Assembly: GCA_003599815.1 (NCBI GenBank)
Contig: QZJZ01000073.1
Coordinates: 14,556-78,555 of the forward strand
Length of the DNA stretch: 64,000 nt
Direction of reading: 5' to 3'
Source: Candidatus Auribacter fodinae
Lineage (GTDB): Bacteria; Auribacterota; Auribacteria; Auribacterales; Auribacteraceae
The stretch's first letter is position 1. Every line of letters starts with the position of its first letter. Positions 1 through 64,000 of the stretch are shown in pieces. The translations under genes and the position numbers were made by a program. The notes beneath the pieces are model-generated. The model saw only the letters and a program-made list of their open reading frames with translations, did no database searches and was not told the origin of the DNA.

Positions 1-20
1 CCGCGGTGGAGGTGGTAAAT

Positions 21-1766
21 ATGGGGGCTTATACGATCTATCAGAATTTTGATTTTTCCGGCGGGCTGAACACGCGGGAAAAAGTGGCTGAGATATCGTC
101 TAATGAATGCACGGTATCTCAGAATTGGGTTTCTTCCGGCAAAGCCATTGAGGTTTTGCCCGGGTATGTAAAATTCAATGATGTACCTGTGGAAGAATGC
201 GCGTCACTCCCGGTTAAAACGATGTTCAGGTTTGTAAAACCTTCCGACCCGGGTATAAAGCGGTTTCTTATGCATTGCGGGACAGCGGTATGGGTTGCGG
301 ATGAAGTTTCAAAAGAGTGGATTAAACTCATACCCAGCCTGACACCTGATTCGCGGCTGAGCTGGACTGTATATGGCGACCAGTACTGCTACATAGTGAC
401 CGAATCGGATGGGTTGCGTAAATACAACGGTACCTCAGTGTATTTTATCGGTGACGCGCCGTCGGGTACGACAGTATCCGCACACTACAACAGGCTGATT
501 ATAGGCGGAGGTAAAAATCATCCGAACAGGCTGTTCTGGAGTGAAGCAGGGTTTGCGGATATCTGGGATACGGCAAACAATTATCAGGAAATCCCGACTG
601 TCAAAGGAGACGGTATAACCAGAACGGCCTTTTTCCTTGACGGTACATTGATATTCAAGCATCAGTCAATATGGCGCATTTCCGGGAATATGGATCCGTT
701 TCCGCTCTCCGTGGTGAGCGACTCAATAGGATGCACCGCTCTTGAATCTGTTGTGGTGTATGGAGATAAGGTATTCTTTTTTTCCAATACACGACATATC
801 TACTGTTACGACGGGCTGAACCTGATAAACCTTACAGAAGAGAAAATCGGAGCACTGCCTGTATCTCCCGCCAACGCAGGAAATGTCTGCGGTGCTGTGA
901 TAGACGGAAAACTGTGGGTAAGTTACTGTGACGCTGATTCAAATGACATTTACAACAATCGGGCGCTGATATGCGATATCAGTAGTACTGCCAACCCTAA
1001 ATGGTTCGGTCCGCATACCGGTTTCAGAATCGCGTCGTTTTGTTCGTTTGACGGGCACAATGATACCGGAGATATCTATTTCGGCGACGCGAATACAGCT
1101 ACGGTGTGGAGAAAAGGAACAAATTTTTATCACGGCGCCTCGCTATACGGGACAACTTTGTCTGCAGATGAAGACAGCATACAGGTAGTAAGCACGTTAC
1201 CCGTTGCTGAGAATACGCTTGCCGGATGCGCTATCCGTATTTCAGGGGGCAGTGGAGTAGGGCAGGAACGCATAGTCAGCGGTAATACTGAATTCAGTTT
1301 TGACGGTGATTTTTATTCAGGGACAATTCAGATTTACCGTACATGGGACACCATTCCATTCACAGACTCAATCTGGGAAATCGGCACGATTGACGCGCGG
1401 TACCGAACCGGGGTTCTTTCTATGGAAGCACCTGAACGCCAGAAGATATTTGACAAGGTATTTGTGCATACCGAATCGGAGGGCGATTACCCGCTTGTTG
1501 TGGAGATAATAAAGAACCACATGGACGGCGGTAACCAGTACATCTATTCCCTGCTCGGCGACACAGCGGTATGGGATACGGCAGTGTTTGATGAATCCGC
1601 GTTTGCCAGCCCGGATATGCTTGACGACTACATTGACCTTGACTGCGAGGAAGCCAAATACCTGAACATCGAGTTTTCCATCAACGGGCGCGACCAGCCA
1701 TCCATTCTCTATGGCTACATATTGTTTTTCACCTATGGCGATATGCTTAATTTCAACGGGTCATAA
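21..1766 (+). CDS. phage-like structural protein with beta-propeller-like repeats (function not assignable)
   Basis: ORF 6..1766. The ATG at 21 follows a GGAGGTGG RBS. Blade-like segments recur (YGDQYCYIV, NRLIIGGG, VVYGDKVFFF, VIDGKLWVSY). It is the first gene of the packed block. Confidence 0.4.
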   Translation: MGAYTIYQNFDFSGGLNTREKVAEISSNECTVSQNWVSSGKAIEVLPGYVKFNDVPVEECASLPVKTMFRFVKPSDPGIKRFLMHCGTAVWVADEVSKEWIKLIPSLTPDSRLSWTVYGDQYCYIVTESDGLRKYNGTSVYFIGDAPSGTTVSAHYNRLIIGGGKNHPNRLFWSEAGFADIWDTANNYQEIPTVKGDGITRTAFFLDGTLIFKHQSIWRISGNMDPFPLSVVSDSIGCTALESVVVYGDKVFFFSNTRHIYCYDGLNLINLTEEKIGALPVSPANAGNVCGAVIDGKLWVSYCDADSNDIYNNRALICDISSTANPKWFGPHTGFRIASFCSFDGHNDTGDIYFGDANTATVWRKGTNFYHGASLYGTTLSADEDSIQVVSTLPVAENTLAGCAIRISGGSGVGQERIVSGNTEFSFDGDFYSGTIQIYRTWDTIPFTDSIWEIGTIDARYRTGVLSMEAPERQKIFDKVFVHTESEGDYPLVVEIIKNHMDGGNQYIYSLLGDTAVWDTAVFDESAFASPDMLDDYIDLDCEEAKYLNIEFSINGRDQPSILYGYILFFTYGDMLNFNGS

Positions 1767-1787
1767 CAGTCTTAAGGAGTTTTCAGT

Positions 1788-2993
1788 ATGGGACTTGTAA
1801 CACGGCAGTATACCTATGTTCCCGGGCGTACGATTCGCTCGGATGAAGTGAACAAAAATGAGAATACTTTGTATGAGGAGATGAACGGCAATATTGAAGA
1901 TATCAACATGAAATCAGCCACGCTGACACAACGTGTATTCAGCGATGATGTGAACCCGCTCGTACGTGACGCGGAAAAATACGAGAGTTTTGTTTCGTCG
2001 GGGCTGGTTGTTGCGGATGCCAGTTCGGACGGCAGTGCCAAAGTGGTTATTTCGTCGGGTGTTGCCTACACGCGGTATAACGATAAGCTGTACCGAACGC
2101 TGACCAACACTGAAACATATACCGTATCTGCAGAAGCAAACGGCACCTATTACCTCTTTATTGATTATCAGGGCACTTTTTTCGATGAAACTGATCCTGA
2201 CCCGGGTGTCGGCAGGCAGGCGGTAGCGCAGTTGACGGTCAATGGATTTCCCGGTTCGCCTGTGGTGAGCGTATCGGATATGAGGCGTATGCAGTTATAC
2301 GATAAACCGTCTCATTACATAACAGGATGTATGTTGTCGTATGCCGGCGCGTATGCCATATCGGTAAGCGCAGGCGAGGTGGAAATCGGGAATGTTTTTC
2401 TGCAGTCTGCCGGAGGCAAGAGCGCGATTGATATCACTGACAGCAATAACTATTTCGAAGGGAATATCAGCCCGGTCAACAGCTGGTGCTATGTGTACGC
2501 GGTGAGGCTCGGCACATCGTTGTCATGGGATATACAACTCTCGGCTCAGCCGCCCCAGTACGCTGATACCTACGGCAATACCAGCGGAATAAAGCGGTAC
2601 CGGCAGGTAGACACCAATTATTACCGCTGTGTCGGTGCAGTATACCGTAAAAGCGATGGAACCCTTGCTCAGTTTTTCCAGAACGGGAATTATGTCCAGT
2701 ATGCTGAGTTTAGAAGCGTTACTGCCGGAAGCCCCACGAACGCCAATATACCAGCAACCGGTAAACTCGGTTATTTTCAGTTGTATGCCCAGACTCTTTC
2801 AGGAAGCGTTGCTGAAGTCTATATACGCCCTGCAGGATCAGGCGGGAACTATTTCACCAATCAGCCGAACATTACCAATGAGAAAAACTGGATGTATGTT
2901 ATATGCGCTACAAACGACAGCCAGCAGATCGATCTGACAGTGAATAATAACGGGAGCTGTTTAACGGTCGGGTACTGGATGAATATCCGCTAA
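1788..2993 (+). CDS. tail-fibre-like protein
   Basis: AAGGAG RBS. The N-terminus (YTYVPGRTIRSDEVNKNENTLYEEMNGNIEDINMKSATL) fits the F-x-G-x-I-x-A-x-x-N-x-N-x-x-L...NG-L-D-NI pattern common at the N-termini of phage tail fibres. Confidence 0.45.
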   Translation: MGLVTRQYTYVPGRTIRSDEVNKNENTLYEEMNGNIEDINMKSATLTQRVFSDDVNPLVRDAEKYESFVSSGLVVADASSDGSAKVVISSGVAYTRYNDKLYRTLTNTETYTVSAEANGTYYLFIDYQGTFFDETDPDPGVGRQAVAQLTVNGFPGSPVVSVSDMRRMQLYDKPSHYITGCMLSYAGAYAISVSAGEVEIGNVFLQSAGGKSAIDITDSNNYFEGNISPVNSWCYVYAVRLGTSLSWDIQLSAQPPQYADTYGNTSGIKRYRQVDTNYYRCVGAVYRKSDGTLAQFFQNGNYVQYAEFRSVTAGSPTNANIPATGKLGYFQLYAQTLSGSVAEVYIRPAGSGGNYFTNQPNITNEKNWMYVICATNDSQQIDLTVNNNGSCLTVGYWMNIR

Positions 2994-3011
2994 AAAAGGA
3001 GCGTGTGAACC

Positions 3012-3248
3012 ATGTTGCACAGGTACTCTGTCAGCGCGGATAAAAATCCCAGCCGTAATTTCGATTCGATATTCAATCATGTTAACCGGTATTACCTTGG
3101 CAGTCTAACGGATACGGAAATCAGCAGGATCAATACCAGCGATCTGCCTTTCGGAGCTATGGTATATAACCGTACTGCGCATACCCTCGCTGTCCTGACC
3201 GATGCGGACGGCGATAAAGTTTTCAGGCCATTACTATTTCAAATATAA
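3012..3248 (+). CDS. small hypothetical protein (phage-like block)
   Basis: 78-aa ORF with an AAAGGAG RBS, 18 nt after the preceding gene. Confidence 0.5.
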   Translation: MLHRYSVSADKNPSRNFDSIFNHVNRYYLGSLTDTEISRINTSDLPFGAMVYNRTAHTLAVLTDADGDKVFRPLLFQI

Positions 3249-3268
3249 CTACATAAGGAGGATTCTAT

Positions 3269-3871
3269 ATGGGAAGACGATTACCGGTTTTTCCCGCTTA
3301 TGTCGCTCCGAAAACGCCAAACCACATTCGTGACCTTGAATCCGGTGACGGCGGAGTTGTGGAGACAATCCGCAATTTTCTCAGCGGCGCTTATGATCCG
3401 ACAACCGGGATGTTAGCCGATTACCTTGCGGTAGGACAGCATCGGGTAGATAAGGCGACAAACCAGTTGCGCAACTCCATTCTTGCCGCTCAGGGCGCGC
3501 AGAGCGTATATGGCGGATCAGCTGGAAAACAACTTAATCAGGCGCTTATTGATAAGATCAAAGATGACCTTGATCGTGAACAGGTATTATTGATGGATAC
3601 TCTTGAGCGTATCATTAATAACCGAAAATTTGGCGTTGGGTCGGGTATTGACACGATTGACTCTGCCCGTGATTACGCCATCAAAGATGCGGCTATGCAG
3701 AATGCGTATAATGCCAATGCCTGGCAGGCGCAGGCACAGCAGGCGGTATACAGCCGCAACAGCGCCAACACTCTTCGCAATTTACTAAACCCTACTTCAC
3801 TTCGTGCCGCAGACATGATCGGCTCGTCCGCAGTCGGTTTATACAACTACTTTTTTCCACAATCCCTGTAA
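3269..3871 (+). CDS. hypothetical Gln/Ala/Asn-rich protein (phage internal-protein-like)
   Basis: TAAGGAGG RBS. Low-complexity segment AMQNAYNANAWQAQAQQAVYS. Ends with a TAA that is in frame with the next ORF. Confidence 0.5.
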   Translation: MGRRLPVFPAYVAPKTPNHIRDLESGDGGVVETIRNFLSGAYDPTTGMLADYLAVGQHRVDKATNQLRNSILAAQGAQSVYGGSAGKQLNQALIDKIKDDLDREQVLLMDTLERIINNRKFGVGSGIDTIDSARDYAIKDAAMQNAYNANAWQAQAQQAVYSRNSANTLRNLLNPTSLRAADMIGSSAVGLYNYFFPQSL

Positions 3872-4000
3872 CTTAACGAGGTTTACCATTTACTTGGCGC
3901 GGATGATAATCCGCCCCGGACGAACCGAAAATTCAATGCGCCTCCGCTGGAAGAAAACGATCAGGGCTATTTTAATGAAGCCCCTCTTCGCCGGTTCAGA

Positions 4001-4378
4001 ATGAATATTCCGTCTTCGCCCGGAACAAAACATGAAAACATATATCCACGATCGGTTCCTGATAATGATAATGGCGAATTGATTATTGATAAGGACTCAA
4101 TCGACAGGTTGCTGAACATGGATTCAAGCTCAATACGGCGTTTATCTCCGGCTAAAATACAGCGTCTTGTTCACCGGCTTGATTCGCTTCGCCCTCTTGC
4201 TCAGGATGGAATTATTTCCCTGCAGGGAGCAGTCCTCAAAGTTTCTTCACCGGAATACCCGTCAATAGCACGATCGGTACAAGGCATAAACCGGACATTG
4301 AGAACGATAGGACTGCCGAATGCGGCACACCTTTTACGCGCATTATTTGCCGGGCCGGAACAGGACGGTGACGTATGA
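4001..4378 (+). CDS. hypothetical protein (start uncertain; in frame with the upstream gene)
   Basis: 125-aa ORF with no obvious RBS. The 129 nt upstream are open in the same frame back to the TAA at 3869-3871. Confidence 0.4.
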   Translation: MNIPSSPGTKHENIYPRSVPDNDNGELIIDKDSIDRLLNMDSSSIRRLSPAKIQRLVHRLDSLRPLAQDGIISLQGAVLKVSSPEYPSIARSVQGINRTLRTIGLPNAAHLLRALFAGPEQDGDV

Positions 4379-4803
4379 GCGCTATTAAGAGGAAATTTTT
4401 CTATGAAATTTTTTTATGCGGAAGTGCGGGGTTTCTGCTGTTGACAGGCGGGTGCGCGAATGGGCGACTGCTGGGCGACCGCTGGTTTTCCGAACTTATC
4501 AGCCAACCGGAAATGCATAACACTCTTCAAAAAAATTTGGCATCAGTACAGAACATTTCCGGGTTATCCGGCAATGAACTTTTTGCGACACTGCTGGCAG
4601 TTGCTTTGCCTCTGCTGATTCTGGTTGTTATAGGCCAGGTATATCATCGCAGATCCGTACGGTCAACCGTATCGTTGCTGGTAGGTTTAATTGAGAGCTG
4701 TGAAACTGCAGTGGAAATCAAACGGTTATCCGCATTGTTTTCTCAAAGCAGCCCTGAATACAAACGCATAGTGAATGCGGAACTCAAAAAAATGAAATTG
4801 TAA
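4375..4803 (+). CDS. membrane protein or possible lipoprotein (phage-like block)
   Basis: ATGA overlap with the previous ORF. N-terminal hydrophobic stretch ending in GGC, and a second TM segment (LFATLLAVALPLLILVVIG). Confidence 0.5.
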   Translation: MSAIKRKFFYEIFLCGSAGFLLLTGGCANGRLLGDRWFSELISQPEMHNTLQKNLASVQNISGLSGNELFATLLAVALPLLILVVIGQVYHRRSVRSTVSLLVGLIESCETAVEIKRLSALFSQSSPEYKRIVNAELKKMKL

Positions 4804-4815
4804 AGGATAGACAGT

Positions 4816-5148
4816 ATGACACGTATAGCGACTTTTTCTCTTTTTGACAATAAAACAGTCCTTGCCGGGACATCGGTTATTTCCAATCCGGTATCGCTTG
4901 AACAGTGCTCGGGATTTTTGGCTTTGAATGGAACTGTGTCGGAAACCAGCCCTGATATAACGATAGAATACCTGACTGGTTTGGGATCTAATGTGGTGCT
5001 GAAGAGCGTAGTTGCCTCTGAACTGAGCGATACGGAATTCCACATGCAGTTTTATCCTGATCTGGGTGAACGGATACAGATTAAGGTTACAAATAACAGT
5101 GTGATGGACTGTGTAGTCAGCCTGTCATTGCTGTTTACTGAAAACTGA
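4816..5148 (+). CDS. hypothetical protein
   Basis: 110-aa ORF, 12 nt after the previous stop, with an AAAGGA RBS. Confidence 0.45.
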   Translation: MTRIATFSLFDNKTVLAGTSVISNPVSLEQCSGFLALNGTVSETSPDITIEYLTGLGSNVVLKSVVASELSDTEFHMQFYPDLGERIQIKVTNNSVMDCVVSLSLLFTEN

Positions 5149-5163
5149 TTATCGGGAGAATAC

Positions 5164-6213
5164 ATGATGCTTAACAAATTTTTAGTGACAATACTGGTGA
5201 TTATGGTTTTATTTACGGAGTATAACCCTGATGCCCATGGATGGTATACATCTTCGCGCCTCAAACATGGTGAGGCGGAAATACGGTATGACCATGCCTC
5301 GGACAGCTGGTACAGCTCGGTTCCGTTGTATTTTGGCGGTGATTCGGTTGGTATATCCGGTGACGGATCGTCGGATTTGACAATAGACGCTCTGGGGCTT
5401 AATATTGTCCTCAACAGCGATGTTATTTTTGAACACGCTTCGAACCGCTCTGTTATGGATGACATCTTACTTCTTAACATGGTGTTTGACAGGAACGCGA
5501 TAATCCTGAATTTTATAAATGACACGGGAGCTGATGCTGGGTATGGCTGTTTCAATTTTTCGGAATACGGGGCTGTTTCGTACGGTACATTTAAAGGGAT
5601 ACGTTATCTCGACATCAACAGGGACACGACGCAATACTTATATTTGCCGAATACCGGAACAGCCGGCGAAAATACCCGGTTCACAGGATCGTTTACCATC
5701 GGGGCTATGGTGCAGTTTGACGCAACGGCAGACAGCCACCTTATCTCAAAGGAAAACATAAATTACGCAGTGCCGTCGTTGTCCAAAGTCTCGTATTCGT
5801 TGTATATTGGTGCGTCATCTCAGATCCGGTTCAGGGTTCGTGACCAGCAACAGACGGAATTGACCAATTCGTTTATCTATGTTGGTATGGATACGGCTCC
5901 AAATATTGTGTCAAACAATGGGGCGTGGTATCATATTGTCGGCGTGTTTGATGAAACTGGGCTGGATAATGACGGAAAAGTTCATATTTATCTGAATGGT
6001 GAACCTGTTGATACGATTGTGCAGGGGAACGGCGATTTCCACGCGGTTCGGGATGTATCAGTAAACACTATGGTTGGGTGTACGCTGAACAGCGATGTCC
6101 CGACAGGTAAATCCGATTGCAGGATGACACACGTATTTTTTACGCCTGCGGCGCTGGACAGCCGCCAGATCAGGGAACATTACCGCTTTTTAAGACAGAG
6201 GATGGATTTATGA
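5164..6213 (+). CDS. LamG / concanavalin-A-like lectin domain protein with N-terminal membrane anchor
   Basis: N-terminal TM (LVTILVIMVLF). C-terminal LamG-type pattern: FTIGAMVQFDA..., YSLYIGASSQIRFRV, WYHIVGVFDE, KVHIYLNGEPVD. Confidence 0.55.
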   Translation: MMLNKFLVTILVIMVLFTEYNPDAHGWYTSSRLKHGEAEIRYDHASDSWYSSVPLYFGGDSVGISGDGSSDLTIDALGLNIVLNSDVIFEHASNRSVMDDILLLNMVFDRNAIILNFINDTGADAGYGCFNFSEYGAVSYGTFKGIRYLDINRDTTQYLYLPNTGTAGENTRFTGSFTIGAMVQFDATADSHLISKENINYAVPSLSKVSYSLYIGASSQIRFRVRDQQQTELTNSFIYVGMDTAPNIVSNNGAWYHIVGVFDETGLDNDGKVHIYLNGEPVDTIVQGNGDFHAVRDVSVNTMVGCTLNSDVPTGKSDCRMTHVFFTPAALDSRQIREHYRFLRQRMDL

Positions 6214-6890
6214 GACAATGGATTCCCATTACCGGATTGCTTGTCCTGATCAGTATTTGTTCTTATGCAGGGTCTTTTAACCGGGTGGAGTTATCAGGTG
6301 TGAAAACAGCTAAATCTGAGAAGAAACATTTTCTTTATACCGGGGACTCTATCGCGTATGGATGGGGAAATGTTACTCCTGCAGGCGAGTATTATGTGAA
6401 GGCGCATTTTACCAGTGATGAAGTCGAATGCACCAATACAGGAAAGTCAGGTGACCGCATGGCAGACCTTGCTGCGCGGTTTGATTTGGATGTCATTGCG
6501 CATAAGCCTGATGTGGTTTTCATAATGTGCGGCACGAACAATATTACGGATGGGAATACGTTTGTGTACGCTCAGCCGTCTTTGCAGGAAATTCTGATAA
6601 AGTGCCGTAATGCCGGTATTGTAATGGCTGTGGCGGAAGTATTGCCGCGTGACGGTGAACCTCAGACCCAATACGACTCTGCTATCGAAGGATGGAATGC
6701 CGCGCTGGAAGTCTGGTGCAATGCGAACAATGTTATTCTTCTGCGTTGCCATGATGCGCTGGTTCTGAGCTGCAGTTATCCTCGCCCTGACCCCGCGTGC
6801 TTTTTTGACGTACCTGCAAAACATCCTAATAATGTGGGCAATATCAGGGTTGCCCGTGCATTCTGGCAAAGTTATCAGATGCAAAAATAA
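6210..6890 (+). CDS. SGNH/GDSL-family hydrolase (esterase), secreted
   Basis: The ATG at 6210 overlaps the LamG stop (ATGA). Signal-like N-terminus. Block I is YTGDSIAYGWG and block III is MCGTNNITDG. Confidence 0.7.
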   Translation: MRQWIPITGLLVLISICSYAGSFNRVELSGVKTAKSEKKHFLYTGDSIAYGWGNVTPAGEYYVKAHFTSDEVECTNTGKSGDRMADLAARFDLDVIAHKPDVVFIMCGTNNITDGNTFVYAQPSLQEILIKCRNAGIVMAVAEVLPRDGEPQTQYDSAIEGWNAALEVWCNANNVILLRCHDALVLSCSYPRPDPACFFDVPAKHPNNVGNIRVARAFWQSYQMQK

Positions 6891-6893
6891 GTT

Positions 6894-8147
6894 TTAAAGG
6901 GGATAATGTTCCTTAACCCATTGCAAAGCGTCTTCTTTCGAGGAAAAGTCACCGTTAAGCTGTTTTATTTCCGCCTTGCTGAGAATCAGGCTGAACTGTT
7001 TTGACGGTTTTAATCCGAGAGACAGCAGGTCTGTGCCGGTCAGTACTGGTACAGGGTGTATCTCAGCATGAGATAAAGATGAAAATAATGAATGGTAATG
7101 GTTATACCCTTCGGTTGATTTTACAAACGCTTCATTGACGATCCTGTTAAACTCCAGTTCTTCAGAAATAGTAGTACTTTGCAGTAATTTGACCTGTTCT
7201 CCGCGGGATAATCGTCCGGGACGGCTGAACACATGGCTGTTTTCCATTATGGCTACAATACTTTTCCTGTCTCTGTTCGTGAATTTGAATTTTTTCAAAA
7301 AAGCTATTATATCATCTTTATCACCCGGAGTTAATGGCGCCGGAGCAGGGTTTAACCTCAAGAAACTGAAGCAGAACGATGCTATGCGCAGGTAATAGTC
7401 CTGTGACTGCGATGCGCGTATTAATCTCAACAGAGTTTCTACCCGTTCTTTGACAGTCAAATAATTTTCAATTTCCTGAATATCAACTATTGAGCCAAGC
7501 AGGACTTCCAGTAGTGACGTTTCATACAGGAGCTGAAATCCGTATGCGGCATCAGGTGACTCGCATAGGCGGATAAATTCGTCGCGTATGCGTTCTGTGC
7601 TGGTTAGGAGCAGTCTGTGCGCGAGCCGGACCAGCGCTGTGCGCGTTCCGGGCTCAATGGTGAACCTGAGATGCGAGGCGATCCGGACTGCTCTGATCAG
7701 CCTGAGGTAATCATCGCTGAAACGGGCGTCCGGGTTGCCGATAGCCCTGATTGTTTTATCCTCGATATCTGCTTTTGCGTTCACCCAGTCAAACAGCTCG
7801 CCTGTTGATGTGTCGTAAAACATCCCGTTTATGGTAAAGTCCCGTAACTCCGCATCTTCCTGTGGTGTTACTGCGTTTTGGCGGAATGAACTGACCTGAA
7901 AGGTGTACCCGTTTTTGATAACCAGCAGAACGCCAAACGCCGCGCCAACTTCAACAGTATTTTTGAACAGGGATTTAATATCCGCACTGGCGGCGCTTGT
8001 GGTTATATCATAATCCGACGGCTGTGTGCCCATAACCATGTCACGCACGCACCCGCCTGCCAGATAGGCTTTGAACCCTGCGTTTTGTAAAGTACTAATT
8101 ATGCTTGACGCGATCTGGTATTGTGGGTCATAATCAGGGAATTTCAT
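6894..8147 (-). CDS. cca: CCA-adding tRNA nucleotidyltransferase / poly(A) polymerase family
   Basis: N-terminal head-domain motifs AYLAGGCVRDMVMG, SDYDITT and RDFTINGMFYD. Confidence 0.8.
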   Translation of the reverse strand: MKFPDYDPQYQIASSIISTLQNAGFKAYLAGGCVRDMVMGTQPSDYDITTSAASADIKSLFKNTVEVGAAFGVLLVIKNGYTFQVSSFRQNAVTPQEDAELRDFTINGMFYDTSTGELFDWVNAKADIEDKTIRAIGNPDARFSDDYLRLIRAVRIASHLRFTIEPGTRTALVRLAHRLLLTSTERIRDEFIRLCESPDAAYGFQLLYETSLLEVLLGSIVDIQEIENYLTVKERVETLLRLIRASQSQDYYLRIASFCFSFLRLNPAPAPLTPGDKDDIIAFLKKFKFTNRDRKSIVAIMENSHVFSRPGRLSRGEQVKLLQSTTISEELEFNRIVNEAFVKSTEGYNHYHSLFSSLSHAEIHPVPVLTGTDLLSLGLKPSKQFSLILSKAEIKQLNGDFSSKEDALQWVKEHYPL

Positions 8148-8402
8148 AACAATCCTGTATGTTTATGTTGCGAATTGTGTTGTCGGGCGATCAGACTGAC
8201 AGCGCCGCACGTTGATAGCATAATGCAGAATTATTATTGCGGCAAAGTTAAAAATAATAATTGAACAAGAAAAAAATCTTGCTTATTATATAGGCTCTTT
8301 CATACAATACTACACGGAATGTACGCTTAAATATTATCGGACATAATGAAATATGTAAAAAGCGTATATAACTATTAAGTTTGCTACAAAGGTTATCTGG
8401 TA

Positions 8403-9230
8403 ATGCTTATAAAAGACAAATATCTGTCCTGCTCATTATTGTTGGTTATGTTGATAACGTCAATATTAATGGGATGCGGGCGAAAAGAAGAGAAACCCGG
8501 AACGCAGAAAACCACAAAAGACGTCGAATATTTTTCCGTTCAATTACAGGATGGCTCAACAATCCAGATTGATGCAAATGCTTTTGGACTAAAAGAGTTG
8601 CCGGCGGGCAGTGTTGTGGCATACGATCACGCATCCGATGAACGGCATCTGATTGATGACCGGGGTGAACCTTTGAAACAACCTGTGTACCGCCATCAGC
8701 TCCTGATGGAATCACAGGATTCCATAGACAACCTCATTACTTATTTTTTTCCAGTAACTCCGCATGTGGTTAATCGCCGTAAGAGAGGCGGTGTAGACAG
8801 CTATGTGCGTCTGGTATCGACAAAAGACGTTAAAAGTATCCGTGAACTGGACAAACCATATATTGTAATCGATATGCGCATGGTTTATCCTGAACAGGAA
8901 AGTGAACCTGAAAAAACGGAGCCTATGCCAGGCGCGGATGAGCAGGTTGGACAGGGAGTAACTGCGGAATCAGACCAGATCTCAGCGCTTAAAAGCCGGC
9001 TTGATATGTTGAACAAACAGTTGAGCATGGATACTATTTCCATCCCGGAACGGCGGCGGATTCGCGGCGAAGTGACTATGCTGCAAGAAGAACTGGTCAA
9101 TCTTGAAAAGCGTGTTAATGCGATTACCAAAATAGATAATAATGTTGCGGATACGGAAAAAAAGGGTGGTTCAACGAGCGTTCCTATTGTAAAAATCAAA
9201 ATTATATCGTATAATTTAAGAGAAGAATGA
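8403..9230 (+). CDS. lipoprotein with C-terminal coiled coil, unknown function
   Basis: Lipobox-like LITSILMGC. The C-terminal heptad-rich segment is ISALKSRLDMLNKQL...LQEELVNLEKRV. Confidence 0.5.
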   Translation: MLIKDKYLSCSLLLVMLITSILMGCGRKEEKPGTQKTTKDVEYFSVQLQDGSTIQIDANAFGLKELPAGSVVAYDHASDERHLIDDRGEPLKQPVYRHQLLMESQDSIDNLITYFFPVTPHVVNRRKRGGVDSYVRLVSTKDVKSIRELDKPYIVIDMRMVYPEQESEPEKTEPMPGADEQVGQGVTAESDQISALKSRLDMLNKQLSMDTISIPERRRIRGEVTMLQEELVNLEKRVNAITKIDNNVADTEKKGGSTSVPIVKIKIISYNLREE

Positions 9231-9272
9231 CAGGCTTCCACACATCATAACTGTAAAAGGAAAGGGACCGAC

Positions 9273-9716
9273 ATGGTAGGGCTGAACAAAGTTTTTTTGA
9301 TGGGTAACTTAACACGTGATCCCGAGCTGAGGTATACTCCTAGCGGTACAGCTGTTGCAACTATTGGACTGGCAGTTAATCGTGAATATAGAGATAAAAA
9401 CGGCGAAATTCAGAAAGAAGTCTGTTATATAGATGTTGATGTATGGGCACGACAGGCGGAATTATGTTCCGAACATCTCGGAAAAGGCTCGCCGGTTCAT
9501 GTTGAAGGTCGTTTACAATATGATACATGGGAGAATCCTGAAGGCGAACGTCGCAGTAAACATAAAGTGAGAGCTGACCGTGTGCAGTTTTTGGCTCGTA
9601 CATCCGCTGCTGGTGAAGTTCATCATGATTATGAAGATGAAAACGATTATGGTGATAACCATGCTGTGGGAGCGAGCGCCAAAAAATCATCGACTGTTGA
9701 TGATATACCTTTCTAA
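9273..9716 (+). CDS. ssb: single-stranded DNA-binding protein
   Basis: The OB-fold N-terminus (NKVFLMGNLTRDPELRYTPSGTAVATIGLAVNR) and the acidic C-terminal tip (DDIPF) are both diagnostic. Confidence 0.95.
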   Translation: MVGLNKVFLMGNLTRDPELRYTPSGTAVATIGLAVNREYRDKNGEIQKEVCYIDVDVWARQAELCSEHLGKGSPVHVEGRLQYDTWENPEGERRSKHKVRADRVQFLARTSAAGEVHHDYEDENDYGDNHAVGASAKKSSTVDDIPF

Positions 9717-9750
9717 GTAAATCGGTTTTTCCTTTTTTCTTACATATTTC

Positions 9751-9786
9751 AGGAGGGCATGCATAACATGCTCTCCTGTTTTTTTT
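9751..9786 (+). terminator. rho-independent terminator after ssb
   Basis: AGGAGGGCATG / CATGCTCTCCT stem (one G-U pair) with a 5-nt loop, followed by GTTTTTTTT. Confidence 0.7.
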
Positions 9787-10162
9787 ATAGTGAAGGAAGT
9801 AGTTCCCTGACAGACTGTCTCAGAAAGTCACGAGTGTAATAATCATTATCGATAATGTTTCCATTCCAGACCACAATGTCCAGATCAATCGTTCGCGGCC
9901 CGTTTTTGTCAGCGGTTTTTACTCTGCCGAGTTTTTTTTCAATGCCTTTCAGTACTACAGTCAGATCATCCTGATTCATAGATGTTTTTATAAGAAAAGC
10001 GCCGTTTATGAAATCCGGCTGTTCGCTGAAACCGAGAGGTTTCGTTTGTACTAATGCGGACTGCCGTATAAACGTGACCTGTTCGCCGAGGAGGGAGCGC
10101 GCCTGTTCAATGTTGATGTACGGCTCAATATTTGACCCGACACTTATAACAGCGCAGTTCAT
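9785..10162 (-). CDS. folK: 2-amino-4-hydroxy-6-hydroxymethyldihydropteridine pyrophosphokinase (short form)
   Basis: Motifs ISVGSNI, KPLGFSEQPDFINGAFLI and GPRTIDLDIVVW match HPPK. Overlaps folB by 4 nt. Confidence 0.75.
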   Translation of the reverse strand: MNCAVISVGSNIEPYINIEQARSLLGEQVTFIRQSALVQTKPLGFSEQPDFINGAFLIKTSMNQDDLTVVLKGIEKKLGRVKTADKNGPRTIDLDIVVWNGNIIDNDYYTRDFLRQSVRELLPSL

Positions 10163-10512
10163 AGGTGTTTTACAGTTTTTGTGACGGATACGGAATCGGC
10201 AAAACGGACTGAGTGAGGCTTGTCTACCTCAACGGTGGCCGCGGTTACCCGCGGATCCGCGGTGCATATATCACATATCCGGGATGTTAATGTTTCCAGC
10301 AAAAAATAAGACGATTGCTCAACATGCCGGATAATGTTTTTCGCAATATTTTTGTAATCAACAGTGTCGGATATGTTGTCTGTTTCAGCCGCTTTCGAAT
10401 CATCGAACTCGATAGAGGCATTGATGATTATATCCTGTTGGTTGATTCTTTCGTCATTGTTAATACCAATAATGGCTCGAAGCCGGAGGTTTTTTATTTT
10501 TATGGTTGCCAT
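10159..10512 (-). CDS. folB: dihydroneopterin aldolase
   Basis: IKIKNLRLRAIIGINNDERINQQDIIINASIEFD, plus DTVDYKNIAKNI, is the typical FolB pattern. Confidence 0.8.
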   Translation of the reverse strand: MATIKIKNLRLRAIIGINNDERINQQDIIINASIEFDDSKAAETDNISDTVDYKNIAKNIIRHVEQSSYFLLETLTSRICDICTADPRVTAATVEVDKPHSVRFADSVSVTKTVKHL

Positions 10513-10523
10513 GTAGTACTCCT

Positions 10524-11234
10524 TTAAAGCGACTGTCCTCCATCAACAAAAATAAATTGTCCGGTAAGGTACTCATTCTCAAGCAGAAATAGCACTGCAT
10601 TTGTTATATCGTCTGTTGATCCTTTTTTGAGTAATGGGACAGAATTGATAAGATTATCCAGATACGATTCGTCTTTATCCGGCGGAGGCAATATCACACC
10701 GGGGCAAATACCGTTGACCCTTATATCCGGCGCGAGCTCAAGCGCCGCCATTTTTGTAAAATCTGCTAATGCTTTTTTCGAGAGTGTATATGCCGAGTAT
10801 ACGAAGCCGTTTTTAGAAATTTTGGTGTCCAGGAAGTTAATCACCGATCCTTTTCCGCTCAATCGGGCAAAATCACGAGTAAGAAAATATGGTATTTTGA
10901 AGTTGATAAGCATTTGCCGATCAAATAAGCTTTCTTCCGTGTCCACTAACGGCGCCCTCTCGAAAACCGAGGCATTATTGATTAGAACACTAAGATCAGG
11001 ACATGCTGTGTGTACTTCTTCAATCAGTGAAAAAACAGCGTTTTTATCGAGGAAATCGCATTGAAAAGCCTGAGCCCGTTGCCCGATATCCCTGATTGCA
11101 TTGCAAACGCCGAGAGCATCCTGACGGGAGTGATTATAGGTGATAGCGATATTGTAACCGTTTTTTGCAAGGGATAATGCGACTTCCCTGCCGATTCTTT
11201 TGGCGCCGCCTGTAATAAGAGCCGTACCTTTCAT
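10524..11234 (-). CDS. short-chain dehydrogenase/reductase, pteridine-reductase-like
   Basis: Start moved to the ATG at 11234 (GAGGAAA RBS). TGGAKRIG cofactor motif, NNAS, and Y-x-x-x-K (YTLSKKAL). Adjacent to folB-folK. Confidence 0.7.
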   Translation of the reverse strand: MKGTALITGGAKRIGREVALSLAKNGYNIAITYNHSRQDALGVCNAIRDIGQRAQAFQCDFLDKNAVFSLIEEVHTACPDLSVLINNASVFERAPLVDTEESLFDRQMLINFKIPYFLTRDFARLSGKGSVINFLDTKISKNGFVYSAYTLSKKALADFTKMAALELAPDIRVNGICPGVILPPPDKDESYLDNLINSVPLLKKGSTDDITNAVLFLLENEYLTGQFIFVDGGQSL

Positions 11235-11311
11235 GGTGTTTTCCTCAATGCATGTTGCTAAAATGGACTGCCGTAATTGTATACCAAATTCCTTAAAAGG
11301 GAAATTGAAAC

Positions 11312-11341
11312 TTGACAAAACGATAAAAAATACAGTAAATA
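11312..11341 (+). promoter_or_regulatory. candidate sigma70-type promoter for the sulfite reductase operon
   Basis: Perfect TTGACA at 11312-11317, then a 17-18 nt spacer, then GTAAAT/TAAATA. Confidence 0.35.
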
Positions 11342-11453
11342 TATGCTTTAAAGATGTTTTTCTACGGTACAGCGCTTACCAGACAAACCTATATTTAGCT
11401 TCCGGCTTAATCGTCTTTAAGCTATTCATGATAACCATGGGGGAAAGATACAT

Positions 11454-13130
11454 ATGCCTCAGAAACCTGATTTAACCCAGATAGAAATTGATAAGCTAAC
11501 CATAGACCCGAACATTGATTTCAGGGAAATTGCGGAACGCCCGTTCGAAAAAATCAGCAAGAACGAGCTTGGCATGTTTAAATTCAGCGGTGTTTATCAC
11601 CAATTGCAGACTGGTTTTTTCATGATACGCCTCAGGTTGCCGGGCGGACTGATGACCTCGGAACAATTGGAAAAAGCCGCTGAGCTAAGCGATCTGTATG
11701 CACAGAGCCAGTTGTGCATAACAACTCGTCAGACACTTCAGTATCACTGGATACGCCAGCAGGATATTTATAAAGTTATGGACGCGATGAAAGAGGTTGG
11801 TATCATCACTACAAATGCCTGTGGCGACGTAACCAGAAACGTTGTTGCCTGTGAGTTGCAGGGCGTGTGTCCGCATGAGGTGTGCGATACGCGGTCTAAA
11901 TTGCTTGAAATAGCTGACGACGAAGAGCTCCTGCATATACAGCGTAATTTGCCTCGAAAACATAAAATCAGCGTTGCTGGTTGTGGAAGAGCTTGCGGAC
12001 AGACACTTATGAACTGTCAGGGGTGGTATCCCGTTGTTCGTACGGTAAACGGCAGAGAAGAGATTGGATGGCGGTTTCATGCCGGCGGCGGACTGGGCGG
12101 GTTGCCCAGAATGGGACGGCTTATTTTTGACTGGGTACCCGATAACCTTGTATTGGAGGTTGCCCGAGCGTCGACGGAAGCGTTCAGGCGGCTGGGCGAC
12201 CGCAGAAATCGGAAGTACGCACGATTGAAGATCGTGATTGACCGTCTCGGCGCGGGTGACTACGGTAATGCTGTTTTGGAGATTATGAAAGACCGAGGTA
12301 TCAAAGGAATTGAAAAAATTGAAAAAGCCAGCGGGCTAAAACCGGATGTCGGGTACTATTTTGTTGACGGACAGCCTTACATAGAACAGAAACAAAAAGG
12401 GTTCTTTTCTGTTCGTGCAATGATTAAGCGTTCTGAACTCAGCGCTGATGAATCACGACAGTTTGCCGCATGGGCCCGGATATATGGTAATGGTGAAATT
12501 ATGTTTACCGCCCGGCAGAACCTTCACATACGACATGTGCCTGAGGCGAAAGTAGAAGCGCTTCGTACAGAAATGAAAAAGGCTGGATTCAGGGTTGACG
12601 GTTTTGAACGTATCCCGGACGCTGTCTCATGTGTCGGTACAACAGTATGCAACCTTGCCGTGTCAGATACTCCTAAAACATATCATGAAATCGTTCGTAA
12701 CTTTGCTGATGACAAGGAATTTTGGGATAAAATAGGCCATTTGTGCATTAATATGAATGGGTGCCCCAATTCGTGCGGACAGCATTGGATTGTAGATATC
12801 GGGTTGCGGGGCAGGCGCATTCGTAAATCGGTCGGGAGTGAGGAAGGGTTTACTGTGCATGTCGGAGGCGCTCTGACTGGTGAAGGCTCTATTTCCCAGC
12901 CTGTTTTTGATGTTCGCTCCACTGATGTTGTGCCCGCTTTGAAGTCTATGCTGGAGCTTTATCTGGCAGAGCGTAATGCGAACACTGAAACCTTTTACAG
13001 CTATGTTCATAGAATTGGTTTTGAGGAATTACAGAAGAAGCTTACCGCTATTATTCCAGGGACGGAACCTGTTAATGTTCGTAATCAGGAACTGAAGTCT
13101 GTATTTCAACAAATTGTGGATGAGGCTTAA
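11454..13130 (+). CDS. sir: assimilatory sulfite (or nitrite) reductase, ferredoxin-type siroheme/4Fe-4S hemoprotein
   Basis: Duplicated NIR/SIR ferredoxin-like halves. Cys cluster CVGTTVCNLA ... NMNGCPNSCGQHWIVDIG. Sits in a cys gene context. Confidence 0.8.
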   Translation: MPQKPDLTQIEIDKLTIDPNIDFREIAERPFEKISKNELGMFKFSGVYHQLQTGFFMIRLRLPGGLMTSEQLEKAAELSDLYAQSQLCITTRQTLQYHWIRQQDIYKVMDAMKEVGIITTNACGDVTRNVVACELQGVCPHEVCDTRSKLLEIADDEELLHIQRNLPRKHKISVAGCGRACGQTLMNCQGWYPVVRTVNGREEIGWRFHAGGGLGGLPRMGRLIFDWVPDNLVLEVARASTEAFRRLGDRRNRKYARLKIVIDRLGAGDYGNAVLEIMKDRGIKGIEKIEKASGLKPDVGYYFVDGQPYIEQKQKGFFSVRAMIKRSELSADESRQFAAWARIYGNGEIMFTARQNLHIRHVPEAKVEALRTEMKKAGFRVDGFERIPDAVSCVGTTVCNLAVSDTPKTYHEIVRNFADDKEFWDKIGHLCINMNGCPNSCGQHWIVDIGLRGRRIRKSVGSEEGFTVHVGGALTGEGSISQPVFDVRSTDVVPALKSMLELYLAERNANTETFYSYVHRIGFEELQKKLTAIIPGTEPVNVRNQELKSVFQQIVDEA

Positions 13131-13134
13131 TGCC

Positions 13135-15423
13135 ATGAAAAACATGTTTGAAGGGATAATAAAACAGGCAGAACAGCTTCTTAAAGAGAACAAAAATAAT
13201 GAAGCGATAGAACTTCTTCGCTGTAAGGAGTCCCCAAACGATGCGGTGTTGTGCTCGTTACTTGCCCGCGCGTATTTTCAGCGTGGCGATTCCAAAGGCG
13301 ACACGTATTCGGCGCACTTTTTCGCCGAACGTGCCGTACATCTTGGACATGAAGATAACCGTGTTCGCTCGATTCTTGCCCTCACATCGTTTCGTAAAGA
13401 AGAGTACCAGCAGGCAGTTGATATTTTCTCCCGTTATGTGAATTCATCATCTCCTTCTGCGACGCAGTTCATGTATGGAATGTCACTGCTCTACAATCAT
13501 CAGGCCGGTGAAGCGGTTGACTGGCTGAAACGTGCTGTTAAGCTGGATCAGCATAATGAGATGTACGCTAAGGCGTTGAAAATTGCTCAGGAACAGCGGG
13601 AAAACGGCGGCAAAATTGTTTTTGCAGAAGTACCTGAAGCGGGAGCTCAGCCTGATGCGTTATCGAAAAAACGGGGGCTGGCTGATTCACCGCAGGACTT
13701 TTACTGGTTATCGAAAAATATCCCGTGTCAGGAGGCGTGCCCGGCGCATACCAATATCCCTGAATACCTTCGCGCAATATATGACGGAGACTACGAGAAA
13801 GCGTATCTCATCAATTTGAAAGATAACGTGTTTCCTGCGATCCTCGGCAGAGTCTGTGCCCGTCCGTGCGAATCAGAATGCCGGCATGGATGGGACGGTC
13901 TTGGAACATCTGTGCAGATCTGTTTCTCTAAGCGTGCCGGAGCGGATTTACGTCAGGATAAACCGGTTATTCTGAATATATTGTATCCGCCGTCAGGAAA
14001 AAAAGTTTCGGTGATCGGTGCGGGTGTGGCAGGGTTGACTGCCGCTAGACAGCTTGCGTTGTACGGTCATAGTGTTACTGTATATGAAAAACATAACCGC
14101 CCCGGTGGTATGCTCAATCAGGGCATACCAATTTTCCGTCTGCCTCGTGAAATAATTGATCGGGAAATCGATCAGATACGGCAGTTGGGCGTTGAAATAA
14201 AATGCAATTGTGCCGTCGGTAAAGATATTTCTCTGGATACATTGATTAACACCAGCGACGCGGTTGTTATGTCCGCAGGAACGGTCCGTCCCAATATACT
14301 TAATCTGCCGGGCAAGGATCTGTCGGGAATACGTCATGGGCTCGACTTTCTGCTTCAGGTTAATGAGTTTGACGCAAGAGAGATAGGGAAAAACGTAGTT
14401 GTTATCGGCGGCGGTTTTACCGCTATGGATTGCGCCCGTACCGCCAAGCGGCTTGGGGCAGAATCCGTTAAGGTCTGTTATCGGCGGTCTACAAAGGAAA
14501 TGCTGGTCACCCCCGGAGAAATAGAGGAACTGGAACATGAGAGTATACCGCTTGACCTGATGGTTACTCCATGCGGATATAAGGGATCGAACGGGAAAGT
14601 CACACATGTCACTTTTATCAAAACCAAACTTGGCGAACCGGATGCCAGCGGGCGGCGAAAGCCTGTGGAAATACCCGGGAGCGAATACGACGAGCCCGCG
14701 GATACTGTTTTGCTGGCTACCGGGCAATTTCCGGATACAGCGTGGATCGGACAGTCGCTGTCGGATAAACTGGTTGATGATGACCAGTGGCTGAAAAGCG
14801 GCAAATCAGTCACGACGCAGGTCGGAAAAATATTTGCGGCAGGTGACTTCGCGACAGGAGCCCGTTCATTGATTGACGCTATCGGGCACGCGAAAGAATG
14901 CGCTCGGGCGGTTGATGCGTATCTTATGAATAAAAAACGCATTAAGGATGTGGCGCGTATCGTTGATGCGACCGGAACCGGCAGAATACGCGAGATGGAT
15001 TTCGTTGACTATCAGCAGATGCCTACGATTGATCTGGATAAACGCTCTTTAACCGCTGAAGTGGAAACAGGATTTGACAAAACTCTCGCGGTCGACGAAA
15101 CACAGCGCTGTTATCTCTGCCATTACAAGTATGAAATCGACAGCGACATTTGTATATATTGCGACTGGTGCATAAAGGCAAAACCGCGCCCGAACTGTAT
15201 TGTAAAAGTAAAGGAACTTATTCGCGACGAGCACGGTAGAATCACCGGGTTTGTCAGGGCTAAAGAACACGAGGATACACAGCTGATATGGATTAATCAG
15301 GAAGACTGCATTCGGTGCAATGCCTGTGTGGACGCCTGTCCGGTTGATTGTATCTCGATCCAGAAAGTCAGCCTTGACACCTGTCGTGCCTGCGACGTGG
15401 ATGCCGAACTCAACAAAGACTGA
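13135..15423 (+). CDS. TPR domain / GltD-like NAD(P)H-FAD oxidoreductase / 2x[4Fe-4S] ferredoxin fusion
   Basis: N-terminal ~190 aa are TPR-like. GltD-type Fe-S region: CQEACPAHTNIP...CARPCESECRHG. Dinucleotide folds: VSVIGAGVAGLTAA and VVVIGGGFTAMDCA. C-terminal: CIRCNACVDACPVDC. Confidence 0.7.
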   Translation: MKNMFEGIIKQAEQLLKENKNNEAIELLRCKESPNDAVLCSLLARAYFQRGDSKGDTYSAHFFAERAVHLGHEDNRVRSILALTSFRKEEYQQAVDIFSRYVNSSSPSATQFMYGMSLLYNHQAGEAVDWLKRAVKLDQHNEMYAKALKIAQEQRENGGKIVFAEVPEAGAQPDALSKKRGLADSPQDFYWLSKNIPCQEACPAHTNIPEYLRAIYDGDYEKAYLINLKDNVFPAILGRVCARPCESECRHGWDGLGTSVQICFSKRAGADLRQDKPVILNILYPPSGKKVSVIGAGVAGLTAARQLALYGHSVTVYEKHNRPGGMLNQGIPIFRLPREIIDREIDQIRQLGVEIKCNCAVGKDISLDTLINTSDAVVMSAGTVRPNILNLPGKDLSGIRHGLDFLLQVNEFDAREIGKNVVVIGGGFTAMDCARTAKRLGAESVKVCYRRSTKEMLVTPGEIEELEHESIPLDLMVTPCGYKGSNGKVTHVTFIKTKLGEPDASGRRKPVEIPGSEYDEPADTVLLATGQFPDTAWIGQSLSDKLVDDDQWLKSGKSVTTQVGKIFAAGDFATGARSLIDAIGHAKECARAVDAYLMNKKRIKDVARIVDATGTGRIREMDFVDYQQMPTIDLDKRSLTAEVETGFDKTLAVDETQRCYLCHYKYEIDSDICIYCDWCIKAKPRPNCIVKVKELIRDEHGRITGFVRAKEHEDTQLIWINQEDCIRCNACVDACPVDCISIQKVSLDTCRACDVDAELNKD

Positions 15424-15506
15424 CAGCAATGCAATCATTTTAAACCGTTTGACGACTGGAAAAGTCTCTAATATTCAATAGATTGATTGCTAAGGAGGTT
15501 TTAGCG

Positions 15507-16269
15507 GTGACAGACAGCAATGATATTCAGCAAAAAGTTTTGAGTTACAAAAAGCAATTTGAAAACAGTGATATCGAAACCATTCTCTTGTTTTTTCTCA
15601 ATCAATATCGGGGGAAAATAGCTCTCGCCTCCAGTTTTGGCGCGGAAGATCAGGCGCTTACGCATCTGTTATGGTCACTTGACCATTCCATTCGGGTGTT
15701 TACCCTTGATACCGGGCGTTTGAATCAGGAAACCTACGATGTAATGCAGGAAACCCGTATAAAATATAACATTCCCATAGAAATTACTTTTCCTGATAGT
15801 CAAGCTGTTACGGAGATGGTGAATAAGTATGGGCCAAACCTGTTTTATGAGAGTGTGGAGAAGCGGAAAATGTGTTGCGGAGTCCGTAAGGTTCAGCCGC
15901 TCAGAAAAAAACTCGCAGAGTTGGATGTATGGATCACCGGGTTGCGGCGTGAACAATCGGTAACGCGTTCTGATATAGCTGTTATTGAATATGATGAAAC
16001 ACATGATATGATAAAACTCAATCCGCTGGCTGAATGGACAAACGATCAGGTTTGGGCGTATATCTCTGCCAACGAGGTTCCGTATAACAAACTGCATGAT
16101 CTCGGCTACCCCAGTATTGGCTGTGCGTGCTGTACGCGTGCAGTCTTGTCCGGGCAGGATATCCGGGCAGGATATCCGGGCAGGCAGGTGGTGGTGGGAG
16201 GAACCTGAAACCAAAGAGTGCGGACTGCATATCAAGGATGGCAAACTGGTAAGGAAGAAAGGGCAATGA
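15507..16269 (+). pseudogene. cysH: APS/PAPS reductase (Fe-S type), frameshifted by a 13-bp tandem duplication
   Basis: GTG start at 15507 after AAGGAGG. Contains MCCGVRKVQPL and SIGCACCT. The annotated frame stops at 16208. The RAGRWWWE...ECGLH tail is readable only after removing one 13-nt repeat unit. Confidence 0.8.
16150..16184 (+). repeat. perfect tandem duplication (CCGGGCAGGATAT)x2 plus a 9-nt partial copy
   Basis: Read directly: 16150-16162 equals 16163-16175, and 16176-16184 repeats the first 9 nt. Confidence 0.95.
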
Positions 16270-17149
16270 TGGACCATCTGGAAAAACTTGAAGCGCAAAG
16301 CGTGTATATATTCAGGGAAGCGTACAGGGAATTCAAGAATCTGGCGATGTTGTGGTCGATTGGCAAAGACAGCACAGTGCTCCTGTGGCTTGCGAGAAAG
16401 GCGTTTTTCGGGCACGTGCCGTTTCCCCTTGTCCACATGACACATCGTTTAAAATACCCGCTATGATACAATACCGTGACGAAATCGCGAAAAAATGGCA
16501 TCTGAATATGGTTGTCGGGCAGAATGTTAAAGCGATACAGGAAAAACGGACGTTCCCGGACAGCGGTATACCGCGTATTCAGTGTTGCGGAAACCTCAAA
16601 ACCGAGGCATTAAAACATACATTGTCAGGCGAATGGCCCCGCATGAAATATGATCATAAACAGGGACGGTATGTGCAGGACGATAACCGTGACGCATATA
16701 CCGGAGTTATCGTTGGTGTTCGGGCTGATGAGGAAGGGAGCCGTTCAAAAGAACGGTATTTTTCTCCGCGTGATAAATCCAACGAATGGGACATCGGCGA
16801 CCAGCCGCCGGAATTGTGGAACCAGTTCAAAACCGATTTCGCACCGGGTACTCATTTACGAATACACCCGCTCCTTGACTGGACGGAACTTAATATATGG
16901 GAATATATCGACCGTGAAAATATACCCATTATCGACCTCTATTTCGATCATGGCAACGGCAAACGGTACCGATCCATCGGGTGCGCGCCTTGTACGGGCA
17001 CGGTTGATTCTACGGCAAAAAATGTAAAAGATATTATTGAGGAACTGAAAAGCGGTAAATTTTCCAAAATTGCCGAACGTGCCGGACGACTGCAGGACAA
17101 AGAAGACGGCGCCGGGCTGGAAAGCCTTCGCCGAGAAGGGTACATGTAA
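16266..17149 (+). pseudogene. cysD: sulfate adenylyltransferase subunit 2, split by a -1 frameshift near 16438
   Basis: The N-terminal part ([50 protein letters not shown]) is in one frame. The continuation ([15 protein letters not shown]...GCAPCTG...) is in ORF 16352..17149. Confidence 0.8.
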
Positions 17150-17173
17150 GAATCTAAGGAGTATATATACATC

Positions 17174-18979
17174 ATGGCGAACGAAACATCACGCGAACAG
17201 ATGAATATTGTTGTGGTCGGGCATGTCGATCACGGAAAAAGTACTGTTATCGGGCGGCTTCTGACCGATACAGGGTCACTTCCCGAAGGAAAACTCGAAC
17301 AGGTAAAAGCGACCTGTGAACGGAACTCAAAACCGTTTGAATACGCCTTTATGCTCGACGCTTTGAAAGATGAACAGGCTCAGGGTATTACCATAGATTC
17401 AGCACGATGCTTTTTCAAATCGAAAAAACGGAATTATATCATTATTGACGCGCCCGGGCATATTGAGTTTCTCAAAAACATGATATCCGGTGCGGCTCGC
17501 GCCGAGGCGGCAGTGCTGGTTATCGACGCCAAGGAAGGGATTCAGGAGAACTCGCGCAGGCACGGCTATATGGTGTCTATGCTTGGCATTAAGCAGGTTG
17601 TCATCGCGGTGAACAAAATGGATCTGATCAATTACGATCAGGTTCGGTTTGAGTCAATCGTGAAAGATTTTACCGCGTTTCTGAAAAACGTGAATATTGT
17701 ACCTCGGGCATTTGTGCCGATCAGCGCTCGTGAAGGTGCCCTGCTGATCGAAAAATCGCCGAATATGCCGTGGTATACTAAGTTGAGTTTGCTCGACACC
17801 ATAGATTCTTTTGAACTTGAAAAACCGCCCGAGGATAAACCTTTTCGATTTCCTGTGCAGGATATCTACAAGTTTACCGCGATGGGTGATGACCGGCGTA
17901 TCGTAGCGGGGCGGGTTGAGTCAGGCACAATATCTGTCGGGTCGGATGTGGTGTTTCTGCCGTCGGGCAAAAAGTCGTCCATTAAGGCGGTGGAAGGGTT
18001 CAATATTCCTGAAAAATCAAAAGCTGTAAGCGGCGAATCAACTGGTTTTACGCTTAATACACAGATATATATCCGTCCGGCAGAAGTGATGTGCAGTGCA
18101 GGCGAGCAGTTGCCGCTTGTGACATCGTTATTCAGGGCAAACGTGTTCTGGATGGGCCACCAGCCGATGATTAAGAACAAAAAATACAAGTTGAAACTGG
18201 CAACGGCGCAGACACCGGTCTGGCTTGTTGAAATAAAGAATGTGCTCGACGCCTCTGAACTGAGTTCCGTGGCGAATAAAGATGTGATAGAACGCCATGA
18301 CGTTGCCGAATGTATATTTCAGACGTTCAAGCCGATTGCCGTTGACCTCGCCTCTGATTTTCCCGCTACCGGGCGGTTTGTTATTGTGGACAATTACGAG
18401 ATCGCCGGGGGCGGTATTGTACTTGATACGATGGGTGTGGAAAATAAACTGCTGGAAGATCATATTGCCGCGCGTGAAAAGAATTGGGAACGAAGCGCCA
18501 TTACCACAGGAATGCGGTGGGGACGGTTTGGACAGCGTTCTACGCTGGTGCTCATTGCCGGCGAGATGAATACAGGTAAGATTAAGGTGGCTAAGGCATT
18601 GGAACAGGAGTTGTTTAATAACGGGCGGTTGACGTATTATCTTGGCGTGTCCAATACGCTTCTCGGTATTGATTCGGATATGAAAGTGCAGGGCGAGCGC
18701 GCGGAATATATACGGCGTCTGGGTGAAATAGCGCATCTGTTTACTGACGCGGGACTGATTTTAATCGCGACGGTTTCCGATTTGGATGATTACGAGCTGG
18801 ATGTCCTGTCTAAACTGAATAAGCCGAATGATGTCCTGATAGTGAATATCGGGGAGAAACGGTTGTCTCCCAATAAGGTTGACCTTGAACTGCCGGTGAA
18901 TCCTGACGCTGTGCAGGCGGTAGCAGAGATAACTGCATTACTGCAGAAACGCAATGTCCTTGTGGAGTATTATTTATAG
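17174..18979 (+). CDS. cysN: sulfate adenylyltransferase subunit 1 (GTPase) fused to a degenerate APS-kinase-like domain
   Basis: GTPase motifs [17 protein letters not shown] and NKMD. In the C-terminal ~170 aa, the kinase P-loop GLSGSGKST is replaced by GEMNTGKIK and LDGDNVR by LGVSNTL. Confidence 0.85.
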
Positions 18980-18984
18980 AGATT

Positions 18985-19019
18985 GTAAGGAAAACAGGCA
19001 TGCCTGTTCAGTTCCTTAC
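18985..19019 (+). terminator. strong hairpin immediately after cysN (no U-tract)
   Basis: GTAAGGAAAACAGGCA / TGCCTGTT(CAG)TTCCTTAC forms a 16-bp stem with a 3-nt bulge. Confidence 0.4.
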
Positions 19020-19075
19020 TTAAAAGAGAAACTGAGAGGTTTTCCCAATAATGACATCATCAAAACAAAAAAAAA

Positions 19076-19103
19076 GGGTTAAGCTTTTGGCTTAACCCTT
19101 TTT
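19076..19103. terminator. bidirectional rho-independent terminator between the convergent cysN and PEP-CTERM genes
   Basis: An A-run, then the stem GGGTTAAGC / GCTTAACCC with a 5-nt loop, then a T-run. Confidence 0.75.
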
Positions 19104-19124
19104 GTATATTATATGGTTAATAAA

Positions 19125-19796
19125 TTACTTTTTAATTCTTTTTTTGATCGCGAAAAACATAGCAGCAAAACCAGCCAGTAACATCGCACTTGGTTCAGGA
19201 ACTGGAAATACGGCCAAAGTCTGCATTCCTGAAATGTCAATTGTAATTGGCGCATCAGTGCCAGGTATTTCAGGAATTGAAACTGTATAAACACCGGTAT
19301 CAAAATAGTACGAGTCTATATCATTTCCATAACGTCCATTTGACATTTCTGTTCCGTTCCAATTACCACCTGAAAACGCATTGTATGCGATGTTGTCAAA
19401 AACACGAAGGAAAACATACACTTTATTTGCGGCTCCCGGTGTTGCATCATAAGAAGGCGTATCTAACGACACCCCAACAAATCCCCCTGAACCTCCTAAC
19501 TGAGGATTATAAGGCAATGGATTGTACCCTGCAAAAAAGCCACCGAGTTCTGCTATATGATTTGATCCTGACGCAAAATATGGAACAGACTCAACTGGAT
19601 CAAGTATTGCTTTTGCTGCATCAGTCATCATAACCATGATAGATGCACCCATTGCAAGCTGATTTCCTTCAAAATCAAGAACAGGGCTAGCATTTGTCCA
19701 TTTAATGTTAATGCTCTGTGCCATACTAATGTTGCAAGAAATAACCAAGACGAACAGTGTAACGAGACTAGATGTAATTACCTTTTTCATTTTCAC
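19125..19796 (-). CDS. PEP-CTERM sorting-domain secreted protein
   Basis: N-terminal signal peptide. The C-terminus (VPEPSAMLLAGFAAMFFAIKKRIKK) has the PEP motif, a TM segment and a basic tail. Confidence 0.8.
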   Translation of the reverse strand: MKMKKVITSSLVTLFVLVISCNISMAQSINIKWTNASPVLDFEGNQLAMGASIMVMMTDAAKAILDPVESVPYFASGSNHIAELGGFFAGYNPLPYNPQLGGSGGFVGVSLDTPSYDATPGAANKVYVFLRVFDNIAYNAFSGGNWNGTEMSNGRYGNDIDSYYFDTGVYTVSIPEIPGTDAPITIDISGMQTLAVFPVPEPSAMLLAGFAAMFFAIKKRIKK

Positions 19797-19910
19797 ATCT
19801 CCTTTTGTTGAAAGCCGACATATTTTAATTTTATTAATCTCTTATCCAAGTATCTATATTATCATTATAAGCCATGCTAACTATATTGTCAAGATTATGC
19901 CTATAAAAAT

Positions 19911-20771
19911 TTATTCTTCCAACGGAGAAGGCGCCGCCCATGTAAATGGTGTGCGAGCATAATATAAGAATGCTTCTGTTGGTTTTAATTCAAGATCACT
20001 TTCAACCCAGAAAAAGAAAGGCGGTTTTTGTTCAAACCATTTTGGACCAGTGCCTTGGTCAAAGTAAACAATAAGTCTCTGCCATGCTGATCCATTATAC
20101 CCTGCTCTTATAAAATCACCGGTTCCAAAGGGATCGGAAGAAATACCTGCTGTTGGTGAGCCTGTCGTTGCATTGAAAGCGTTATTCACGGTAATGTTTG
20201 CCGGAAACGGATTACCGAGTAAGTTATATCCTGCTATAATTGGTATTTCAACATCTACGTCTTTCACTTCACCAAGGAAAAACAATTCATTTCGTGTGTC
20301 AGGAGCCGAAACATATTTCGCAAGAAAACCTTCACCATCTTCGAAATACATGGTTGAGGGTGTCCAGAAGAAGAAAGGAGGAGTTTGTTCATACCACCCA
20401 GCAATAGGATATGAAGGAGGATTTGCATTAAAGAACTGTGCTATCCTGTCAAATTTTCCATTTGCCCTGTTGAATTTTCTGATGAAATCTCCTTGGGCGA
20501 AATGCGTATCCGAAAACATTTCCGATGCTGATTCGTATACACCATTCCCATCGCTATCAAGGTTCAAATAGTGTTTTGTAACAGGCTCTCCAATATTCTG
20601 AAAAGGGATTGAATAAAAATATAATGTTTGCCCGGTGCCGGTCTGTACAGGAACTTTAACAAAACCGACCACTTTCGTGGATACTTCCTGCTGAGCAAAA
20701 ATCGAAGCTGAGAGAAACATACTTACAGCCACAACCAAACAACTGACGACATAAATTTTAAACCGGTTCAT
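19911..20771 (-). CDS. secreted protein with two internal repeat modules (PPFFFW motif), unknown function
   Basis: Start at 20771 after AGGAGG. Signal peptide present. GWYEQTPPFFFWTPS and KWFEQKPPFFFWVES lie in two similar halves. Confidence 0.55.
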   Translation of the reverse strand: MNRFKIYVVSCLVVAVSMFLSASIFAQQEVSTKVVGFVKVPVQTGTGQTLYFYSIPFQNIGEPVTKHYLNLDSDGNGVYESASEMFSDTHFAQGDFIRKFNRANGKFDRIAQFFNANPPSYPIAGWYEQTPPFFFWTPSTMYFEDGEGFLAKYVSAPDTRNELFFLGEVKDVDVEIPIIAGYNLLGNPFPANITVNNAFNATTGSPTAGISSDPFGTGDFIRAGYNGSAWQRLIVYFDQGTGPKWFEQKPPFFFWVESDLELKPTEAFLYYARTPFTWAAPSPLEE

Positions 20772-20940
20772 GATAATCCTCCTAATCCATGAAAACAATA
20801 CTATACATTCTATCTTTAGTTATAACACTTACATTTCGAAAAATAAAACAAAAAAAGATTACCGATACACTTAATTACATTCTACTGTATAAAAGAACAA
20901 ATATCAAGTTTTTTCATAATTGTTGTGATATTTTATTACT

Positions 20941-22350
20941 TTATGCCGGGCAATTAATTTGAGCCAGAATATTCTGAACCCGAGCATTTATTTTTACAGC
21001 CAGTTCCGGGCATTGCTGTAATGCCGTTTTATAATTTTTCACTGCGGATACGATATCGCCGTTTATTTCCGCCGCCCGCGCTTCAAAATATTTCAGTTCC
21101 GGGCTGGCGCATCCGGCTTGTTTCAAAAGATTAATATAGTAATCAAAATGATCATTTTCGCCCATTGAATCATAAATTTGAAGAATCCAGAGTGCGAAAA
21201 TGTTAGTACTTTTTCCGTGTGTAATCCTGTTGCGCGCGATATCCAGCGCACGCTGAAAATCCCCTGATAAATACAGAGTTTTGACGTATTCCAGCGCGTA
21301 TTGTTCATTATCAGGATATTTTTCGCACAGGATGGAAAACGAATTGTTCGCGCCGCTGATGTTTCCGCCGCGAACCTGTACGAAAGCAAGGCTTTCCAGA
21401 AAAGCTATGCTATCAGGATAGATGTTCAGCCCAGTCGAGAAAAAGTGTTCCGCGGACTGGTAGTCTCCCTTTGTATCGGCTATGATGCCGCGTGTCAGCA
21501 GAGCCTGCTGGTGGTGCGGGTTGGCCGCAAGAACTTCGTTCAGGTACCGGATGGACTCATCATATTTCAGCCACCTGAAATAGAGTGTTGCCAGATGGAA
21601 CCGCAGGTCGTGGTAATCAGGGTTACGATCATACGCCTTGAGGAAAAAGGTTTCAGCGGATATAAAGTCGCCCTGACTTAAATAGATGATACCGATATCG
21701 TTATACGGTTTCGGGTCTTCGGGTGTCAGTTGTATCTGGCGTAAGCCGAGTGCGAGGTAATGAGCGGTTTTTCGTTCTTTTTCGGCAGTATCAAGATGCC
21801 CGTAATGGTGAACGGCGATATCTGTCATGCCCACCACGCCGCCTATTTTTTCGATGGCAGGCCCTACTGTTTCATGTATAACCCCGCTGAACCGGATGGA
21901 AGGCAGGTTGCGGAACAGCCCTATTCGTTCAACCGGCACAAACCCTCGAGCCCGTTCGCAGTCGCCATAAGTTCCCGTGCATGGCTTATAGTTGAGCAGT
22001 CGTTCGTTGTCAGTGTAGTTTCGCTGTATAAGCATATATCCGGCGAGCTGGGTATTTTTGAGCAGTGACTTGATTTTAAAGCAGTCTCCCTCGGATATGC
22101 ATTCATCTGCGTCTATAAAAAGAATCCACTCGCCTTTTGCCATTTCAATCGAATAATTGCGAGCCGCGCTGAAATCATTGTTCCACATGAAATGATACAC
22201 ATCCGCGCCGTATTCACGTGCAATATCCGCTGTGCGATCGGTACTGCCGGTATCGACCACGATAATTTCGTCCGCGATATCCCTGATGGAACTGAGGGAG
22301 CCGGCGATACAGCGCTCTTCATTTTTTACGATCATACAGATACTTAACAT
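20941..22350 (-). CDS. family-2 glycosyltransferase fused to TPR repeats
   Basis: Start moved to MLSICMIVKNEE at 22350. GT2 motifs: VVDTGSTDRT and FIDADE. The C-terminal ~270 aa are TPR-like. Confidence 0.75.
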   Translation of the reverse strand: MLSICMIVKNEERCIAGSLSSIRDIADEIIVVDTGSTDRTADIAREYGADVYHFMWNNDFSAARNYSIEMAKGEWILFIDADECISEGDCFKIKSLLKNTQLAGYMLIQRNYTDNERLLNYKPCTGTYGDCERARGFVPVERIGLFRNLPSIRFSGVIHETVGPAIEKIGGVVGMTDIAVHHYGHLDTAEKERKTAHYLALGLRQIQLTPEDPKPYNDIGIIYLSQGDFISAETFFLKAYDRNPDYHDLRFHLATLYFRWLKYDESIRYLNEVLAANPHHQQALLTRGIIADTKGDYQSAEHFFSTGLNIYPDSIAFLESLAFVQVRGGNISGANNSFSILCEKYPDNEQYALEYVKTLYLSGDFQRALDIARNRITHGKSTNIFALWILQIYDSMGENDHFDYYINLLKQAGCASPELKYFEARAAEINGDIVSAVKNYKTALQQCPELAVKINARVQNILAQINCPA

Positions 22351-22473
22351 GATTTTATTGCGTCCTCGTGAATTATGGCTACAATAATAAGAGACACGAA
22401 AATTCCTTAATTGTTGCAAACACTATTATTATTATCGTAAAAAACGATGATTTAGTTTACCGGGAAGCGAGTT

Positions 22474-24075
22474 ATGACGATTAAAAAAGAGTTTGCCTTC
22501 ATACTGCTGATTGTTGTGGGTGCGTGCTTCCTGTTTTTCGCGGGCATTACCAGTCATAATTTGTGGCTGGATGAGGCATATTCACTGAGTGTGGCGTCCA
22601 GATCGTTTTCCGAACTGTTTACAATTGTTGCGCGTCAGGATCCGCATCCGCCGTTGTATTATTCACTGTTACGGGCATGGATGCTGGTATTCGGCATGTC
22701 TCTGACTCCGGCGCTGGTATTGTCGGTGATCTTCGGGCTGGCGACGGGTTTATGCGGCATGTATTTGTACCGCATATTGTTCGGACGCAGTTCGATATGC
22801 GCGGGAATCCTGATTTTCTCGTCACCGTTTTTTTTGTTGTTCTCGCGAATGGTACGGTATTACTCATTTGCCGCGTTTCTGGTGTGCCTGCTGTTAATCT
22901 TTCTGACAAAATATCTTCAGACACAGAGCTGGAGATGGTGGTGTGCCCTTCTGGCGGCGCACATTGCGGTGCTGTATTCCGATTATCCGGCTTCAACTTT
23001 ATTTTTATGCGAAATTCCCTGTATAGCGTTATTCTGGAAAAGGCATAACAGACAGGTGTATGGTATTATATCGATTTTTATAATTACCGCGTTGTCGTTT
23101 GTGCCGTGGCTTGACAACCTGTGGTATCATATTCATCAGGTGCAGAGCGTACCTCAAAAAGCGTTGTTGTCTCATAGTTTCGCGGGCGGAGCAGTCCGGT
23201 TGGCGTTTACGTTTTATGATTTTATCTGCGGGGAAACAGTGTTTCCGTGGGAATGGGCAATTATCGTGCCGCTGTGTGTGATTTTCATTTCCTCGGCGGC
23301 GGTTGCTATACGGAATCTGGCTGATTGCCGCAATGAATCACATATTCCCATAATTATCGGGCTTATTGCGGTTAGTTCGCTTCTGACAGCGGTAACCATG
23401 GCAAACGTATTGGCGCAGAAACAGAGTTTCGTGTATATGCCGTCCCGGTTGATGTTTTGTTTTGTGCCGATTATGGTATTCGCCGCGTACGGGATAAACA
23501 ATTTCGGGCGGATGAAGGGATATGCCGTTGCGGTAGTTGTTTGTGTCAATATGATTTCGCTGATGAATGTATACACATACCAGAACTTTATCAATCCGTT
23601 GTATACGGTTAATTGGCGCGACGCCGCAGACACAATTACGCAACATGCGAAGGCAGGGGATTATATAATCTGTGACGAACCTGAACCGTTAATGTATTAT
23701 CTGAAAAGAACGAAACCGAAGGCGGAATTTTGTTTCGATGAAAAAGAGCTGTTCACCGCTCTCAGCAAGGATGACGTGCCGCCGACTATCAGGTTGTTTG
23801 TCAGTTTCACGTCGCGTGACAGCACGGGTTCTTCGTTTTTATCGAAGCGTTTGATAGAGTACCTGATGGATAACGGCAGGGTAATGTTTTTTCAGGATTA
23901 CGGCGTTCTTAACGAACGGTATATGAACCTGAAAAAACGCCTTTACGGGAAAGCATACCCCGCAAAGATGCATCTTTTTCTCGTTGAGTTGCAGACAGAT
24001 GCAGTGATCCATTATTTCCGCGAGAATAATAACAGGATTATTTCAGCGCTATATCCGAGTTCGGAGTACAAATAG
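22474..24075 (+). CDS. polytopic membrane glycosyltransferase, GT39/ArnT-like
   Basis: Many TM segments. The LWLDEAYS motif in the first loop is typical of the ArnT/PMT-type family. Confidence 0.6.
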   Translation: MTIKKEFAFILLIVVGACFLFFAGITSHNLWLDEAYSLSVASRSFSELFTIVARQDPHPPLYYSLLRAWMLVFGMSLTPALVLSVIFGLATGLCGMYLYRILFGRSSICAGILIFSSPFFLLFSRMVRYYSFAAFLVCLLLIFLTKYLQTQSWRWWCALLAAHIAVLYSDYPASTLFLCEIPCIALFWKRHNRQVYGIISIFIITALSFVPWLDNLWYHIHQVQSVPQKALLSHSFAGGAVRLAFTFYDFICGETVFPWEWAIIVPLCVIFISSAAVAIRNLADCRNESHIPIIIGLIAVSSLLTAVTMANVLAQKQSFVYMPSRLMFCFVPIMVFAAYGINNFGRMKGYAVAVVVCVNMISLMNVYTYQNFINPLYTVNWRDAADTITQHAKAGDYIICDEPEPLMYYLKRTKPKAEFCFDEKELFTALSKDDVPPTIRLFVSFTSRDSTGSSFLSKRLIEYLMDNGRVMFFQDYGVLNERYMNLKKRLYGKAYPAKMHLFLVELQTDAVIHYFRENNNRIISALYPSSEYK

Positions 24076-24871
24076 TGAGCGGTTCAATTTCTTCACCGGG
24101 CTGGACGGTTTTTTCTGTGATTTCTCCTTTCTGCCAGTTGGCTGAGCCGATAATAGCCGCGCCGTGCGGGCCGGCGATGCCGCCGAGTGTTCCTGTTCCT
24201 TTCCTTCCAAATTCCGGTTCGTGAAAAACGATTGCCTGATAGGTTGATACGCTGATCGTGCCGGACTGTTTCCATGTATTTTGCGGTGCGCCGTGCTTTG
24301 CGCATAAACTGCTGAGGAATAATTCTTTATCCGGCAACTGTTCCCAAACCTGCGGCAGGTACGTTGAAGATCCGTACGGTGTTTTCAGTACTACGCCGTC
24401 TCTGCCGGGTTCCAGTTTATCGAGCAATTCTTCAGGCGAGGAGAAAGTGATTTCTTCGGGTAACGTTAAAATGCTGATTTCAATTTGGATATCGTCGAGT
24501 TCTTTCAATGAGACGCGCGGAAACCGGGGATCCTGTGTCGCCGCGGCTATAGCCCGGTTGATAATCCCTTCATAAAGCGGTTCGACAGGAAGGATGTAGC
24601 CTATGCATCCCCGCAGTCCGTACCCGCGTTTAGTCAGAGTGACGAAGCATCCCCTTTTTACTTTCAGCTCATCCGGCAGAGCGGAAACATCAACTTCAGG
24701 TTTCGATTTGTTTTTCAGGTAACTTATTAATGTCGCTCGCGCAAGATTCAACAGATATGCCTGCTGGCGGGCGGTGTATGGGGAATCGTTATGCACGGGT
24801 TCGCCTCCTTTTGTACATGATGCTAATACCAATCCGGTTATTATGGTCAGAATGCAAGCAGTTTTTTTCAC
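24038..24871 (-). CDS. AMMECR1-domain protein with lipoprotein signal peptide and C-terminal extension
   Basis: Lipobox LVLASC. AMMECR1 core: RGCFVTLTK...LRGCIGYILP...DPRFP. About 60 extra C-terminal residues. Overlaps the convergent GT39-like gene by 38 nt. Confidence 0.7.
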   Translation of the reverse strand: MKKTACILTIITGLVLASCTKGGEPVHNDSPYTARQQAYLLNLARATLISYLKNKSKPEVDVSALPDELKVKRGCFVTLTKRGYGLRGCIGYILPVEPLYEGIINRAIAAATQDPRFPRVSLKELDDIQIEISILTLPEEITFSSPEELLDKLEPGRDGVVLKTPYGSSTYLPQVWEQLPDKELFLSSLCAKHGAPQNTWKQSGTISVSTYQAIVFHEPEFGRKGTGTLGGIAGPHGAAIIGSANWQKGEITEKTVQPGEEIEPLTICTPNSDIALK

Positions 24872-24951
24872 ACGTGAAATCCTCCCCGCTGAAATGTATG
24901 TCTTCAGAAAGTATAGTACGATAGGGGGATGTGAGAACGCAATATGATTCG

Positions 24952-25503
24952 CTACACCAGATGCCGCAGTTTTTTGAACGACGGGTGTGACGAATCCCGA
25001 AGCAATTCAAATAAAGCTATTTCCACAGAGCTGATTACCGCGCCTGCATCATGCATTTTGTTCAGCCCGGCGTTTTTGTTATTCTGATGACGTGAGGATA
25101 CCGCGTCGGAGATAATATGCGGTACGAACCCTGCGGCAAGAAGGTCGCAGGCGGTTTGCTGTACGCAGATATGCGTCTCGATTCCGGTGATTATAACCTG
25201 ATTCCGTTTATGGCGCACCAGGCATTCCCTCAGATCCGAATTGCCAAGACAGCTAAACGAGGTTTTTTCAAATACGGAGGCATCCGCAGGCACTGAACGT
25301 CGTATTGTATCTACCGTATTGCCCAGCCCGCGCGGGTATTGTTCAGAAACTATTATTGGTATATCCAGTTCAACAGCCGCGGCGATCATTTTGGCGGTGT
25401 TGTCGATGACTGTGTCAAGGTCAGGGATTGTCGCCAGAAATTTTTCCTGAATATCAATGATCAGAAGTGTACTTGTTTCTGTGGAAAGAAGCTGTTGTTT
25501 CAT
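24952..25503 (-). CDS. isochorismatase-family cysteine hydrolase
   Basis: LLIIDIQEKF, plus ITGIETHICVQQTACDL, is the family pattern with the catalytic Cys. Confidence 0.7.
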   Translation of the reverse strand: MKQQLLSTETSTLLIIDIQEKFLATIPDLDTVIDNTAKMIAAAVELDIPIIVSEQYPRGLGNTVDTIRRSVPADASVFEKTSFSCLGNSDLRECLVRHKRNQVIITGIETHICVQQTACDLLAAGFVPHIISDAVSSRHQNNKNAGLNKMHDAGAVISSVEIALFELLRDSSHPSFKKLRHLV

Positions 25504-25527
25504 TGGAACCCCTTTATAATTTATATG

Positions 25528-26229
25528 TTACACATTCGCAGTCTGGCGGTGAGCGATTAACCCGCGGATGCCTGCCCGTATCCTGCGAATAATCTGGGAA
25601 CGGGCGCTCATGTACCGGTTGCGGTCAGCGGCATCAGGGAAATAAACATACGTATTTATTTGCCCGATAGCGTCATATGTTTCCGCAGAAGGGACGAACC
25701 GTAAAGAGCCGGGGAACGTAATGTCATTAAAGGCTGATTCGGACAGGAGTATATATTGTTTTGACGGGAGAGAATTTTTCAATAATCGGTGCAGGATAAT
25801 GACATCAAGCCCGCCGAGTTCATTGAACTCGTTAATATTCATGAACATCGCTGTTCCGCTATGTACAATAATTTTAAGCTTTAACTGATCGAGGTTTTTA
25901 CAAAACAAGCACTCGCAGTCAGGATGGCTGAGCAGGGACTCAAGTTTGGCAGAAAACAATTCGAAAAAACGCAACAGCTTAATTCCAATGATAAACCGTA
26001 TTTCCTGCCATGTGTACTCGGCTGATTCTTTCGGCACGTAACAGAACACTGCGTCACCTTCCAGCTTGGCGAGATGCAGTGGTATTTTTATTTCGTCCAC
26101 AATCGCCTGAATAAGCTCGGTTATAACCAGCTGGCTGTGTTCCAGAGAAATTTTGTTTGAAACCATGTAACGTGTATAACCGCTTATATCGCAGATGATC
26201 AGGAGTACAGGGCGCTCGTTGGAGTTCAT
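25528..26229 (-). CDS. DUF2652-like protein (nucleotide-cyclase-like fold)
   Basis: LLIICDISGYTRYM...LEHSQLVITELIQAIV...LAKLEGDAVFCY matches my recollection of DUF2652. Confidence 0.55.
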   Translation of the reverse strand: MNSNERPVLLIICDISGYTRYMVSNKISLEHSQLVITELIQAIVDEIKIPLHLAKLEGDAVFCYVPKESAEYTWQEIRFIIGIKLLRFFELFSAKLESLLSHPDCECLFCKNLDQLKLKIIVHSGTAMFMNINEFNELGGLDVIILHRLLKNSLPSKQYILLSESAFNDITFPGSLRFVPSAETYDAIGQINTYVYFPDAADRNRYMSARSQIIRRIRAGIRGLIAHRQTANV

Positions 26230-26400
26230 AGGTGTTCCCTTTCAATAGCCTATTACTATTAATTATGCTTATAGATAGTTTGATTACTAAACCGGATACC
26301 GGTTTCATTTTTACTGACCATTTGACATAACAGGAAGATAGATATATAATTAAATATAACTAATTGTGCATGAATAGGATAAAAGCGCAACAAGGTAGTC

Positions 26401-26730
26401 ATGAAACGGATTGCGGTATACATAAGTATAATTTTTTTACACGCTGTCAGCGCAGAGAATTCTCTCAAGGCAACTATGATTGAGGATCAGCCTGCCGGCA
26501 TGCAGTCTGGCGCTTGTTCGATAGTTGCAAATGTACGAGATTATGTTATATCAGGAATACAATTTCCAATGACTGCCATCTCGCTTGGCAAAAACGCGAC
26601 AATAGGACTCTTCTGCACGTTCCATTCAGACAGTTCACCCTGTGCCAGCTATGAGTACAGAACGGTTGATGAAAAGAACCCTTCTTTCCCGCACCAACCG
26701 GCTCAGGAATCAATTTTTAATATTGAGTGA
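26401..26730 (+). CDS. small secreted hypothetical protein
   Basis: 109-aa ORF with a signal-like N-terminus (IAVYISIIFLHAVSA). Confidence 0.35.
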   Translation: MKRIAVYISIIFLHAVSAENSLKATMIEDQPAGMQSGACSIVANVRDYVISGIQFPMTAISLGKNATIGLFCTFHSDSSPCASYEYRTVDEKNPSFPHQPAQESIFNIE

Positions 26731-26800
26731 CGAGAGCGGCTGTTTTGTACCAATTCCGATATAAAGTCCGAATTAAATGTTAGCCGAGTACCTTACCCTA

Positions 26801-27670
26801 TCAGGGGCCCATCCCGAAACCCATGCCGTCGTAACCGTCATGGTAATGGTTGTCTTCATCTTCCGGTTCCGGCTCAATTTCCTGTTCGAATGGCGGAGTA
26901 ATCAGGTCGTCGATTTCCTGTTCGGGACCTTCCGGCGGTTGAAAATCGTCCGGGGGATTTGTGCCTAATGCGCCCATTTCAACATCGTCTTCAATGTCGT
27001 CAGAACCCGGGATAGTGGTATCGCCGATAACTTCGAGGAACGCGGGGTCGTCAAACTCAAACTCAAATAGTTGGGGTTCCTGCCCTTCAGGAAACCGCGC
27101 ACCGTTGTTTGGTCCTACCGGATATTGATCGGGGAAATTGGGATCAGTGCTCTGAGTCGTTGTGGTATCGCGTATGCCGAATACCGTTGTATCAGGCGGA
27201 TTCTCAGTTGTTTCCACTGCGTTTTCCGTACCGCGGACACCGGCTGTTGCTGTGCGGGTATGAATTTCGAAACGTGAATTGTTACGGGAGTATGACTTGC
27301 TGACCACTGACCGGACACGCCCTTTAGCAAGAGACAACACCGATTCACGGCGCTCAGTTTTTTCGTCATACACATTAACATCTATAGACAGCTCGCTTTC
27401 AGGGCCTATGGTTATGACACTGTCGTCTCTGAATACTATTTGTACTTTTGATTCCTTTTCCGTGAGTATCCTGTCGTTAAGATACACTTTACTGCCTGTT
27501 TCCATACGCTCAGGAGCAGGCGCTCCTTGATGATAATTGTTCACAATACCTTCCACACTATTCGCTATACCAACATTTTTGCCTTGCTGGGAATAGGCAG
27601 GACAGGCATATATCCCTGTCATGGAAATAAGTGAAAGAAGCAGTAAATAGTTCCAGAAACTTTTTTTCAC
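26801..27670 (-). CDS. secreted FecR-domain protein with acidic Pro/Glu/Asp-rich tail
   Basis: Signal peptide. FecR-like core: GSKVYLNDRILTEKESKVQIVFRDDSVITIGPESELSID. Tail: EQEIEPEPEDEDNHYHDGYDGMGFGMGP. Confidence 0.6.
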   Translation of the reverse strand: MKKSFWNYLLLLSLISMTGIYACPAYSQQGKNVGIANSVEGIVNNYHQGAPAPERMETGSKVYLNDRILTEKESKVQIVFRDDSVITIGPESELSIDVNVYDEKTERRESVLSLAKGRVRSVVSKSYSRNNSRFEIHTRTATAGVRGTENAVETTENPPDTTVFGIRDTTTTQSTDPNFPDQYPVGPNNGARFPEGQEPQLFEFEFDDPAFLEVIGDTTIPGSDDIEDDVEMGALGTNPPDDFQPPEGPEQEIDDLITPPFEQEIEPEPEDEDNHYHDGYDGMGFGMGP

Positions 27671-28234
27671 TGGTGCACCTCTCTTCTTTTATTGTTAAAA
27701 GTATAGAATATTTCTGACAGTCTCGTGTTTTATAGTACAGTCTGAATCAGGTTCATACAAGCACTATTTAGTAATATTAGATCATGTTTCGCTCCAAAAA
27801 TGAACAAAAATATCTCGTATACGGTATAAATATTTCACAGGAACACAAAAGAGGCAATGACAAGCCTGATTTTATTTTTATTAAAACAACGGCGCATGGT
27901 TTGTGATGTCCGTATGCTGCATTATGCAGAAAAATATCTTTGGTTATTTATGTAATAAATAAATGGATTGGGTGTTGTAGGGATAGAATGTTAGTCTGAG
28001 ATGCGCTTTTTGTGGAAATCCTTTTGCTGTTAGGTGAGTTTTGAACAAGTGGGGGACAGTGAATATCTGGGGCGCGAATGTGTGCCGACCCGGGGGGAAG
28101 TGTGGTTGATGCCTTGTGGGCACTACGCGTATCAATGGTTATACATAACATGGCTGTTAAAGAGATACCAATGAGCGTTGCGGCGCCGTTCGCGCCTATG
28201 ATGTAATAGTGTACCTTATTGTGCCCTGTGGTAT

Positions 28235-31198
28235 TTATACTGCTGAATTCACAAGCAAAGATACGACATCCTGAAGGTCATTGATTTTAAAAGGTTTTGG
28301 AATGACCGCCTTGAAGCCGTAGTTGTGATAATTCGACATAACCGGGTCTTTGGAATACCCGCTCGCGACAATACCGGTCACCGTGGGATCAAATTTCAGT
28401 ATTTCCGCGAAAGCGTCTTTGCCGCCCATGCCGCCGGGGACAGTGAGATCCATGATAACCGCATCAAAAGGGTTTTCCGTGGAATACGATTTTTTATAGG
28501 ATTCCACAGCTTCCTTGCCGTCGCTGGCAACCTCAACGTTATAACCAAGATGTTCCAGCGCCTGTTTAAGCAGTTCCCGGATCATTGCTTCGTCATCCAT
28601 CACAAGAATATGTTTCTGCTTGCCGGTTGTTTTAGGTTGAGTTACCTCAACCGCGGCGGGAGTTTCGGGTTCCTGTGCTGACCGTACAGCGCAGGGGATA
28701 TAAATATCGGCAATGGTTCCTATGCTGAATGCGGATTTAACAGTAAGTAAACCGTGATGTTTCTTTATTATTGAGTAACTGGATGATAACCCCAGCCCGC
28801 TGGCATTTTGTTTAGTCGTGAAAAACGGGTCGAATATTTTTGGGAGGTTTTCTTCAGCGATTCCGGTGCCCTGATCGGCAATAGACAGCTTAATGTATGC
28901 GCCTTCAGACAGTTCGGAAAATTCACCATCCATAAGAAGGATTTCCACGGCGGAAACCGATATTTTTCCACCGTCCGGCATGGCTTCCACCGCATTGGTC
29001 AGGATATTCACTATAACCTGCCGCATTTGCCCTTTGTCGATGCATGCCGCCGAGAGAGTTTCAGGCATAGTGCATTCGACCGTGACATTTTCGAACCTGC
29101 TGATGGCGTGGATCGCGTCGTTTACGACATCGGTAAGTGACGCGTCACGTATGATCGGCGCGCCGCCGCGCGAGAATGTGAGGAGCTTTTCACTTAACGT
29201 TTTAGCGCGTAGCGCTCCTGCTTCTGCCTTGGATAATGTTTCCGGTTTCATGTCCAGTTTCGAGAGGGAAATATACCCGAGCACGCTGGTTAATGCGTTA
29301 TTGAAATCGTGCGCTATGCCGCCGGCAAGAACAGCGAGCGAGTCGAGTTTTCGTCCTCGCATCAGTTCTTCTTCCATTTCCCTGCGTTCGGTAATGTCGT
29401 TGCCGAAACCGATAATTTCCTGAATAGTATTTGAACTGGAATATTTCAGCGTGTAATTCCATAGGATAATGCGTTTTCCACCGTTTTTAGCGGTCAGCTC
29501 CATTTCATAATTACGAATGGGGCCTGTTTTTAACTGCTCGATAAATTCCCCGAACTGGTCATTTGTCATATCAGGATAACAGGTTTTCCACCATGATTTG
29601 CCGACAAGTTCTTCATGAGTGTAGCCGGTGATTTCCTCTCCGGCAGGGTTGACCAGCGTGGTTATGCCGTGTGCGTCTGTACTGCAGATAATGGCAGGGC
29701 TGTTATGAATAATCTGCTCGGTATGGTCGCGTTGCGCCCGGAGTTCGTTTTCCGCCTTTTTACGGTCGGTCATTTCCCGCCCGATGCCTGCCGTGCCTAT
29801 AAGTATCCCTTCTTCATCGATAATGGGCATGATAATGGTTTCTATCCAGATATCATCGCCGTTTTCCATAAAGATTTGCCCTTCGTTTCTCTGGCATTCG
29901 CCTGTGACCAGTATGTCCTGTTCGCTGTCAGTGTGTTGTTTTGCGAGTTCTTCAGGCCAGAGGTCGTATTCCGTGCATCCGGGTATACTGTCAACAGGAT
30001 GCCCGCATAAAGCGGCGTATGCTTCGTTTGCCGCAAGGAAAATACCGTTTTTGTCTTTGAGCCACGCAATATCGGGTATTGTATCAAGAATAGCTTTCTG
30101 CTGTTGCTGAACACGCGCTATTTCTTCATCCTTGAGTTTGCGTTCCGTAATATTCTGGGCGAAAACTATCATGTATTCGCTGTGGTCAAATGTCATATGA
30201 TTCGCCACCACTTCCGCAGGAATGCGGGCGCCGTTTTTCGCGGTTACCATGAGTTCCTGTTTTGTTGACACTCGCTTTCTCAGGACACTAAATGCTTTTG
30301 CCCATCGCGTTATGGAGATACCGGGGAAAACTTCCGGTACTGACAGCGAGGTTAGCTCATCCCGCGTGTATCCGAGCATTTCACAGGCGGCTTTGTTCGC
30401 GTATGCGATGCGTGAATCCGGGGAAATTATAGCTGTGGGCGTTACTATGTTTTCTATCATATAATGCATCAGCCGCTGGGTACGTTCGCTCTTGGACTGT
30501 TTTTTCAATAACAGGTATATCCATATCGATATAACCAGTAGTGAGAGGGGTATTATCAGTGCACCGACAATAATGAACCCTATGGAAAATGGTTTGAGGA
30601 TAGTGAAAATAGCTGTATCGACCTGTTCCCTGGAACGGAATATACCGACTGTCAGATCGCTCTCAGGCACTGGCAGGATAGCCGCTATCTGATTATTGCC
30701 GACAGTGGCGGTACAGGTTCCCACATAACGCATCTTACGGCTGATAAGGCTATGCAATGACCGTGTTGAGGCGTCGTTTGAATCAGAGAGGACAGCATCA
30801 GGGGCTTTCTCTCCAGCCGGCACGGATTTATTGGAATGATACAGCAGGGTGGAATTACTGTCAAATACGCAGAGGTATTCATCCTCTTGACGGTCTGATG
30901 CCGCGTCCCAGACGGTACGTATGGCATTTATGATGTCCTCATTGTTCTGCGCTTCTTTCTGCAAACCGGCGCTGTTCGCGATATAAGACACCCGAGCGAG
31001 GGAATCATCTTTAATATGCTGTTCTATAACGCATATTGACTTATAAAACGATATTGATCCGATGATGAATACCATCAGCCATGACCAGATACCTATACTT
31101 ATCGCCAGACGGGGCAGAACTGCATTTAATGGGGATTCAGGCGACAGGCCTGTGAATTCCTGATGTAGAGAATTGTGCTTTCTTAGCGTCATGACCAT
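28235..31198 (-). CDS. hybrid sensor histidine kinase / response regulator with periplasmic sensor and multiple PAS domains
   Basis: Two TM segments flank a ~150-aa loop, followed by about three PAS modules. H-box HDFNNALTSV, G-box DQGTGI...FDPFFTTK, C-terminal receiver ILVMDDE...IMDLTVPGGMGG. Confidence 0.9.
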   Translation of the reverse strand: MVMTLRKHNSLHQEFTGLSPESPLNAVLPRLAISIGIWSWLMVFIIGSISFYKSICVIEQHIKDDSLARVSYIANSAGLQKEAQNNEDIINAIRTVWDAASDRQEDEYLCVFDSNSTLLYHSNKSVPAGEKAPDAVLSDSNDASTRSLHSLISRKMRYVGTCTATVGNNQIAAILPVPESDLTVGIFRSREQVDTAIFTILKPFSIGFIIVGALIIPLSLLVISIWIYLLLKKQSKSERTQRLMHYMIENIVTPTAIISPDSRIAYANKAACEMLGYTRDELTSLSVPEVFPGISITRWAKAFSVLRKRVSTKQELMVTAKNGARIPAEVVANHMTFDHSEYMIVFAQNITERKLKDEEIARVQQQQKAILDTIPDIAWLKDKNGIFLAANEAYAALCGHPVDSIPGCTEYDLWPEELAKQHTDSEQDILVTGECQRNEGQIFMENGDDIWIETIIMPIIDEEGILIGTAGIGREMTDRKKAENELRAQRDHTEQIIHNSPAIICSTDAHGITTLVNPAGEEITGYTHEELVGKSWWKTCYPDMTNDQFGEFIEQLKTGPIRNYEMELTAKNGGKRIILWNYTLKYSSSNTIQEIIGFGNDITERREMEEELMRGRKLDSLAVLAGGIAHDFNNALTSVLGYISLSKLDMKPETLSKAEAGALRAKTLSEKLLTFSRGGAPIIRDASLTDVVNDAIHAISRFENVTVECTMPETLSAACIDKGQMRQVIVNILTNAVEAMPDGGKISVSAVEILLMDGEFSELSEGAYIKLSIADQGTGIAEENLPKIFDPFFTTKQNASGLGLSSSYSIIKKHHGLLTVKSAFSIGTIADIYIPCAVRSAQEPETPAAVEVTQPKTTGKQKHILVMDDEAMIRELLKQALEHLGYNVEVASDGKEAVESYKKSYSTENPFDAVIMDLTVPGGMGGKDAFAEILKFDPTVTGIVASGYSKDPVMSNYHNYGFKAVIPKPFKINDLQDVVSLLVNSAV

Positions 31199-31344
31199 GC
31201 ATCCTGTGATCTGAGTTAAATGTATACGCTATTTTTTTTATCGGCAGTTCTATCGTATTAATAAACAAGAAAATAGCAATTTTCCGTATTCATCGGGAAT
31301 ATGGTTGTGGAAATGAGAAAAAATTCGATTGGCAAACAAAACGA

Positions 31345-34300
31345 TTATGCTGAAGTATCAAGCGCACGCTGATGGTTTATCGCTTTGTTCAGCGTGTTGC
31401 TGACCGGTCGTACCGGCATGTTTACTTCGAGGAAAGGAGCTATATCGGCAATATCGATACCGCGGTTATTCAGCTGTGCGGTGAAATCGCCGAGCGATAA
31501 CGGTGTTTCCGGGTCGGTTTTCATTTGCCGGATTACATCCTGAGCAGTCGTAACAGCTATATGCTGTTTGAACAGAGATTGCACCACCCGTTTTTCACGG
31601 ATATCAAATATCGGTTTCAGCATACGCAGTACCACTGCTGATAGTTCATTCTGAGCAATCGGCGTATTAAGGAACGCGGAGAATTTTGCATTCATTTCGT
31701 CTTGCGGCAGAAGAAGGTTTTCTTCAGTTGCGCTGAATTGCCCGGTTGTACGCAATTGCCCTACTGCGTCAATAAGTTGTTTGTATGTTGGCGGAGCAGT
31801 TTGAGCCATAATGGCATATTGCGTGTAAATACTCTGAAACAGAGACAGGATTGACTGGTAATCCAGATAATTATATTCAGGGGTGATCACGATTCTGTCA
31901 TTTATGGAAACGACAAGCATCTCCGCAGGTAACTGTTCACTGCCAAGCGAGTTCAGGATATCGATCAGGAAAAGACCTGTTGAGATGTTTCCGTCGCTTT
32001 CCGTTGCGCTTTTTTCGATAACACGAACCGCGTTACCGTTCTGGCGAGCATAACCCGCGAGTGCTGAATCGGTTTTGTCGGTAACAATATATACCCTGTC
32101 CTGAAGAGAATCAAATGGAATTCCTGTGTCGCGATGCAGTATATTCTGCAGTTTCTGCTGAAGGAATATCTCTGCAATAACATCTTCACGCATTGCTGCG
32201 AATTGGGCATCCGACGGGGATGTTATGCCTTCCTGTCTGAACCGTTCCTGTATTTGCAGGTCGACATATCGCTGGTTGTGTGCGCCTGTCGCGTACTGGT
32301 ACAGGATTCCATCGGATGTGGAACGTTCATCAAAACCCAGAGCGAGAATATCGTCAAATGAATTGGATGTATCTCCCCGGGTGAACAGCGAGGCATCGAG
32401 ATGTTTGCGCAATGCCAGCCGGTCGCCTGATTCCGTATTCACGGCTATAACTATTGCGCGGCGGTTGTGCCTGTTGCGATGCTCGCGTCGGAATTCGCCG
32501 AGCGTGGTGCCGAGCGCGAAGTTGCCGGTATCGACATCTCTGGTAACCAGTGACGAGTCAACAAGAATAATGTCCGGATCCTTGGAAAATACATCGACTG
32601 AGCTGACGATGCGTGCTTTCAAATCGGTGATAACAGCAGGCAGGTAGGCTCGTCCCGCGTCGTACGGCATAAGCAGTAACTGCATCAGGAAATCTTCAGG
32701 TTTATGGAACGCGTTCAGCACGGAATCCAAATCTTTCAACGCATATCCGAACAGTTCCTGCAGTTCAATAGCGTGTTGGCGTTTGTCGGCGGACATTGTC
32801 TCATGACTGCGTATATTCTGCTGAATGTTTTTCCAGTACGATATTGTCTGATCGGCGATATCATGCAGTATGGCGGAGTGCGTTGTGGAATCAGCATCAG
32901 CATAAAAGGAGCTGAGTTCCGGGCGTCGGTTCTGAGTGAGTATGTTTTCTATTACATCAGTGTACCCTCGTACCTGCACTGCGATGAAATCATTGTCTGT
33001 GCGGGGAGTAAACGGTTTATTGGTGAACCGCTCCGCAGTGCGTGACTCCAGCATATCCTCGTAATTCGATTTTGTGTACGCTTCCACCGATTTTATCAGA
33101 TGCTTCTGTAAACTGGGGTCGGACAGCACCAGAGTATTGTCCGATTTCGGCATGGACGCGATATTAGACAGATAATTGGTCACCATATCAGGAGCGCCTT
33201 CTTTAGAACCGAAAGCCGCTACTTTATCCATGACATTGGAAAGATAAATCAGGTCAACATCTTTGCCTTGTGAAGAGAGGTAAGATGCCACGTCCGCTAT
33301 TTCCTCGCCCGCCCAGTTGGTTTCAGCGGCGAGCAGGCGTCCTTCAGTGATAAATGCCCGTGTTTTCTGGAACAGGTCTTCGTTGGATAACCATGTGAGC
33401 GATTGTTTTGCCCGCTGGTCAGCTTTTATAAGCTGTTCCAGCATATTCATCATATCAAAGCCTTTATTTCTCATTACTTCGTATTCCCACAGTTCGCCGA
33501 CATAAGGGCGTATATGGTCAGGGAAAAATTTCCCGAGCATTTGTGAGACGTTTTCAAGATATTTTGGAGATGGTTTGATATCCCTGAAAAAGGCGTATAT
33601 TTCAGGAAGTGTCGCGTCTGAAGATATTTCCATTGGAGTTTCGCCTTCTCTGGCATATCGCTGGAAAAACACATTCCCGTCGCGTACCACCCGCCGCACA
33701 GGGCGCGCGGAAAGCAGAGAGAGGTAATCAATGCGTGTAGGGGCAAAAGTAACCAGCATACTCCGAAGCGGTATAAAAAACTGGGTTATGACCGGGTTAA
33801 AATCAAGGATAACAGCTTGTTCTGGTTCAGCGGCGGCGATATATGAGAGGTTTACCCCGCTGGCGGCAACACCGACGTAGGTGTTATGGTATGCCTCTGA
33901 GCGCAATTGCCCGATAACCTGTTCCCATTGAGGTTCGTTCGTGGCGTACCATATGGGCAGTATCTTTTTTTCCGGCAGTTCGGATACAGGTGTTTCTCTG
34001 GAAAACCGGCGATGAAAATCATAATACGCTTCCATGTTCTTGAGAACCGTAGCGGCAACCTGTGCTGACGGTTGGTCATACTGGCCGTCAACGACAATGC
34101 CGATCATTTTGTCAAGCGTATTCAGAATATCGCGCGTGCTGTCAGGGCCTGTCGGTTCAGCTAGGAATACGTTATCAGGCAGGAGTTCTGGTGAAGAAAC
34201 TTTGCCTACCTGAAAATGTGTTGCGCGTAACGCCGCAAGCGCCATGCTTTCGTCATTTCCGTCGTAACTGTCGCCGAAAACGAGTATATCGTCTTCCGAT

Positions 34301-37300
34301 ACGGCAAGGCGGTTTGTAATAAAATCATTAATCGCATCGCCTTTGTCATTGGCTGATATATCTATGCTGTAATTGCCGGCAATGGCGGCTTGCAGGGGAA
34401 TCCCGTTTTTCTGCATGAGGTCAATGATATTATGGTATATTTGCCGTCGTACTGAGTCGGGATATGTTTCGCCCGGTAAACGTACTGTAATAAGCCCGTG
34501 ATTGACACGCAGGATGTACTTGTCAACATCCTGTTCGGCAACAATTTGTTTGACTGATTCGACAAAAGAATCATAGTTCTGCGTATTCTGAAATACGTCC
34601 TGTATGGTGATTTCGTAGTACGGTTTTTCCGCTCCGGTTTCATCAAAACCTTTAGCCAGCGACCCATTGTTAGCATATACGTGTAACCGGGACAGCTGTT
34701 CCGGCGCGAAACGGCTGACAACCCGTTCTTTTATACCGTCATAGACCTGTCCTGAAATAATGACTATATGAATACCGCGATCCATCAGTTTGCCCATGAC
34801 ATCGATTATTTCGTCAGGAATAGGCAAAAAGGCATCTCCTTCACGGATGGACAAAGTGCCGTCAAGGTCAAAGACAATGGCTTTCGGGCGGTCATTGAAC
34901 GTCTCAGGGTCACCGATAAACGCAAGCAGTTTGTCCAGAACAGCCTGCTGTTTTGCTGTCCTGCCTGACAGTAACGCCTTTGTTGATTCCGGCGCGGGTG
35001 ATGTCGGTATAAACTTCCGTTCTTCAGATACCCTGAACAGATCCGCCAGCACCGCAGGGTTGTTATATATACTGCTGATATTCGCGTCGCGGGTTTCTGT
35101 GTCATATGGTTTGTCCGCATGGCGGGTGACGATAAATTCCAGCCTGCGTGTATCGGAACCGGGTATGGATGAAACCTGCGCCTGATACAATGATGATTCC
35201 CCTGACAGCGCGAAAATGACCGGGTTGGTTCCTGTCCACTGGTCAGCATCAGCCTGCATCATTCCGATGAGAAAATCTATAACAACCGGGAGAGGCGCTG
35301 ACTGATCAATGATAATTTCAGTTATATTCTGTGTTTTGAGCGTATTAGTTATGCTTTGAGGCAATGATGTGTCAGGTGCGGTGATGCCTCTGGAAATAAG
35401 AGTTTGCGCCGTTTCGACAAATTCTCTGCCGGATTGCGTCAGTTCAATAAATTTTCCGGTATCTGTCTGGTTGATTTGGACTATCTGAGCGTCAAGCCAT
35501 TTCTGAACCAGCGCGTCGCGGACATCCGCATTGGCAAGAAACAATTTATTCAGATCATCCATCGGAAGCGGATTTTCCATTAACCGAGTCAGAGCAGAAA
35601 GGGTAACGCTATGAGCCGCTTCATGTTCAATATACGAGCCTTCACGCACGACAACTGTGATGCCGTCAAGGTTTATATCGGTCAGTATTCTGGATGCGTC
35701 GTCAGGGAAAAACTGCCGTTCCGCTTCGGATTCCGGTTTGAACGAGAAGGTATACTTTTTCCCGACAATTTCCATTTCAAGGATAAGTTCGCCGCTCAAG
35801 CCCCTGAACAGGTTAATGTACCGCATTTCCTGAAAGTTGCTGGAACCCCATTTTGCCAGAATGAACGATTCTATTCTGTCCTTTAAGTCGGATAAATTAT
35901 ATAACCCCTGTGATTCCAGTTCTTTAATGCCGGCGGCAGTCAGTACTGCCTTAAGCTCTATACGAAACGATTTCGCGCCTTTTGAGTCAAGAAGCGCATG
36001 CCTCGCAAGAAGCGAGGCGACCGCTAACGTGCTTCTGCTCTGGCTTGAAAACTGGGTAATCGCGTTTTCCAGAGCCTGCTCAAACGGCGAGCGGGTGTTG
36101 TTTAAACGGTCACGGTATAACTGGTAATGGTTGTGATCAGTCATGCCGGGCGAAACAATTGTGTATGATATAAGTTCTTCCGCCAGAATTTCCTTTATAC
36201 CCTCGACATGGAATCCGCCCACAACAAGGCACGCTTTTTCGCAGTTTTCTATTTCCATGTCTGAAAGCAGGTTGTCGATCATTGTGCGGTTACGCTGATG
36301 CGCTGTTTCGTAGAATAAAAGGGAGTTTTCCAGCTCGCCTGATATTTCCGGCAGGCCTGCGGTCAGTTCCGACGGCGCGTTATACTGCGCAAGAAACGCT
36401 CCAATGCTTTCCGGCAGGTACAGATCCTTTTCCTCAAGCAGGCGTTTATATTCGCTGGCAGACAGATCGAGGCTGAACAGTTTCGCCATAACGGCGAAGC
36501 GTGAACTCCACTGGTACACGGCGTATTGCCCGGGATCACTGAAAATCAGTTTTGCGAGCTGATCGTGAGCCGAGGCGGATTCGGCAATAAGCTGGGCATG
36601 GTCGACACCTTTTGACGTTTTCAGGTATTCGCTGTATATATGCAGTTGTTTGAATGATGACAGGTCAACGTTCTTTTCCCGAGCCAGTTCAAACAGCCGC
36701 GTGTAATAGTCAAATGGGGTAATCTTGTTTATCTGCAGGTCATTATACATGCCCGACAGGTACGATTCCGTTTCTTTCTCCGCGGCAAGAAGAGCAACCG
36801 CTTTATCCCGTTCGAATTCAAGGCGGAACGAGTCGATCTGCTTTTCGATCTCCAGTGAACGGTGAAGCATAGAAATAGCCGGATATTCGTTCAGTCCGGC
36901 ACCGTATTCGGTCATCAGGTCAACAAGGTACATGCAGTACTGGACAAACGACACTTCGCTACGCTGAACAGCCTGTGACATGGCGTCAAACTGTTTCTGC
37001 TGGAACCCGTATGAACTTTCCGCCATGTTGTAGGTAAATTTCTTTAACTGCGCTATATAATCCTGCGCCTGAACGGCTGATTCATTGAACGAACGGTACA
37101 GCGTCAGGTTTTTGATGTACAGCTCAGCGTTTTCCACACCGATGGTAATCGGCTGGTTTTCGTTCGGGCGCGCAATAATATTAAAATATTCTACGCCGTT
37201 GATCTTTCCTTCCTTAAGAAAGTATAAAGATACGGCTGACCGCGTTTTTTCCAGAGGAAAGGTGCGCAAATCCGATATGCCCAGCTCTCCGGCGGCGCCC

Positions 37301-37599
37301 TCCATCGCGATAATTTTTTTCTGCGGATCGGAAACGTACAAAGAGAGAATATCAGCGATATGCTGTTGAGCCTGAGCGTTGCAGTGGGCATCCATGATAA
37401 TCATGATTTCACGGTCGTCCAACCCGGTAAATGATTCCACGATGGTGCCTGTTTTAGGATTTGCCCTCAGCTCTTTTGTGAGCGTTTCCGGAAGGCTGTA
37501 CACGCTGGATACATACGTGGATAGAATCAATCCGGTGACAGCAATCGCCGCAACGGGATTGAAAAGATGACGAAATTTTTTATGCCATGCGTTTATCAT
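31345..37599 (-). CDS. giant (2084 aa) membrane-anchored multidomain protein with an embedded HAD-IIB phosphatase domain; overall function unknown
   Basis: Uninterrupted ORF with an N-terminal TM anchor. HAD motifs FDLDGTLS and FGDSYDGNDESM lie at roughly nt 34200-34890. The other segments are only weakly assignable. Confidence 0.8.
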   Translation of the reverse strand: MINAWHKKFRHLFNPVAAIAVTGLILSTYVSSVYSLPETLTKELRANPKTGTIVESFTGLDDREIMIIMDAHCNAQAQQHIADILSLYVSDPQKKIIAMEGAAGELGISDLRTFPLEKTRSAVSLYFLKEGKINGVEYFNIIARPNENQPITIGVENAELYIKNLTLYRSFNESAVQAQDYIAQLKKFTYNMAESSYGFQQKQFDAMSQAVQRSEVSFVQYCMYLVDLMTEYGAGLNEYPAISMLHRSLEIEKQIDSFRLEFERDKAVALLAAEKETESYLSGMYNDLQINKITPFDYYTRLFELAREKNVDLSSFKQLHIYSEYLKTSKGVDHAQLIAESASAHDQLAKLIFSDPGQYAVYQWSSRFAVMAKLFSLDLSASEYKRLLEEKDLYLPESIGAFLAQYNAPSELTAGLPEISGELENSLLFYETAHQRNRTMIDNLLSDMEIENCEKACLVVGGFHVEGIKEILAEELISYTIVSPGMTDHNHYQLYRDRLNNTRSPFEQALENAITQFSSQSRSTLAVASLLARHALLDSKGAKSFRIELKAVLTAAGIKELESQGLYNLSDLKDRIESFILAKWGSSNFQEMRYINLFRGLSGELILEMEIVGKKYTFSFKPESEAERQFFPDDASRILTDINLDGITVVVREGSYIEHEAAHSVTLSALTRLMENPLPMDDLNKLFLANADVRDALVQKWLDAQIVQINQTDTGKFIELTQSGREFVETAQTLISRGITAPDTSLPQSITNTLKTQNITEIIIDQSAPLPVVIDFLIGMMQADADQWTGTNPVIFALSGESSLYQAQVSSIPGSDTRRLEFIVTRHADKPYDTETRDANISSIYNNPAVLADLFRVSEERKFIPTSPAPESTKALLSGRTAKQQAVLDKLLAFIGDPETFNDRPKAIVFDLDGTLSIREGDAFLPIPDEIIDVMGKLMDRGIHIVIISGQVYDGIKERVVSRFAPEQLSRLHVYANNGSLAKGFDETGAEKPYYEITIQDVFQNTQNYDSFVESVKQIVAEQDVDKYILRVNHGLITVRLPGETYPDSVRRQIYHNIIDLMQKNGIPLQAAIAGNYSIDISANDKGDAINDFITNRLAVSEDDILVFGDSYDGNDESMALAALRATHFQVGKVSSPELLPDNVFLAEPTGPDSTRDILNTLDKMIGIVVDGQYDQPSAQVAATVLKNMEAYYDFHRRFSRETPVSELPEKKILPIWYATNEPQWEQVIGQLRSEAYHNTYVGVAASGVNLSYIAAAEPEQAVILDFNPVITQFFIPLRSMLVTFAPTRIDYLSLLSARPVRRVVRDGNVFFQRYAREGETPMEISSDATLPEIYAFFRDIKPSPKYLENVSQMLGKFFPDHIRPYVGELWEYEVMRNKGFDMMNMLEQLIKADQRAKQSLTWLSNEDLFQKTRAFITEGRLLAAETNWAGEEIADVASYLSSQGKDVDLIYLSNVMDKVAAFGSKEGAPDMVTNYLSNIASMPKSDNTLVLSDPSLQKHLIKSVEAYTKSNYEDMLESRTAERFTNKPFTPRTDNDFIAVQVRGYTDVIENILTQNRRPELSSFYADADSTTHSAILHDIADQTISYWKNIQQNIRSHETMSADKRQHAIELQELFGYALKDLDSVLNAFHKPEDFLMQLLLMPYDAGRAYLPAVITDLKARIVSSVDVFSKDPDIILVDSSLVTRDVDTGNFALGTTLGEFRREHRNRHNRRAIVIAVNTESGDRLALRKHLDASLFTRGDTSNSFDDILALGFDERSTSDGILYQYATGAHNQRYVDLQIQERFRQEGITSPSDAQFAAMREDVIAEIFLQQKLQNILHRDTGIPFDSLQDRVYIVTDKTDSALAGYARQNGNAVRVIEKSATESDGNISTGLFLIDILNSLGSEQLPAEMLVVSINDRIVITPEYNYLDYQSILSLFQSIYTQYAIMAQTAPPTYKQLIDAVGQLRTTGQFSATEENLLLPQDEMNAKFSAFLNTPIAQNELSAVVLRMLKPIFDIREKRVVQSLFKQHIAVTTAQDVIRQMKTDPETPLSLGDFTAQLNNRGIDIADIAPFLEVNMPVRPVSNTLNKAINHQRALDTSA

Positions 37600-37715
37600 A
37601 TGGATTTGCCAACCCGTTTTTATATATTATGGATTTTATTCTTCAACTGTAATATTATACACTATAATCGTCATAACAACAACGACATTACACCTTAATA
37701 TGCAAGGATCCGGTT

Positions 37716-38753
37716 ATGATTCGATTCGGTATTGTCGGCACAGGCCCGTTTTGCAGGGAATCGCATATTCTCAGCATCATTACCGCGGGCGAAGAAATAA
37801 CCGCTATTTACAACAGGGGAGAAGACAACCGCGTTGAAGCCCTGAAAATGATTTCCGAAGCCGGGGGCGAGCCTGAAATATTATCCGACCCGCATGCGGT
37901 ATGTTCTCATCCTGATGTGGACGCTGTTCTGCTCTGTGTGCCTCCATCTTTATTTCCCGGCCTGATACACACCGCTGTATGGTCAGGAAAACATATCTTT
38001 TGTGAAAAACCTTTAGCCGCAAACATAAACGATGCGCTTAGAATCGTGCAGTCGGTATCTCATGCAAAAACAGTGTTCCATGTTGGGTTTGTGATTCGAT
38101 TCAGTAATATTTTTCAGGAACTTATGAAAATCCTGCAGTCCGGCGCTGTCGGTACGCCGAAACAGGTGTGGTGCAGGTGTTATTCCAACAGCATCTGGCC
38201 GTACAGGACAGACAGTTGGGTCAACGATGAAACTTCTTCGGGCGGAAGCCTCAATTCGTGGGCGGTGCACGCCTTTGACCTGATGCAGGCTATGGCTGGC
38301 GGGTATCCTGTCCGGTGTAACGGTGTGGGCGGGCATATGGCACGGGAAAATACTGCCCTGACTGACGGCGCATACATCGGCGTTGAATACAGTTCCGGCG
38401 CCATTGGGTCATTGCAGTTGTGCAGGTACGCTCCCCGGGGTGACGACTGGATGATCGGGTGTATCGGTACCGAAGGAATGGTTGAGGCTGGATATTTCAC
38501 CGGAACGCTCTATCTTCGGCACACAGCTGACGATTCGTTTGAACAGGTGCAGGTTCCGGATTACGGGCATCATAGTTTCGACGGTATGCAGCAGCAGATG
38601 GATATATTCGTCGACGCCTGCGAAAACGCGGGTTCCACAGGATGCGGCTATCGAGAAGGCTACTATGCCACGGCGCTGGCGATAAGCGCGGAAAAAGCGG
38701 TCAGATCTCGTAAAACAATAGATATTCCGCACATAGAGGAGGTTACCACTTGA
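37716..38753 (+). CDS. Gfo/Idh/MocA-family NAD(P)-dependent oxidoreductase
   Basis: IRFGIVGTGPF Rossmann-type N-terminus, plus HIFCEKPLA. Confidence 0.75.
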   Translation: MIRFGIVGTGPFCRESHILSIITAGEEITAIYNRGEDNRVEALKMISEAGGEPEILSDPHAVCSHPDVDAVLLCVPPSLFPGLIHTAVWSGKHIFCEKPLAANINDALRIVQSVSHAKTVFHVGFVIRFSNIFQELMKILQSGAVGTPKQVWCRCYSNSIWPYRTDSWVNDETSSGGSLNSWAVHAFDLMQAMAGGYPVRCNGVGGHMARENTALTDGAYIGVEYSSGAIGSLQLCRYAPRGDDWMIGCIGTEGMVEAGYFTGTLYLRHTADDSFEQVQVPDYGHHSFDGMQQQMDIFVDACENAGSTGCGYREGYYATALAISAEKAVRSRKTIDIPHIEEVTT

Positions 38754-39481
38754 TGAAATCAACTGTTTCACTGGCAATCTGTTTTTTAGTCCTTCTTGTC
38801 TCATGGACAAACTCATATTGCGAGGAGAAACTGATTTTCCGTGATACGTATCGGAGCAAGGAAACAGAATCAGGAACCAGTCTGCCTGAAATTCAGGAAG
38901 AAATGGTGTCATCTGATAACGGCATTATTTTCAGGCGGTACAAAAAAGACGGCAACGCGGAAAAAACGCTCCAATGCATCTTTGAAACTCAAACCAGGCA
39001 ATTGATATCCGCTCATGTGGAACGTAGTCATGACGGGGAAGTCTATGAGACGGTGGATGTTTCCGTAGAACCCAAACAGGTGGTTTATAGCCGCGCCTGC
39101 GAAAAATCCGAACGGAAAACGATTAAACGGAAAAGCTCTGATCTGATATCCGTGCCGGACGCCCTGCATTTTTCCATCGGGAAACTGGGCATCAAAAAAG
39201 GTGAGATGAAAAACATTATGATGATTAACTGGGACGGCGGGTCATTGATGTTCACCATAAAAGGGAAAGATGATGTCTGGATCGATGGAAACCGGTACCG
39301 GGAAATATCCTGTCAGCCGAACCTGCCGTTTTTCGCTCAGGCATTTGTGAAGTGGGAAAATACGTACTGGTATCCTGTGGACAGCCCCTACATGGCGTTG
39401 TTCCGCGGAAAACAGGGGCCGTTTGATAAACCGATCGAGATATGGCGGGCTCAAACAGGACGGGTTGAAGTTACTCAATAA
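38753..39481 (+). CDS. secreted hypothetical protein
   Basis: The ATG overlaps the upstream stop (TGATG). Signal peptide VSLAICFLVLLVSWTNSYC. Confidence 0.5.
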   Translation: MKSTVSLAICFLVLLVSWTNSYCEEKLIFRDTYRSKETESGTSLPEIQEEMVSSDNGIIFRRYKKDGNAEKTLQCIFETQTRQLISAHVERSHDGEVYETVDVSVEPKQVVYSRACEKSERKTIKRKSSDLISVPDALHFSIGKLGIKKGEMKNIMMINWDGGSLMFTIKGKDDVWIDGNRYREISCQPNLPFFAQAFVKWENTYWYPVDSPYMALFRGKQGPFDKPIEIWRAQTGRVEVTQ

Positions 39482-39493
39482 ACGGAGGATATC

Positions 39494-40846
39494 ATGAGCG
39501 AGCGCCATGCCGCGCTGAACACGGATTTATACGAACTGACCATGAGCGCAGGGTACTTTTTTAGTAAAAAAAATACCATCGCTACTTTCGAGTTGTTTTT
39601 TCGTAACCTTCCTGACAACAGGCAGTACCTTGTATTCAGCGGGCTTAAGAGGATAGTGGAATACCTGCTGTCATTACGGTTTACAGGCGATGAAATAGCA
39701 TATATCCGTGAGCACGATGCGTTCAGGCACATCGATGAATCATTCTTTGAGTATCTCAAGAAGGTATCATTCACCGGAACGCTTCGTTCTGTTCCTGAAG
39801 GGACAATAGTATTCGATACTGAGCCTGTAATTCAGGTAACCGCGCCGATCATTGAAGCGCAACTCATAGAAACATATCTCCTTGCGAGCGTTCACATAGA
39901 AACACTGGTCGCCTCAAAAGCGGCACGGGTAGTTGATGCCGCGTATCCTGCTCCGGTGCTGGAGTTCGGGTCACGCCGAGCGCATGGGACTGAAGCGGCG
40001 GTTCTTGCGGCGCGGGCGGCGTATATTGCCGGATGCGCGGGCACATCGAACGTCAAAGCGGGCATGGAGTTCGGCATACCTACATACGGCACAATGGCGC
40101 ATGCGTGGGTGGAAGCGTTTGACGAGGAATCCGATTCGTTCGAGACTTATCATAAGCTCTTTCCGCACAAGACAATTTTTATTGTAGATACCTATGACGT
40201 ACCTGCCGCCATCGAGAAAATTATCAGGATGGGAAAACGGATTGACGGTGTGCGTATCGACAGCGGCGATCCGCTTGAAACGAGCAGGGCTGTGCGTGCT
40301 CAGCTCGATTCTGCGGGATTAACGGATATAAAAATTTTTGCCAGCGGTAATCTTGATGAGTATAAGATCAGGGAACTTGTCAGCCGGTCCGCGCCTGTTG
40401 ACGGGTATGGAGTTGGAACCCAGATGGTTACATCCGCGGATTGCCCCAGCCTGAATGTCGTGTATAAACTGGTGCAGGTGACTGAGCCGGACGGCACGGA
40501 GAAGCCCTGTTTCAAGATGAGTTCCGGCAAAAAGCTGTATCCGGGCAAAAAGCAGGTTTACCGCATATCCGAGGGAGATAAGTTCACGAAAGATTATGTC
40601 TGCCGCGATACCGAACTTGTTCCGAAATCAGGGAAATCATTGCTGGAAACGTATATTGAGCATGGAAAACCGGTTAGGGATATTCCGCGTGAATCAATTA
40701 CGCGCCAGTATGTTATGGATCAGAAGAAACAGTTTGATGCGGCACTTTTTGATTTTCCCTCATCGTATAAATATCACGTGGAAGTCAGTGATGGGCTTGA
40801 AAAAGAGTACCTTGCTCTGCGTGAAAAAATGATGGCAGATAATTAA
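39494..40846 (+). CDS. pncB: nicotinate phosphoribosyltransferase
   Basis: NTDLYELTMSAGYF N-terminus. FGSRRAHG and GTSN motifs. Confidence 0.85.
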   Translation: MSERHAALNTDLYELTMSAGYFFSKKNTIATFELFFRNLPDNRQYLVFSGLKRIVEYLLSLRFTGDEIAYIREHDAFRHIDESFFEYLKKVSFTGTLRSVPEGTIVFDTEPVIQVTAPIIEAQLIETYLLASVHIETLVASKAARVVDAAYPAPVLEFGSRRAHGTEAAVLAARAAYIAGCAGTSNVKAGMEFGIPTYGTMAHAWVEAFDEESDSFETYHKLFPHKTIFIVDTYDVPAAIEKIIRMGKRIDGVRIDSGDPLETSRAVRAQLDSAGLTDIKIFASGNLDEYKIRELVSRSAPVDGYGVGTQMVTSADCPSLNVVYKLVQVTEPDGTEKPCFKMSSGKKLYPGKKQVYRISEGDKFTKDYVCRDTELVPKSGKSLLETYIEHGKPVRDIPRESITRQYVMDQKKQFDAALFDFPSSYKYHVEVSDGLEKEYLALREKMMADN

Positions 40847-40882
40847 ATTAGGGACACATCCCAATTTATTGATTAATTCCTT

Positions 40883-40917
40883 GTCATTGGGCGGAGCGAA
40901 GCGGCAAACCAATCTCC
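40883..40917 (+). repeat. dispersed palindromic element, copy A
   Basis: GTCATTGGGCGGAGCGAAGCGGCAAACCAATCTCC, followed at 40966-40985 by the GGGCAGG/CCTGCCC hairpin. Confidence 0.5.
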
Positions 40918-41008
40918 TCCGCTGATGTTTTAGGGTGAAACCGTTGCAAATCAGCTTTTTAGAACGGGCAGGTCAGTGCCCTGCCCCTACAATATATTTA
41001 TGAATGAT

Positions 41009-41042
41009 GTCATTGCGAAACGAACTCAGTTCGTAAATCACC
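41009..41042 (+). repeat. dispersed palindromic element, degenerate copy B
   Basis: GTCATTGCGAAACGAACTCAGTTCGTAAATCACC, with the inner stem ACGAAC/GTTCGT. Confidence 0.4.
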
Positions 41043-41117
41043 TCAGCAAGTTATAAAAACATAATTTTGTGTTGTAAGTGAAGTAGGAAGGATACGATAG
41101 TTCTATGTCACAACCAA

Positions 41118-41438
41118 TCAGTCAATTTCAATGCCTTCCGTGACGGCTTCTTTAACAATGGTGATTTGATCTTTCAGCGTATTAAATTCTTCTTGCGTAT
41201 AACACAGGAAATCAACAGGATATTTAAATTCCCAGTGTTTGAAGAAACCTAAAAGGCGATGGCGAAATTTTTTTCCTTCAAATTGTTTTGAAACAAGGAT
41301 GAGGTCTATATCAGAGTCGGCTTTGAAATTCCCTTTGACTCTTGATCCGAAAAAGATCATTTTGCTGATATGAAGTTCTTTGCCAAGACTTTGTTTAAAA
41401 GATTGCAGGTTTTTAATCAAAGATGTCTTTCGATCCAT
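41118..41438 (-). CDS. MNT-type nucleotidyltransferase (antitoxin-like partner of HEPN)
   Basis: The minimal nucleotidyltransferase motif FGSRVKGNFKADSDIDL is diagnostic. Confidence 0.75.
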   Translation of the reverse strand: MDRKTSLIKNLQSFKQSLGKELHISKMIFFGSRVKGNFKADSDIDLILVSKQFEGKKFRHRLLGFFKHWEFKYPVDFLCYTQEEFNTLKDQITIVKEAVTEGIEID

Positions 41439-41554
41439 GCTAACACCTCTTCCGCGATACGAATATCCTCAAGTGATGCTTCTTTAGTGAATTCCTCAAA
41501 CTGTCCGCTGGCGTCCGGATATCTTATAGTTCTGACCTGCGAAGAAGCCCTAAT
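41417..41554 (-). pseudogene. C-terminal remnant of a HEPN-domain gene (no start codon)
   Basis: The minus-strand frame reads ...IRYPDASGQFEEFTKEASLEDIRIAEEVLAWIERHL*. Its stop overlaps the MNT start. The frame is closed by a stop at 41555-41557 and has no ATG. Confidence 0.45.
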
Positions 41555-42114
41555 TTAGTAGGGCCAAACTTATCATAAAAATCTTTATCTTCACTTAAAA
41601 CCGTAACATGACATTTTATTTTTTTCCCTCTACCTAAGTTCTTAGGAACCTTCAACCTTTGTAAGGCTAAAAAACCTTCGGATCTTCCTCTAGAAATAAA
41701 ATAATAATCTGAACCCGTTGAGATTGAATACGTAAGTTTGTTATTTATGTAAAAATCTATTTTTAAACTCAACTTAAGTTGAAACTCTTCCCATGTTAAA
41801 TCAGGAGCTAATTTATCTATAAAAAGTCCAATTTCATATGGTCCGACATACTTAATTTCAAAAACAAATTCTTTGGAATAATTCTTTTTGGAGATATCAA
41901 TATCTTCTTTAAAAACGGACAGAAACAAATCATTTGGACACCAAAAATATTCCACTACATTTCTCATACAGCCTATCCATGCTTGTTGACACCAAAACTC
42001 CCTATTATAGGACATAGAAAAAAATAAAGCGATAGTTACAATTACAACAATTATAATTATTAATCTTTTCATTATTCTTTTTCCTTTAGCCATTTGCCCC
42101 TTCAATTCTTTCAC
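41524..42114 (-). CDS. membrane-anchored hypothetical protein in AT-rich islet
   Basis: TM segment LIIIIVVIVTIALFF (the likely start is the internal M at 42072). Strongly AT-rich codons. Confidence 0.5.
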   Translation of the reverse strand: MKELKGQMAKGKRIMKRLIIIIVVIVTIALFFSMSYNREFWCQQAWIGCMRNVVEYFWCPNDLFLSVFKEDIDISKKNYSKEFVFEIKYVGPYEIGLFIDKLAPDLTWEEFQLKLSLKIDFYINNKLTYSISTGSDYYFISRGRSEGFLALQRLKVPKNLGRGKKIKCHVTVLSEDKDFYDKFGPTKLGLLRRSEL

Positions 42115-42532
42115 GAAGCTCGTCTAGGTTTGTTTCAGGCATTACATAAAACCATTTGCTTGTATTATTGCACTGAATTGTAATTACAAATAAATGAGCA
42201 AAAACTTTTGGAGCTAAAACACTTTTCGTTATCGAAACAACATTTGTATATTGATAACTCTTTCTTAACAAGCCGATTATGAAAAATGTATCGTGGAAAG
42301 TGGAATATTTAAGACGAAACATAAACCATTGGCAAATAATTGCTGGAAAAATTATAAACATAAAAAGAATACAAACGAGAAATATTAATTGATCTCTCTT
42401 GAAATAGTTTGTAACAGACATTAACATCAATGTTACGCGAGTTAATATTAAGAATATGCCAAACCACCAACTCCCTTTGATAAAGTAGAATTGTCCATCT
42501 GGCTTTATAACAGTTTTACCATGATGAGCCAT
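42086..42532 (-). CDS. polytopic small membrane protein in AT-rich islet
   Basis: Two or three TM segments (WWFGIFLILTRVTLMLM, LIFLVCILFMFIIFPAIICQWF). Overlaps the downstream ORF by 29 nt. Confidence 0.5.
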   Translation of the reverse strand: MAHHGKTVIKPDGQFYFIKGSWWFGIFLILTRVTLMLMSVTNYFKRDQLIFLVCILFMFIIFPAIICQWFMFRLKYSTFHDTFFIIGLLRKSYQYTNVVSITKSVLAPKVFAHLFVITIQCNNTSKWFYVMPETNLDELRERIEGANG

Positions 42533-42571
42533 TGTTACTTGTTCCTAAAATCAGAATTCAAAAAGAGTCGT

Positions 42572-43330
42572 TTACCTATAAAACTGTTTTGCGAGCCAGT
42601 CACCGATTGTATCGATAATCTTTTTGCTGTCTTTGGAGGCGAACATATCCGTGCCATGACCCGCTTCGGGGAAAATGAGATGCACATCTTCTTTATACCC
42701 GCCAGCCTTTATAAGTTGTTCCGAAGCAGACGATTCCTTTTCGTCAGATAACATCAGCAGAGGTTTCGGCGCGAAACTCTTTATATGTTCCAGAGAATTG
42801 ACCTGCAGATAATTCGTGCCCGGCGACATAAGCACCGCGCCCCGCACTTGCTCCAGCTTTGATCCGGCAAGCAGAGCCACACTGCACCCGATACTCGCGC
42901 CGACAATCAGGGTGCGGTCTGTCATGCAGGCGGGGTACTGCTTGAGGTACTCGATACCCGCTTCCACATCCTGCCATGCGTCGATGAACATGTTGTCCGT
43001 CTTTGACTTAGGATACGTAAACCGGAACTCTTTACCGTCTTTTACGGTGCTCTGCCCGTGCCCGCGCAGGTCGATGGACAGAATCGTGAAACCCCGGTTG
43101 TACCAGTCGGCTACGGCTGGTTCCCATGTCTGTCGCGACCGCCCGTACATGTGAAGCAGGATAAGGACAGGCGACGGTTTTGACGGCGGGTAATAATCCG
43201 CGAAAATCGTGACATTATCTTTTGTGATAAATGATACTTCCTTGAAATCAAGCGGCTCAGACGCTTTTTTTGAACAACCCGCAAGCGCCAGACTCACTGC
43301 CAGAACCCAGAGTACGCTGATCCTTCTCAT
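42572..43330 (-). CDS. alpha/beta hydrolase lipoprotein
   Basis: Lipobox LALAGC. Nucleophile elbow GASIGCS. HMYGRS and GHG motifs. Confidence 0.7.
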   Translation of the reverse strand: MRRISVLWVLAVSLALAGCSKKASEPLDFKEVSFITKDNVTIFADYYPPSKPSPVLILLHMYGRSRQTWEPAVADWYNRGFTILSIDLRGHGQSTVKDGKEFRFTYPKSKTDNMFIDAWQDVEAGIEYLKQYPACMTDRTLIVGASIGCSVALLAGSKLEQVRGAVLMSPGTNYLQVNSLEHIKSFAPKPLLMLSDEKESSASEQLIKAGGYKEDVHLIFPEAGHGTDMFASKDSKKIIDTIGDWLAKQFYR

Positions 43331-43415
43331 GGCAACCCCTTTCTCATAAGTGAATGAAAAAAATAAACATTACTTACATTAATCATATTGTGATGATTTT
43401 GCAAAGAAAATTTTC

Positions 43416-43444
43416 TTGAAATGCGTAAATAATTACGCTATATT
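43416..43444 (+). promoter_or_regulatory. lexA promoter with embedded palindrome (candidate LexA operator)
   Basis: TTGAAA (43416-21), a 17-nt spacer and TATATT (43439-44). The spacer is almost entirely the perfect palindrome GCGTAA-ATAA-TTACGC (43423-43438). Confidence 0.5.
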
Positions 43445-43477
43445 ATTTACGGATAAATAGGAATCAGGGAGGCAGGG

Positions 43478-44116
43478 ATGAAAAAAACGCTCACCGGAAG
43501 GCAGAGGGAAATACTGGATTTTATAGCGGCTCATGCGGAGGAAGCGGGTTATGCGCCGTCACTGCAGGAGATAGCGGCTCATTTCAGGTTTACGTCGATA
43601 ACCACTGTGGTGAACCATCTTAACGCTCTGGAACGCAAAGGCGCTATTCAGCGTCCCCGCGGCGCGCGCACCATGACAGTCAGCGAGAAATACCGCAAAA
43701 AAGCCCCGGTTCAGGATATGGACGGGCGCATGGTCATGGTTCCGGTTATCGGGCGTGTCGCCGCCGGACAACCGATTCTCGCTGTTGAGGATGTGGAAGA
43801 CCAGTTCGTCATGGACAGCAGGCTTGTCCGTTACGGCAACGCGTTTTTACTGCGGGTAAAAGGCGACAGTATGATCGACGCGCATATCGAAGACGGCGAC
43901 CTTGTGCTGGTCAAGCCTCAGCACTCTGCGGACAACAACGATATAGTCGTTGCCATGGTTGACGACGAAGCCACGGTCAAGCGGTACCGCCTGAGTTCTG
44001 ACAGCGTTGAGCTTATACCGGAAAACCCGGCGTACGATGTACTCCGTTTTCCGCGGCGGGATTGTCCGGTATCAATTATCGGGCTGGTAATCGGCGTGTT
44101 CCGGCATTACCGGTAA
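43478..44116 (+). CDS. lexA: LexA repressor
   Basis: LTGRQREILDFI wHTH N-terminus. VAAG cleavage site, KGDSM catalytic Ser, VKRY Lys. Confidence 0.95.
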   Translation: MKKTLTGRQREILDFIAAHAEEAGYAPSLQEIAAHFRFTSITTVVNHLNALERKGAIQRPRGARTMTVSEKYRKKAPVQDMDGRMVMVPVIGRVAAGQPILAVEDVEDQFVMDSRLVRYGNAFLLRVKGDSMIDAHIEDGDLVLVKPQHSADNNDIVVAMVDDEATVKRYRLSSDSVELIPENPAYDVLRFPRRDCPVSIIGLVIGVFRHYR

Positions 44117-44209
44117 CGCAAGAGGGAGTCAATCGCGATTTGACATTCTCAACCTGCCATTATTCTTCCCAACAAGTGTAATGTATGTTAATGTAATACG
44201 TTTTTTAGC

Positions 44210-44249
44210 GGAGGGGATTGCCACAGCCTCTTCGAGGCTTCGCAATGAC
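44210..44249 (-). repeat. dispersed palindromic element, copy D
   Basis: The reverse complement reads GTCATTGCGAAGCCTCGAAGAGGCTGTGGCAATCCCCTCC, with the nested stem AGCCTC/GAGGCT. Confidence 0.5.
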
Positions 44250-44289
44250 ATTTTTTATTTCAGCAATTACATCTAAAACGGATGGTACT

Positions 44290-45261
44290 ATGATTAAGGG
44301 AATACTACTGAGCGCAATAATAGCGTTTTTCGCTATCAATATGGGAGGCGGTAATTTTGCCGCATCGTTCGCCGCCGCGTATGGAGGGCGTGTTGTCACG
44401 AAACGCCGTGCTCAGATACTGTTTATTATATTTGTCATTCTTGGCGCGATACTGGTGGGCAAACCTGTGGCAAAGACGCTTGGGTCACGTATAATTCCCT
44501 CGGAACTGCTTACTGTCGACACGGTGCTTGTCATCTGTTTTACCGCAACGTGCAGTCTGTTCATTGCCAACCTGTTAAAAGTACCGCAGTCTACCAGTAT
44601 GGTGTCGGTCGGGTCAATAATCGGCGTGGGGCTGTTTCATAAGCAGGTATATCTGTCGACAATTATGTATCTTATTCCTTTTTGGATACTTATGCCGTTA
44701 ATAGGGTATATTCTGACCTATTTTTTCGGGAGAATGATATATCCGCCGCGGGCGTCGAATTTCTGGATATATGAGAAACTGGTCAACCATCGAAAACGGC
44801 TCGCTTTTTTTGTGATAATGGCAAGCTGTTATAACGCCTTCAGTGTGGGTACGAACAATGTATCCAATGCCGTCGGACCTCTTGTTGGAGCCGGCATACT
44901 GGATGTTATGCTTGGGCTCGCGCTGATCGCCCCTGTATTTGGAATGGGAGGGATAGTTTTTGATAAAGTGCTCACTTCCACCAGCGATGAAATTATACCG
45001 CTTGGCTTGCTGACCGCTACGATTATCTGTTTTGTATGCGGGTCGCTGATGATTATCGCGTCTATTCTTGGCGTGCCGCAGTCGTTTGTCATGATAAAGG
45101 TCGCATCCGTCATAGCGGTAAGCGGGCTCAAAGACGGACATGCCATTACATTTCGCAATCGTGTCATACAGAAAACGTGCATTACGTGGATGGTTACTCC
45201 GATTATTTCCATTTTTCTCTCATATGCCCTGACCGCGGCGTTGTTTTACTTCACTCGCTGA
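44290..45261 (+). CDS. PiT-family inorganic phosphate (or sulfate) transporter
   Basis: Start moved to 44290 (MIKGILL). Duplicated signature GGNFAASFAAAYG and GTNNVSNAVGPLVG. Polytopic. Confidence 0.7.
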   Translation: MIKGILLSAIIAFFAINMGGGNFAASFAAAYGGRVVTKRRAQILFIIFVILGAILVGKPVAKTLGSRIIPSELLTVDTVLVICFTATCSLFIANLLKVPQSTSMVSVGSIIGVGLFHKQVYLSTIMYLIPFWILMPLIGYILTYFFGRMIYPPRASNFWIYEKLVNHRKRLAFFVIMASCYNAFSVGTNNVSNAVGPLVGAGILDVMLGLALIAPVFGMGGIVFDKVLTSTSDEIIPLGLLTATIICFVCGSLMIIASILGVPQSFVMIKVASVIAVSGLKDGHAITFRNRVIQKTCITWMVTPIISIFLSYALTAALFYFTR

Positions 45262-45341
45262 TAGTGGCGCTCTTGACTCCGGGATACGTTTGCGGTATAG
45301 TAGTTTGTCACTGCAAAACTGATCTGTAATGGGGTAAACTG

Positions 45342-46388
45342 ATGTTTTTTGTTATTGGCACAAGTTATAAATACAGCCCGCTTGAACATATAGAACTGAT
45401 CTCGTTCACCCGCAAACGGGCGGCTCAGGCACGCGCGCATTTTATGCACAGCGGCTCCATGAATGGCGCAATTATTGTATCTACCTGCAACCGTGTGGAA
45501 CTGTACGTTTCCGCACCGGATATGTATGCGGCGTTCAGTGTAATACGCGAATATTTCTGTTCGTGGTGCGGTATGGAAAACCACACCGTAATACCGTATT
45601 TATATATGCATAGCGGAAAAGATGCGCTCGCGCACCTGTTCCGGGTAACTGCGGGGTTGGATTCCATGGTGCCGGGTGAGACGCAGGTACTTGGGCAGAT
45701 GAAAGAGGCGTTTCAGGAATCGATTGCGGATGGCGCGGCTGATTCTGCTCTTGAACAGTGGTTTCAAGCCGCTTTTGCCGCCGCGCGGCAACTGCATGGG
45801 CGCACGGCTTTATCTTCAGGCAAAGTGTCGATCGGCAGTGTGGCGGTCAGCCTGATGGTGTCTGTGTATCCTGATATTCATCGTAAAAAAGTGCTGATTA
45901 TCGGCGTGGGGAAGGTATCCGGACTGGTACTTAAATATTTGCATAAAGCCGGGCCTGCAGTGGTTTTTATCGCGAACCGTTCCTACGACAGGGCGGAGCG
46001 CCTTGCCGGGAGCATCGGCGGACAGGCATTCAGGTTTGACGAGTTGGAAACCGCGGTCAGAAATGCTGATGTGATTATATCTGCCACAGCCAGCCCGCAT
46101 CTTATAATCAAACACGCTCTTATGAATAAAATAGTTGAGAGCGAGAGTGATACGCCTAAAAAGCGCCTGTTTGTCGATCTTGCATTGCCCCGCGACATTG
46201 ATCCGGCGATAGGAGTACTTTCAGGCGTAACGTTGTACGATCTGCACGGGCTGAACAGGGTGATAGACGAAACCCTGTCGGTGCGCAAACAGGAAGCACA
46301 GCGTGCTGAACCATTCATCATGAAAAAGGTAGCGAAGATATGGGAACAATATACCGTGTCGGAACACGCTCAAGCCCGCTCGCTTTGA
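45342..46388 (+). CDS. hemA: glutamyl-tRNA reductase (short C-terminus)
   Basis: STCNRVELY with the catalytic Cys, GETQVLGQ, and GVGKVSG NADPH fold. Ends early within the dimerisation region. Confidence 0.85.
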   Translation: MFFVIGTSYKYSPLEHIELISFTRKRAAQARAHFMHSGSMNGAIIVSTCNRVELYVSAPDMYAAFSVIREYFCSWCGMENHTVIPYLYMHSGKDALAHLFRVTAGLDSMVPGETQVLGQMKEAFQESIADGAADSALEQWFQAAFAAARQLHGRTALSSGKVSIGSVAVSLMVSVYPDIHRKKVLIIGVGKVSGLVLKYLHKAGPAVVFIANRSYDRAERLAGSIGGQAFRFDELETAVRNADVIISATASPHLIIKHALMNKIVESESDTPKKRLFVDLALPRDIDPAIGVLSGVTLYDLHGLNRVIDETLSVRKQEAQRAEPFIMKKVAKIWEQYTVSEHAQARSL

Positions 46389-47014
46389 TTCAGGTTGACG
46401 AAATCCTCTCTAGATTGCGGACAGCCCATCCGGCGCTGAAATTTTCTATCGTGAAAATAGATACCTATGGCGACATCGATAAGAAGACGCCTATTTCACA
46501 GGTTGAAGGTTCTGATTTTTTTACCCGCGAGATAGATACCGCTTTGCTGAATGGCGACATTGATTTCGCGATACACAGCGCCAAGGATTTGCCTGACACT
46601 CTGCCTCAGGGTATATGTATAGCCGCTATAACCCGCCCGAAGTGCCGGCATGACGCGCTGGTGTCTAAAGGGAATCTGACTCTTGACCAGCTCAAGCCCG
46701 GAGCGGTAATAGGAACGAGCAGTATACGGCGCAAAACCGCTTTGAAAACATACCGTCCCGATCTGCAGATTGCGGATATACGCGGTACAATCGGTGAACG
46801 GCTTACTATATTGGATTCCAGCGATATGGATGCGGTGATTATCGCCGCCTGCGCGCTGGAACGGCTGGGCCTTGAGCATCGTATCGCTCAGCGCATACCG
46901 TTTGATATACTCGAACCGCATCCTTTGCAGGGCGCGCTGGCAGTGACAACTCGTTCGAGCGATGCTGATCTGATCGGCATCATGTCTGAAATAGATGAAA
47001 TGGCGAAAGAGTAA
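46340..47014 (+). CDS. hemC: hydroxymethylbilane synthase, domains 1-2 only
   Basis: VGTRSSPLALIQ, HSAKDLP, GTSSIRR and GALAV motifs. Ends about 90 aa before canonical HemC, with no domain 3. Confidence 0.8.
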   Translation: MGTIYRVGTRSSPLALIQVDEILSRLRTAHPALKFSIVKIDTYGDIDKKTPISQVEGSDFFTREIDTALLNGDIDFAIHSAKDLPDTLPQGICIAAITRPKCRHDALVSKGNLTLDQLKPGAVIGTSSIRRKTALKTYRPDLQIADIRGTIGERLTILDSSDMDAVIIAACALERLGLEHRIAQRIPFDILEPHPLQGALAVTTRSSDADLIGIMSEIDEMAKE

Positions 47015-47017
47015 GTT

Positions 47018-48409
47018 ATGGGAAAAGTGTATATTGTCGGCGCGGGCGTAGGGCATCCTGATTATATTACGGTAAAAGGCCAGGCGGTTTTAAAACAGGC
47101 TGATGTAATAATTTATGATTACCTTACAGATACCCGCCTGCTGGAACTGGCTCGTCCGGGCGCTGAGAAAATATCGTGTGCGGAACTGGGAAAACAGCGG
47201 TACGCGGGTACTCATTCCGAATCGCAGTTAAACATTAATGACGTCATGGTACAGCATGCCTTGGCAGGGAAGAAAGTTGTTCGACTTAAAAATGGCGATC
47301 CGGTCCTGTTTGCCCGTCTTTCGGAAGAAATGGATGTGTTGCGCCGGAATGAAATAGATTATGAGGTCATACCCGGCATAACTGCCGCCAGCGCCGCGGC
47401 GGCGGTGTGCGGCATACCGCTCAGCGACAGGTCTTGTTCGTCTCATGTGGCTTTTGTTACCGGGCATGAGGCGGAGAACAAGAATATTATCGACTGGCAC
47501 TCGTTGGCTCCGCTCGATACACTAGTGCTGTATATGGCAGTGCGTAATATAGGCAGGATAACTGAACAGCTCATTGAGGCGGGGAAAGATCCTGATACTC
47601 CGGTAGTTGTGGTTTCGAATATCGCGTCCATGCGCCAAAAGACAGTACGCGGTACAATACGCTCAATTCCAGCGGATATTGAGCGGGAAGATATAGAGCC
47701 GCCGGCTATATTTATTATAGGAGAGGTTGCCCGTTTTGAGGAGCGGTTCAACTGGGTGCTGAACAGCAGGCGCATCCTGTTTACCGGGTTGTCCTGCGAA
47801 CGGTGTTTTCTGAACGGGCTGTATTATCACCTGCCTTTAATCTCCATTGTTCCGCTTGATGATTATAGTGAAATGGATGATTATATTCGCAATATAGGAT
47901 ATTTTGACTGGCTGGTGTTCGGAAGCCGGTATGGAGTCATCCATTTTTTTCAAAGGCTGAGCCGGTGCGGGCTGGATACCCGTTCACTGGGCAAGACGCG
48001 CGTGGCGGCAGTAGGGCAATCCACAGCTGACAAACTGGGTGAATACGGAGTAGCGGCCGATCTGGTGCCTGACGTGGAAAGTTCTGTCGGATTGCTGGAT
48101 GCCTGTGCTACACTGGACATGAACGGCAAAAAAGTGTTCATGCCCCGTTCGGATTTGTCGGACAAAGGGCTGGCACAGGGATTTGAGAAACTCGGAGCCA
48201 AGGTTACCAGTGTAATAGCGTACCGTAACATTATGCCGGAATCTCTGCCGGACATAGACCTTTCGTTTTTTGACGAGATATTTTTTACCAGCCCGTCAAC
48301 AGTACGGAACTTTTGTACACGATACGGACAGGTTCCCGGCCATATCACCGTTACATGTATTGGGGACGTGACATTAAAAGAGGCACGGAAATGGAACATA
48401 ATCGATTAA
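47018..48409 (+). CDS. cobA: uroporphyrinogen-III C-methyltransferase fused to uroporphyrinogen-III synthase
   Basis: The N-terminal SUMT part reads VYIVGAGVGHPDYITVKG...IIYD, GDP, VIPGITA. The C-terminal ~220 aa are HemD-like (ILFTG...). Confidence 0.85.
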   Translation: MGKVYIVGAGVGHPDYITVKGQAVLKQADVIIYDYLTDTRLLELARPGAEKISCAELGKQRYAGTHSESQLNINDVMVQHALAGKKVVRLKNGDPVLFARLSEEMDVLRRNEIDYEVIPGITAASAAAAVCGIPLSDRSCSSHVAFVTGHEAENKNIIDWHSLAPLDTLVLYMAVRNIGRITEQLIEAGKDPDTPVVVVSNIASMRQKTVRGTIRSIPADIEREDIEPPAIFIIGEVARFEERFNWVLNSRRILFTGLSCERCFLNGLYYHLPLISIVPLDDYSEMDDYIRNIGYFDWLVFGSRYGVIHFFQRLSRCGLDTRSLGKTRVAAVGQSTADKLGEYGVAADLVPDVESSVGLLDACATLDMNGKKVFMPRSDLSDKGLAQGFEKLGAKVTSVIAYRNIMPESLPDIDLSFFDEIFFTSPSTVRNFCTRYGQVPGHITVTCIGDVTLKEARKWNIID

Positions 48410-49359
48410 GCAAAATGCGCTCGCATACTGCACTGCGCGATCTTGTCAGCGAAACGCACCTGCATAAAGATCAGTTAATTATGCCCTTTTTTATTGTTGA
48501 GGGCACGCGGATTTCCGACCCCATAAAATCTATGCCCGGAATCCATAGAATTTCATCCGATGTGCTGGTGACGGAAATCGGCGAACTGCTGAAACTCGGT
48601 GTTCGATCTGTTTTATTGTTCGGCGTATCGTCAGAAAAGGAAACGCTTGCTCAGTCAGCCTACCGCGCTGATAACATAGTGCAGAAATCCATTCGTACTC
48701 TGCGCCGTCATTATTCGTCCGATGAATTATGTATTATAACCGATGTTTGTCTATGCGGGCATACGCTGAACGGGCATTGCGGTATCATGAAAGGGACGGA
48801 AATCGATTTGGAGCAAACTCTTGATATCCTCGCTAAAATAGCTGTGTCTCATGCTGTATCGGGGACTGACTTCGTCGCGCCGTCAGCCATGATGGACGGT
48901 CAGGTTGCAGTGATTCGGAATGCGCTGGACGATAACAAGTTTCACAAGGTAAAAATTATGTCGTACTCGGTGAAATTCGCATCAAATTTTTACGGCCCGT
49001 TCAGGGATGCGTACGGCTCAGCTCCCCAATTCGGTGACAGGAAAACGTATCAGATGGATTACCGCAATCCCGGCGAAGCGCTTCGCGAGGTGGAGCAGGA
49101 TATTATGGAAGGCGCGGATGTGGTTATGGTCAAACCTGCGCTGGCATATCTTGATATAATATACCGTGTGAAACAGTCGTTCAATATTCCGCTTGCCGCG
49201 TATAATGTAAGCGGTGAATACGCCATGATGAAACAGTACGCCTCGGAGTCGGGCGTACCGGAAAAAGACCTTATTCTTGAATCCGTTATTGCCATGAAAC
49301 GGGCTGGCGCGGATATGATTATCACGTATTTCGCGAAAGAACTGGCGCAATGGATATAA
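48391..49359 (+). CDS. hemB: porphobilinogen synthase (Zn-type)
   Basis: Start at 48391. Cys-rich metal site DVCLCGHTLNGHCG. Active-site region MVKPAL. Confidence 0.9.
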   Translation: MEHNRLSKMRSHTALRDLVSETHLHKDQLIMPFFIVEGTRISDPIKSMPGIHRISSDVLVTEIGELLKLGVRSVLLFGVSSEKETLAQSAYRADNIVQKSIRTLRRHYSSDELCIITDVCLCGHTLNGHCGIMKGTEIDLEQTLDILAKIAVSHAVSGTDFVAPSAMMDGQVAVIRNALDDNKFHKVKIMSYSVKFASNFYGPFRDAYGSAPQFGDRKTYQMDYRNPGEALREVEQDIMEGADVVMVKPALAYLDIIYRVKQSFNIPLAAYNVSGEYAMMKQYASESGVPEKDLILESVIAMKRAGADMIITYFAKELAQWI

Positions 49360-50642
49360 ACAAAGAGCTGTATACCGAAGCATTGAAATATATTCCGGGC
49401 GGGGTGAACAGCCCTGTACGGTCGTTTCAGGGTGTTGGCGGCACGCCGGTATTTTTTAAGTCCGGCGCCGGTTCGCACCTTTTTGCTGAGGACGATACGG
49501 AGTACATAGATTATTGCCAGTCGTGGGGCGCACTGCTGTTCGGGCACGCATATTCTCCTGTGGTGAAAGCGGTGAAAAAGGCTGTGGAAAAAGGCACCAG
49601 TTTTGGCGCCGCTACCCGCAATGAGGTAGATCTCGCACGGATGATAGTTGAAGCTGTGCCGTCTGTGGAACAGGTTCGCCTGACCTGTTCGGGAACTGAG
49701 GCGGTGATGAGCGCTGTCCGGCTGGCACGGGCATATACCGGAAAAAACACCATAATCAAGTTTGCCGGATCGTATCATGGGCATTGTGATTATATGCTGG
49801 TTCAGGCTGGTTCAGGCGCAATGACGCTCGGCATACCCGATTGCCCGGGCGTGCCGGAATCGTTTACTCAGCATACGGTTATTGTGCCGTATAACGATGC
49901 GGACGCGCTGAACGCGGCGGCGGAGGCGTATAGCGGAGACCTTGCGGCGATTATTTTAGAACCCGTAGCGGCAAACTGCGGGGTGATTGTACCTGATACA
50001 TCGTTTCTTTCAGCCGCCCGTACATGTGCGGATACCCATGACGCCCTGCTGATTTTTGATGAGGTGATTACCGGGTTCCGGCTCGCGTATGGAGGCGCGC
50101 AGGAATATTTTGGGGTTATGCCTGACCTTACCTGTATGGGTAAAATTATCGGCGGCGGATTGCCTGTCGGGGCATTCGGCGGCAAAGAGGATATCATGAG
50201 TATGATTGCTCCGGCAGGGCCTGTATATCAGGCAGGCACGCTGTCCGGCAATCCTGTGGCAGTCAGCGCCGGGCTGGCTGTATTGCGGTGTATTCAGGAT
50301 ACCAATCCATACACGGCGCTGGCAGAGAAAACAGCTCTGTTGCGCACCGCCATTCAGGATGCCGCGTGGGAATACGGTATTCCGATAGTTGTGAACAGTA
50401 TTGCGTCATTGTTTACTCTATTTTTTACTGATGAGCCGGTAGAGCGTTTTTGTCCTGACACCATGCAGAATACTCTTTTGTTTTCCCGGTTTTTTCATAC
50501 AATGTTGGAAGAAGGAATATATCTTCCGCCATCGGGGTTTGAAGCGCAGTTCGTGTCTATGGCGCACACGGATTACGATATTGAGCGAACTGTGCAGGCA
50601 GTTAAATCAGCGTTTTCATCATTACATGGGACAGCGGCATGA
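49350..50642 (+). CDS. hemL: glutamate-1-semialdehyde 2,1-aminomutase
   Basis: GGVNSPVRSF, SGTEA, and the PLP Lys region GKIIGGGLPVGAFGG. Confidence 0.95.
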   Translation: MDINKELYTEALKYIPGGVNSPVRSFQGVGGTPVFFKSGAGSHLFAEDDTEYIDYCQSWGALLFGHAYSPVVKAVKKAVEKGTSFGAATRNEVDLARMIVEAVPSVEQVRLTCSGTEAVMSAVRLARAYTGKNTIIKFAGSYHGHCDYMLVQAGSGAMTLGIPDCPGVPESFTQHTVIVPYNDADALNAAAEAYSGDLAAIILEPVAANCGVIVPDTSFLSAARTCADTHDALLIFDEVITGFRLAYGGAQEYFGVMPDLTCMGKIIGGGLPVGAFGGKEDIMSMIAPAGPVYQAGTLSGNPVAVSAGLAVLRCIQDTNPYTALAEKTALLRTAIQDAAWEYGIPIVVNSIASLFTLFFTDEPVERFCPDTMQNTLLFSRFFHTMLEEGIYLPPSGFEAQFVSMAHTDYDIERTVQAVKSAFSSLHGTAA

Positions 50643-51766
50643 AAAAAATATATATAAACGGTACACAGCGCAATGTTGAAAAAGACGTGTATCTTACTGA
50701 TGTGCTAAATGCGCGAGTTGTTGCGGCTCTGCCGTTTTGCGTGATGGTAAATGATGCGATAGTCACCAGAGACAATTACAGTTCAGTAAAAATTAAGGAT
50801 GAGGACCGTGTCCATGTGCCTGAATCAGAACTCTGTCCACGCAAAAAAATAGCGGATAATGTGCTCGAACTGATTGGGCGTACGCCTCTGGTAAAACTGA
50901 ACCGGATGGTTCAGCCGGGTATGTCGTCCGTGCTGGGTAAACTCGAATCGCTGAATCCCGGAGGAAGTCTGAAAGACAGGATATGCCTTTCCATTATAGA
51001 GGATGCCGAACGTAAAGGACTGATCCGCAAAGGATCGACTATCATCGAACCGACCAGCGGCAACACGGGTATCGGGCTTGCCATGGTGTGCGCGGTAAAG
51101 GGGTACCGCTGTATCCTGACCATGCCGGAAACAATGAGCCTTGAACGTATTTTTATCCTGCGTTCTTATGGCGCGGAGGTTGTTCTTACTCCAGGCGTTA
51201 AGGGAATACTCGGATCTATTGAGCGTGCGGAGGAATTGTTGAAAAAGATACCGGACAGTTTTATGCCCCAACAGTTCAGGAATCCGGCGAATCCCGCAAT
51301 TCACCGAATTACCACGGCGTTGGAAATACTGAACGACACGGAAGGAAACATAGATGTTTTTGTCGCAGGTGTCGGCACAGGAGGAAGCATCACCGGAGTC
51401 GGCGAGGTATTGAAAAAATACAACCCGGCAGTAAAAGTTGTTGCTGTGGAACCGAAAAAGAGCGCTGTTTTGTCAGGGCATAAACCCGGTCATCATAATA
51501 TTCAGGGTATAGGCGCGGGGTTTGTCCCTGATGTGCTGAACAGGGATATAATAGACTGTATCATTCAGGTTAATGACCGCGAGGCGTTCAGGACTTCACG
51601 ACGGTTATCGCAGGAAGAAGCCTTGTTCGTAGGGATCTCGTCCGGCGCGAATATATGGGCGGCGTTGTCCATCGCTAAAGAAACGGGCGAGGGTAAAACC
51701 ATTGTAGCGGTGCTATGCGATACGGGGGAACGGTATTTTTCAATGGAACAGTATTTTGAGGCTTAA
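50639..51766 (+). CDS. cysK: cysteine synthase (CysK/CysM family) with an N-terminal ThiS-like beta-grasp domain
   Basis: aa 1-~60 are ThiS-like: IYINGTQRNVEKDVYLTDVL...VMVNDAIVTRDNY..IKDEDRVHV. This is followed by LIGRTPLVKLN, NPGGSLKDR and TSGNTGIG. Confidence 0.8.
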   Translation: MKKIYINGTQRNVEKDVYLTDVLNARVVAALPFCVMVNDAIVTRDNYSSVKIKDEDRVHVPESELCPRKKIADNVLELIGRTPLVKLNRMVQPGMSSVLGKLESLNPGGSLKDRICLSIIEDAERKGLIRKGSTIIEPTSGNTGIGLAMVCAVKGYRCILTMPETMSLERIFILRSYGAEVVLTPGVKGILGSIERAEELLKKIPDSFMPQQFRNPANPAIHRITTALEILNDTEGNIDVFVAGVGTGGSITGVGEVLKKYNPAVKVVAVEPKKSAVLSGHKPGHHNIQGIGAGFVPDVLNRDIIDCIIQVNDREAFRTSRRLSQEEALFVGISSGANIWAALSIAKETGEGKTIVAVLCDTGERYFSMEQYFEA

Positions 51767-51808
51767 CGAGTAATCAATAATATCCAGCCGGAGAATAAAG
51801 CGAACAGC

Positions 51809-53629
51809 ATGTTGAATAATTCTTCTCAATGGAAAACCCTACTGGCACTGCTCCTTATCACAGGAGCCTGTGTTCTTGCGTACGCGAATATGATGAATAA
51901 CGATTTCGTGTGGGATGACGTGGTTTTCATAAAAAAAAGTTATTTTATACGTGACTTTTCTAACATCCGTGATGTTTTTAAGGTGGATTTCTGGCAGGCG
52001 TCCTACCGCTCCTACAGCGCAAAATTTTACCGTCCGTTTATAATTGCTTCGTTTATAATTGATTACGCGATATGGGGTATGAACCCGTTCGGGTTTCATC
52101 TCGCCAACCTGCTGATGCACATCGGGGTAACGATTGCGGTATGGCGTCTGGCACGGTTTTTTATTAACCGTACCGCTTCGCTGGCGGCGGCAGTGCTGTT
52201 CGCTGTACATCCGATACATACCGAATCAGTTACATTTATATGCGGGCGGACTGACGTAATGGCGGCGTTATTTATGTTTTGGAGCGTGGCGGCGTATCTT
52301 AAATCGGTTCAGGGCAAGCGGATTGTATTCGTATGTGCCTCTGCTGTGCTTTATGCCGGCGCGTTGTTATGCAAGGAAGCGTCGGTTATTGCCGTACCGC
52401 TCATTGCGGTGATGTATTACGGCAAGCACCGACCGGGAATACAGCGGATAAAAAAAATAGTGCCGGACATCATACCTTTTTTTGTGGTTACTGTTTTGTA
52501 TGTGGTTCTGAGGCATTGGGTGTTGTCCGGCCCGGTAAAACTGGCGCATGCTTCTCCGGGAGGGACATTGTTGGGTACTATGCTGACCATGCCGTCTATT
52601 ATCCTGACGTATATCGGTAAACTGTTTGTTCCTGTGCGGATGTCGATTGATTATGCTCCTGAGGTAGTGGAGTCAGTTTTGTCACCGGTCTTCTGGTTTC
52701 CGATGATTTTGTTGACAGTATTGTTCTGCGGAGGTGTCCGGCTTCTTTATAAAAGAGAGGGGCTTGCCGGGGCATCCATCCTGCTGTTTTTTATAGGCAT
52801 CGCTCCGGTGACGAATATTATTTCAACAGGAGTGTTTATGGCAGACCGGTTTTTGTATATTTCCTCAGCCGGGTTTTGTTTTCTTGCAGGAATGCTGGTG
52901 CAGGGCGGTTTTGTCTCGATGAAAATCCCGCAGGTGAAAAAATATTGCATAGTTTGTATGGCGCTTATCGCCGTGCTTATGACTATGCTGACCATCCGCC
53001 GCAACAGCGACTGGCGCACGGAAGAGAGGTTATGGCTTAAAACCGCGCAGACTACACCTGCCAGTTTCCGCGCACATGGCAGTATAGCCCAGATGCTTCT
53101 CGATCAGGGTAGATATGAACTGGCACTGAAGGAAGCCCGCATCGCAAATATGCTCCGCCCGCAGGATTACCGTGTTCTTGGAAATCTCGCGGTTATTCAT
53201 ATGAAAATGGGAGATTATACTAAAGCTGTGGAATATTTTCAGCGGGCGCTGGAGTATGAGCCCCGCGATTTCCGTACATATGCCAATCTGCATCTGCTCC
53301 ATGACGCTCTGGGCGAGCCTGAACGAGCGCTGGATGCCGTAAATACGGCAATACACTATAACCAGCGGCAGAAAGATTTGTATTATATGAAAGCCGAGTT
53401 TTTAGCCCGTCAGGATAAACCTGAAGAGGCAGTGAAAGCCTACAATGACTGCCTTCGGTTATATCCTGACGATATTCAGTCGCTGGAATCTGCCGGCGAT
53501 ATTCTGATGGAGCGCCTCAATAACAGCAAGCAGGCGGCCCGGTATTATCAGAAGGCTCTGGAAATAGACCACGGCAACGCGCGAATCGGGCACAAATTGA
53601 AAAAGGCAATCGCTAATCGCGAGCAATAA
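51809..53629 (+). CDS. polytopic membrane protein with C-terminal TPR repeats (TMTC/PMT_2-like putative glycosyltransferase)
   Basis: NDFVWDD motif after the first TM segment, about 10 TM segments, and roughly 200 aa of C-terminal TPR. Confidence 0.6.
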   Translation: MLNNSSQWKTLLALLLITGACVLAYANMMNNDFVWDDVVFIKKSYFIRDFSNIRDVFKVDFWQASYRSYSAKFYRPFIIASFIIDYAIWGMNPFGFHLANLLMHIGVTIAVWRLARFFINRTASLAAAVLFAVHPIHTESVTFICGRTDVMAALFMFWSVAAYLKSVQGKRIVFVCASAVLYAGALLCKEASVIAVPLIAVMYYGKHRPGIQRIKKIVPDIIPFFVVTVLYVVLRHWVLSGPVKLAHASPGGTLLGTMLTMPSIILTYIGKLFVPVRMSIDYAPEVVESVLSPVFWFPMILLTVLFCGGVRLLYKREGLAGASILLFFIGIAPVTNIISTGVFMADRFLYISSAGFCFLAGMLVQGGFVSMKIPQVKKYCIVCMALIAVLMTMLTIRRNSDWRTEERLWLKTAQTTPASFRAHGSIAQMLLDQGRYELALKEARIANMLRPQDYRVLGNLAVIHMKMGDYTKAVEYFQRALEYEPRDFRTYANLHLLHDALGEPERALDAVNTAIHYNQRQKDLYYMKAEFLARQDKPEEAVKAYNDCLRLYPDDIQSLESAGDILMERLNNSKQAARYYQKALEIDHGNARIGHKLKKAIANREQ

Positions 53630-53646
53630 ATATAAAGGGCATCATT

Positions 53647-54735
53647 ATGGGTCAAACACTGAGAGTTAATCTTGACGAACGGTCATATGATATATGCATA
53701 GAACACGGATGCCTGTCTGCGATCGGCAGTCTGCTTAGCCCTCTCAAACTGGGCAAACGGTGTGTTGTTATTACCAACGAGGTGGTAAAACAATGGTATC
53801 TTGAACCTGTTATGAAATCCCTGCGTGACAGCGGGTATACGGCTGAGTCGTATATTCTTCCTGACGGAGAACAGACGAAAAGCCTGTCGTGGCTGGAGCA
53901 GATATTTCATAAAATGCTGGAAATGAGGCTTGACCGCAAAAGTTTCGTTGTGGCTCTCGGCGGCGGAGTGGTGGGTGACCTTGCCGGGTTCGCCGCGGCG
54001 TCATATATGCGCGGCATACCGTTTGTACAGGTGCCGACAACGTTGTTGTCGCAGGTGGACAGCAGTGTTGGCGGTAAAACCGGGGTGAATTTGCGTGAAG
54101 GCAAAAATCTTATAGGAGCATTTTATCAGCCGAAACGGGTTATCATTGATCCCAAGGTGCTGAATACTCTGGATATCCGGGAGCTGCGCGCCGGTTTTTC
54201 CGAGGTTATCAAGTATGGAGTCATTTACGATGCCGGATTCTTTTCTTTTCTGGAGAAAAATCTGTCCGCTGTTTTTCAGCTTGAACCTGACGTCATAGAG
54301 TACGTAATTGCCCGGTCGTGCGCCATCAAAGCGGAGGTTGTTGAACAGGACGAGCAGGAATCAGGGTTGCGCGCAATACTGAATTTCGGGCATACAGTTG
54401 GCCATGCGCTGGAATCCATTACCTCATACGGCACATATGTGCATGGCGAAGCGGTGGCAATAGGAATGATTACCGCCTGCACTCTTGGCGAACGGGTGGC
54501 GGGGTTCAGCCCTGACCAAAGCGCGCAGGTGCGAAGGCTTATTGAACGTTCAGGCTTGCCGTCCCGGGTACCCGTGGGGATACCGAACGAGCAGATTATC
54601 GAGTATATGCGCAGAGACAAAAAGGTGCAGGATGACACAATACGTTTCGTACTGCCGAAACGCATCGGCGAGGTGTCTGTTGTCGGGTCGGTTACAATTT
54701 CTGAAATAGAGTTCGCTCTGGATGCCAACAGGTAA
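53647..54735 (+). CDS. aroB: 3-dehydroquinate synthase
   Basis: Motifs GGGVVGDLAGFAAA, VPTTLLSQVDSSVGGKTG and GHTVGHALE. Confidence 0.95.
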   Translation: MGQTLRVNLDERSYDICIEHGCLSAIGSLLSPLKLGKRCVVITNEVVKQWYLEPVMKSLRDSGYTAESYILPDGEQTKSLSWLEQIFHKMLEMRLDRKSFVVALGGGVVGDLAGFAAASYMRGIPFVQVPTTLLSQVDSSVGGKTGVNLREGKNLIGAFYQPKRVIIDPKVLNTLDIRELRAGFSEVIKYGVIYDAGFFSFLEKNLSAVFQLEPDVIEYVIARSCAIKAEVVEQDEQESGLRAILNFGHTVGHALESITSYGTYVHGEAVAIGMITACTLGERVAGFSPDQSAQVRRLIERSGLPSRVPVGIPNEQIIEYMRRDKKVQDDTIRFVLPKRIGEVSVVGSVTISEIEFALDANR

Positions 54736-54740
54736 TCGTA

Positions 54741-55781
54741 TCAGGATCCGCGTTGTGCCCTGAGCTGGCCGCATGCCGCGGCGATACGCGATCCTTTACT
54801 CCACCGGATAGTAACGTCCAAGCCTGAATCTTTAATTTTATTAAAGAAATTATACACCTGATCTTCTGTCGGCGGAGCGAATGGAAATTCGTCCACTTCA
54901 TTTAACGGTATCAGGTTAATTTTTGCCGGATACTTTTTCAGGAGCGATACCAGCCTTTTAACGTCGTCGTCACTGCTGTTGAATTCAGGGATAACCAGAT
55001 ATTCTATGGTTATATCCCGTCCGCTCACATCAGCGTATTTGCGGCATGAGTCCAGTACCGCGTGTATGGAATATTGTTTGTTGATGGGCATGAAAGATGA
55101 ACGCTGGTCGTCGCGGGTGCTGTGCAGTGACAATGCCAGTATGGGGCGCAGGTTTGAGGCGGTCAGTTCTTCTATGCCGGGTATATACCCTACGGTCGAA
55201 ACAGTGATTTTTCGTTGTCCGAGTTCGAATCCCCAGCTTGAATGGATGCTTTCGTAGGCTTTCTCGAAGGCGTTGAAGTTATGGAGCGGTTCGCCGGATC
55301 CCATGAAAACCAGATTGGTCATATCGTGTTCCTGTGTCATAATTCTGATCTGATCAATCATTTCAGCGGCACAGAGGTTTCTGATAAACCCTGCTTTTCC
55401 GCTGGCGCAGAACCCGCAGGCGAACGCGCATCCGATTTGTGACGATATGCAGAGTGTATGCCGTTTTTCATGTGTAATGGCGACGCTTTCTATAAGATGG
55501 TTATCCGCAGTCCGCATAAGGTATTTGCGCGCTGATTTATCCGGTGTTTCGACTGTTTCAGTAGCTGTCAGCGAGCAGGGCTGGTACCGTTTGGCAAGTT
55601 CTGATAACAGAGTGCCGGGCAGGTTAGACATCTCGCTGTATGACAATGCGTTATGCCTGAATATCCACTGCAGGAGCTGTGACGCCCGGTACCGGGGCTG
55701 ATCGAGTTCCTGAAAAAGTTTTTCGCAATCCGTTTTGGTTAAGCCGGCAAGGTACCGGGGAATGTCCTGTGTATTACTCAT
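54741..55781 (-). CDS. rlmN: 23S rRNA/tRNA adenine-C2 methyltransferase (radical SAM)
   Basis: YRASQLLQWIF N-terminus. Radical SAM motif GCAFACGFCASG. C-terminal AACGQL. Confidence 0.9.
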   Translation of the reverse strand: MSNTQDIPRYLAGLTKTDCEKLFQELDQPRYRASQLLQWIFRHNALSYSEMSNLPGTLLSELAKRYQPCSLTATETVETPDKSARKYLMRTADNHLIESVAITHEKRHTLCISSQIGCAFACGFCASGKAGFIRNLCAAEMIDQIRIMTQEHDMTNLVFMGSGEPLHNFNAFEKAYESIHSSWGFELGQRKITVSTVGYIPGIEELTASNLRPILALSLHSTRDDQRSSFMPINKQYSIHAVLDSCRKYADVSGRDITIEYLVIPEFNSSDDDVKRLVSLLKKYPAKINLIPLNEVDEFPFAPPTEDQVYNFFNKIKDSGLDVTIRWSKGSRIAAACGQLRAQRGS

Positions 55782-55848
55782 AAATATATCCTAAGGTGGT
55801 ATCATTATTTTGGAAGCACTGAAAAGTCTCTAAGTTTCTTTCTCATAT

Positions 55849-55884
55849 GTCAATCACGAGGAGCGTCAACGGCGCGGTGATCTC
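55849..55884 (+). repeat. dispersed palindromic element, copy C
   Basis: GTCAATCACGAGGAGCGTCAACGGCGCGGTGATCTC. Confidence 0.45.
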
Positions 55885-55902
55885 ATCGTTCAGCATACTG
55901 CA

Positions 55903-55931
55903 GAGGAGACGATTGCCGCGCGACCTTTCGG
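55903..55931 (-). repeat. partial inverted copy of the element (3-prime half)
   Basis: The reverse complement reads CCGAAAGGTCGCGCGGCAATCGTCTCCTC. It shares GCGGCAA..TCTCCTC with copy A. Confidence 0.35.
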
Positions 55932-56154
55932 ATTTACAGAAATGATGTTCTTTCATGACGTTTTCATCGCGTCCATATTGTTGCAATACGCCAATTGTAC
56001 CTGAAAAAGCGTGCTAAAAAAAGCTTTTTCAGCACTGGTACCGTTCCGTCGCCTGCCGTCAGCGATAATACTTTCCTGTTAAGGGGGGAATTAATATCTG
56101 GACATTGAGTTCTCCGCTCATGTAGTATACACGTGTAATGCGGCTTAAAAGGGA

Positions 56155-57516
56155 ATGGTTATGGAAGAGAACGAAGTATCAAAACGCAATCAGTTGATCG
56201 AATCGCTTCTTTCCGCTGAAACCAACGAGGATCTGTCAGCGATACTTGAAGATACGCATAGCGCGGATATCGCTGATATTCTTGAGGTTCTCAGTAAAGA
56301 CGAAAAACTGCGCATCGTTCATGCCCTGAAACAGGAAACCATCACGGAAATACTTCCCGAGATGGATCCTGATTTTTTTTATCTCCTGCTTGATGATTTC
56401 GGCCCGGAATACATGGCATCCATTTTAGACGAATTGCCATCTGACGAAGCGGCGGACATCATGTCCGAGCTGAACCAGAAAGATCTTGATAACCTCCTGA
56501 GCCTTATGCACAGGCACGAGTCGGCGCTGGTGCGGCGCGTACTGCAGTACCCGGAAGATACCGCAGGGCGCCTTATGTCCACGGATTACGTCGCGATGAA
56601 CGAGAACACAACACCGGAACAGGCGATAGAATATATCCGCTCAAAAAGGCAGGAAGAACCGTTTTATTATGTGTATGTTGTTGATAACAACAATAAATTT
56701 ATCGGGTCTGTTCCGATCCAGAAAATACTCTTCGCCAGCAAAACCAGTACGCTGGGCGTGCTGATAGACGAGGAAGAGACCGTGAGCGTTTCCACGGGTG
56801 TCGATCAGGAAGAAGTCGCCCGTTTGTTTGAGAAATACGATATACCTGCGGTGCCGGTAGTTGACGGGGACGGTCGCCTTGCCGGGCGCATCACGGTAGA
56901 CGACATCATCGACGTTATTTACGAGGAGAACAGTGAAGATATTTACCGCATGGCAGGTACGGATTACGAGGAAGTGTACAGCGACTCGGCGTTCAAGGTG
57001 GCGCGTATCAGACTGCCGTGGCTTTTGACCTGCATTATCGGCAGTTTGTTGTCCGGCGCGGTGATTCATTATTTTGAGATTACCTTGTCAAAGGCGATCG
57101 CGCTGGTGTCTTTTATTCCGGTTATCATGGCGACTGGCGGGAACACGGGACTGCAGTCATGCACAATTATGGTTCGCCGTATGGCGCTGGGCAACGTGTC
57201 GAGCCATAATGTGTTCAGCAGTATTTTCAAAGAAATAAGGACAGGGCTGATTCTGGGGCTGGTGTGCGGGTCGTTTTTATGCCTCATTGCCTTTCTCTGG
57301 CGGGGTGACGCGTCGGTCGGCGTTATTCTCGGTATGTCTATGTTTTGCGCGGTTTCAGCCTCATCAATACTGGGCATCCTCATTCCCATGGTATTTAAAA
57401 AGATCAATATTGACCCTGCGGTGGCTTCAGGCCCGTTCATCACGACTCTCAACGATGTTATCGGACTGACAATTTATCTTTTTCTGGCGACAATTTTATT
57501 ATCGCATGTTTTATAG
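56155..57516 (+). CDS. mgtE: magnesium transporter MgtE
   Basis: MgtE N-domain, tandem CBS domains (VPVVDGDGRLAGRITVDDI), and a C-terminal TM domain with GNTGLQ. Confidence 0.9.
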   Translation: MVMEENEVSKRNQLIESLLSAETNEDLSAILEDTHSADIADILEVLSKDEKLRIVHALKQETITEILPEMDPDFFYLLLDDFGPEYMASILDELPSDEAADIMSELNQKDLDNLLSLMHRHESALVRRVLQYPEDTAGRLMSTDYVAMNENTTPEQAIEYIRSKRQEEPFYYVYVVDNNNKFIGSVPIQKILFASKTSTLGVLIDEEETVSVSTGVDQEEVARLFEKYDIPAVPVVDGDGRLAGRITVDDIIDVIYEENSEDIYRMAGTDYEEVYSDSAFKVARIRLPWLLTCIIGSLLSGAVIHYFEITLSKAIALVSFIPVIMATGGNTGLQSCTIMVRRMALGNVSSHNVFSSIFKEIRTGLILGLVCGSFLCLIAFLWRGDASVGVILGMSMFCAVSASSILGILIPMVFKKINIDPAVASGPFITTLNDVIGLTIYLFLATILLSHVL

Positions 57517-57586
57517 AACCTTCTCCGTTTTCAGTCGTCTAATACACGTCAAAATTATTCCTAACATATTGTTGAAAATATTTTTA

Positions 57587-57614
57587 TTGATTACATCGCA
57601 AAAAACATTATAAT
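57587..57614 (+). promoter_or_regulatory. candidate sigma70-type promoter for eno
   Basis: TTGATT, a 16-nt spacer, then a perfect TATAAT (57609-57614). Confidence 0.4.
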
Positions 57615-57683
57615 GCAGATTTCCAATTGGGAAAAATTTACTTATTGCCATTCAGTTACTAATACATACAAAAAAGGGAGTGA

Positions 57684-59245
<1,562 letters not shown>

Positions 59246-59402
59246 TGTCAGTACGGTGTTTGAATACGGTTAGAACCTTTATTTGTGTTGACATTGGATA
59301 GTGTGTATCTGATACAATATATGAACATATTGAAATAAACCAAGTTAAGGTATAAGGTTAAACAATTAATATATGATTCTCAGCGTTGAAAAGGGGGGCC
59401 CT

Positions 59403-60509
59403 ATGGATAAATCGCAATTGCAATCAATGACGAAACAGGAATTGTCTGAACGCGCCAAAGATTTGAATCTTTCCGGTTTTTCCCGGATGAGCAAGGCGGA
59501 GTTAGTTCAGTTGATTCTGGATAACACCAAATCCGAACCGGTTGCGGAAACTAAAAATTCCCGGACCAAAAAAACAAAAGCTTCCGGCGCTGAATCAAAG
59601 AGCGTATCGAGAACGGTGTCTGAAACCACCACTGCTGTCGTGGATTTTAAAGACGAGGCTGAAAAAAGCAAATATTATGTCGGCGGCGGCATACGCGAAC
59701 AGTTTTATGAAGAAAGTTTTGTTTTTCCGCAAGAGTACGGCTCCACAAAAATAGTGCTTATGGTTCGCGACCCGTATTGGATGTACGCATACTGGGAAGT
59801 GACGTATCAGAAGATTGAGGAAATGAAAAAGAAAATCGGGGATCAGTTTAATAATTCCAAACTGATACTTCGTGTTAAAGATACAACCAATTCATCCGCG
59901 GATGATACGGATAAATATTTTGATATACATCTCGCTCCCGGCGCGAATAACTGGTATATAAATGTTCCCAGCGATTGTTCCGACTATATCGTTGACCTTG
60001 GTTTTCTTTCTCCTGACGGAAAATTTTATCTTGTCGCCCGTTCCAACAGGATTTCGGTTCCGCGAGTCGGCGTCTCTGATGAAGTTGACGAGGAGTACGC
60101 GACCATTGACGAACTGGATAAAATATACGCTTTGTCGGGCGGACTGAGCATCGGTATGAGTTCCGGTGAAATACGTGAAATGATGAAAAAACGTATTGAA
60201 CAGGCTATATCATCAGGCGCTTTTTCCGGTGCGGTCAGCAGTTGGGGAAGCGGCGGGCTGGTCAAGAAAGAAAAGAAAGAACGGAATTTTTTCCTTGTCG
60301 TCAACACAGAACTGATTGTATATGGCGCAACGGTTCCCGATGCTGAACTGACCATTCAGGGCAAGCCGAAAAAGCTCAACCCGGACGGCACTTTTTCCAT
60401 GCGGTTCGCGTTGCCGGACGGTTTGCAGGAAATACCGGTTAAAGCGATATCATCAGATAAAATTGACGAAATCACCATAACTCCTATAGTATCCAAAAAG
60501 ACCGTTTAA
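59403..60509 (+). CDS. Rho_N-domain / DUF4912-like protein
   Basis: LQSMTKQELSERAKDLNLSGFSRMSKAELVQLI is Rho N-terminal-like. MVRDPYWMYAYWEV is typical of DUF4912 as I recall it. Confidence 0.6.
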   Translation: MDKSQLQSMTKQELSERAKDLNLSGFSRMSKAELVQLILDNTKSEPVAETKNSRTKKTKASGAESKSVSRTVSETTTAVVDFKDEAEKSKYYVGGGIREQFYEESFVFPQEYGSTKIVLMVRDPYWMYAYWEVTYQKIEEMKKKIGDQFNNSKLILRVKDTTNSSADDTDKYFDIHLAPGANNWYINVPSDCSDYIVDLGFLSPDGKFYLVARSNRISVPRVGVSDEVDEEYATIDELDKIYALSGGLSIGMSSGEIREMMKKRIEQAISSGAFSGAVSSWGSGGLVKKEKKERNFFLVVNTELIVYGATVPDAELTIQGKPKKLNPDGTFSMRFALPDGLQEIPVKAISSDKIDEITITPIVSKKTV

Positions 60510-60595
60510 CTCGAACCATCCTTTGAAGGGTGCGCTTACGTGCCGCGGTTCTGGATAATTCTTTCGTTCAGTTATGTAAAGGAGATATATAAGTA

Positions 60596-62179
60596 ATGGA
60601 AAAGGGTTATTTGTGTCTGGTTCTGCATGCTCACCTCCCGTTTGTACGGCATCCTGAGCATGAGTTCTTTCTTGAAGAAGACTGGCTGTATGAGGCGATT
60701 ACGGAAACATATATCCCGATGATCCGGGTTTTTGACGGATTGATACAGGATAAAGTCGATTTCCGTATCACAATGACTCTTACCCCAAGCTTGATATCCA
60801 TGCTGGTTGATCCTCTGCTTCAAAACCGGTACCTTCATCATATCAATAAACTGATAGAACTGGCTTCCAAAGAAGTGGAACGTACACGCTGGGAACCGAA
60901 ATTCAATCATTTGGCGTTAATGTACAAAGACTTGTTCATGAACGCCCGCCATATCTTTGAGGATGTCTATAACAAAAATCTGGTCACCGCATTTAAAAAG
61001 TTTCAGGATCTTGGCAAACTTGAAATTATAACCTGCGGAGCGACACATGGTTTCCTTCCATTGATGGAAATCAACCCGCAGGCAGTACGCGCTCAGATTA
61101 AAGTCGCGGTCGATTTACACAAAAAAGAACTCGGTCGCCAGCCGAACGGCATCTGGCTTCCTGAATGCGGGTATTATCCGGGCCATGAAGAGTTTTTAAA
61201 AGAAAACGGCATAAATTTCTTTTTCACGGATTGCCATGGCGTTCTTCACGCCTCGCCGCGGCCCCGCTACGGCGTTTTCGCGCCAGTTTACTGTAAAAAC
61301 AAGGTAGCCGCTTTCGGACGTGACATGGAAACCTCAAAACAGGTCTGGAGCGCTGAGGAAGGATATCCCGGCGATTACGATTACCGTGATTTTTATCGTG
61401 ATATTGGGTATGACCTTGATTTCGAGTACGTCAAACCGTACATCTGCCCTGACGGAACACGTAAAAATACAGGCATAAAATATTTCCGCATCACAGGCCG
61501 GACGAATCACAAGGAAGTATATGAACCGGTCAACGCCCTGGAAAAAGCGGCTTCACATGCCGGCAATTTCATGTTTAACCGGGAAAAACAAATTGAATTT
61601 CTCTTTGATTTCATCAAGAAAAAACCGATCATTGTCGCGCCATATGACGCGGAATTATACGGTCACTGGTGGTTCGAAGGGCCGGATTGGATCAATTTCC
61701 TTCTGCGTAAAATACACCATGACCAGAAAGTGTTCCGAACCATTACTCCAAGCGAGTACCTTCAGGAAAACCCGAAAAATCAGGTTTGCCGTCCATCTGC
61801 CTCAAGCTGGGGGTACAAGGGGTACAATGAAGTCTGGCTCGAAGGCAGTAATGATTGGATTTATCGACACTTGCATACCGCTTCAGATCGCATGATCGAA
61901 CTTGCCAACACCTATCGCGATTCATTCGGGCTCACACGGCGCGCGTTAAAGCAGGCGGCACGGGAATTGCTACTTGCACAAAGCAGTGACTGGGCATTTA
62001 TCATGAAAACCGGTACTATGGTTGAGTACGCTGTCAAACGGACAAAAGACCATATCGCGCGGTTTACCCGTCTCTACGAAGACATAAAACGCGGTTCGAT
62101 TAATGAGGAGTGGCTTGCAGATGTGGAAAACAAGGACAACATCTTTCCGGATATCGATTATACCGTTTACGCAACATAA
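60596..62179 (+). CDS. GH57-family 1,4-alpha-glucan branching enzyme (DUF1957-containing)
   Basis: GYLCLVLHAHLPFVRHPE N-terminus, GATHGFLPL, WLPECGY, and C-terminal AQSSDWAF. Confidence 0.8.
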   Translation: MEKGYLCLVLHAHLPFVRHPEHEFFLEEDWLYEAITETYIPMIRVFDGLIQDKVDFRITMTLTPSLISMLVDPLLQNRYLHHINKLIELASKEVERTRWEPKFNHLALMYKDLFMNARHIFEDVYNKNLVTAFKKFQDLGKLEIITCGATHGFLPLMEINPQAVRAQIKVAVDLHKKELGRQPNGIWLPECGYYPGHEEFLKENGINFFFTDCHGVLHASPRPRYGVFAPVYCKNKVAAFGRDMETSKQVWSAEEGYPGDYDYRDFYRDIGYDLDFEYVKPYICPDGTRKNTGIKYFRITGRTNHKEVYEPVNALEKAASHAGNFMFNREKQIEFLFDFIKKKPIIVAPYDAELYGHWWFEGPDWINFLLRKIHHDQKVFRTITPSEYLQENPKNQVCRPSASSWGYKGYNEVWLEGSNDWIYRHLHTASDRMIELANTYRDSFGLTRRALKQAARELLLAQSSDWAFIMKTGTMVEYAVKRTKDHIARFTRLYEDIKRGSINEEWLADVENKDNIFPDIDYTVYAT

Positions 62180-62600
62180 GACGGTTGCCGCCGTATTTAT
62201 TCTTGCTCTATGCCTGTTCTCAACAGTTGCCGATGCGTCTTTGCAGGATGAAATGGCTGTCGGGAGATTTATTCCTTATAAATCGAAATTCCAGATCGTT
62301 ATGTTTCATTTTGAGCATGGTAAAACATTCATGAGGTTTTATGAGCAATTGCCCTCATCCGTGTATTTGTTTCCTGTGTTTCAAATAATCGTGGCGGGCC
62401 AGCTGAAGGAACTTCCGCTGATAAAGGACGTGACGGACGACGAACTGGACGATATCGTTTTTTCCACGACTTCTCTTCAGGGGATGGTCACGTATAGTGT
62501 GGAACACAAAAAGATGATCATGATTCAAAATACCGGCGATCAGGAAAAACAGATTTCTTTTGAAGAAGAAATGAAAATTATTGAGGACGTCAAACAGTAA
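62121..62600 (+). CDS. hypothetical secreted protein (start uncertain)
   Basis: ORF 62103..62600 overlaps the end of GH57. Signal-like VAAVFILALCLFSTVADA. Confidence 0.35.
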   Translation: MWKTRTTSFRISIIPFTQHKTVAAVFILALCLFSTVADASLQDEMAVGRFIPYKSKFQIVMFHFEHGKTFMRFYEQLPSSVYLFPVFQIIVAGQLKELPLIKDVTDDELDDIVFSTTSLQGMVTYSVEHKKMIMIQNTGDQEKQISFEEEMKIIEDVKQ

Positions 62601-62955
62601 TTGCCGTTAATAACCGAACCATAGCATCTATGCTGAATGGTTTGGAAAGAAGATGATACTTCAGCATATTATTTTGTGTCTCTTCACAGTCGGGCAGTTC
62701 CAGCATGCCGGTCATTAAAACCACCTGAAGGTTTGGCAAATATAAACGCGCTTCCCGGGCGAGTTCGATGCCTGACCGTTTGGGCATTTTCAGGTCAGTC
62801 ATCAGGATGTCTATCTTTTCGTGCTTCAGAATTTCCAGCGCTGTGTCGGTATCCGAAGTAGCGAACAAGGTATAATCGGAGTCAGCGAGAATATCTTTTA
62901 TCAGCTCCAGAAAAATTGCTTCATCATCGACGAAAAGTATTTTATTATAGCTCAT
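62590..62955 (-). CDS. single-domain response regulator (CheY-like receiver)
   Basis: Start at 62955 (MSYNKILFVDDE). DILMTDLKMPKRSG. K in SKPF. Confidence 0.8.
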   Translation of the reverse strand: MSYNKILFVDDEAIFLELIKDILADSDYTLFATSDTDTALEILKHEKIDILMTDLKMPKRSGIELAREARLYLPNLQVVLMTGMLELPDCEETQNNMLKYHLLSKPFSIDAMVRLLTAITV

Positions 62956-63152
62956 AGGCAATAAATATCTATTTAAGAGTGTTGTCAGGGCACGTATTTC
63001 CCTGTGCATATGCGTTCATCAGAGATTATCGGCCGCTGGAGTTTAATTTTTAGAAAAAAATCGGATAAAGTAGTAGTAAAAAACGAGTTTATTCTGCTAT
63101 TATACCGTAAATCAACAAAATGTATATATTTCAGGTTGGAGGAAAAACGAAT

Positions 63153-63677
63153 ATGCCGCAATCATTCGACTTTAAAATCCTTGCCAAACTCAGGAAAAAA
63201 AAGCGTCTTACTATTGAGAAGCTTGCTCAAATCGCAGGGATATCATACTCAGCCGTAGCTGATATAGAGCGTAATAAAGTGACCCCTAACCTTGAGACGC
63301 TGAATAAAATCGCGAATGTTCTTGATTATCGTACCTCCGATATTATTTCTTTGGTGGAAGGACGGCAGGCTGAGATTTTTAAAACAGGCGAGAATATGCG
63401 GTGCAACGGGTTTGAGATGCGTTTTTTCCCTCTTTCCAATATCCGTTTTGTGTATGGGCATGCCAAAGAAGCTCATTCTTCGGAAGAGAAACATAATACT
63501 CATCCTAACAACACTGAACTTATGTTTGTTATTAAAGGCGCGTGCCGTATTGTGATTGAGGAAAACGAGTATATTGTTCATGCGGGTGAACTCATGCAGT
63601 TTGAAGGGTTTCAGCGCCATTATTACGAGGCTCTGGAAAACGATACGAGCATAATACTGATTCATCAGAGCAAGTAA
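63153..63677 (+). CDS. XRE-family HTH regulator with C-terminal cupin domain
   Basis: Start at 63153 after GGAGG. HTH region LTIEKLAQIAGISYSAVADIERNK. Cupin part: H..NTELMFVIKG...GELMQF. Confidence 0.75.
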   Translation: MPQSFDFKILAKLRKKKRLTIEKLAQIAGISYSAVADIERNKVTPNLETLNKIANVLDYRTSDIISLVEGRQAEIFKTGENMRCNGFEMRFFPLSNIRFVYGHAKEAHSSEEKHNTHPNNTELMFVIKGACRIVIEENEYIVHAGELMQFEGFQRHYYEALENDTSIILIHQSK

Positions 63678-63752
63678 TGTGTCTGCATCCAGCCTTTGCG
63701 GATAAACAAAAATGTCTGTTTGTACTCTAATTGTGGTGGAGGATAGTTGAAT

Positions 63753-64000
63753 ATGTTAGATAGCATCAGGTCATTTTTAGACGAGTTTCCATACATAATA
63801 GATTGTGTTGATTCAAAAGGTAAGATAGTTTTCTGGAATCAGGCCGCTGAGAAAGAAACCGGATATAGTTCCAAAACAGTTCTTACTCATCCTGATGTAT
63901 GGACATTACTGTATCCTGATGCCGGATACAGAGAATTGCAGTTTAGCGCCGCATCGTTGAAAATGTGGCGGCTGGCAGGGGATTTGTTTCATATCACTAC
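63753..64000 (+). CDS. PAS-domain sensor protein, N-terminal fragment (runs off the window)
   Basis: ATG at 63753 after GGAGG. The PAS start reads FPYIIDCVDSKGKIVFWNQAAEKETGYS. Confidence 0.6.
   Translation, partial: MLDSIRSFLDEFPYIIDCVDSKGKIVFWNQAAEKETGYSSKTVLTHPDVWTLLYPDAGYRELQFSAASLKMWRLAGDLFHIT

What the first reader, a model, noticed from the sequence alone, without database searches (positions are those of the whole stretch)
31345..37599. 2084-aa membrane-anchored giant protein with an unfamiliar domain combination, co-directional with a hybrid kinase
This is by far the longest ORF in the window and it is uninterrupted.
- N-terminus: a single hydrophobic anchor (VAAIAVTGLILSTYVSSVYS).
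- aa ~60-470: IIMDAHCNAQAQQH...IAMEGAAG, and later CLVVGGFHVEG (nt ~36199-36232). This pattern is reminiscent of the ChaN/EreA/TraB/Tiki-type fold, but the assignment is weak.
- aa ~905-1170 (nt ~34200-34890): unmistakable HAD-IIB phosphatase motifs (KAIVFDLDGTLS, VIISGQ, FGDSYDGNDESMA).
- aa ~1215-1470 (nt ~33190-33955): YVGVAASGVNLSYIAAAEPEQAVILDFNP ... LIYLSNVMDKV resembles a conserved but uncharacterised Rossmann-like family that I recall from other genomes.
- The last ~600 aa show no motif I recognise.

I know of no described protein with this architecture. The next genes downstream on the same strand are a PAS hybrid histidine kinase (146-nt gap) and, after a ~560-nt noncoding gap, a secreted FecR-domain protein. 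That arrangement suggests an envelope-associated signalling or modification module.
Basis: partly seen in the sequence, partly recalled or inferred. Interest (0 to 1): 0.7.

Follow-up and report, generated by a model that had tools for sequence, protein, structure and literature searches.

The report
Exported giant enzyme with TIKI-like head
The 2084-residue protein is real, and its N-terminal 'head' defines a very large, unnamed family of export-signal-bearing proteins, mostly from Omnitrophota, with an invariant hydrolase-like active site in front of highly variable enzyme-carrying tails; the neighbouring kinase and FecR genes are not conserved partners.

Summary
The ORF (31345-37599, minus strand, 2084 aa) is confirmed and is not an assembly chimera. 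Five other assemblies carry collinear orthologues at about 34-37% identity.

The main result concerns residues 36-520. This 'head' matches more than 10,000 clusters (at 50% identity). In the 150 best-scoring hits listed, it sits at the N-terminus, in most behind a signal-peptide-like segment. Nine residues are invariant in 160/160 diverse members. Their order and spacing (D70-x-H72, E100, R436, H464) match the catalytic set of TIKI-superfamily hydrolases (EreC, RRSP). Statistical support for that link is still weak. The tails behind the head are highly variable.

The kinase-FecR adjacency is absent from both orthologues on long contigs. The conserved partners are a GT2-TPR glycosyltransferase, a secreted protein and PEP-CTERM proteins. 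In the window these lie about 9 kb further downstream, beyond an inserted block.

Best reading: a Sec-exported modular enzyme acting on the cell surface. The substrate, the topology and the host organism remain unresolved.

The parts
31345..37599 (-). Whole ORF, 2084 aa plus stop codon
   Evidence: Collinear orthologues in L002, L051, L052, L060 and L061.
37495..37599 (-). aa 1-35: positively charged n-region plus hydrophobic segment. Probably a Sec signal peptide (possible cleavage at VYS|LPE), or else a signal anchor.
   Evidence: The orthologues have AXA-type sites. In the family, 130 of 160 members have such a segment, with K+R of 2.8 before it and 1.3 after.
36040..37494 (-). aa 36-520: conserved 'head', a TIKI/erythromycin-esterase-like alpha/beta hydrolase core. 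Invariant residues: D70, H72, Q78, E100, R436, G461, G462, H464, Y495.
   Evidence: Alignment A1. AF2 model with pLDDT 85. 10,536 clusters match the profile. Invariant in 160/160 members. Motif spacing matches EreC and RRSP. hhalign against TraB/GumN gives P=0.0086.
36325..37128 (-). aa 158-425: all-helical insert (about 12 helices) inside the head, possibly a lid or substrate-recognition lobe
   Evidence: Secondary structure of the AF2 model. It dominates the Foldseek hits, which are coiled-coil and helical-bundle proteins.
34888..36039 (-). aa 521-904: linker region conserved among orthologues, with no family match apart from the winged-helix element below
35383..35613 (-). aa ~663-739: MarR-type winged-helix-like element (borderline support)
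   Evidence: The four-orthologue profile matches MarR chains in PDB at E 0.004. Weak TFIIE_alpha, FeoC and pRN hits fall on the same stretch of P0002.
34090..34887 (-). aa 905-1170: HAD-IIB (Cof-type) phosphatase domain with all four catalytic motifs
   Evidence: Pfam Hydrolase_3 above its cut-off. TIGR01484 and TIGR00099 hit but stay below their cut-offs. The motifs are invariant in four orthologues.
33100..34074 (-). aa 1176-1500: DUF7790 domain with a GxGxxG-type fingerprint (G1243..G1248) followed by D1266; Rossmann-like
   Evidence: Pfam PF25046, 50.6-57.4 bits against a cut-off of 23. Conservation.
31348..33099 (-). aa 1501-2084: unassigned tail with conserved blocks PDIxLVDxS, RRxIVxAV, TRGDxSxxFD and GxFLIDILxSxG
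   Evidence: No Pfam, NCBIfam or PDB hit. The AF2 model has pLDDT 51 and is unusable. Conservation.
31348..31437 (-). aa 2055-2084: conserved extreme C-terminus (..PxRPVSxxLNxAIxxQxxLDxSA), possibly a sorting or secretion tag
   Evidence: Shared by the window, L060 and L061.
20941..22419 (-). GT2 glycosyltransferase with TPR repeats; a conserved partner that directly follows the giant gene in L060 and L061
19911..20798 (-). 295-aa secreted protein with a signal peptide and no family match; conserved partner
19125..19796 (-). 223-aa protein with a signal peptide and a PEP-CTERM sorting domain; conserved partner
   Evidence: TIGR02595 scores 18.5 bits against a cut-off of 16; the counterparts in L060 and L061 also pass. 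Synteny.

Best explanation
The ORF encodes a Sec-exported modular enzyme. After the signal peptide comes a 485-residue head. It is an alpha/beta hydrolase core of the TIKI/erythromycin-esterase type, interrupted by a 270-residue helical lobe.

The head carries a complete and invariant catalytic set. By analogy with EreC and RRSP, H72 (held in place by D70) would act as the general base. E100 and H464 would position the attacking water, and R436 would stabilise the substrate or transition state. The head is therefore inferred to hydrolyse an ester or a peptide bond.

This head defines a very large, unnamed family, found here mostly in Omnitrophota-type MAGs. In the members inspected, the same head sits at the N-terminus, usually behind an export signal, and is followed by a highly variable tail. 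Where a tail has any Pfam match, it is to enzyme modules.

In this orthologous group the tail consists of a winged-helix-like element, a HAD-IIB phosphatase (inferred to act on a sugar-phosphate-type substrate), a Rossmann-like DUF7790 domain, an unassigned alpha/beta region and a conserved C-terminal tag.

Its conserved genomic partners are a GT2-TPR glycosyltransferase, a secreted protein and PEP-CTERM surface proteins. The protein most likely works outside the cytoplasm, on cell-surface glycoconjugates or exoproteins. The head would either mature or release its own tail, or cleave a surface substrate.

The adjacent hybrid kinase and FecR genes belong to a lineage-specific inserted block and are not part of the system.

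Shown here: the family, the invariant residues, the tail variability, the orthologues and the synteny. Inferred: the hydrolase chemistry, export, and the cell-surface substrate.
For: - Head family: the profile search finds 10,536 clusters at E<=1e-3 and 7,458 at E<=1e-30. All 150 listed have the head at the N-terminus of proteins 502-7853 aa long.
- Invariant residues: D70, H72, Q78, E100, R436, G461, G462, H464 and Y495 are each conserved in 160/160 members.
- Head model: the AF2 model has pLDDT 85 and pTM 0.74. The invariant residues lie just after beta strands 64-70, 95-99, 151-155 and 455-461.
- Same residue order and spacing as characterised TIKI enzymes: EreC has E47/H50, E78 (+28), R261 and H289 (+28) (PMC7979712). 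VvRRSP has E3900/H3902, E3930 (+28), R4001 and H4030 (+29), and Bcr135 has H85/E113 (PMC6254334).
- Three TIKI-clan families align to the same R-[DN]...GG[FY]H block: TraB/GumN by hhalign at P=0.0086, ChaN (PF04187) and Erythro_esteras (PF05139) by Pfam. EreC is the only enzyme among the Foldseek hits.
- Variable tails: 10,293 of 10,296 head pairs are similar, against 720 tail pairs with any similarity and 55 alike over at least 70% of the tail.
- Tail content in relatives: PGK, PGM, UDPGP, AAA_5, PP2C, DSPc and ARMT1.
- Export signal: K+R bias of 2.8 before the hydrophobic segment against 1.3 after it, with 94 members against 20. The orthologues have AXA sites.
- Orthologues: L002, L051, L052, L060 and L061 are collinear.
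- Synteny: giant -> GT2-TPR -> secreted protein -> PEP-CTERM in L060 and L061, with otherwise unrelated flanks. The window has the same three genes in the same order and on the same strand.
Against: - The TIKI link is not statistically secure. Foldseek on the whole head gives no significant hit: EreC ranks 20th with probability 0.25. hhalign gives a probability of only 4.7%, and only one 35-column block aligns. A profile search of PDB sequences does not find any Ere, ChaN or RRSP chain. How the N-terminal motifs map onto TraB is ambiguous.
- Export is predicted only from crude rules; no SignalP or DeepTMHMM was available.
- The tail modules are of cytoplasmic type: HAD-IIB, a GxGxxG Rossmann motif and a winged helix here, and PGK, UDPGP and AAA ATPases in relatives. 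These would lack cofactors outside the cell.
- The GT2-TPR/PEP-CTERM association rests on three related genomes (enolase 77% identical). It does not recur at the other 48 head-family loci.
- No exosortase was found among the window ORFs that were scanned.
Confidence: 0.5

Rival explanations
1. Membrane-tethered cytoplasmic enzyme scaffold. The N-terminal hydrophobic helix would be an uncleaved anchor, with the head and tail on the cytoplasmic face. Sugar-phosphate and nucleotide-dependent enzymes would then be held together at the membrane as a metabolon.
For: - The tail modules are of cytoplasmic type: HAD-IIB, a Rossmann GxGxxG motif and a MarR-like winged helix in this protein.
- Relatives carry PGK at E 2e-76, PGM, UDPGP and AAA_5.
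- For the window protein itself the K+R count is 3 before and 3 after the hydrophobic segment, so its own topology signal is ambiguous.
- Nielsen & Lui 2026 consider an anchored-cytoplasmic reading compatible with the regulatory and sugar-metabolism modules of long Omnitrophota proteins that have only TM helices.
Against: - The family-wide positive-inside bias favours N-in/C-out, by 94 members to 20.
- The orthologues have short h-regions followed by AXA-type cleavage sites, typical of cleaved signal peptides.
- 100 of 160 members have no second hydrophobic segment that could return the chain to the cytoplasm.
- The conserved partners include secreted and PEP-CTERM proteins.
Confidence: 0.25
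2. Polymorphic effector polyprotein. The exported protein would be delivered to another cell, and the TIKI-type head would act as a processing protease that releases variable effector enzymes, as the cysteine protease domain does in MARTX toxins.
For: - A conserved head with highly variable tails is the hallmark of polymorphic toxin and effector families.
- TIKI-fold domains occur as toxin or effector domains: RRSP in MARTX toxins, PMT and HopBA1 (PMC6254334).
- The family is concentrated in Omnitrophota, whose giant proteins have been linked to predatory or host-dependent lifestyles.
- Nucleotide-dependent enzymes that carry an export signal would make sense inside a target cell's cytoplasm.
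Against: - No secretion-system, immunity or translocation genes were seen next to the gene in the window, L060 or L061.
- Housekeeping-type enzymes such as PGK and PGM are unusual effectors.
- The window's genome encodes sulfate assimilation, haem and aromatic amino-acid biosynthesis and looks free-living.
- In MARTX toxins the TIKI domain is a variable effector, not the conserved module.
- No glycine-rich repeats or other internal repeats are present.
Confidence: 0.12
3. One reading: a membrane-anchored giant protein that forms a signalling or modification module with the downstream PAS hybrid histidine kinase and the FecR-domain protein.
For: The genes are co-directional, with gaps of 146 nt and 564 nt, and there is no terminator-like site on the minus strand between the giant ORF and the kinase. 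The same arrangement is present on the independent contig L001 from the same organism.
Against: - The orthologues in L060 and L061 have no kinase or FecR homologue within 10 kb.
- None of 48 head-family loci has one either.
- In L060 and L061 the giant gene is followed directly by genes that, in the window, lie beyond the kinase-FecR block. That block therefore looks inserted.
Confidence: 0.07
4. Artefact: an assembly chimera or a fused pseudogene with no function as a single protein.
For: Only the unusual length and the mixture of domains.
Against: - The identical protein is found on separate contigs.
- There are five collinear orthologues, two of them intact at 2078 and 2080 aa.
- Conservation runs through every segment.
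- Composition matches the genome.
Confidence: 0.01

Closest known systems
Erythromycin esterases (EreA-D) and Bcr135/136, TIKI superfamily
   Same: - The catalytic residues have the same order and spacing. EreC has E47/H50, E78 (+28), R261 and H289 (+28). The head has D70/H72, E100 (+28), R436 and H464 (+28).
- Both have an alpha/beta core plus an additional lobe.
- EreC is the only enzyme among the Foldseek hits, and a weak PF05139 hit lands on the R...GxxH block.
   Different: - There is no significant sequence or fold score.
- The acid next to the first His is D-x-H here, against E-x-x-H in EreC.
- The head has a 270-residue helical insert.
- The head sits behind an export signal and is fused to a ~1560-residue tail.
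- The substrate is unknown.
VvRRSP (Ras/Rap1-specific endopeptidase of MARTX toxins); also PMT and HopBA1
   Same: RRSP has a 2His/2Glu set plus an essential Arg with the same spacing: E3900-x-H3902, E3930 and R4001...H4030. Like the head, it is a TIKI-type core inside a very long, secreted, multi-domain bacterial protein.
   Different: RRSP is one variable effector within a toxin whose conserved parts are repeats and a cysteine protease domain. Here the TIKI-like domain is itself the conserved N-terminal module. There is no detectable sequence similarity.
TraB/GumN/PrgY and ChaN families (Pfam PF01963, PF04187)
   Same: The R-[ND]...G-x-x-H block aligns: hhalign gives P=0.0086 against an 8-sequence TraB/GumN profile, and one head member hits ChaN at E 4e-5. 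Like the head, these proteins are typically extracytoplasmic or membrane-associated (from general knowledge).
   Different: All scores are below the family thresholds. Those proteins are about 250-400 residues long, stand alone, and lack the large helical insert.
Long 'multi-enzyme' proteins of Omnitrophota (West-Roberts et al. 2023; Nielsen & Lui 2026; Seymour et al. 2023)
   Same: Both are strings of enzyme modules (HAD, methyltransferase-like, sugar-phosphate enzymes) behind a signal peptide or TM segment. Both are poorly conserved overall, and the head family is found here mainly in Omnitrophota MAGs.
   Different: Those studies treat proteins of at least 10,000 aa (ORFs over 20 kb in Seymour et al.) and, in the passages I searched, describe no shared TIKI-like N-terminal head. 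This protein has only 2084 aa, and its host genome looks metabolically complete.
HAD-IIB (Cof-type) sugar-phosphate phosphatases, e.g. BT4131
   Same: All four HAD motifs are present. Pfam Hydrolase_3 is above its cut-off and aligns across the cap region. PDB profile hits include BT4131.
   Different: The domain scores below the NCBIfam trusted cut-offs. It is embedded in a giant protein that is probably exported, instead of being a small cytoplasmic enzyme.

Membership tests
TIKI superfamily (Ere / TraB-GumN / ChaN / RRSP) | Catalytic 2His + 2 acidic residues, with Glu about 28 residues after the first His | tested here: met
   D70-x-H72, E100 (+28) and H464 are invariant in 160/160 members. 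Reference residues come from PMC6254334 and PMC7979712. The first acid is Asp rather than Glu.
TIKI superfamily (Ere / TraB-GumN / ChaN / RRSP) | Conserved basic residue about 28-29 residues before the second His (R261 in EreC, R4001 in RRSP) | tested here: met
   R436 lies 28 residues before H464 and is invariant in 160/160 members. This block aligns with TraB/GumN, ChaN and Ere profiles.
TIKI superfamily (Ere / TraB-GumN / ChaN / RRSP) | Core of parallel beta strands flanked by helices, with a fold-level match to a solved member | tested here: inconclusive
   The AF2 model shows a beta-alpha core with the invariant residues at strand ends. Foldseek gives EreC (6xcs_A) only at rank 20, probability 0.25, TM 0.19/0.25.
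TIKI superfamily (Ere / TraB-GumN / ChaN / RRSP) | Significant sequence or profile similarity to a member family | tested here: inconclusive
   hhalign gives P=0.0086 but a probability of only 4.7%. PF04187 hits 1 of 21 members at E 4e-5; on the core-only sequence it scores 15.7 bits, below the 27.7-bit gathering score. PDB profile searches were negative.
TIKI superfamily (Ere / TraB-GumN / ChaN / RRSP) | Hydrolase (esterase or peptidase) activity | not testable with these tools
   Needs biochemistry.
HAD superfamily, subfamily IIB (Cof-type) | Motifs I (DxDxT), II (S/T), III (K) and IV (acidic pair), plus a C2-type cap between motifs II and III | tested here: met
   D911-L-D913-G-T915, S949, K1086 and G1109-D1110...N1115-D1116 are invariant in four orthologues. 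Pfam Hydrolase_3 scores 30.1 bits against a cut-off of 20.9 and spans profile positions 1-218.
HAD superfamily, subfamily IIB (Cof-type) | Score above the NCBIfam trusted cut-off for TIGR01484 or TIGR00099 | tested here: not met
   35.3 bits against 41.8, and 33.6 bits against 137. It is a divergent member, and no equivalog could be assigned.
Pfam DUF7790 (PF25046) | Score above the gathering threshold | tested here: met
   50.6-57.4 bits against 23, in two stretches, the best covering profile positions 3-78 of 272. No function is known, and no paper mentions the family.
Omnitrophota long multi-enzyme proteins (class 1 of Nielsen & Lui 2026) | At least 10,000 aa, many distinct enzyme Pfam domains, SP or TM segment, Omnitrophota host | tested here: not met
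   This protein has 2084 aa and two Pfam domains. An SP-like N-terminus is present. The host taxonomy is undetermined. Relatives of the head are mostly in Omnitrophota MAGs. It resembles the class in kind, not by definition.
PEP-CTERM / exosortase system (as genomic context) | PEP-CTERM sorting domain in a linked protein | tested here: met
   TIGR02595 is above its 16-bit cut-off in window 19125..19796 (18.5 bits), in L060 (21.1) and in L061 (18.0 and 17.1).
PEP-CTERM / exosortase system (as genomic context) | Exosortase (XrtA/EpsH) gene in the locus | tested here: inconclusive
   None was seen among the larger window, L060 and L061 ORFs scanned with Pfam. Not every ORF was scanned, and exosortases are often encoded elsewhere in the genome.
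MARTX / polymorphic toxins | Glycine-rich repeat regions, a cysteine protease domain, and adjacent T1SS or immunity genes | tested here: not met
   There are no internal repeats, no Peptidase_C80 or other protease Pfam hit, and no secretion or immunity genes among the annotated neighbours.
Two-component / FecR signalling module with the giant protein | Conserved adjacency of kinase and FecR genes to orthologues of the giant gene | tested here: not met
   Absent within 10 kb in L060 and L061 and in all 48 head-family loci.

The most novel reading that the evidence does not exclude
The TIKI-like head would be the common export-and-processing module of a polymorphic system. Omnitrophota-type bacteria would secrete thousands of different multi-enzyme polyproteins. 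Their invariant N-terminal hydrolase would cut the tail into, or release it as, active enzymes at the cell surface or inside a partner or prey cell. This would be a MARTX-like logic built on a different protease, and it would give the 'dark' giant proteins of this group a shared mechanistic handle.
Probability: 0.13. Interest if true: 0.85.

Novelty: new variant of a known kind. Interest (0 to 1): 0.62.

Why it matters
Giant and long proteins of Omnitrophota and related uncultured bacteria are described in the literature as poorly conserved and largely unannotated. That has blocked hypotheses about their function.

This ORF exposes a conserved, probably catalytic N-terminal domain. It is shared by more than 10,000 sequence clusters, had no Pfam or NCBIfam model in the libraries searched, and was not mentioned in the papers I could search.

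If the head is an active TIKI-type hydrolase, it offers a single testable entry point into a very large block of protein 'dark matter': one domain, five candidate catalytic residues, and a confident model.

The work also shows that the conserved partners of this protein are a glycosyltransferase and PEP-CTERM surface proteins, not the adjacent kinase. That redirects any experiment on the locus.

Tried and rejected
- Foldseek of the whole head against PDB and BFVD returned only helical-bundle and coiled-coil noise, because of the 270-aa insert.
- Profile searches of PDB sequences with the head (A1) and with the core only (A3) found no TIKI member.
- hhalign against a single YbaP sequence gave E 0.29. 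A greedy or global extension did not settle how the N-terminal motifs map.
- AF2 on DUF7790 plus the tail, with four sequences, gave pLDDT 51. Its Foldseek hits (generic Rossmann-like folds, E>=0.08) were discarded.
- Word-indexed homologue searches with the tail and with DUF7790 found only fragments of orthologues, P0161 and P0162.
- phmmer of the linker, HAD, DUF7790 and tail segments against 160 family members found only P0002.
- The GTDB scan with the 21-sequence head alignment failed for lack of a conserved stretch. The first metagenome scan found nothing.
- The promoter and terminator scan was at chance level, so co-transcription with the kinase is undecided.
- Rfam found nothing in the window.
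- The host organism could not be identified: the window has no rRNA or other marker, and its own proteins carry no source names.
- The chimera hypothesis and the internal-repeat hypothesis were rejected.

Full report
**Observation.** The window contains an uninterrupted ORF at 31345..37599 on the minus strand. It encodes 2084 aa and is more than twice as long as any other ORF. Pfam places aa 908-1119 in Hydrolase_3 (HAD), above the gathering score. It places aa 1219 onward in DUF7790, also above threshold. NCBIfam points to HAD-IIB/Cof but below the trusted cut-offs. The downstream genes are a three-PAS hybrid histidine kinase after a 146-nt gap, and a FecR-domain protein after a further 564 nt.

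**Not a chimera.** The identical protein is encoded on a separate JGI contig with the same neighbours. Collinear orthologues at roughly 34-37% identity occur in five other assemblies:
- L002, from MAG 'bacterium AUK210'.
- L051 and L052, long-read contigs in which the gene is broken only by frameshifts.
- L060 and L061, contigs of 157 kb and 395 kb, with intact ORFs of 2078 and 2080 aa.

A four-sequence alignment shows conservation through every segment, including the unassigned linker and tail. The protein has no internal repeats, and its GC and GC3 match the genome.

**The head is the main finding.** A first homologue search found one full-length relative. It also found 20 giant proteins of 1,300-3,500 aa, from Omnitrophota and Auribacterota MAGs, that share only residues ~30-520. 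An alignment of 21 heads has 11 invariant columns. An exhaustive profile search of 1.84 billion representative proteins found 10,536 clusters at E<=1e-3 and 7,458 at E<=1e-30. In all 150 listed, the head lies at the N-terminus of proteins 502-7,853 aa long. In 160 diverse members, D70, H72, Q78, E100, R436, G461, G462, H464 and Y495 are invariant. E137 and E156 are nearly so. Neither Pfam nor NCBIfam has a model for this domain. I found no paper that links Omnitrophota proteins to such a domain.

**What the head is.** AlphaFold2 gives a confident model (pLDDT 85, pTM 0.74). It shows a beta-alpha core (strands 51-57, 64-70, 95-99, 151-155, 455-461 and 478-484) interrupted by an all-helical insert at residues 158-425. 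The invariant residues lie just after the core strands.

The literature on solved TIKI-superfamily enzymes gives explicit catalytic sets:
- EreC: E47/H50, E78, R261 and H289 (PMC7979712).
- VvRRSP: E3900/H3902, E3930, R4001 and H4030.
- Bcr135: H85/E113 (PMC6254334).

In each, the Glu lies 28 residues after the first His. In EreC and RRSP the basic residue lies 28-29 residues before the second His. The head has D70-x-H72, E100 (+28), R436 and H464 (+28).

Three TIKI-clan families independently align to the same R-[DN]...GG[FY]H block:
- TraB/GumN, by hhalign. P was 0.29 against YbaP alone and improved to 0.0086 against an 8-sequence profile.
- ChaN, PF04187, at E 4e-5 for one full head.
- Erythro_esteras, PF05139.

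EreC is the only enzyme among the Foldseek hits, but it is weak: rank 20, probability 0.25. The helical insert dominates that search.

I therefore regard a TIKI/Ere-type hydrolase head as likely (about 0.7) but not proven.

**Variable tails.** Among 144 representatives, 10,293 of 10,296 head pairs are detectably similar. Only 720 tail pairs share any similarity, and only 55 are alike over at least 70% of the shorter tail. Where tails are annotated they carry enzymes: ARMT1/DUF89 with a CofD-like domain, AAA_5, PP2C, DSPc, UDPGP, and a complete phosphoglycerate kinase with phosphoglucomutase domains. This resembles the 'multi-enzyme' class described for Omnitrophota proteins of at least 10,000 aa, but at smaller size. 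The shared head has not, as far as I could find, been noted.

**The tail of this protein.** After the head come:
- A conserved linker. A MarR-type winged helix is detected in it at aa ~663-739, with borderline support: E 0.004 with the four-orthologue profile, plus weak Pfam winged-helix hits.
- The HAD-IIB domain, with all four motifs invariant.
- About 580 residues with conserved blocks but no match anywhere.
- A conserved extreme C-terminus shared by the window, L060 and L061.

An AF2 attempt on DUF7790 plus the tail failed for lack of alignment depth (pLDDT 51), and I discarded its fold hits.

**Topology.** In the family, 130 of 160 members have a hydrophobic segment just before the head. 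The K+R count is 2.8 before it and 1.3 after it (94 members against 20), and 100 of 160 have no further hydrophobic segment. The orthologues have classic signal peptides with AXA-type sites. Export is therefore the best prediction, and 'membrane-anchored' should probably read 'secreted or signal-anchored'. The cytoplasmic character of the tail enzymes remains unexplained and keeps a cytoplasm-facing scaffold alive as a rival.

**Neighbourhood.** Neither L060 nor L061 has a homologue of the kinase, FecR, GFO, NAPRT, DUF2652 or isochorismatase genes within 10 kb. None of 48 GTDB head loci has a kinase or a FecR protein.

Instead, in both L060 and L061 the giant gene is followed directly by three kinds of gene:
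- A GT2-TPR glycosyltransferase.
- A 327-aa protein.
- One or two proteins with a PEP-CTERM domain above the curated cut-off.

The flanks outside this block are unrelated between the two contigs. The window has homologues of all three, in the same order and on the same strand, at 22419->19125. They lie beyond a ~9-kb block (22474-31198) that holds PMT_2, AMMECR1, isochorismatase, DUF2652, FecR and the kinase. That block is best read as an insertion into a conserved four-gene unit. The association is specific to this orthologous group, not to the head family.

**Host.** GTDB loci carrying heads are overwhelmingly Candidatus Omnitrophota MAGs, several per genome. The window itself encodes sulfate assimilation, haem and aromatic amino-acid biosynthesis, enolase and a GH57 branching enzyme. 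It looks metabolically complete. Its taxonomy could not be established.

**Verdict.** The kinase-FecR module reading is not supported. The value of the finding lies in the head: a very large, unnamed, probably catalytic TIKI-like domain family that fronts highly variable exported multi-enzyme proteins. I classify it as a new variant of a known kind, that is, the TIKI superfamily combined with the long modular proteins of Omnitrophota-type bacteria. Interest is 0.62. Confidence in the composite mechanism is 0.5.

Noticed in passing
window 22474-31198: This block holds PMT_2 (+), AMMECR1, isochorismatase, DUF2652, a small ORF, FecR and the PAS hybrid kinase. It sits between the giant gene and its conserved partners. 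It is absent from the orthologous loci L060 and L061 and looks like a lineage-specific insertion. No mobile-element genes were seen in it.
   Followed up: partly
window 19125-19796 and 19911-20798 (-): The PEP-CTERM protein and the 295-aa secreted protein have markedly lower GC (0.40) and GC3 (0.30-0.33) than the rest of the window (about 0.48 and 0.51). The 295-aa protein contains a duplicated motif (W[YF]EQxPPFFFW) and matches no family.
   Followed up: partly
window 31348-31437 (-), aa 2055-2084: The extreme C-terminus (..IPPRPVSxxLNNAIxRQxSLDxSA) is conserved in the window, L060 and L061. It could be a secretion or sorting tag. It is not a PEP-CTERM motif.
   Followed up: no
window 35383-35613 (-), aa ~663-739: A MarR-type winged-helix-like element lies inside a protein that is predicted to be exported (E 0.004 against PDB MarR chains). 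This is odd if the protein really leaves the cytoplasm.
   Followed up: partly
L060 1-240 (-): The start of a second head-bearing gene (matching query aa 51-130, 34% identity) lies about 6 kb upstream of the orthologue, in divergent orientation. Several MAGs in the GTDB scan also carry 2-3 head genes, so the family is multi-copy within genomes.
   Followed up: no
L002 (JAGGZS010000092.1): The called protein P0002 stops at residue 1989. Yet tblastn similarity to the window protein continues in a single segment to aa 2084, which suggests an in-frame stop or a sequencing error near the 3' end of that MAG's gene.
   Followed up: no
L051 4163-10254; L052: On long-read contigs the orthologous gene is called as 10 or more small ORFs because of frameshifts. 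Such fragmentation will hide members of this family in protein databases: P0161 and P0162 are such pieces.
   Followed up: yes
window 11454-18979: An assimilatory sulfate-reduction cluster: sulfite reductase (NIR_SIR), a GltD-like Fe-S flavoprotein with an N-terminal TPR-like segment, and a CysN/CysC fusion (EF-Tu-type GTPase plus APS kinase).
   Followed up: no
window 45342-50642: Tetrapyrrole biosynthesis genes (glutamyl-tRNA reductase, a CobA/HemD fusion, a HemL-type aminotransferase). With DHQ synthase, RlmN, MgtE, enolase and a GH57 branching enzyme further on, they indicate an ordinary chromosomal context.
   Followed up: no
window 51809-53629 (+) and 22474-24075 (+): The window holds two PMT_2-type (GT39/83-like) membrane glycosyltransferases, one of them fused to TPR repeats. 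With the GT2-TPR gene this makes three glycosyltransferases in 64 kb.
   Followed up: no
window 6-2993 (+): Two adjacent ORFs of 586 and 401 aa have no Pfam match at E<=1e-5. A Laminin_G_3 (concanavalin-like) protein lies nearby at 5164-6213.
   Followed up: no
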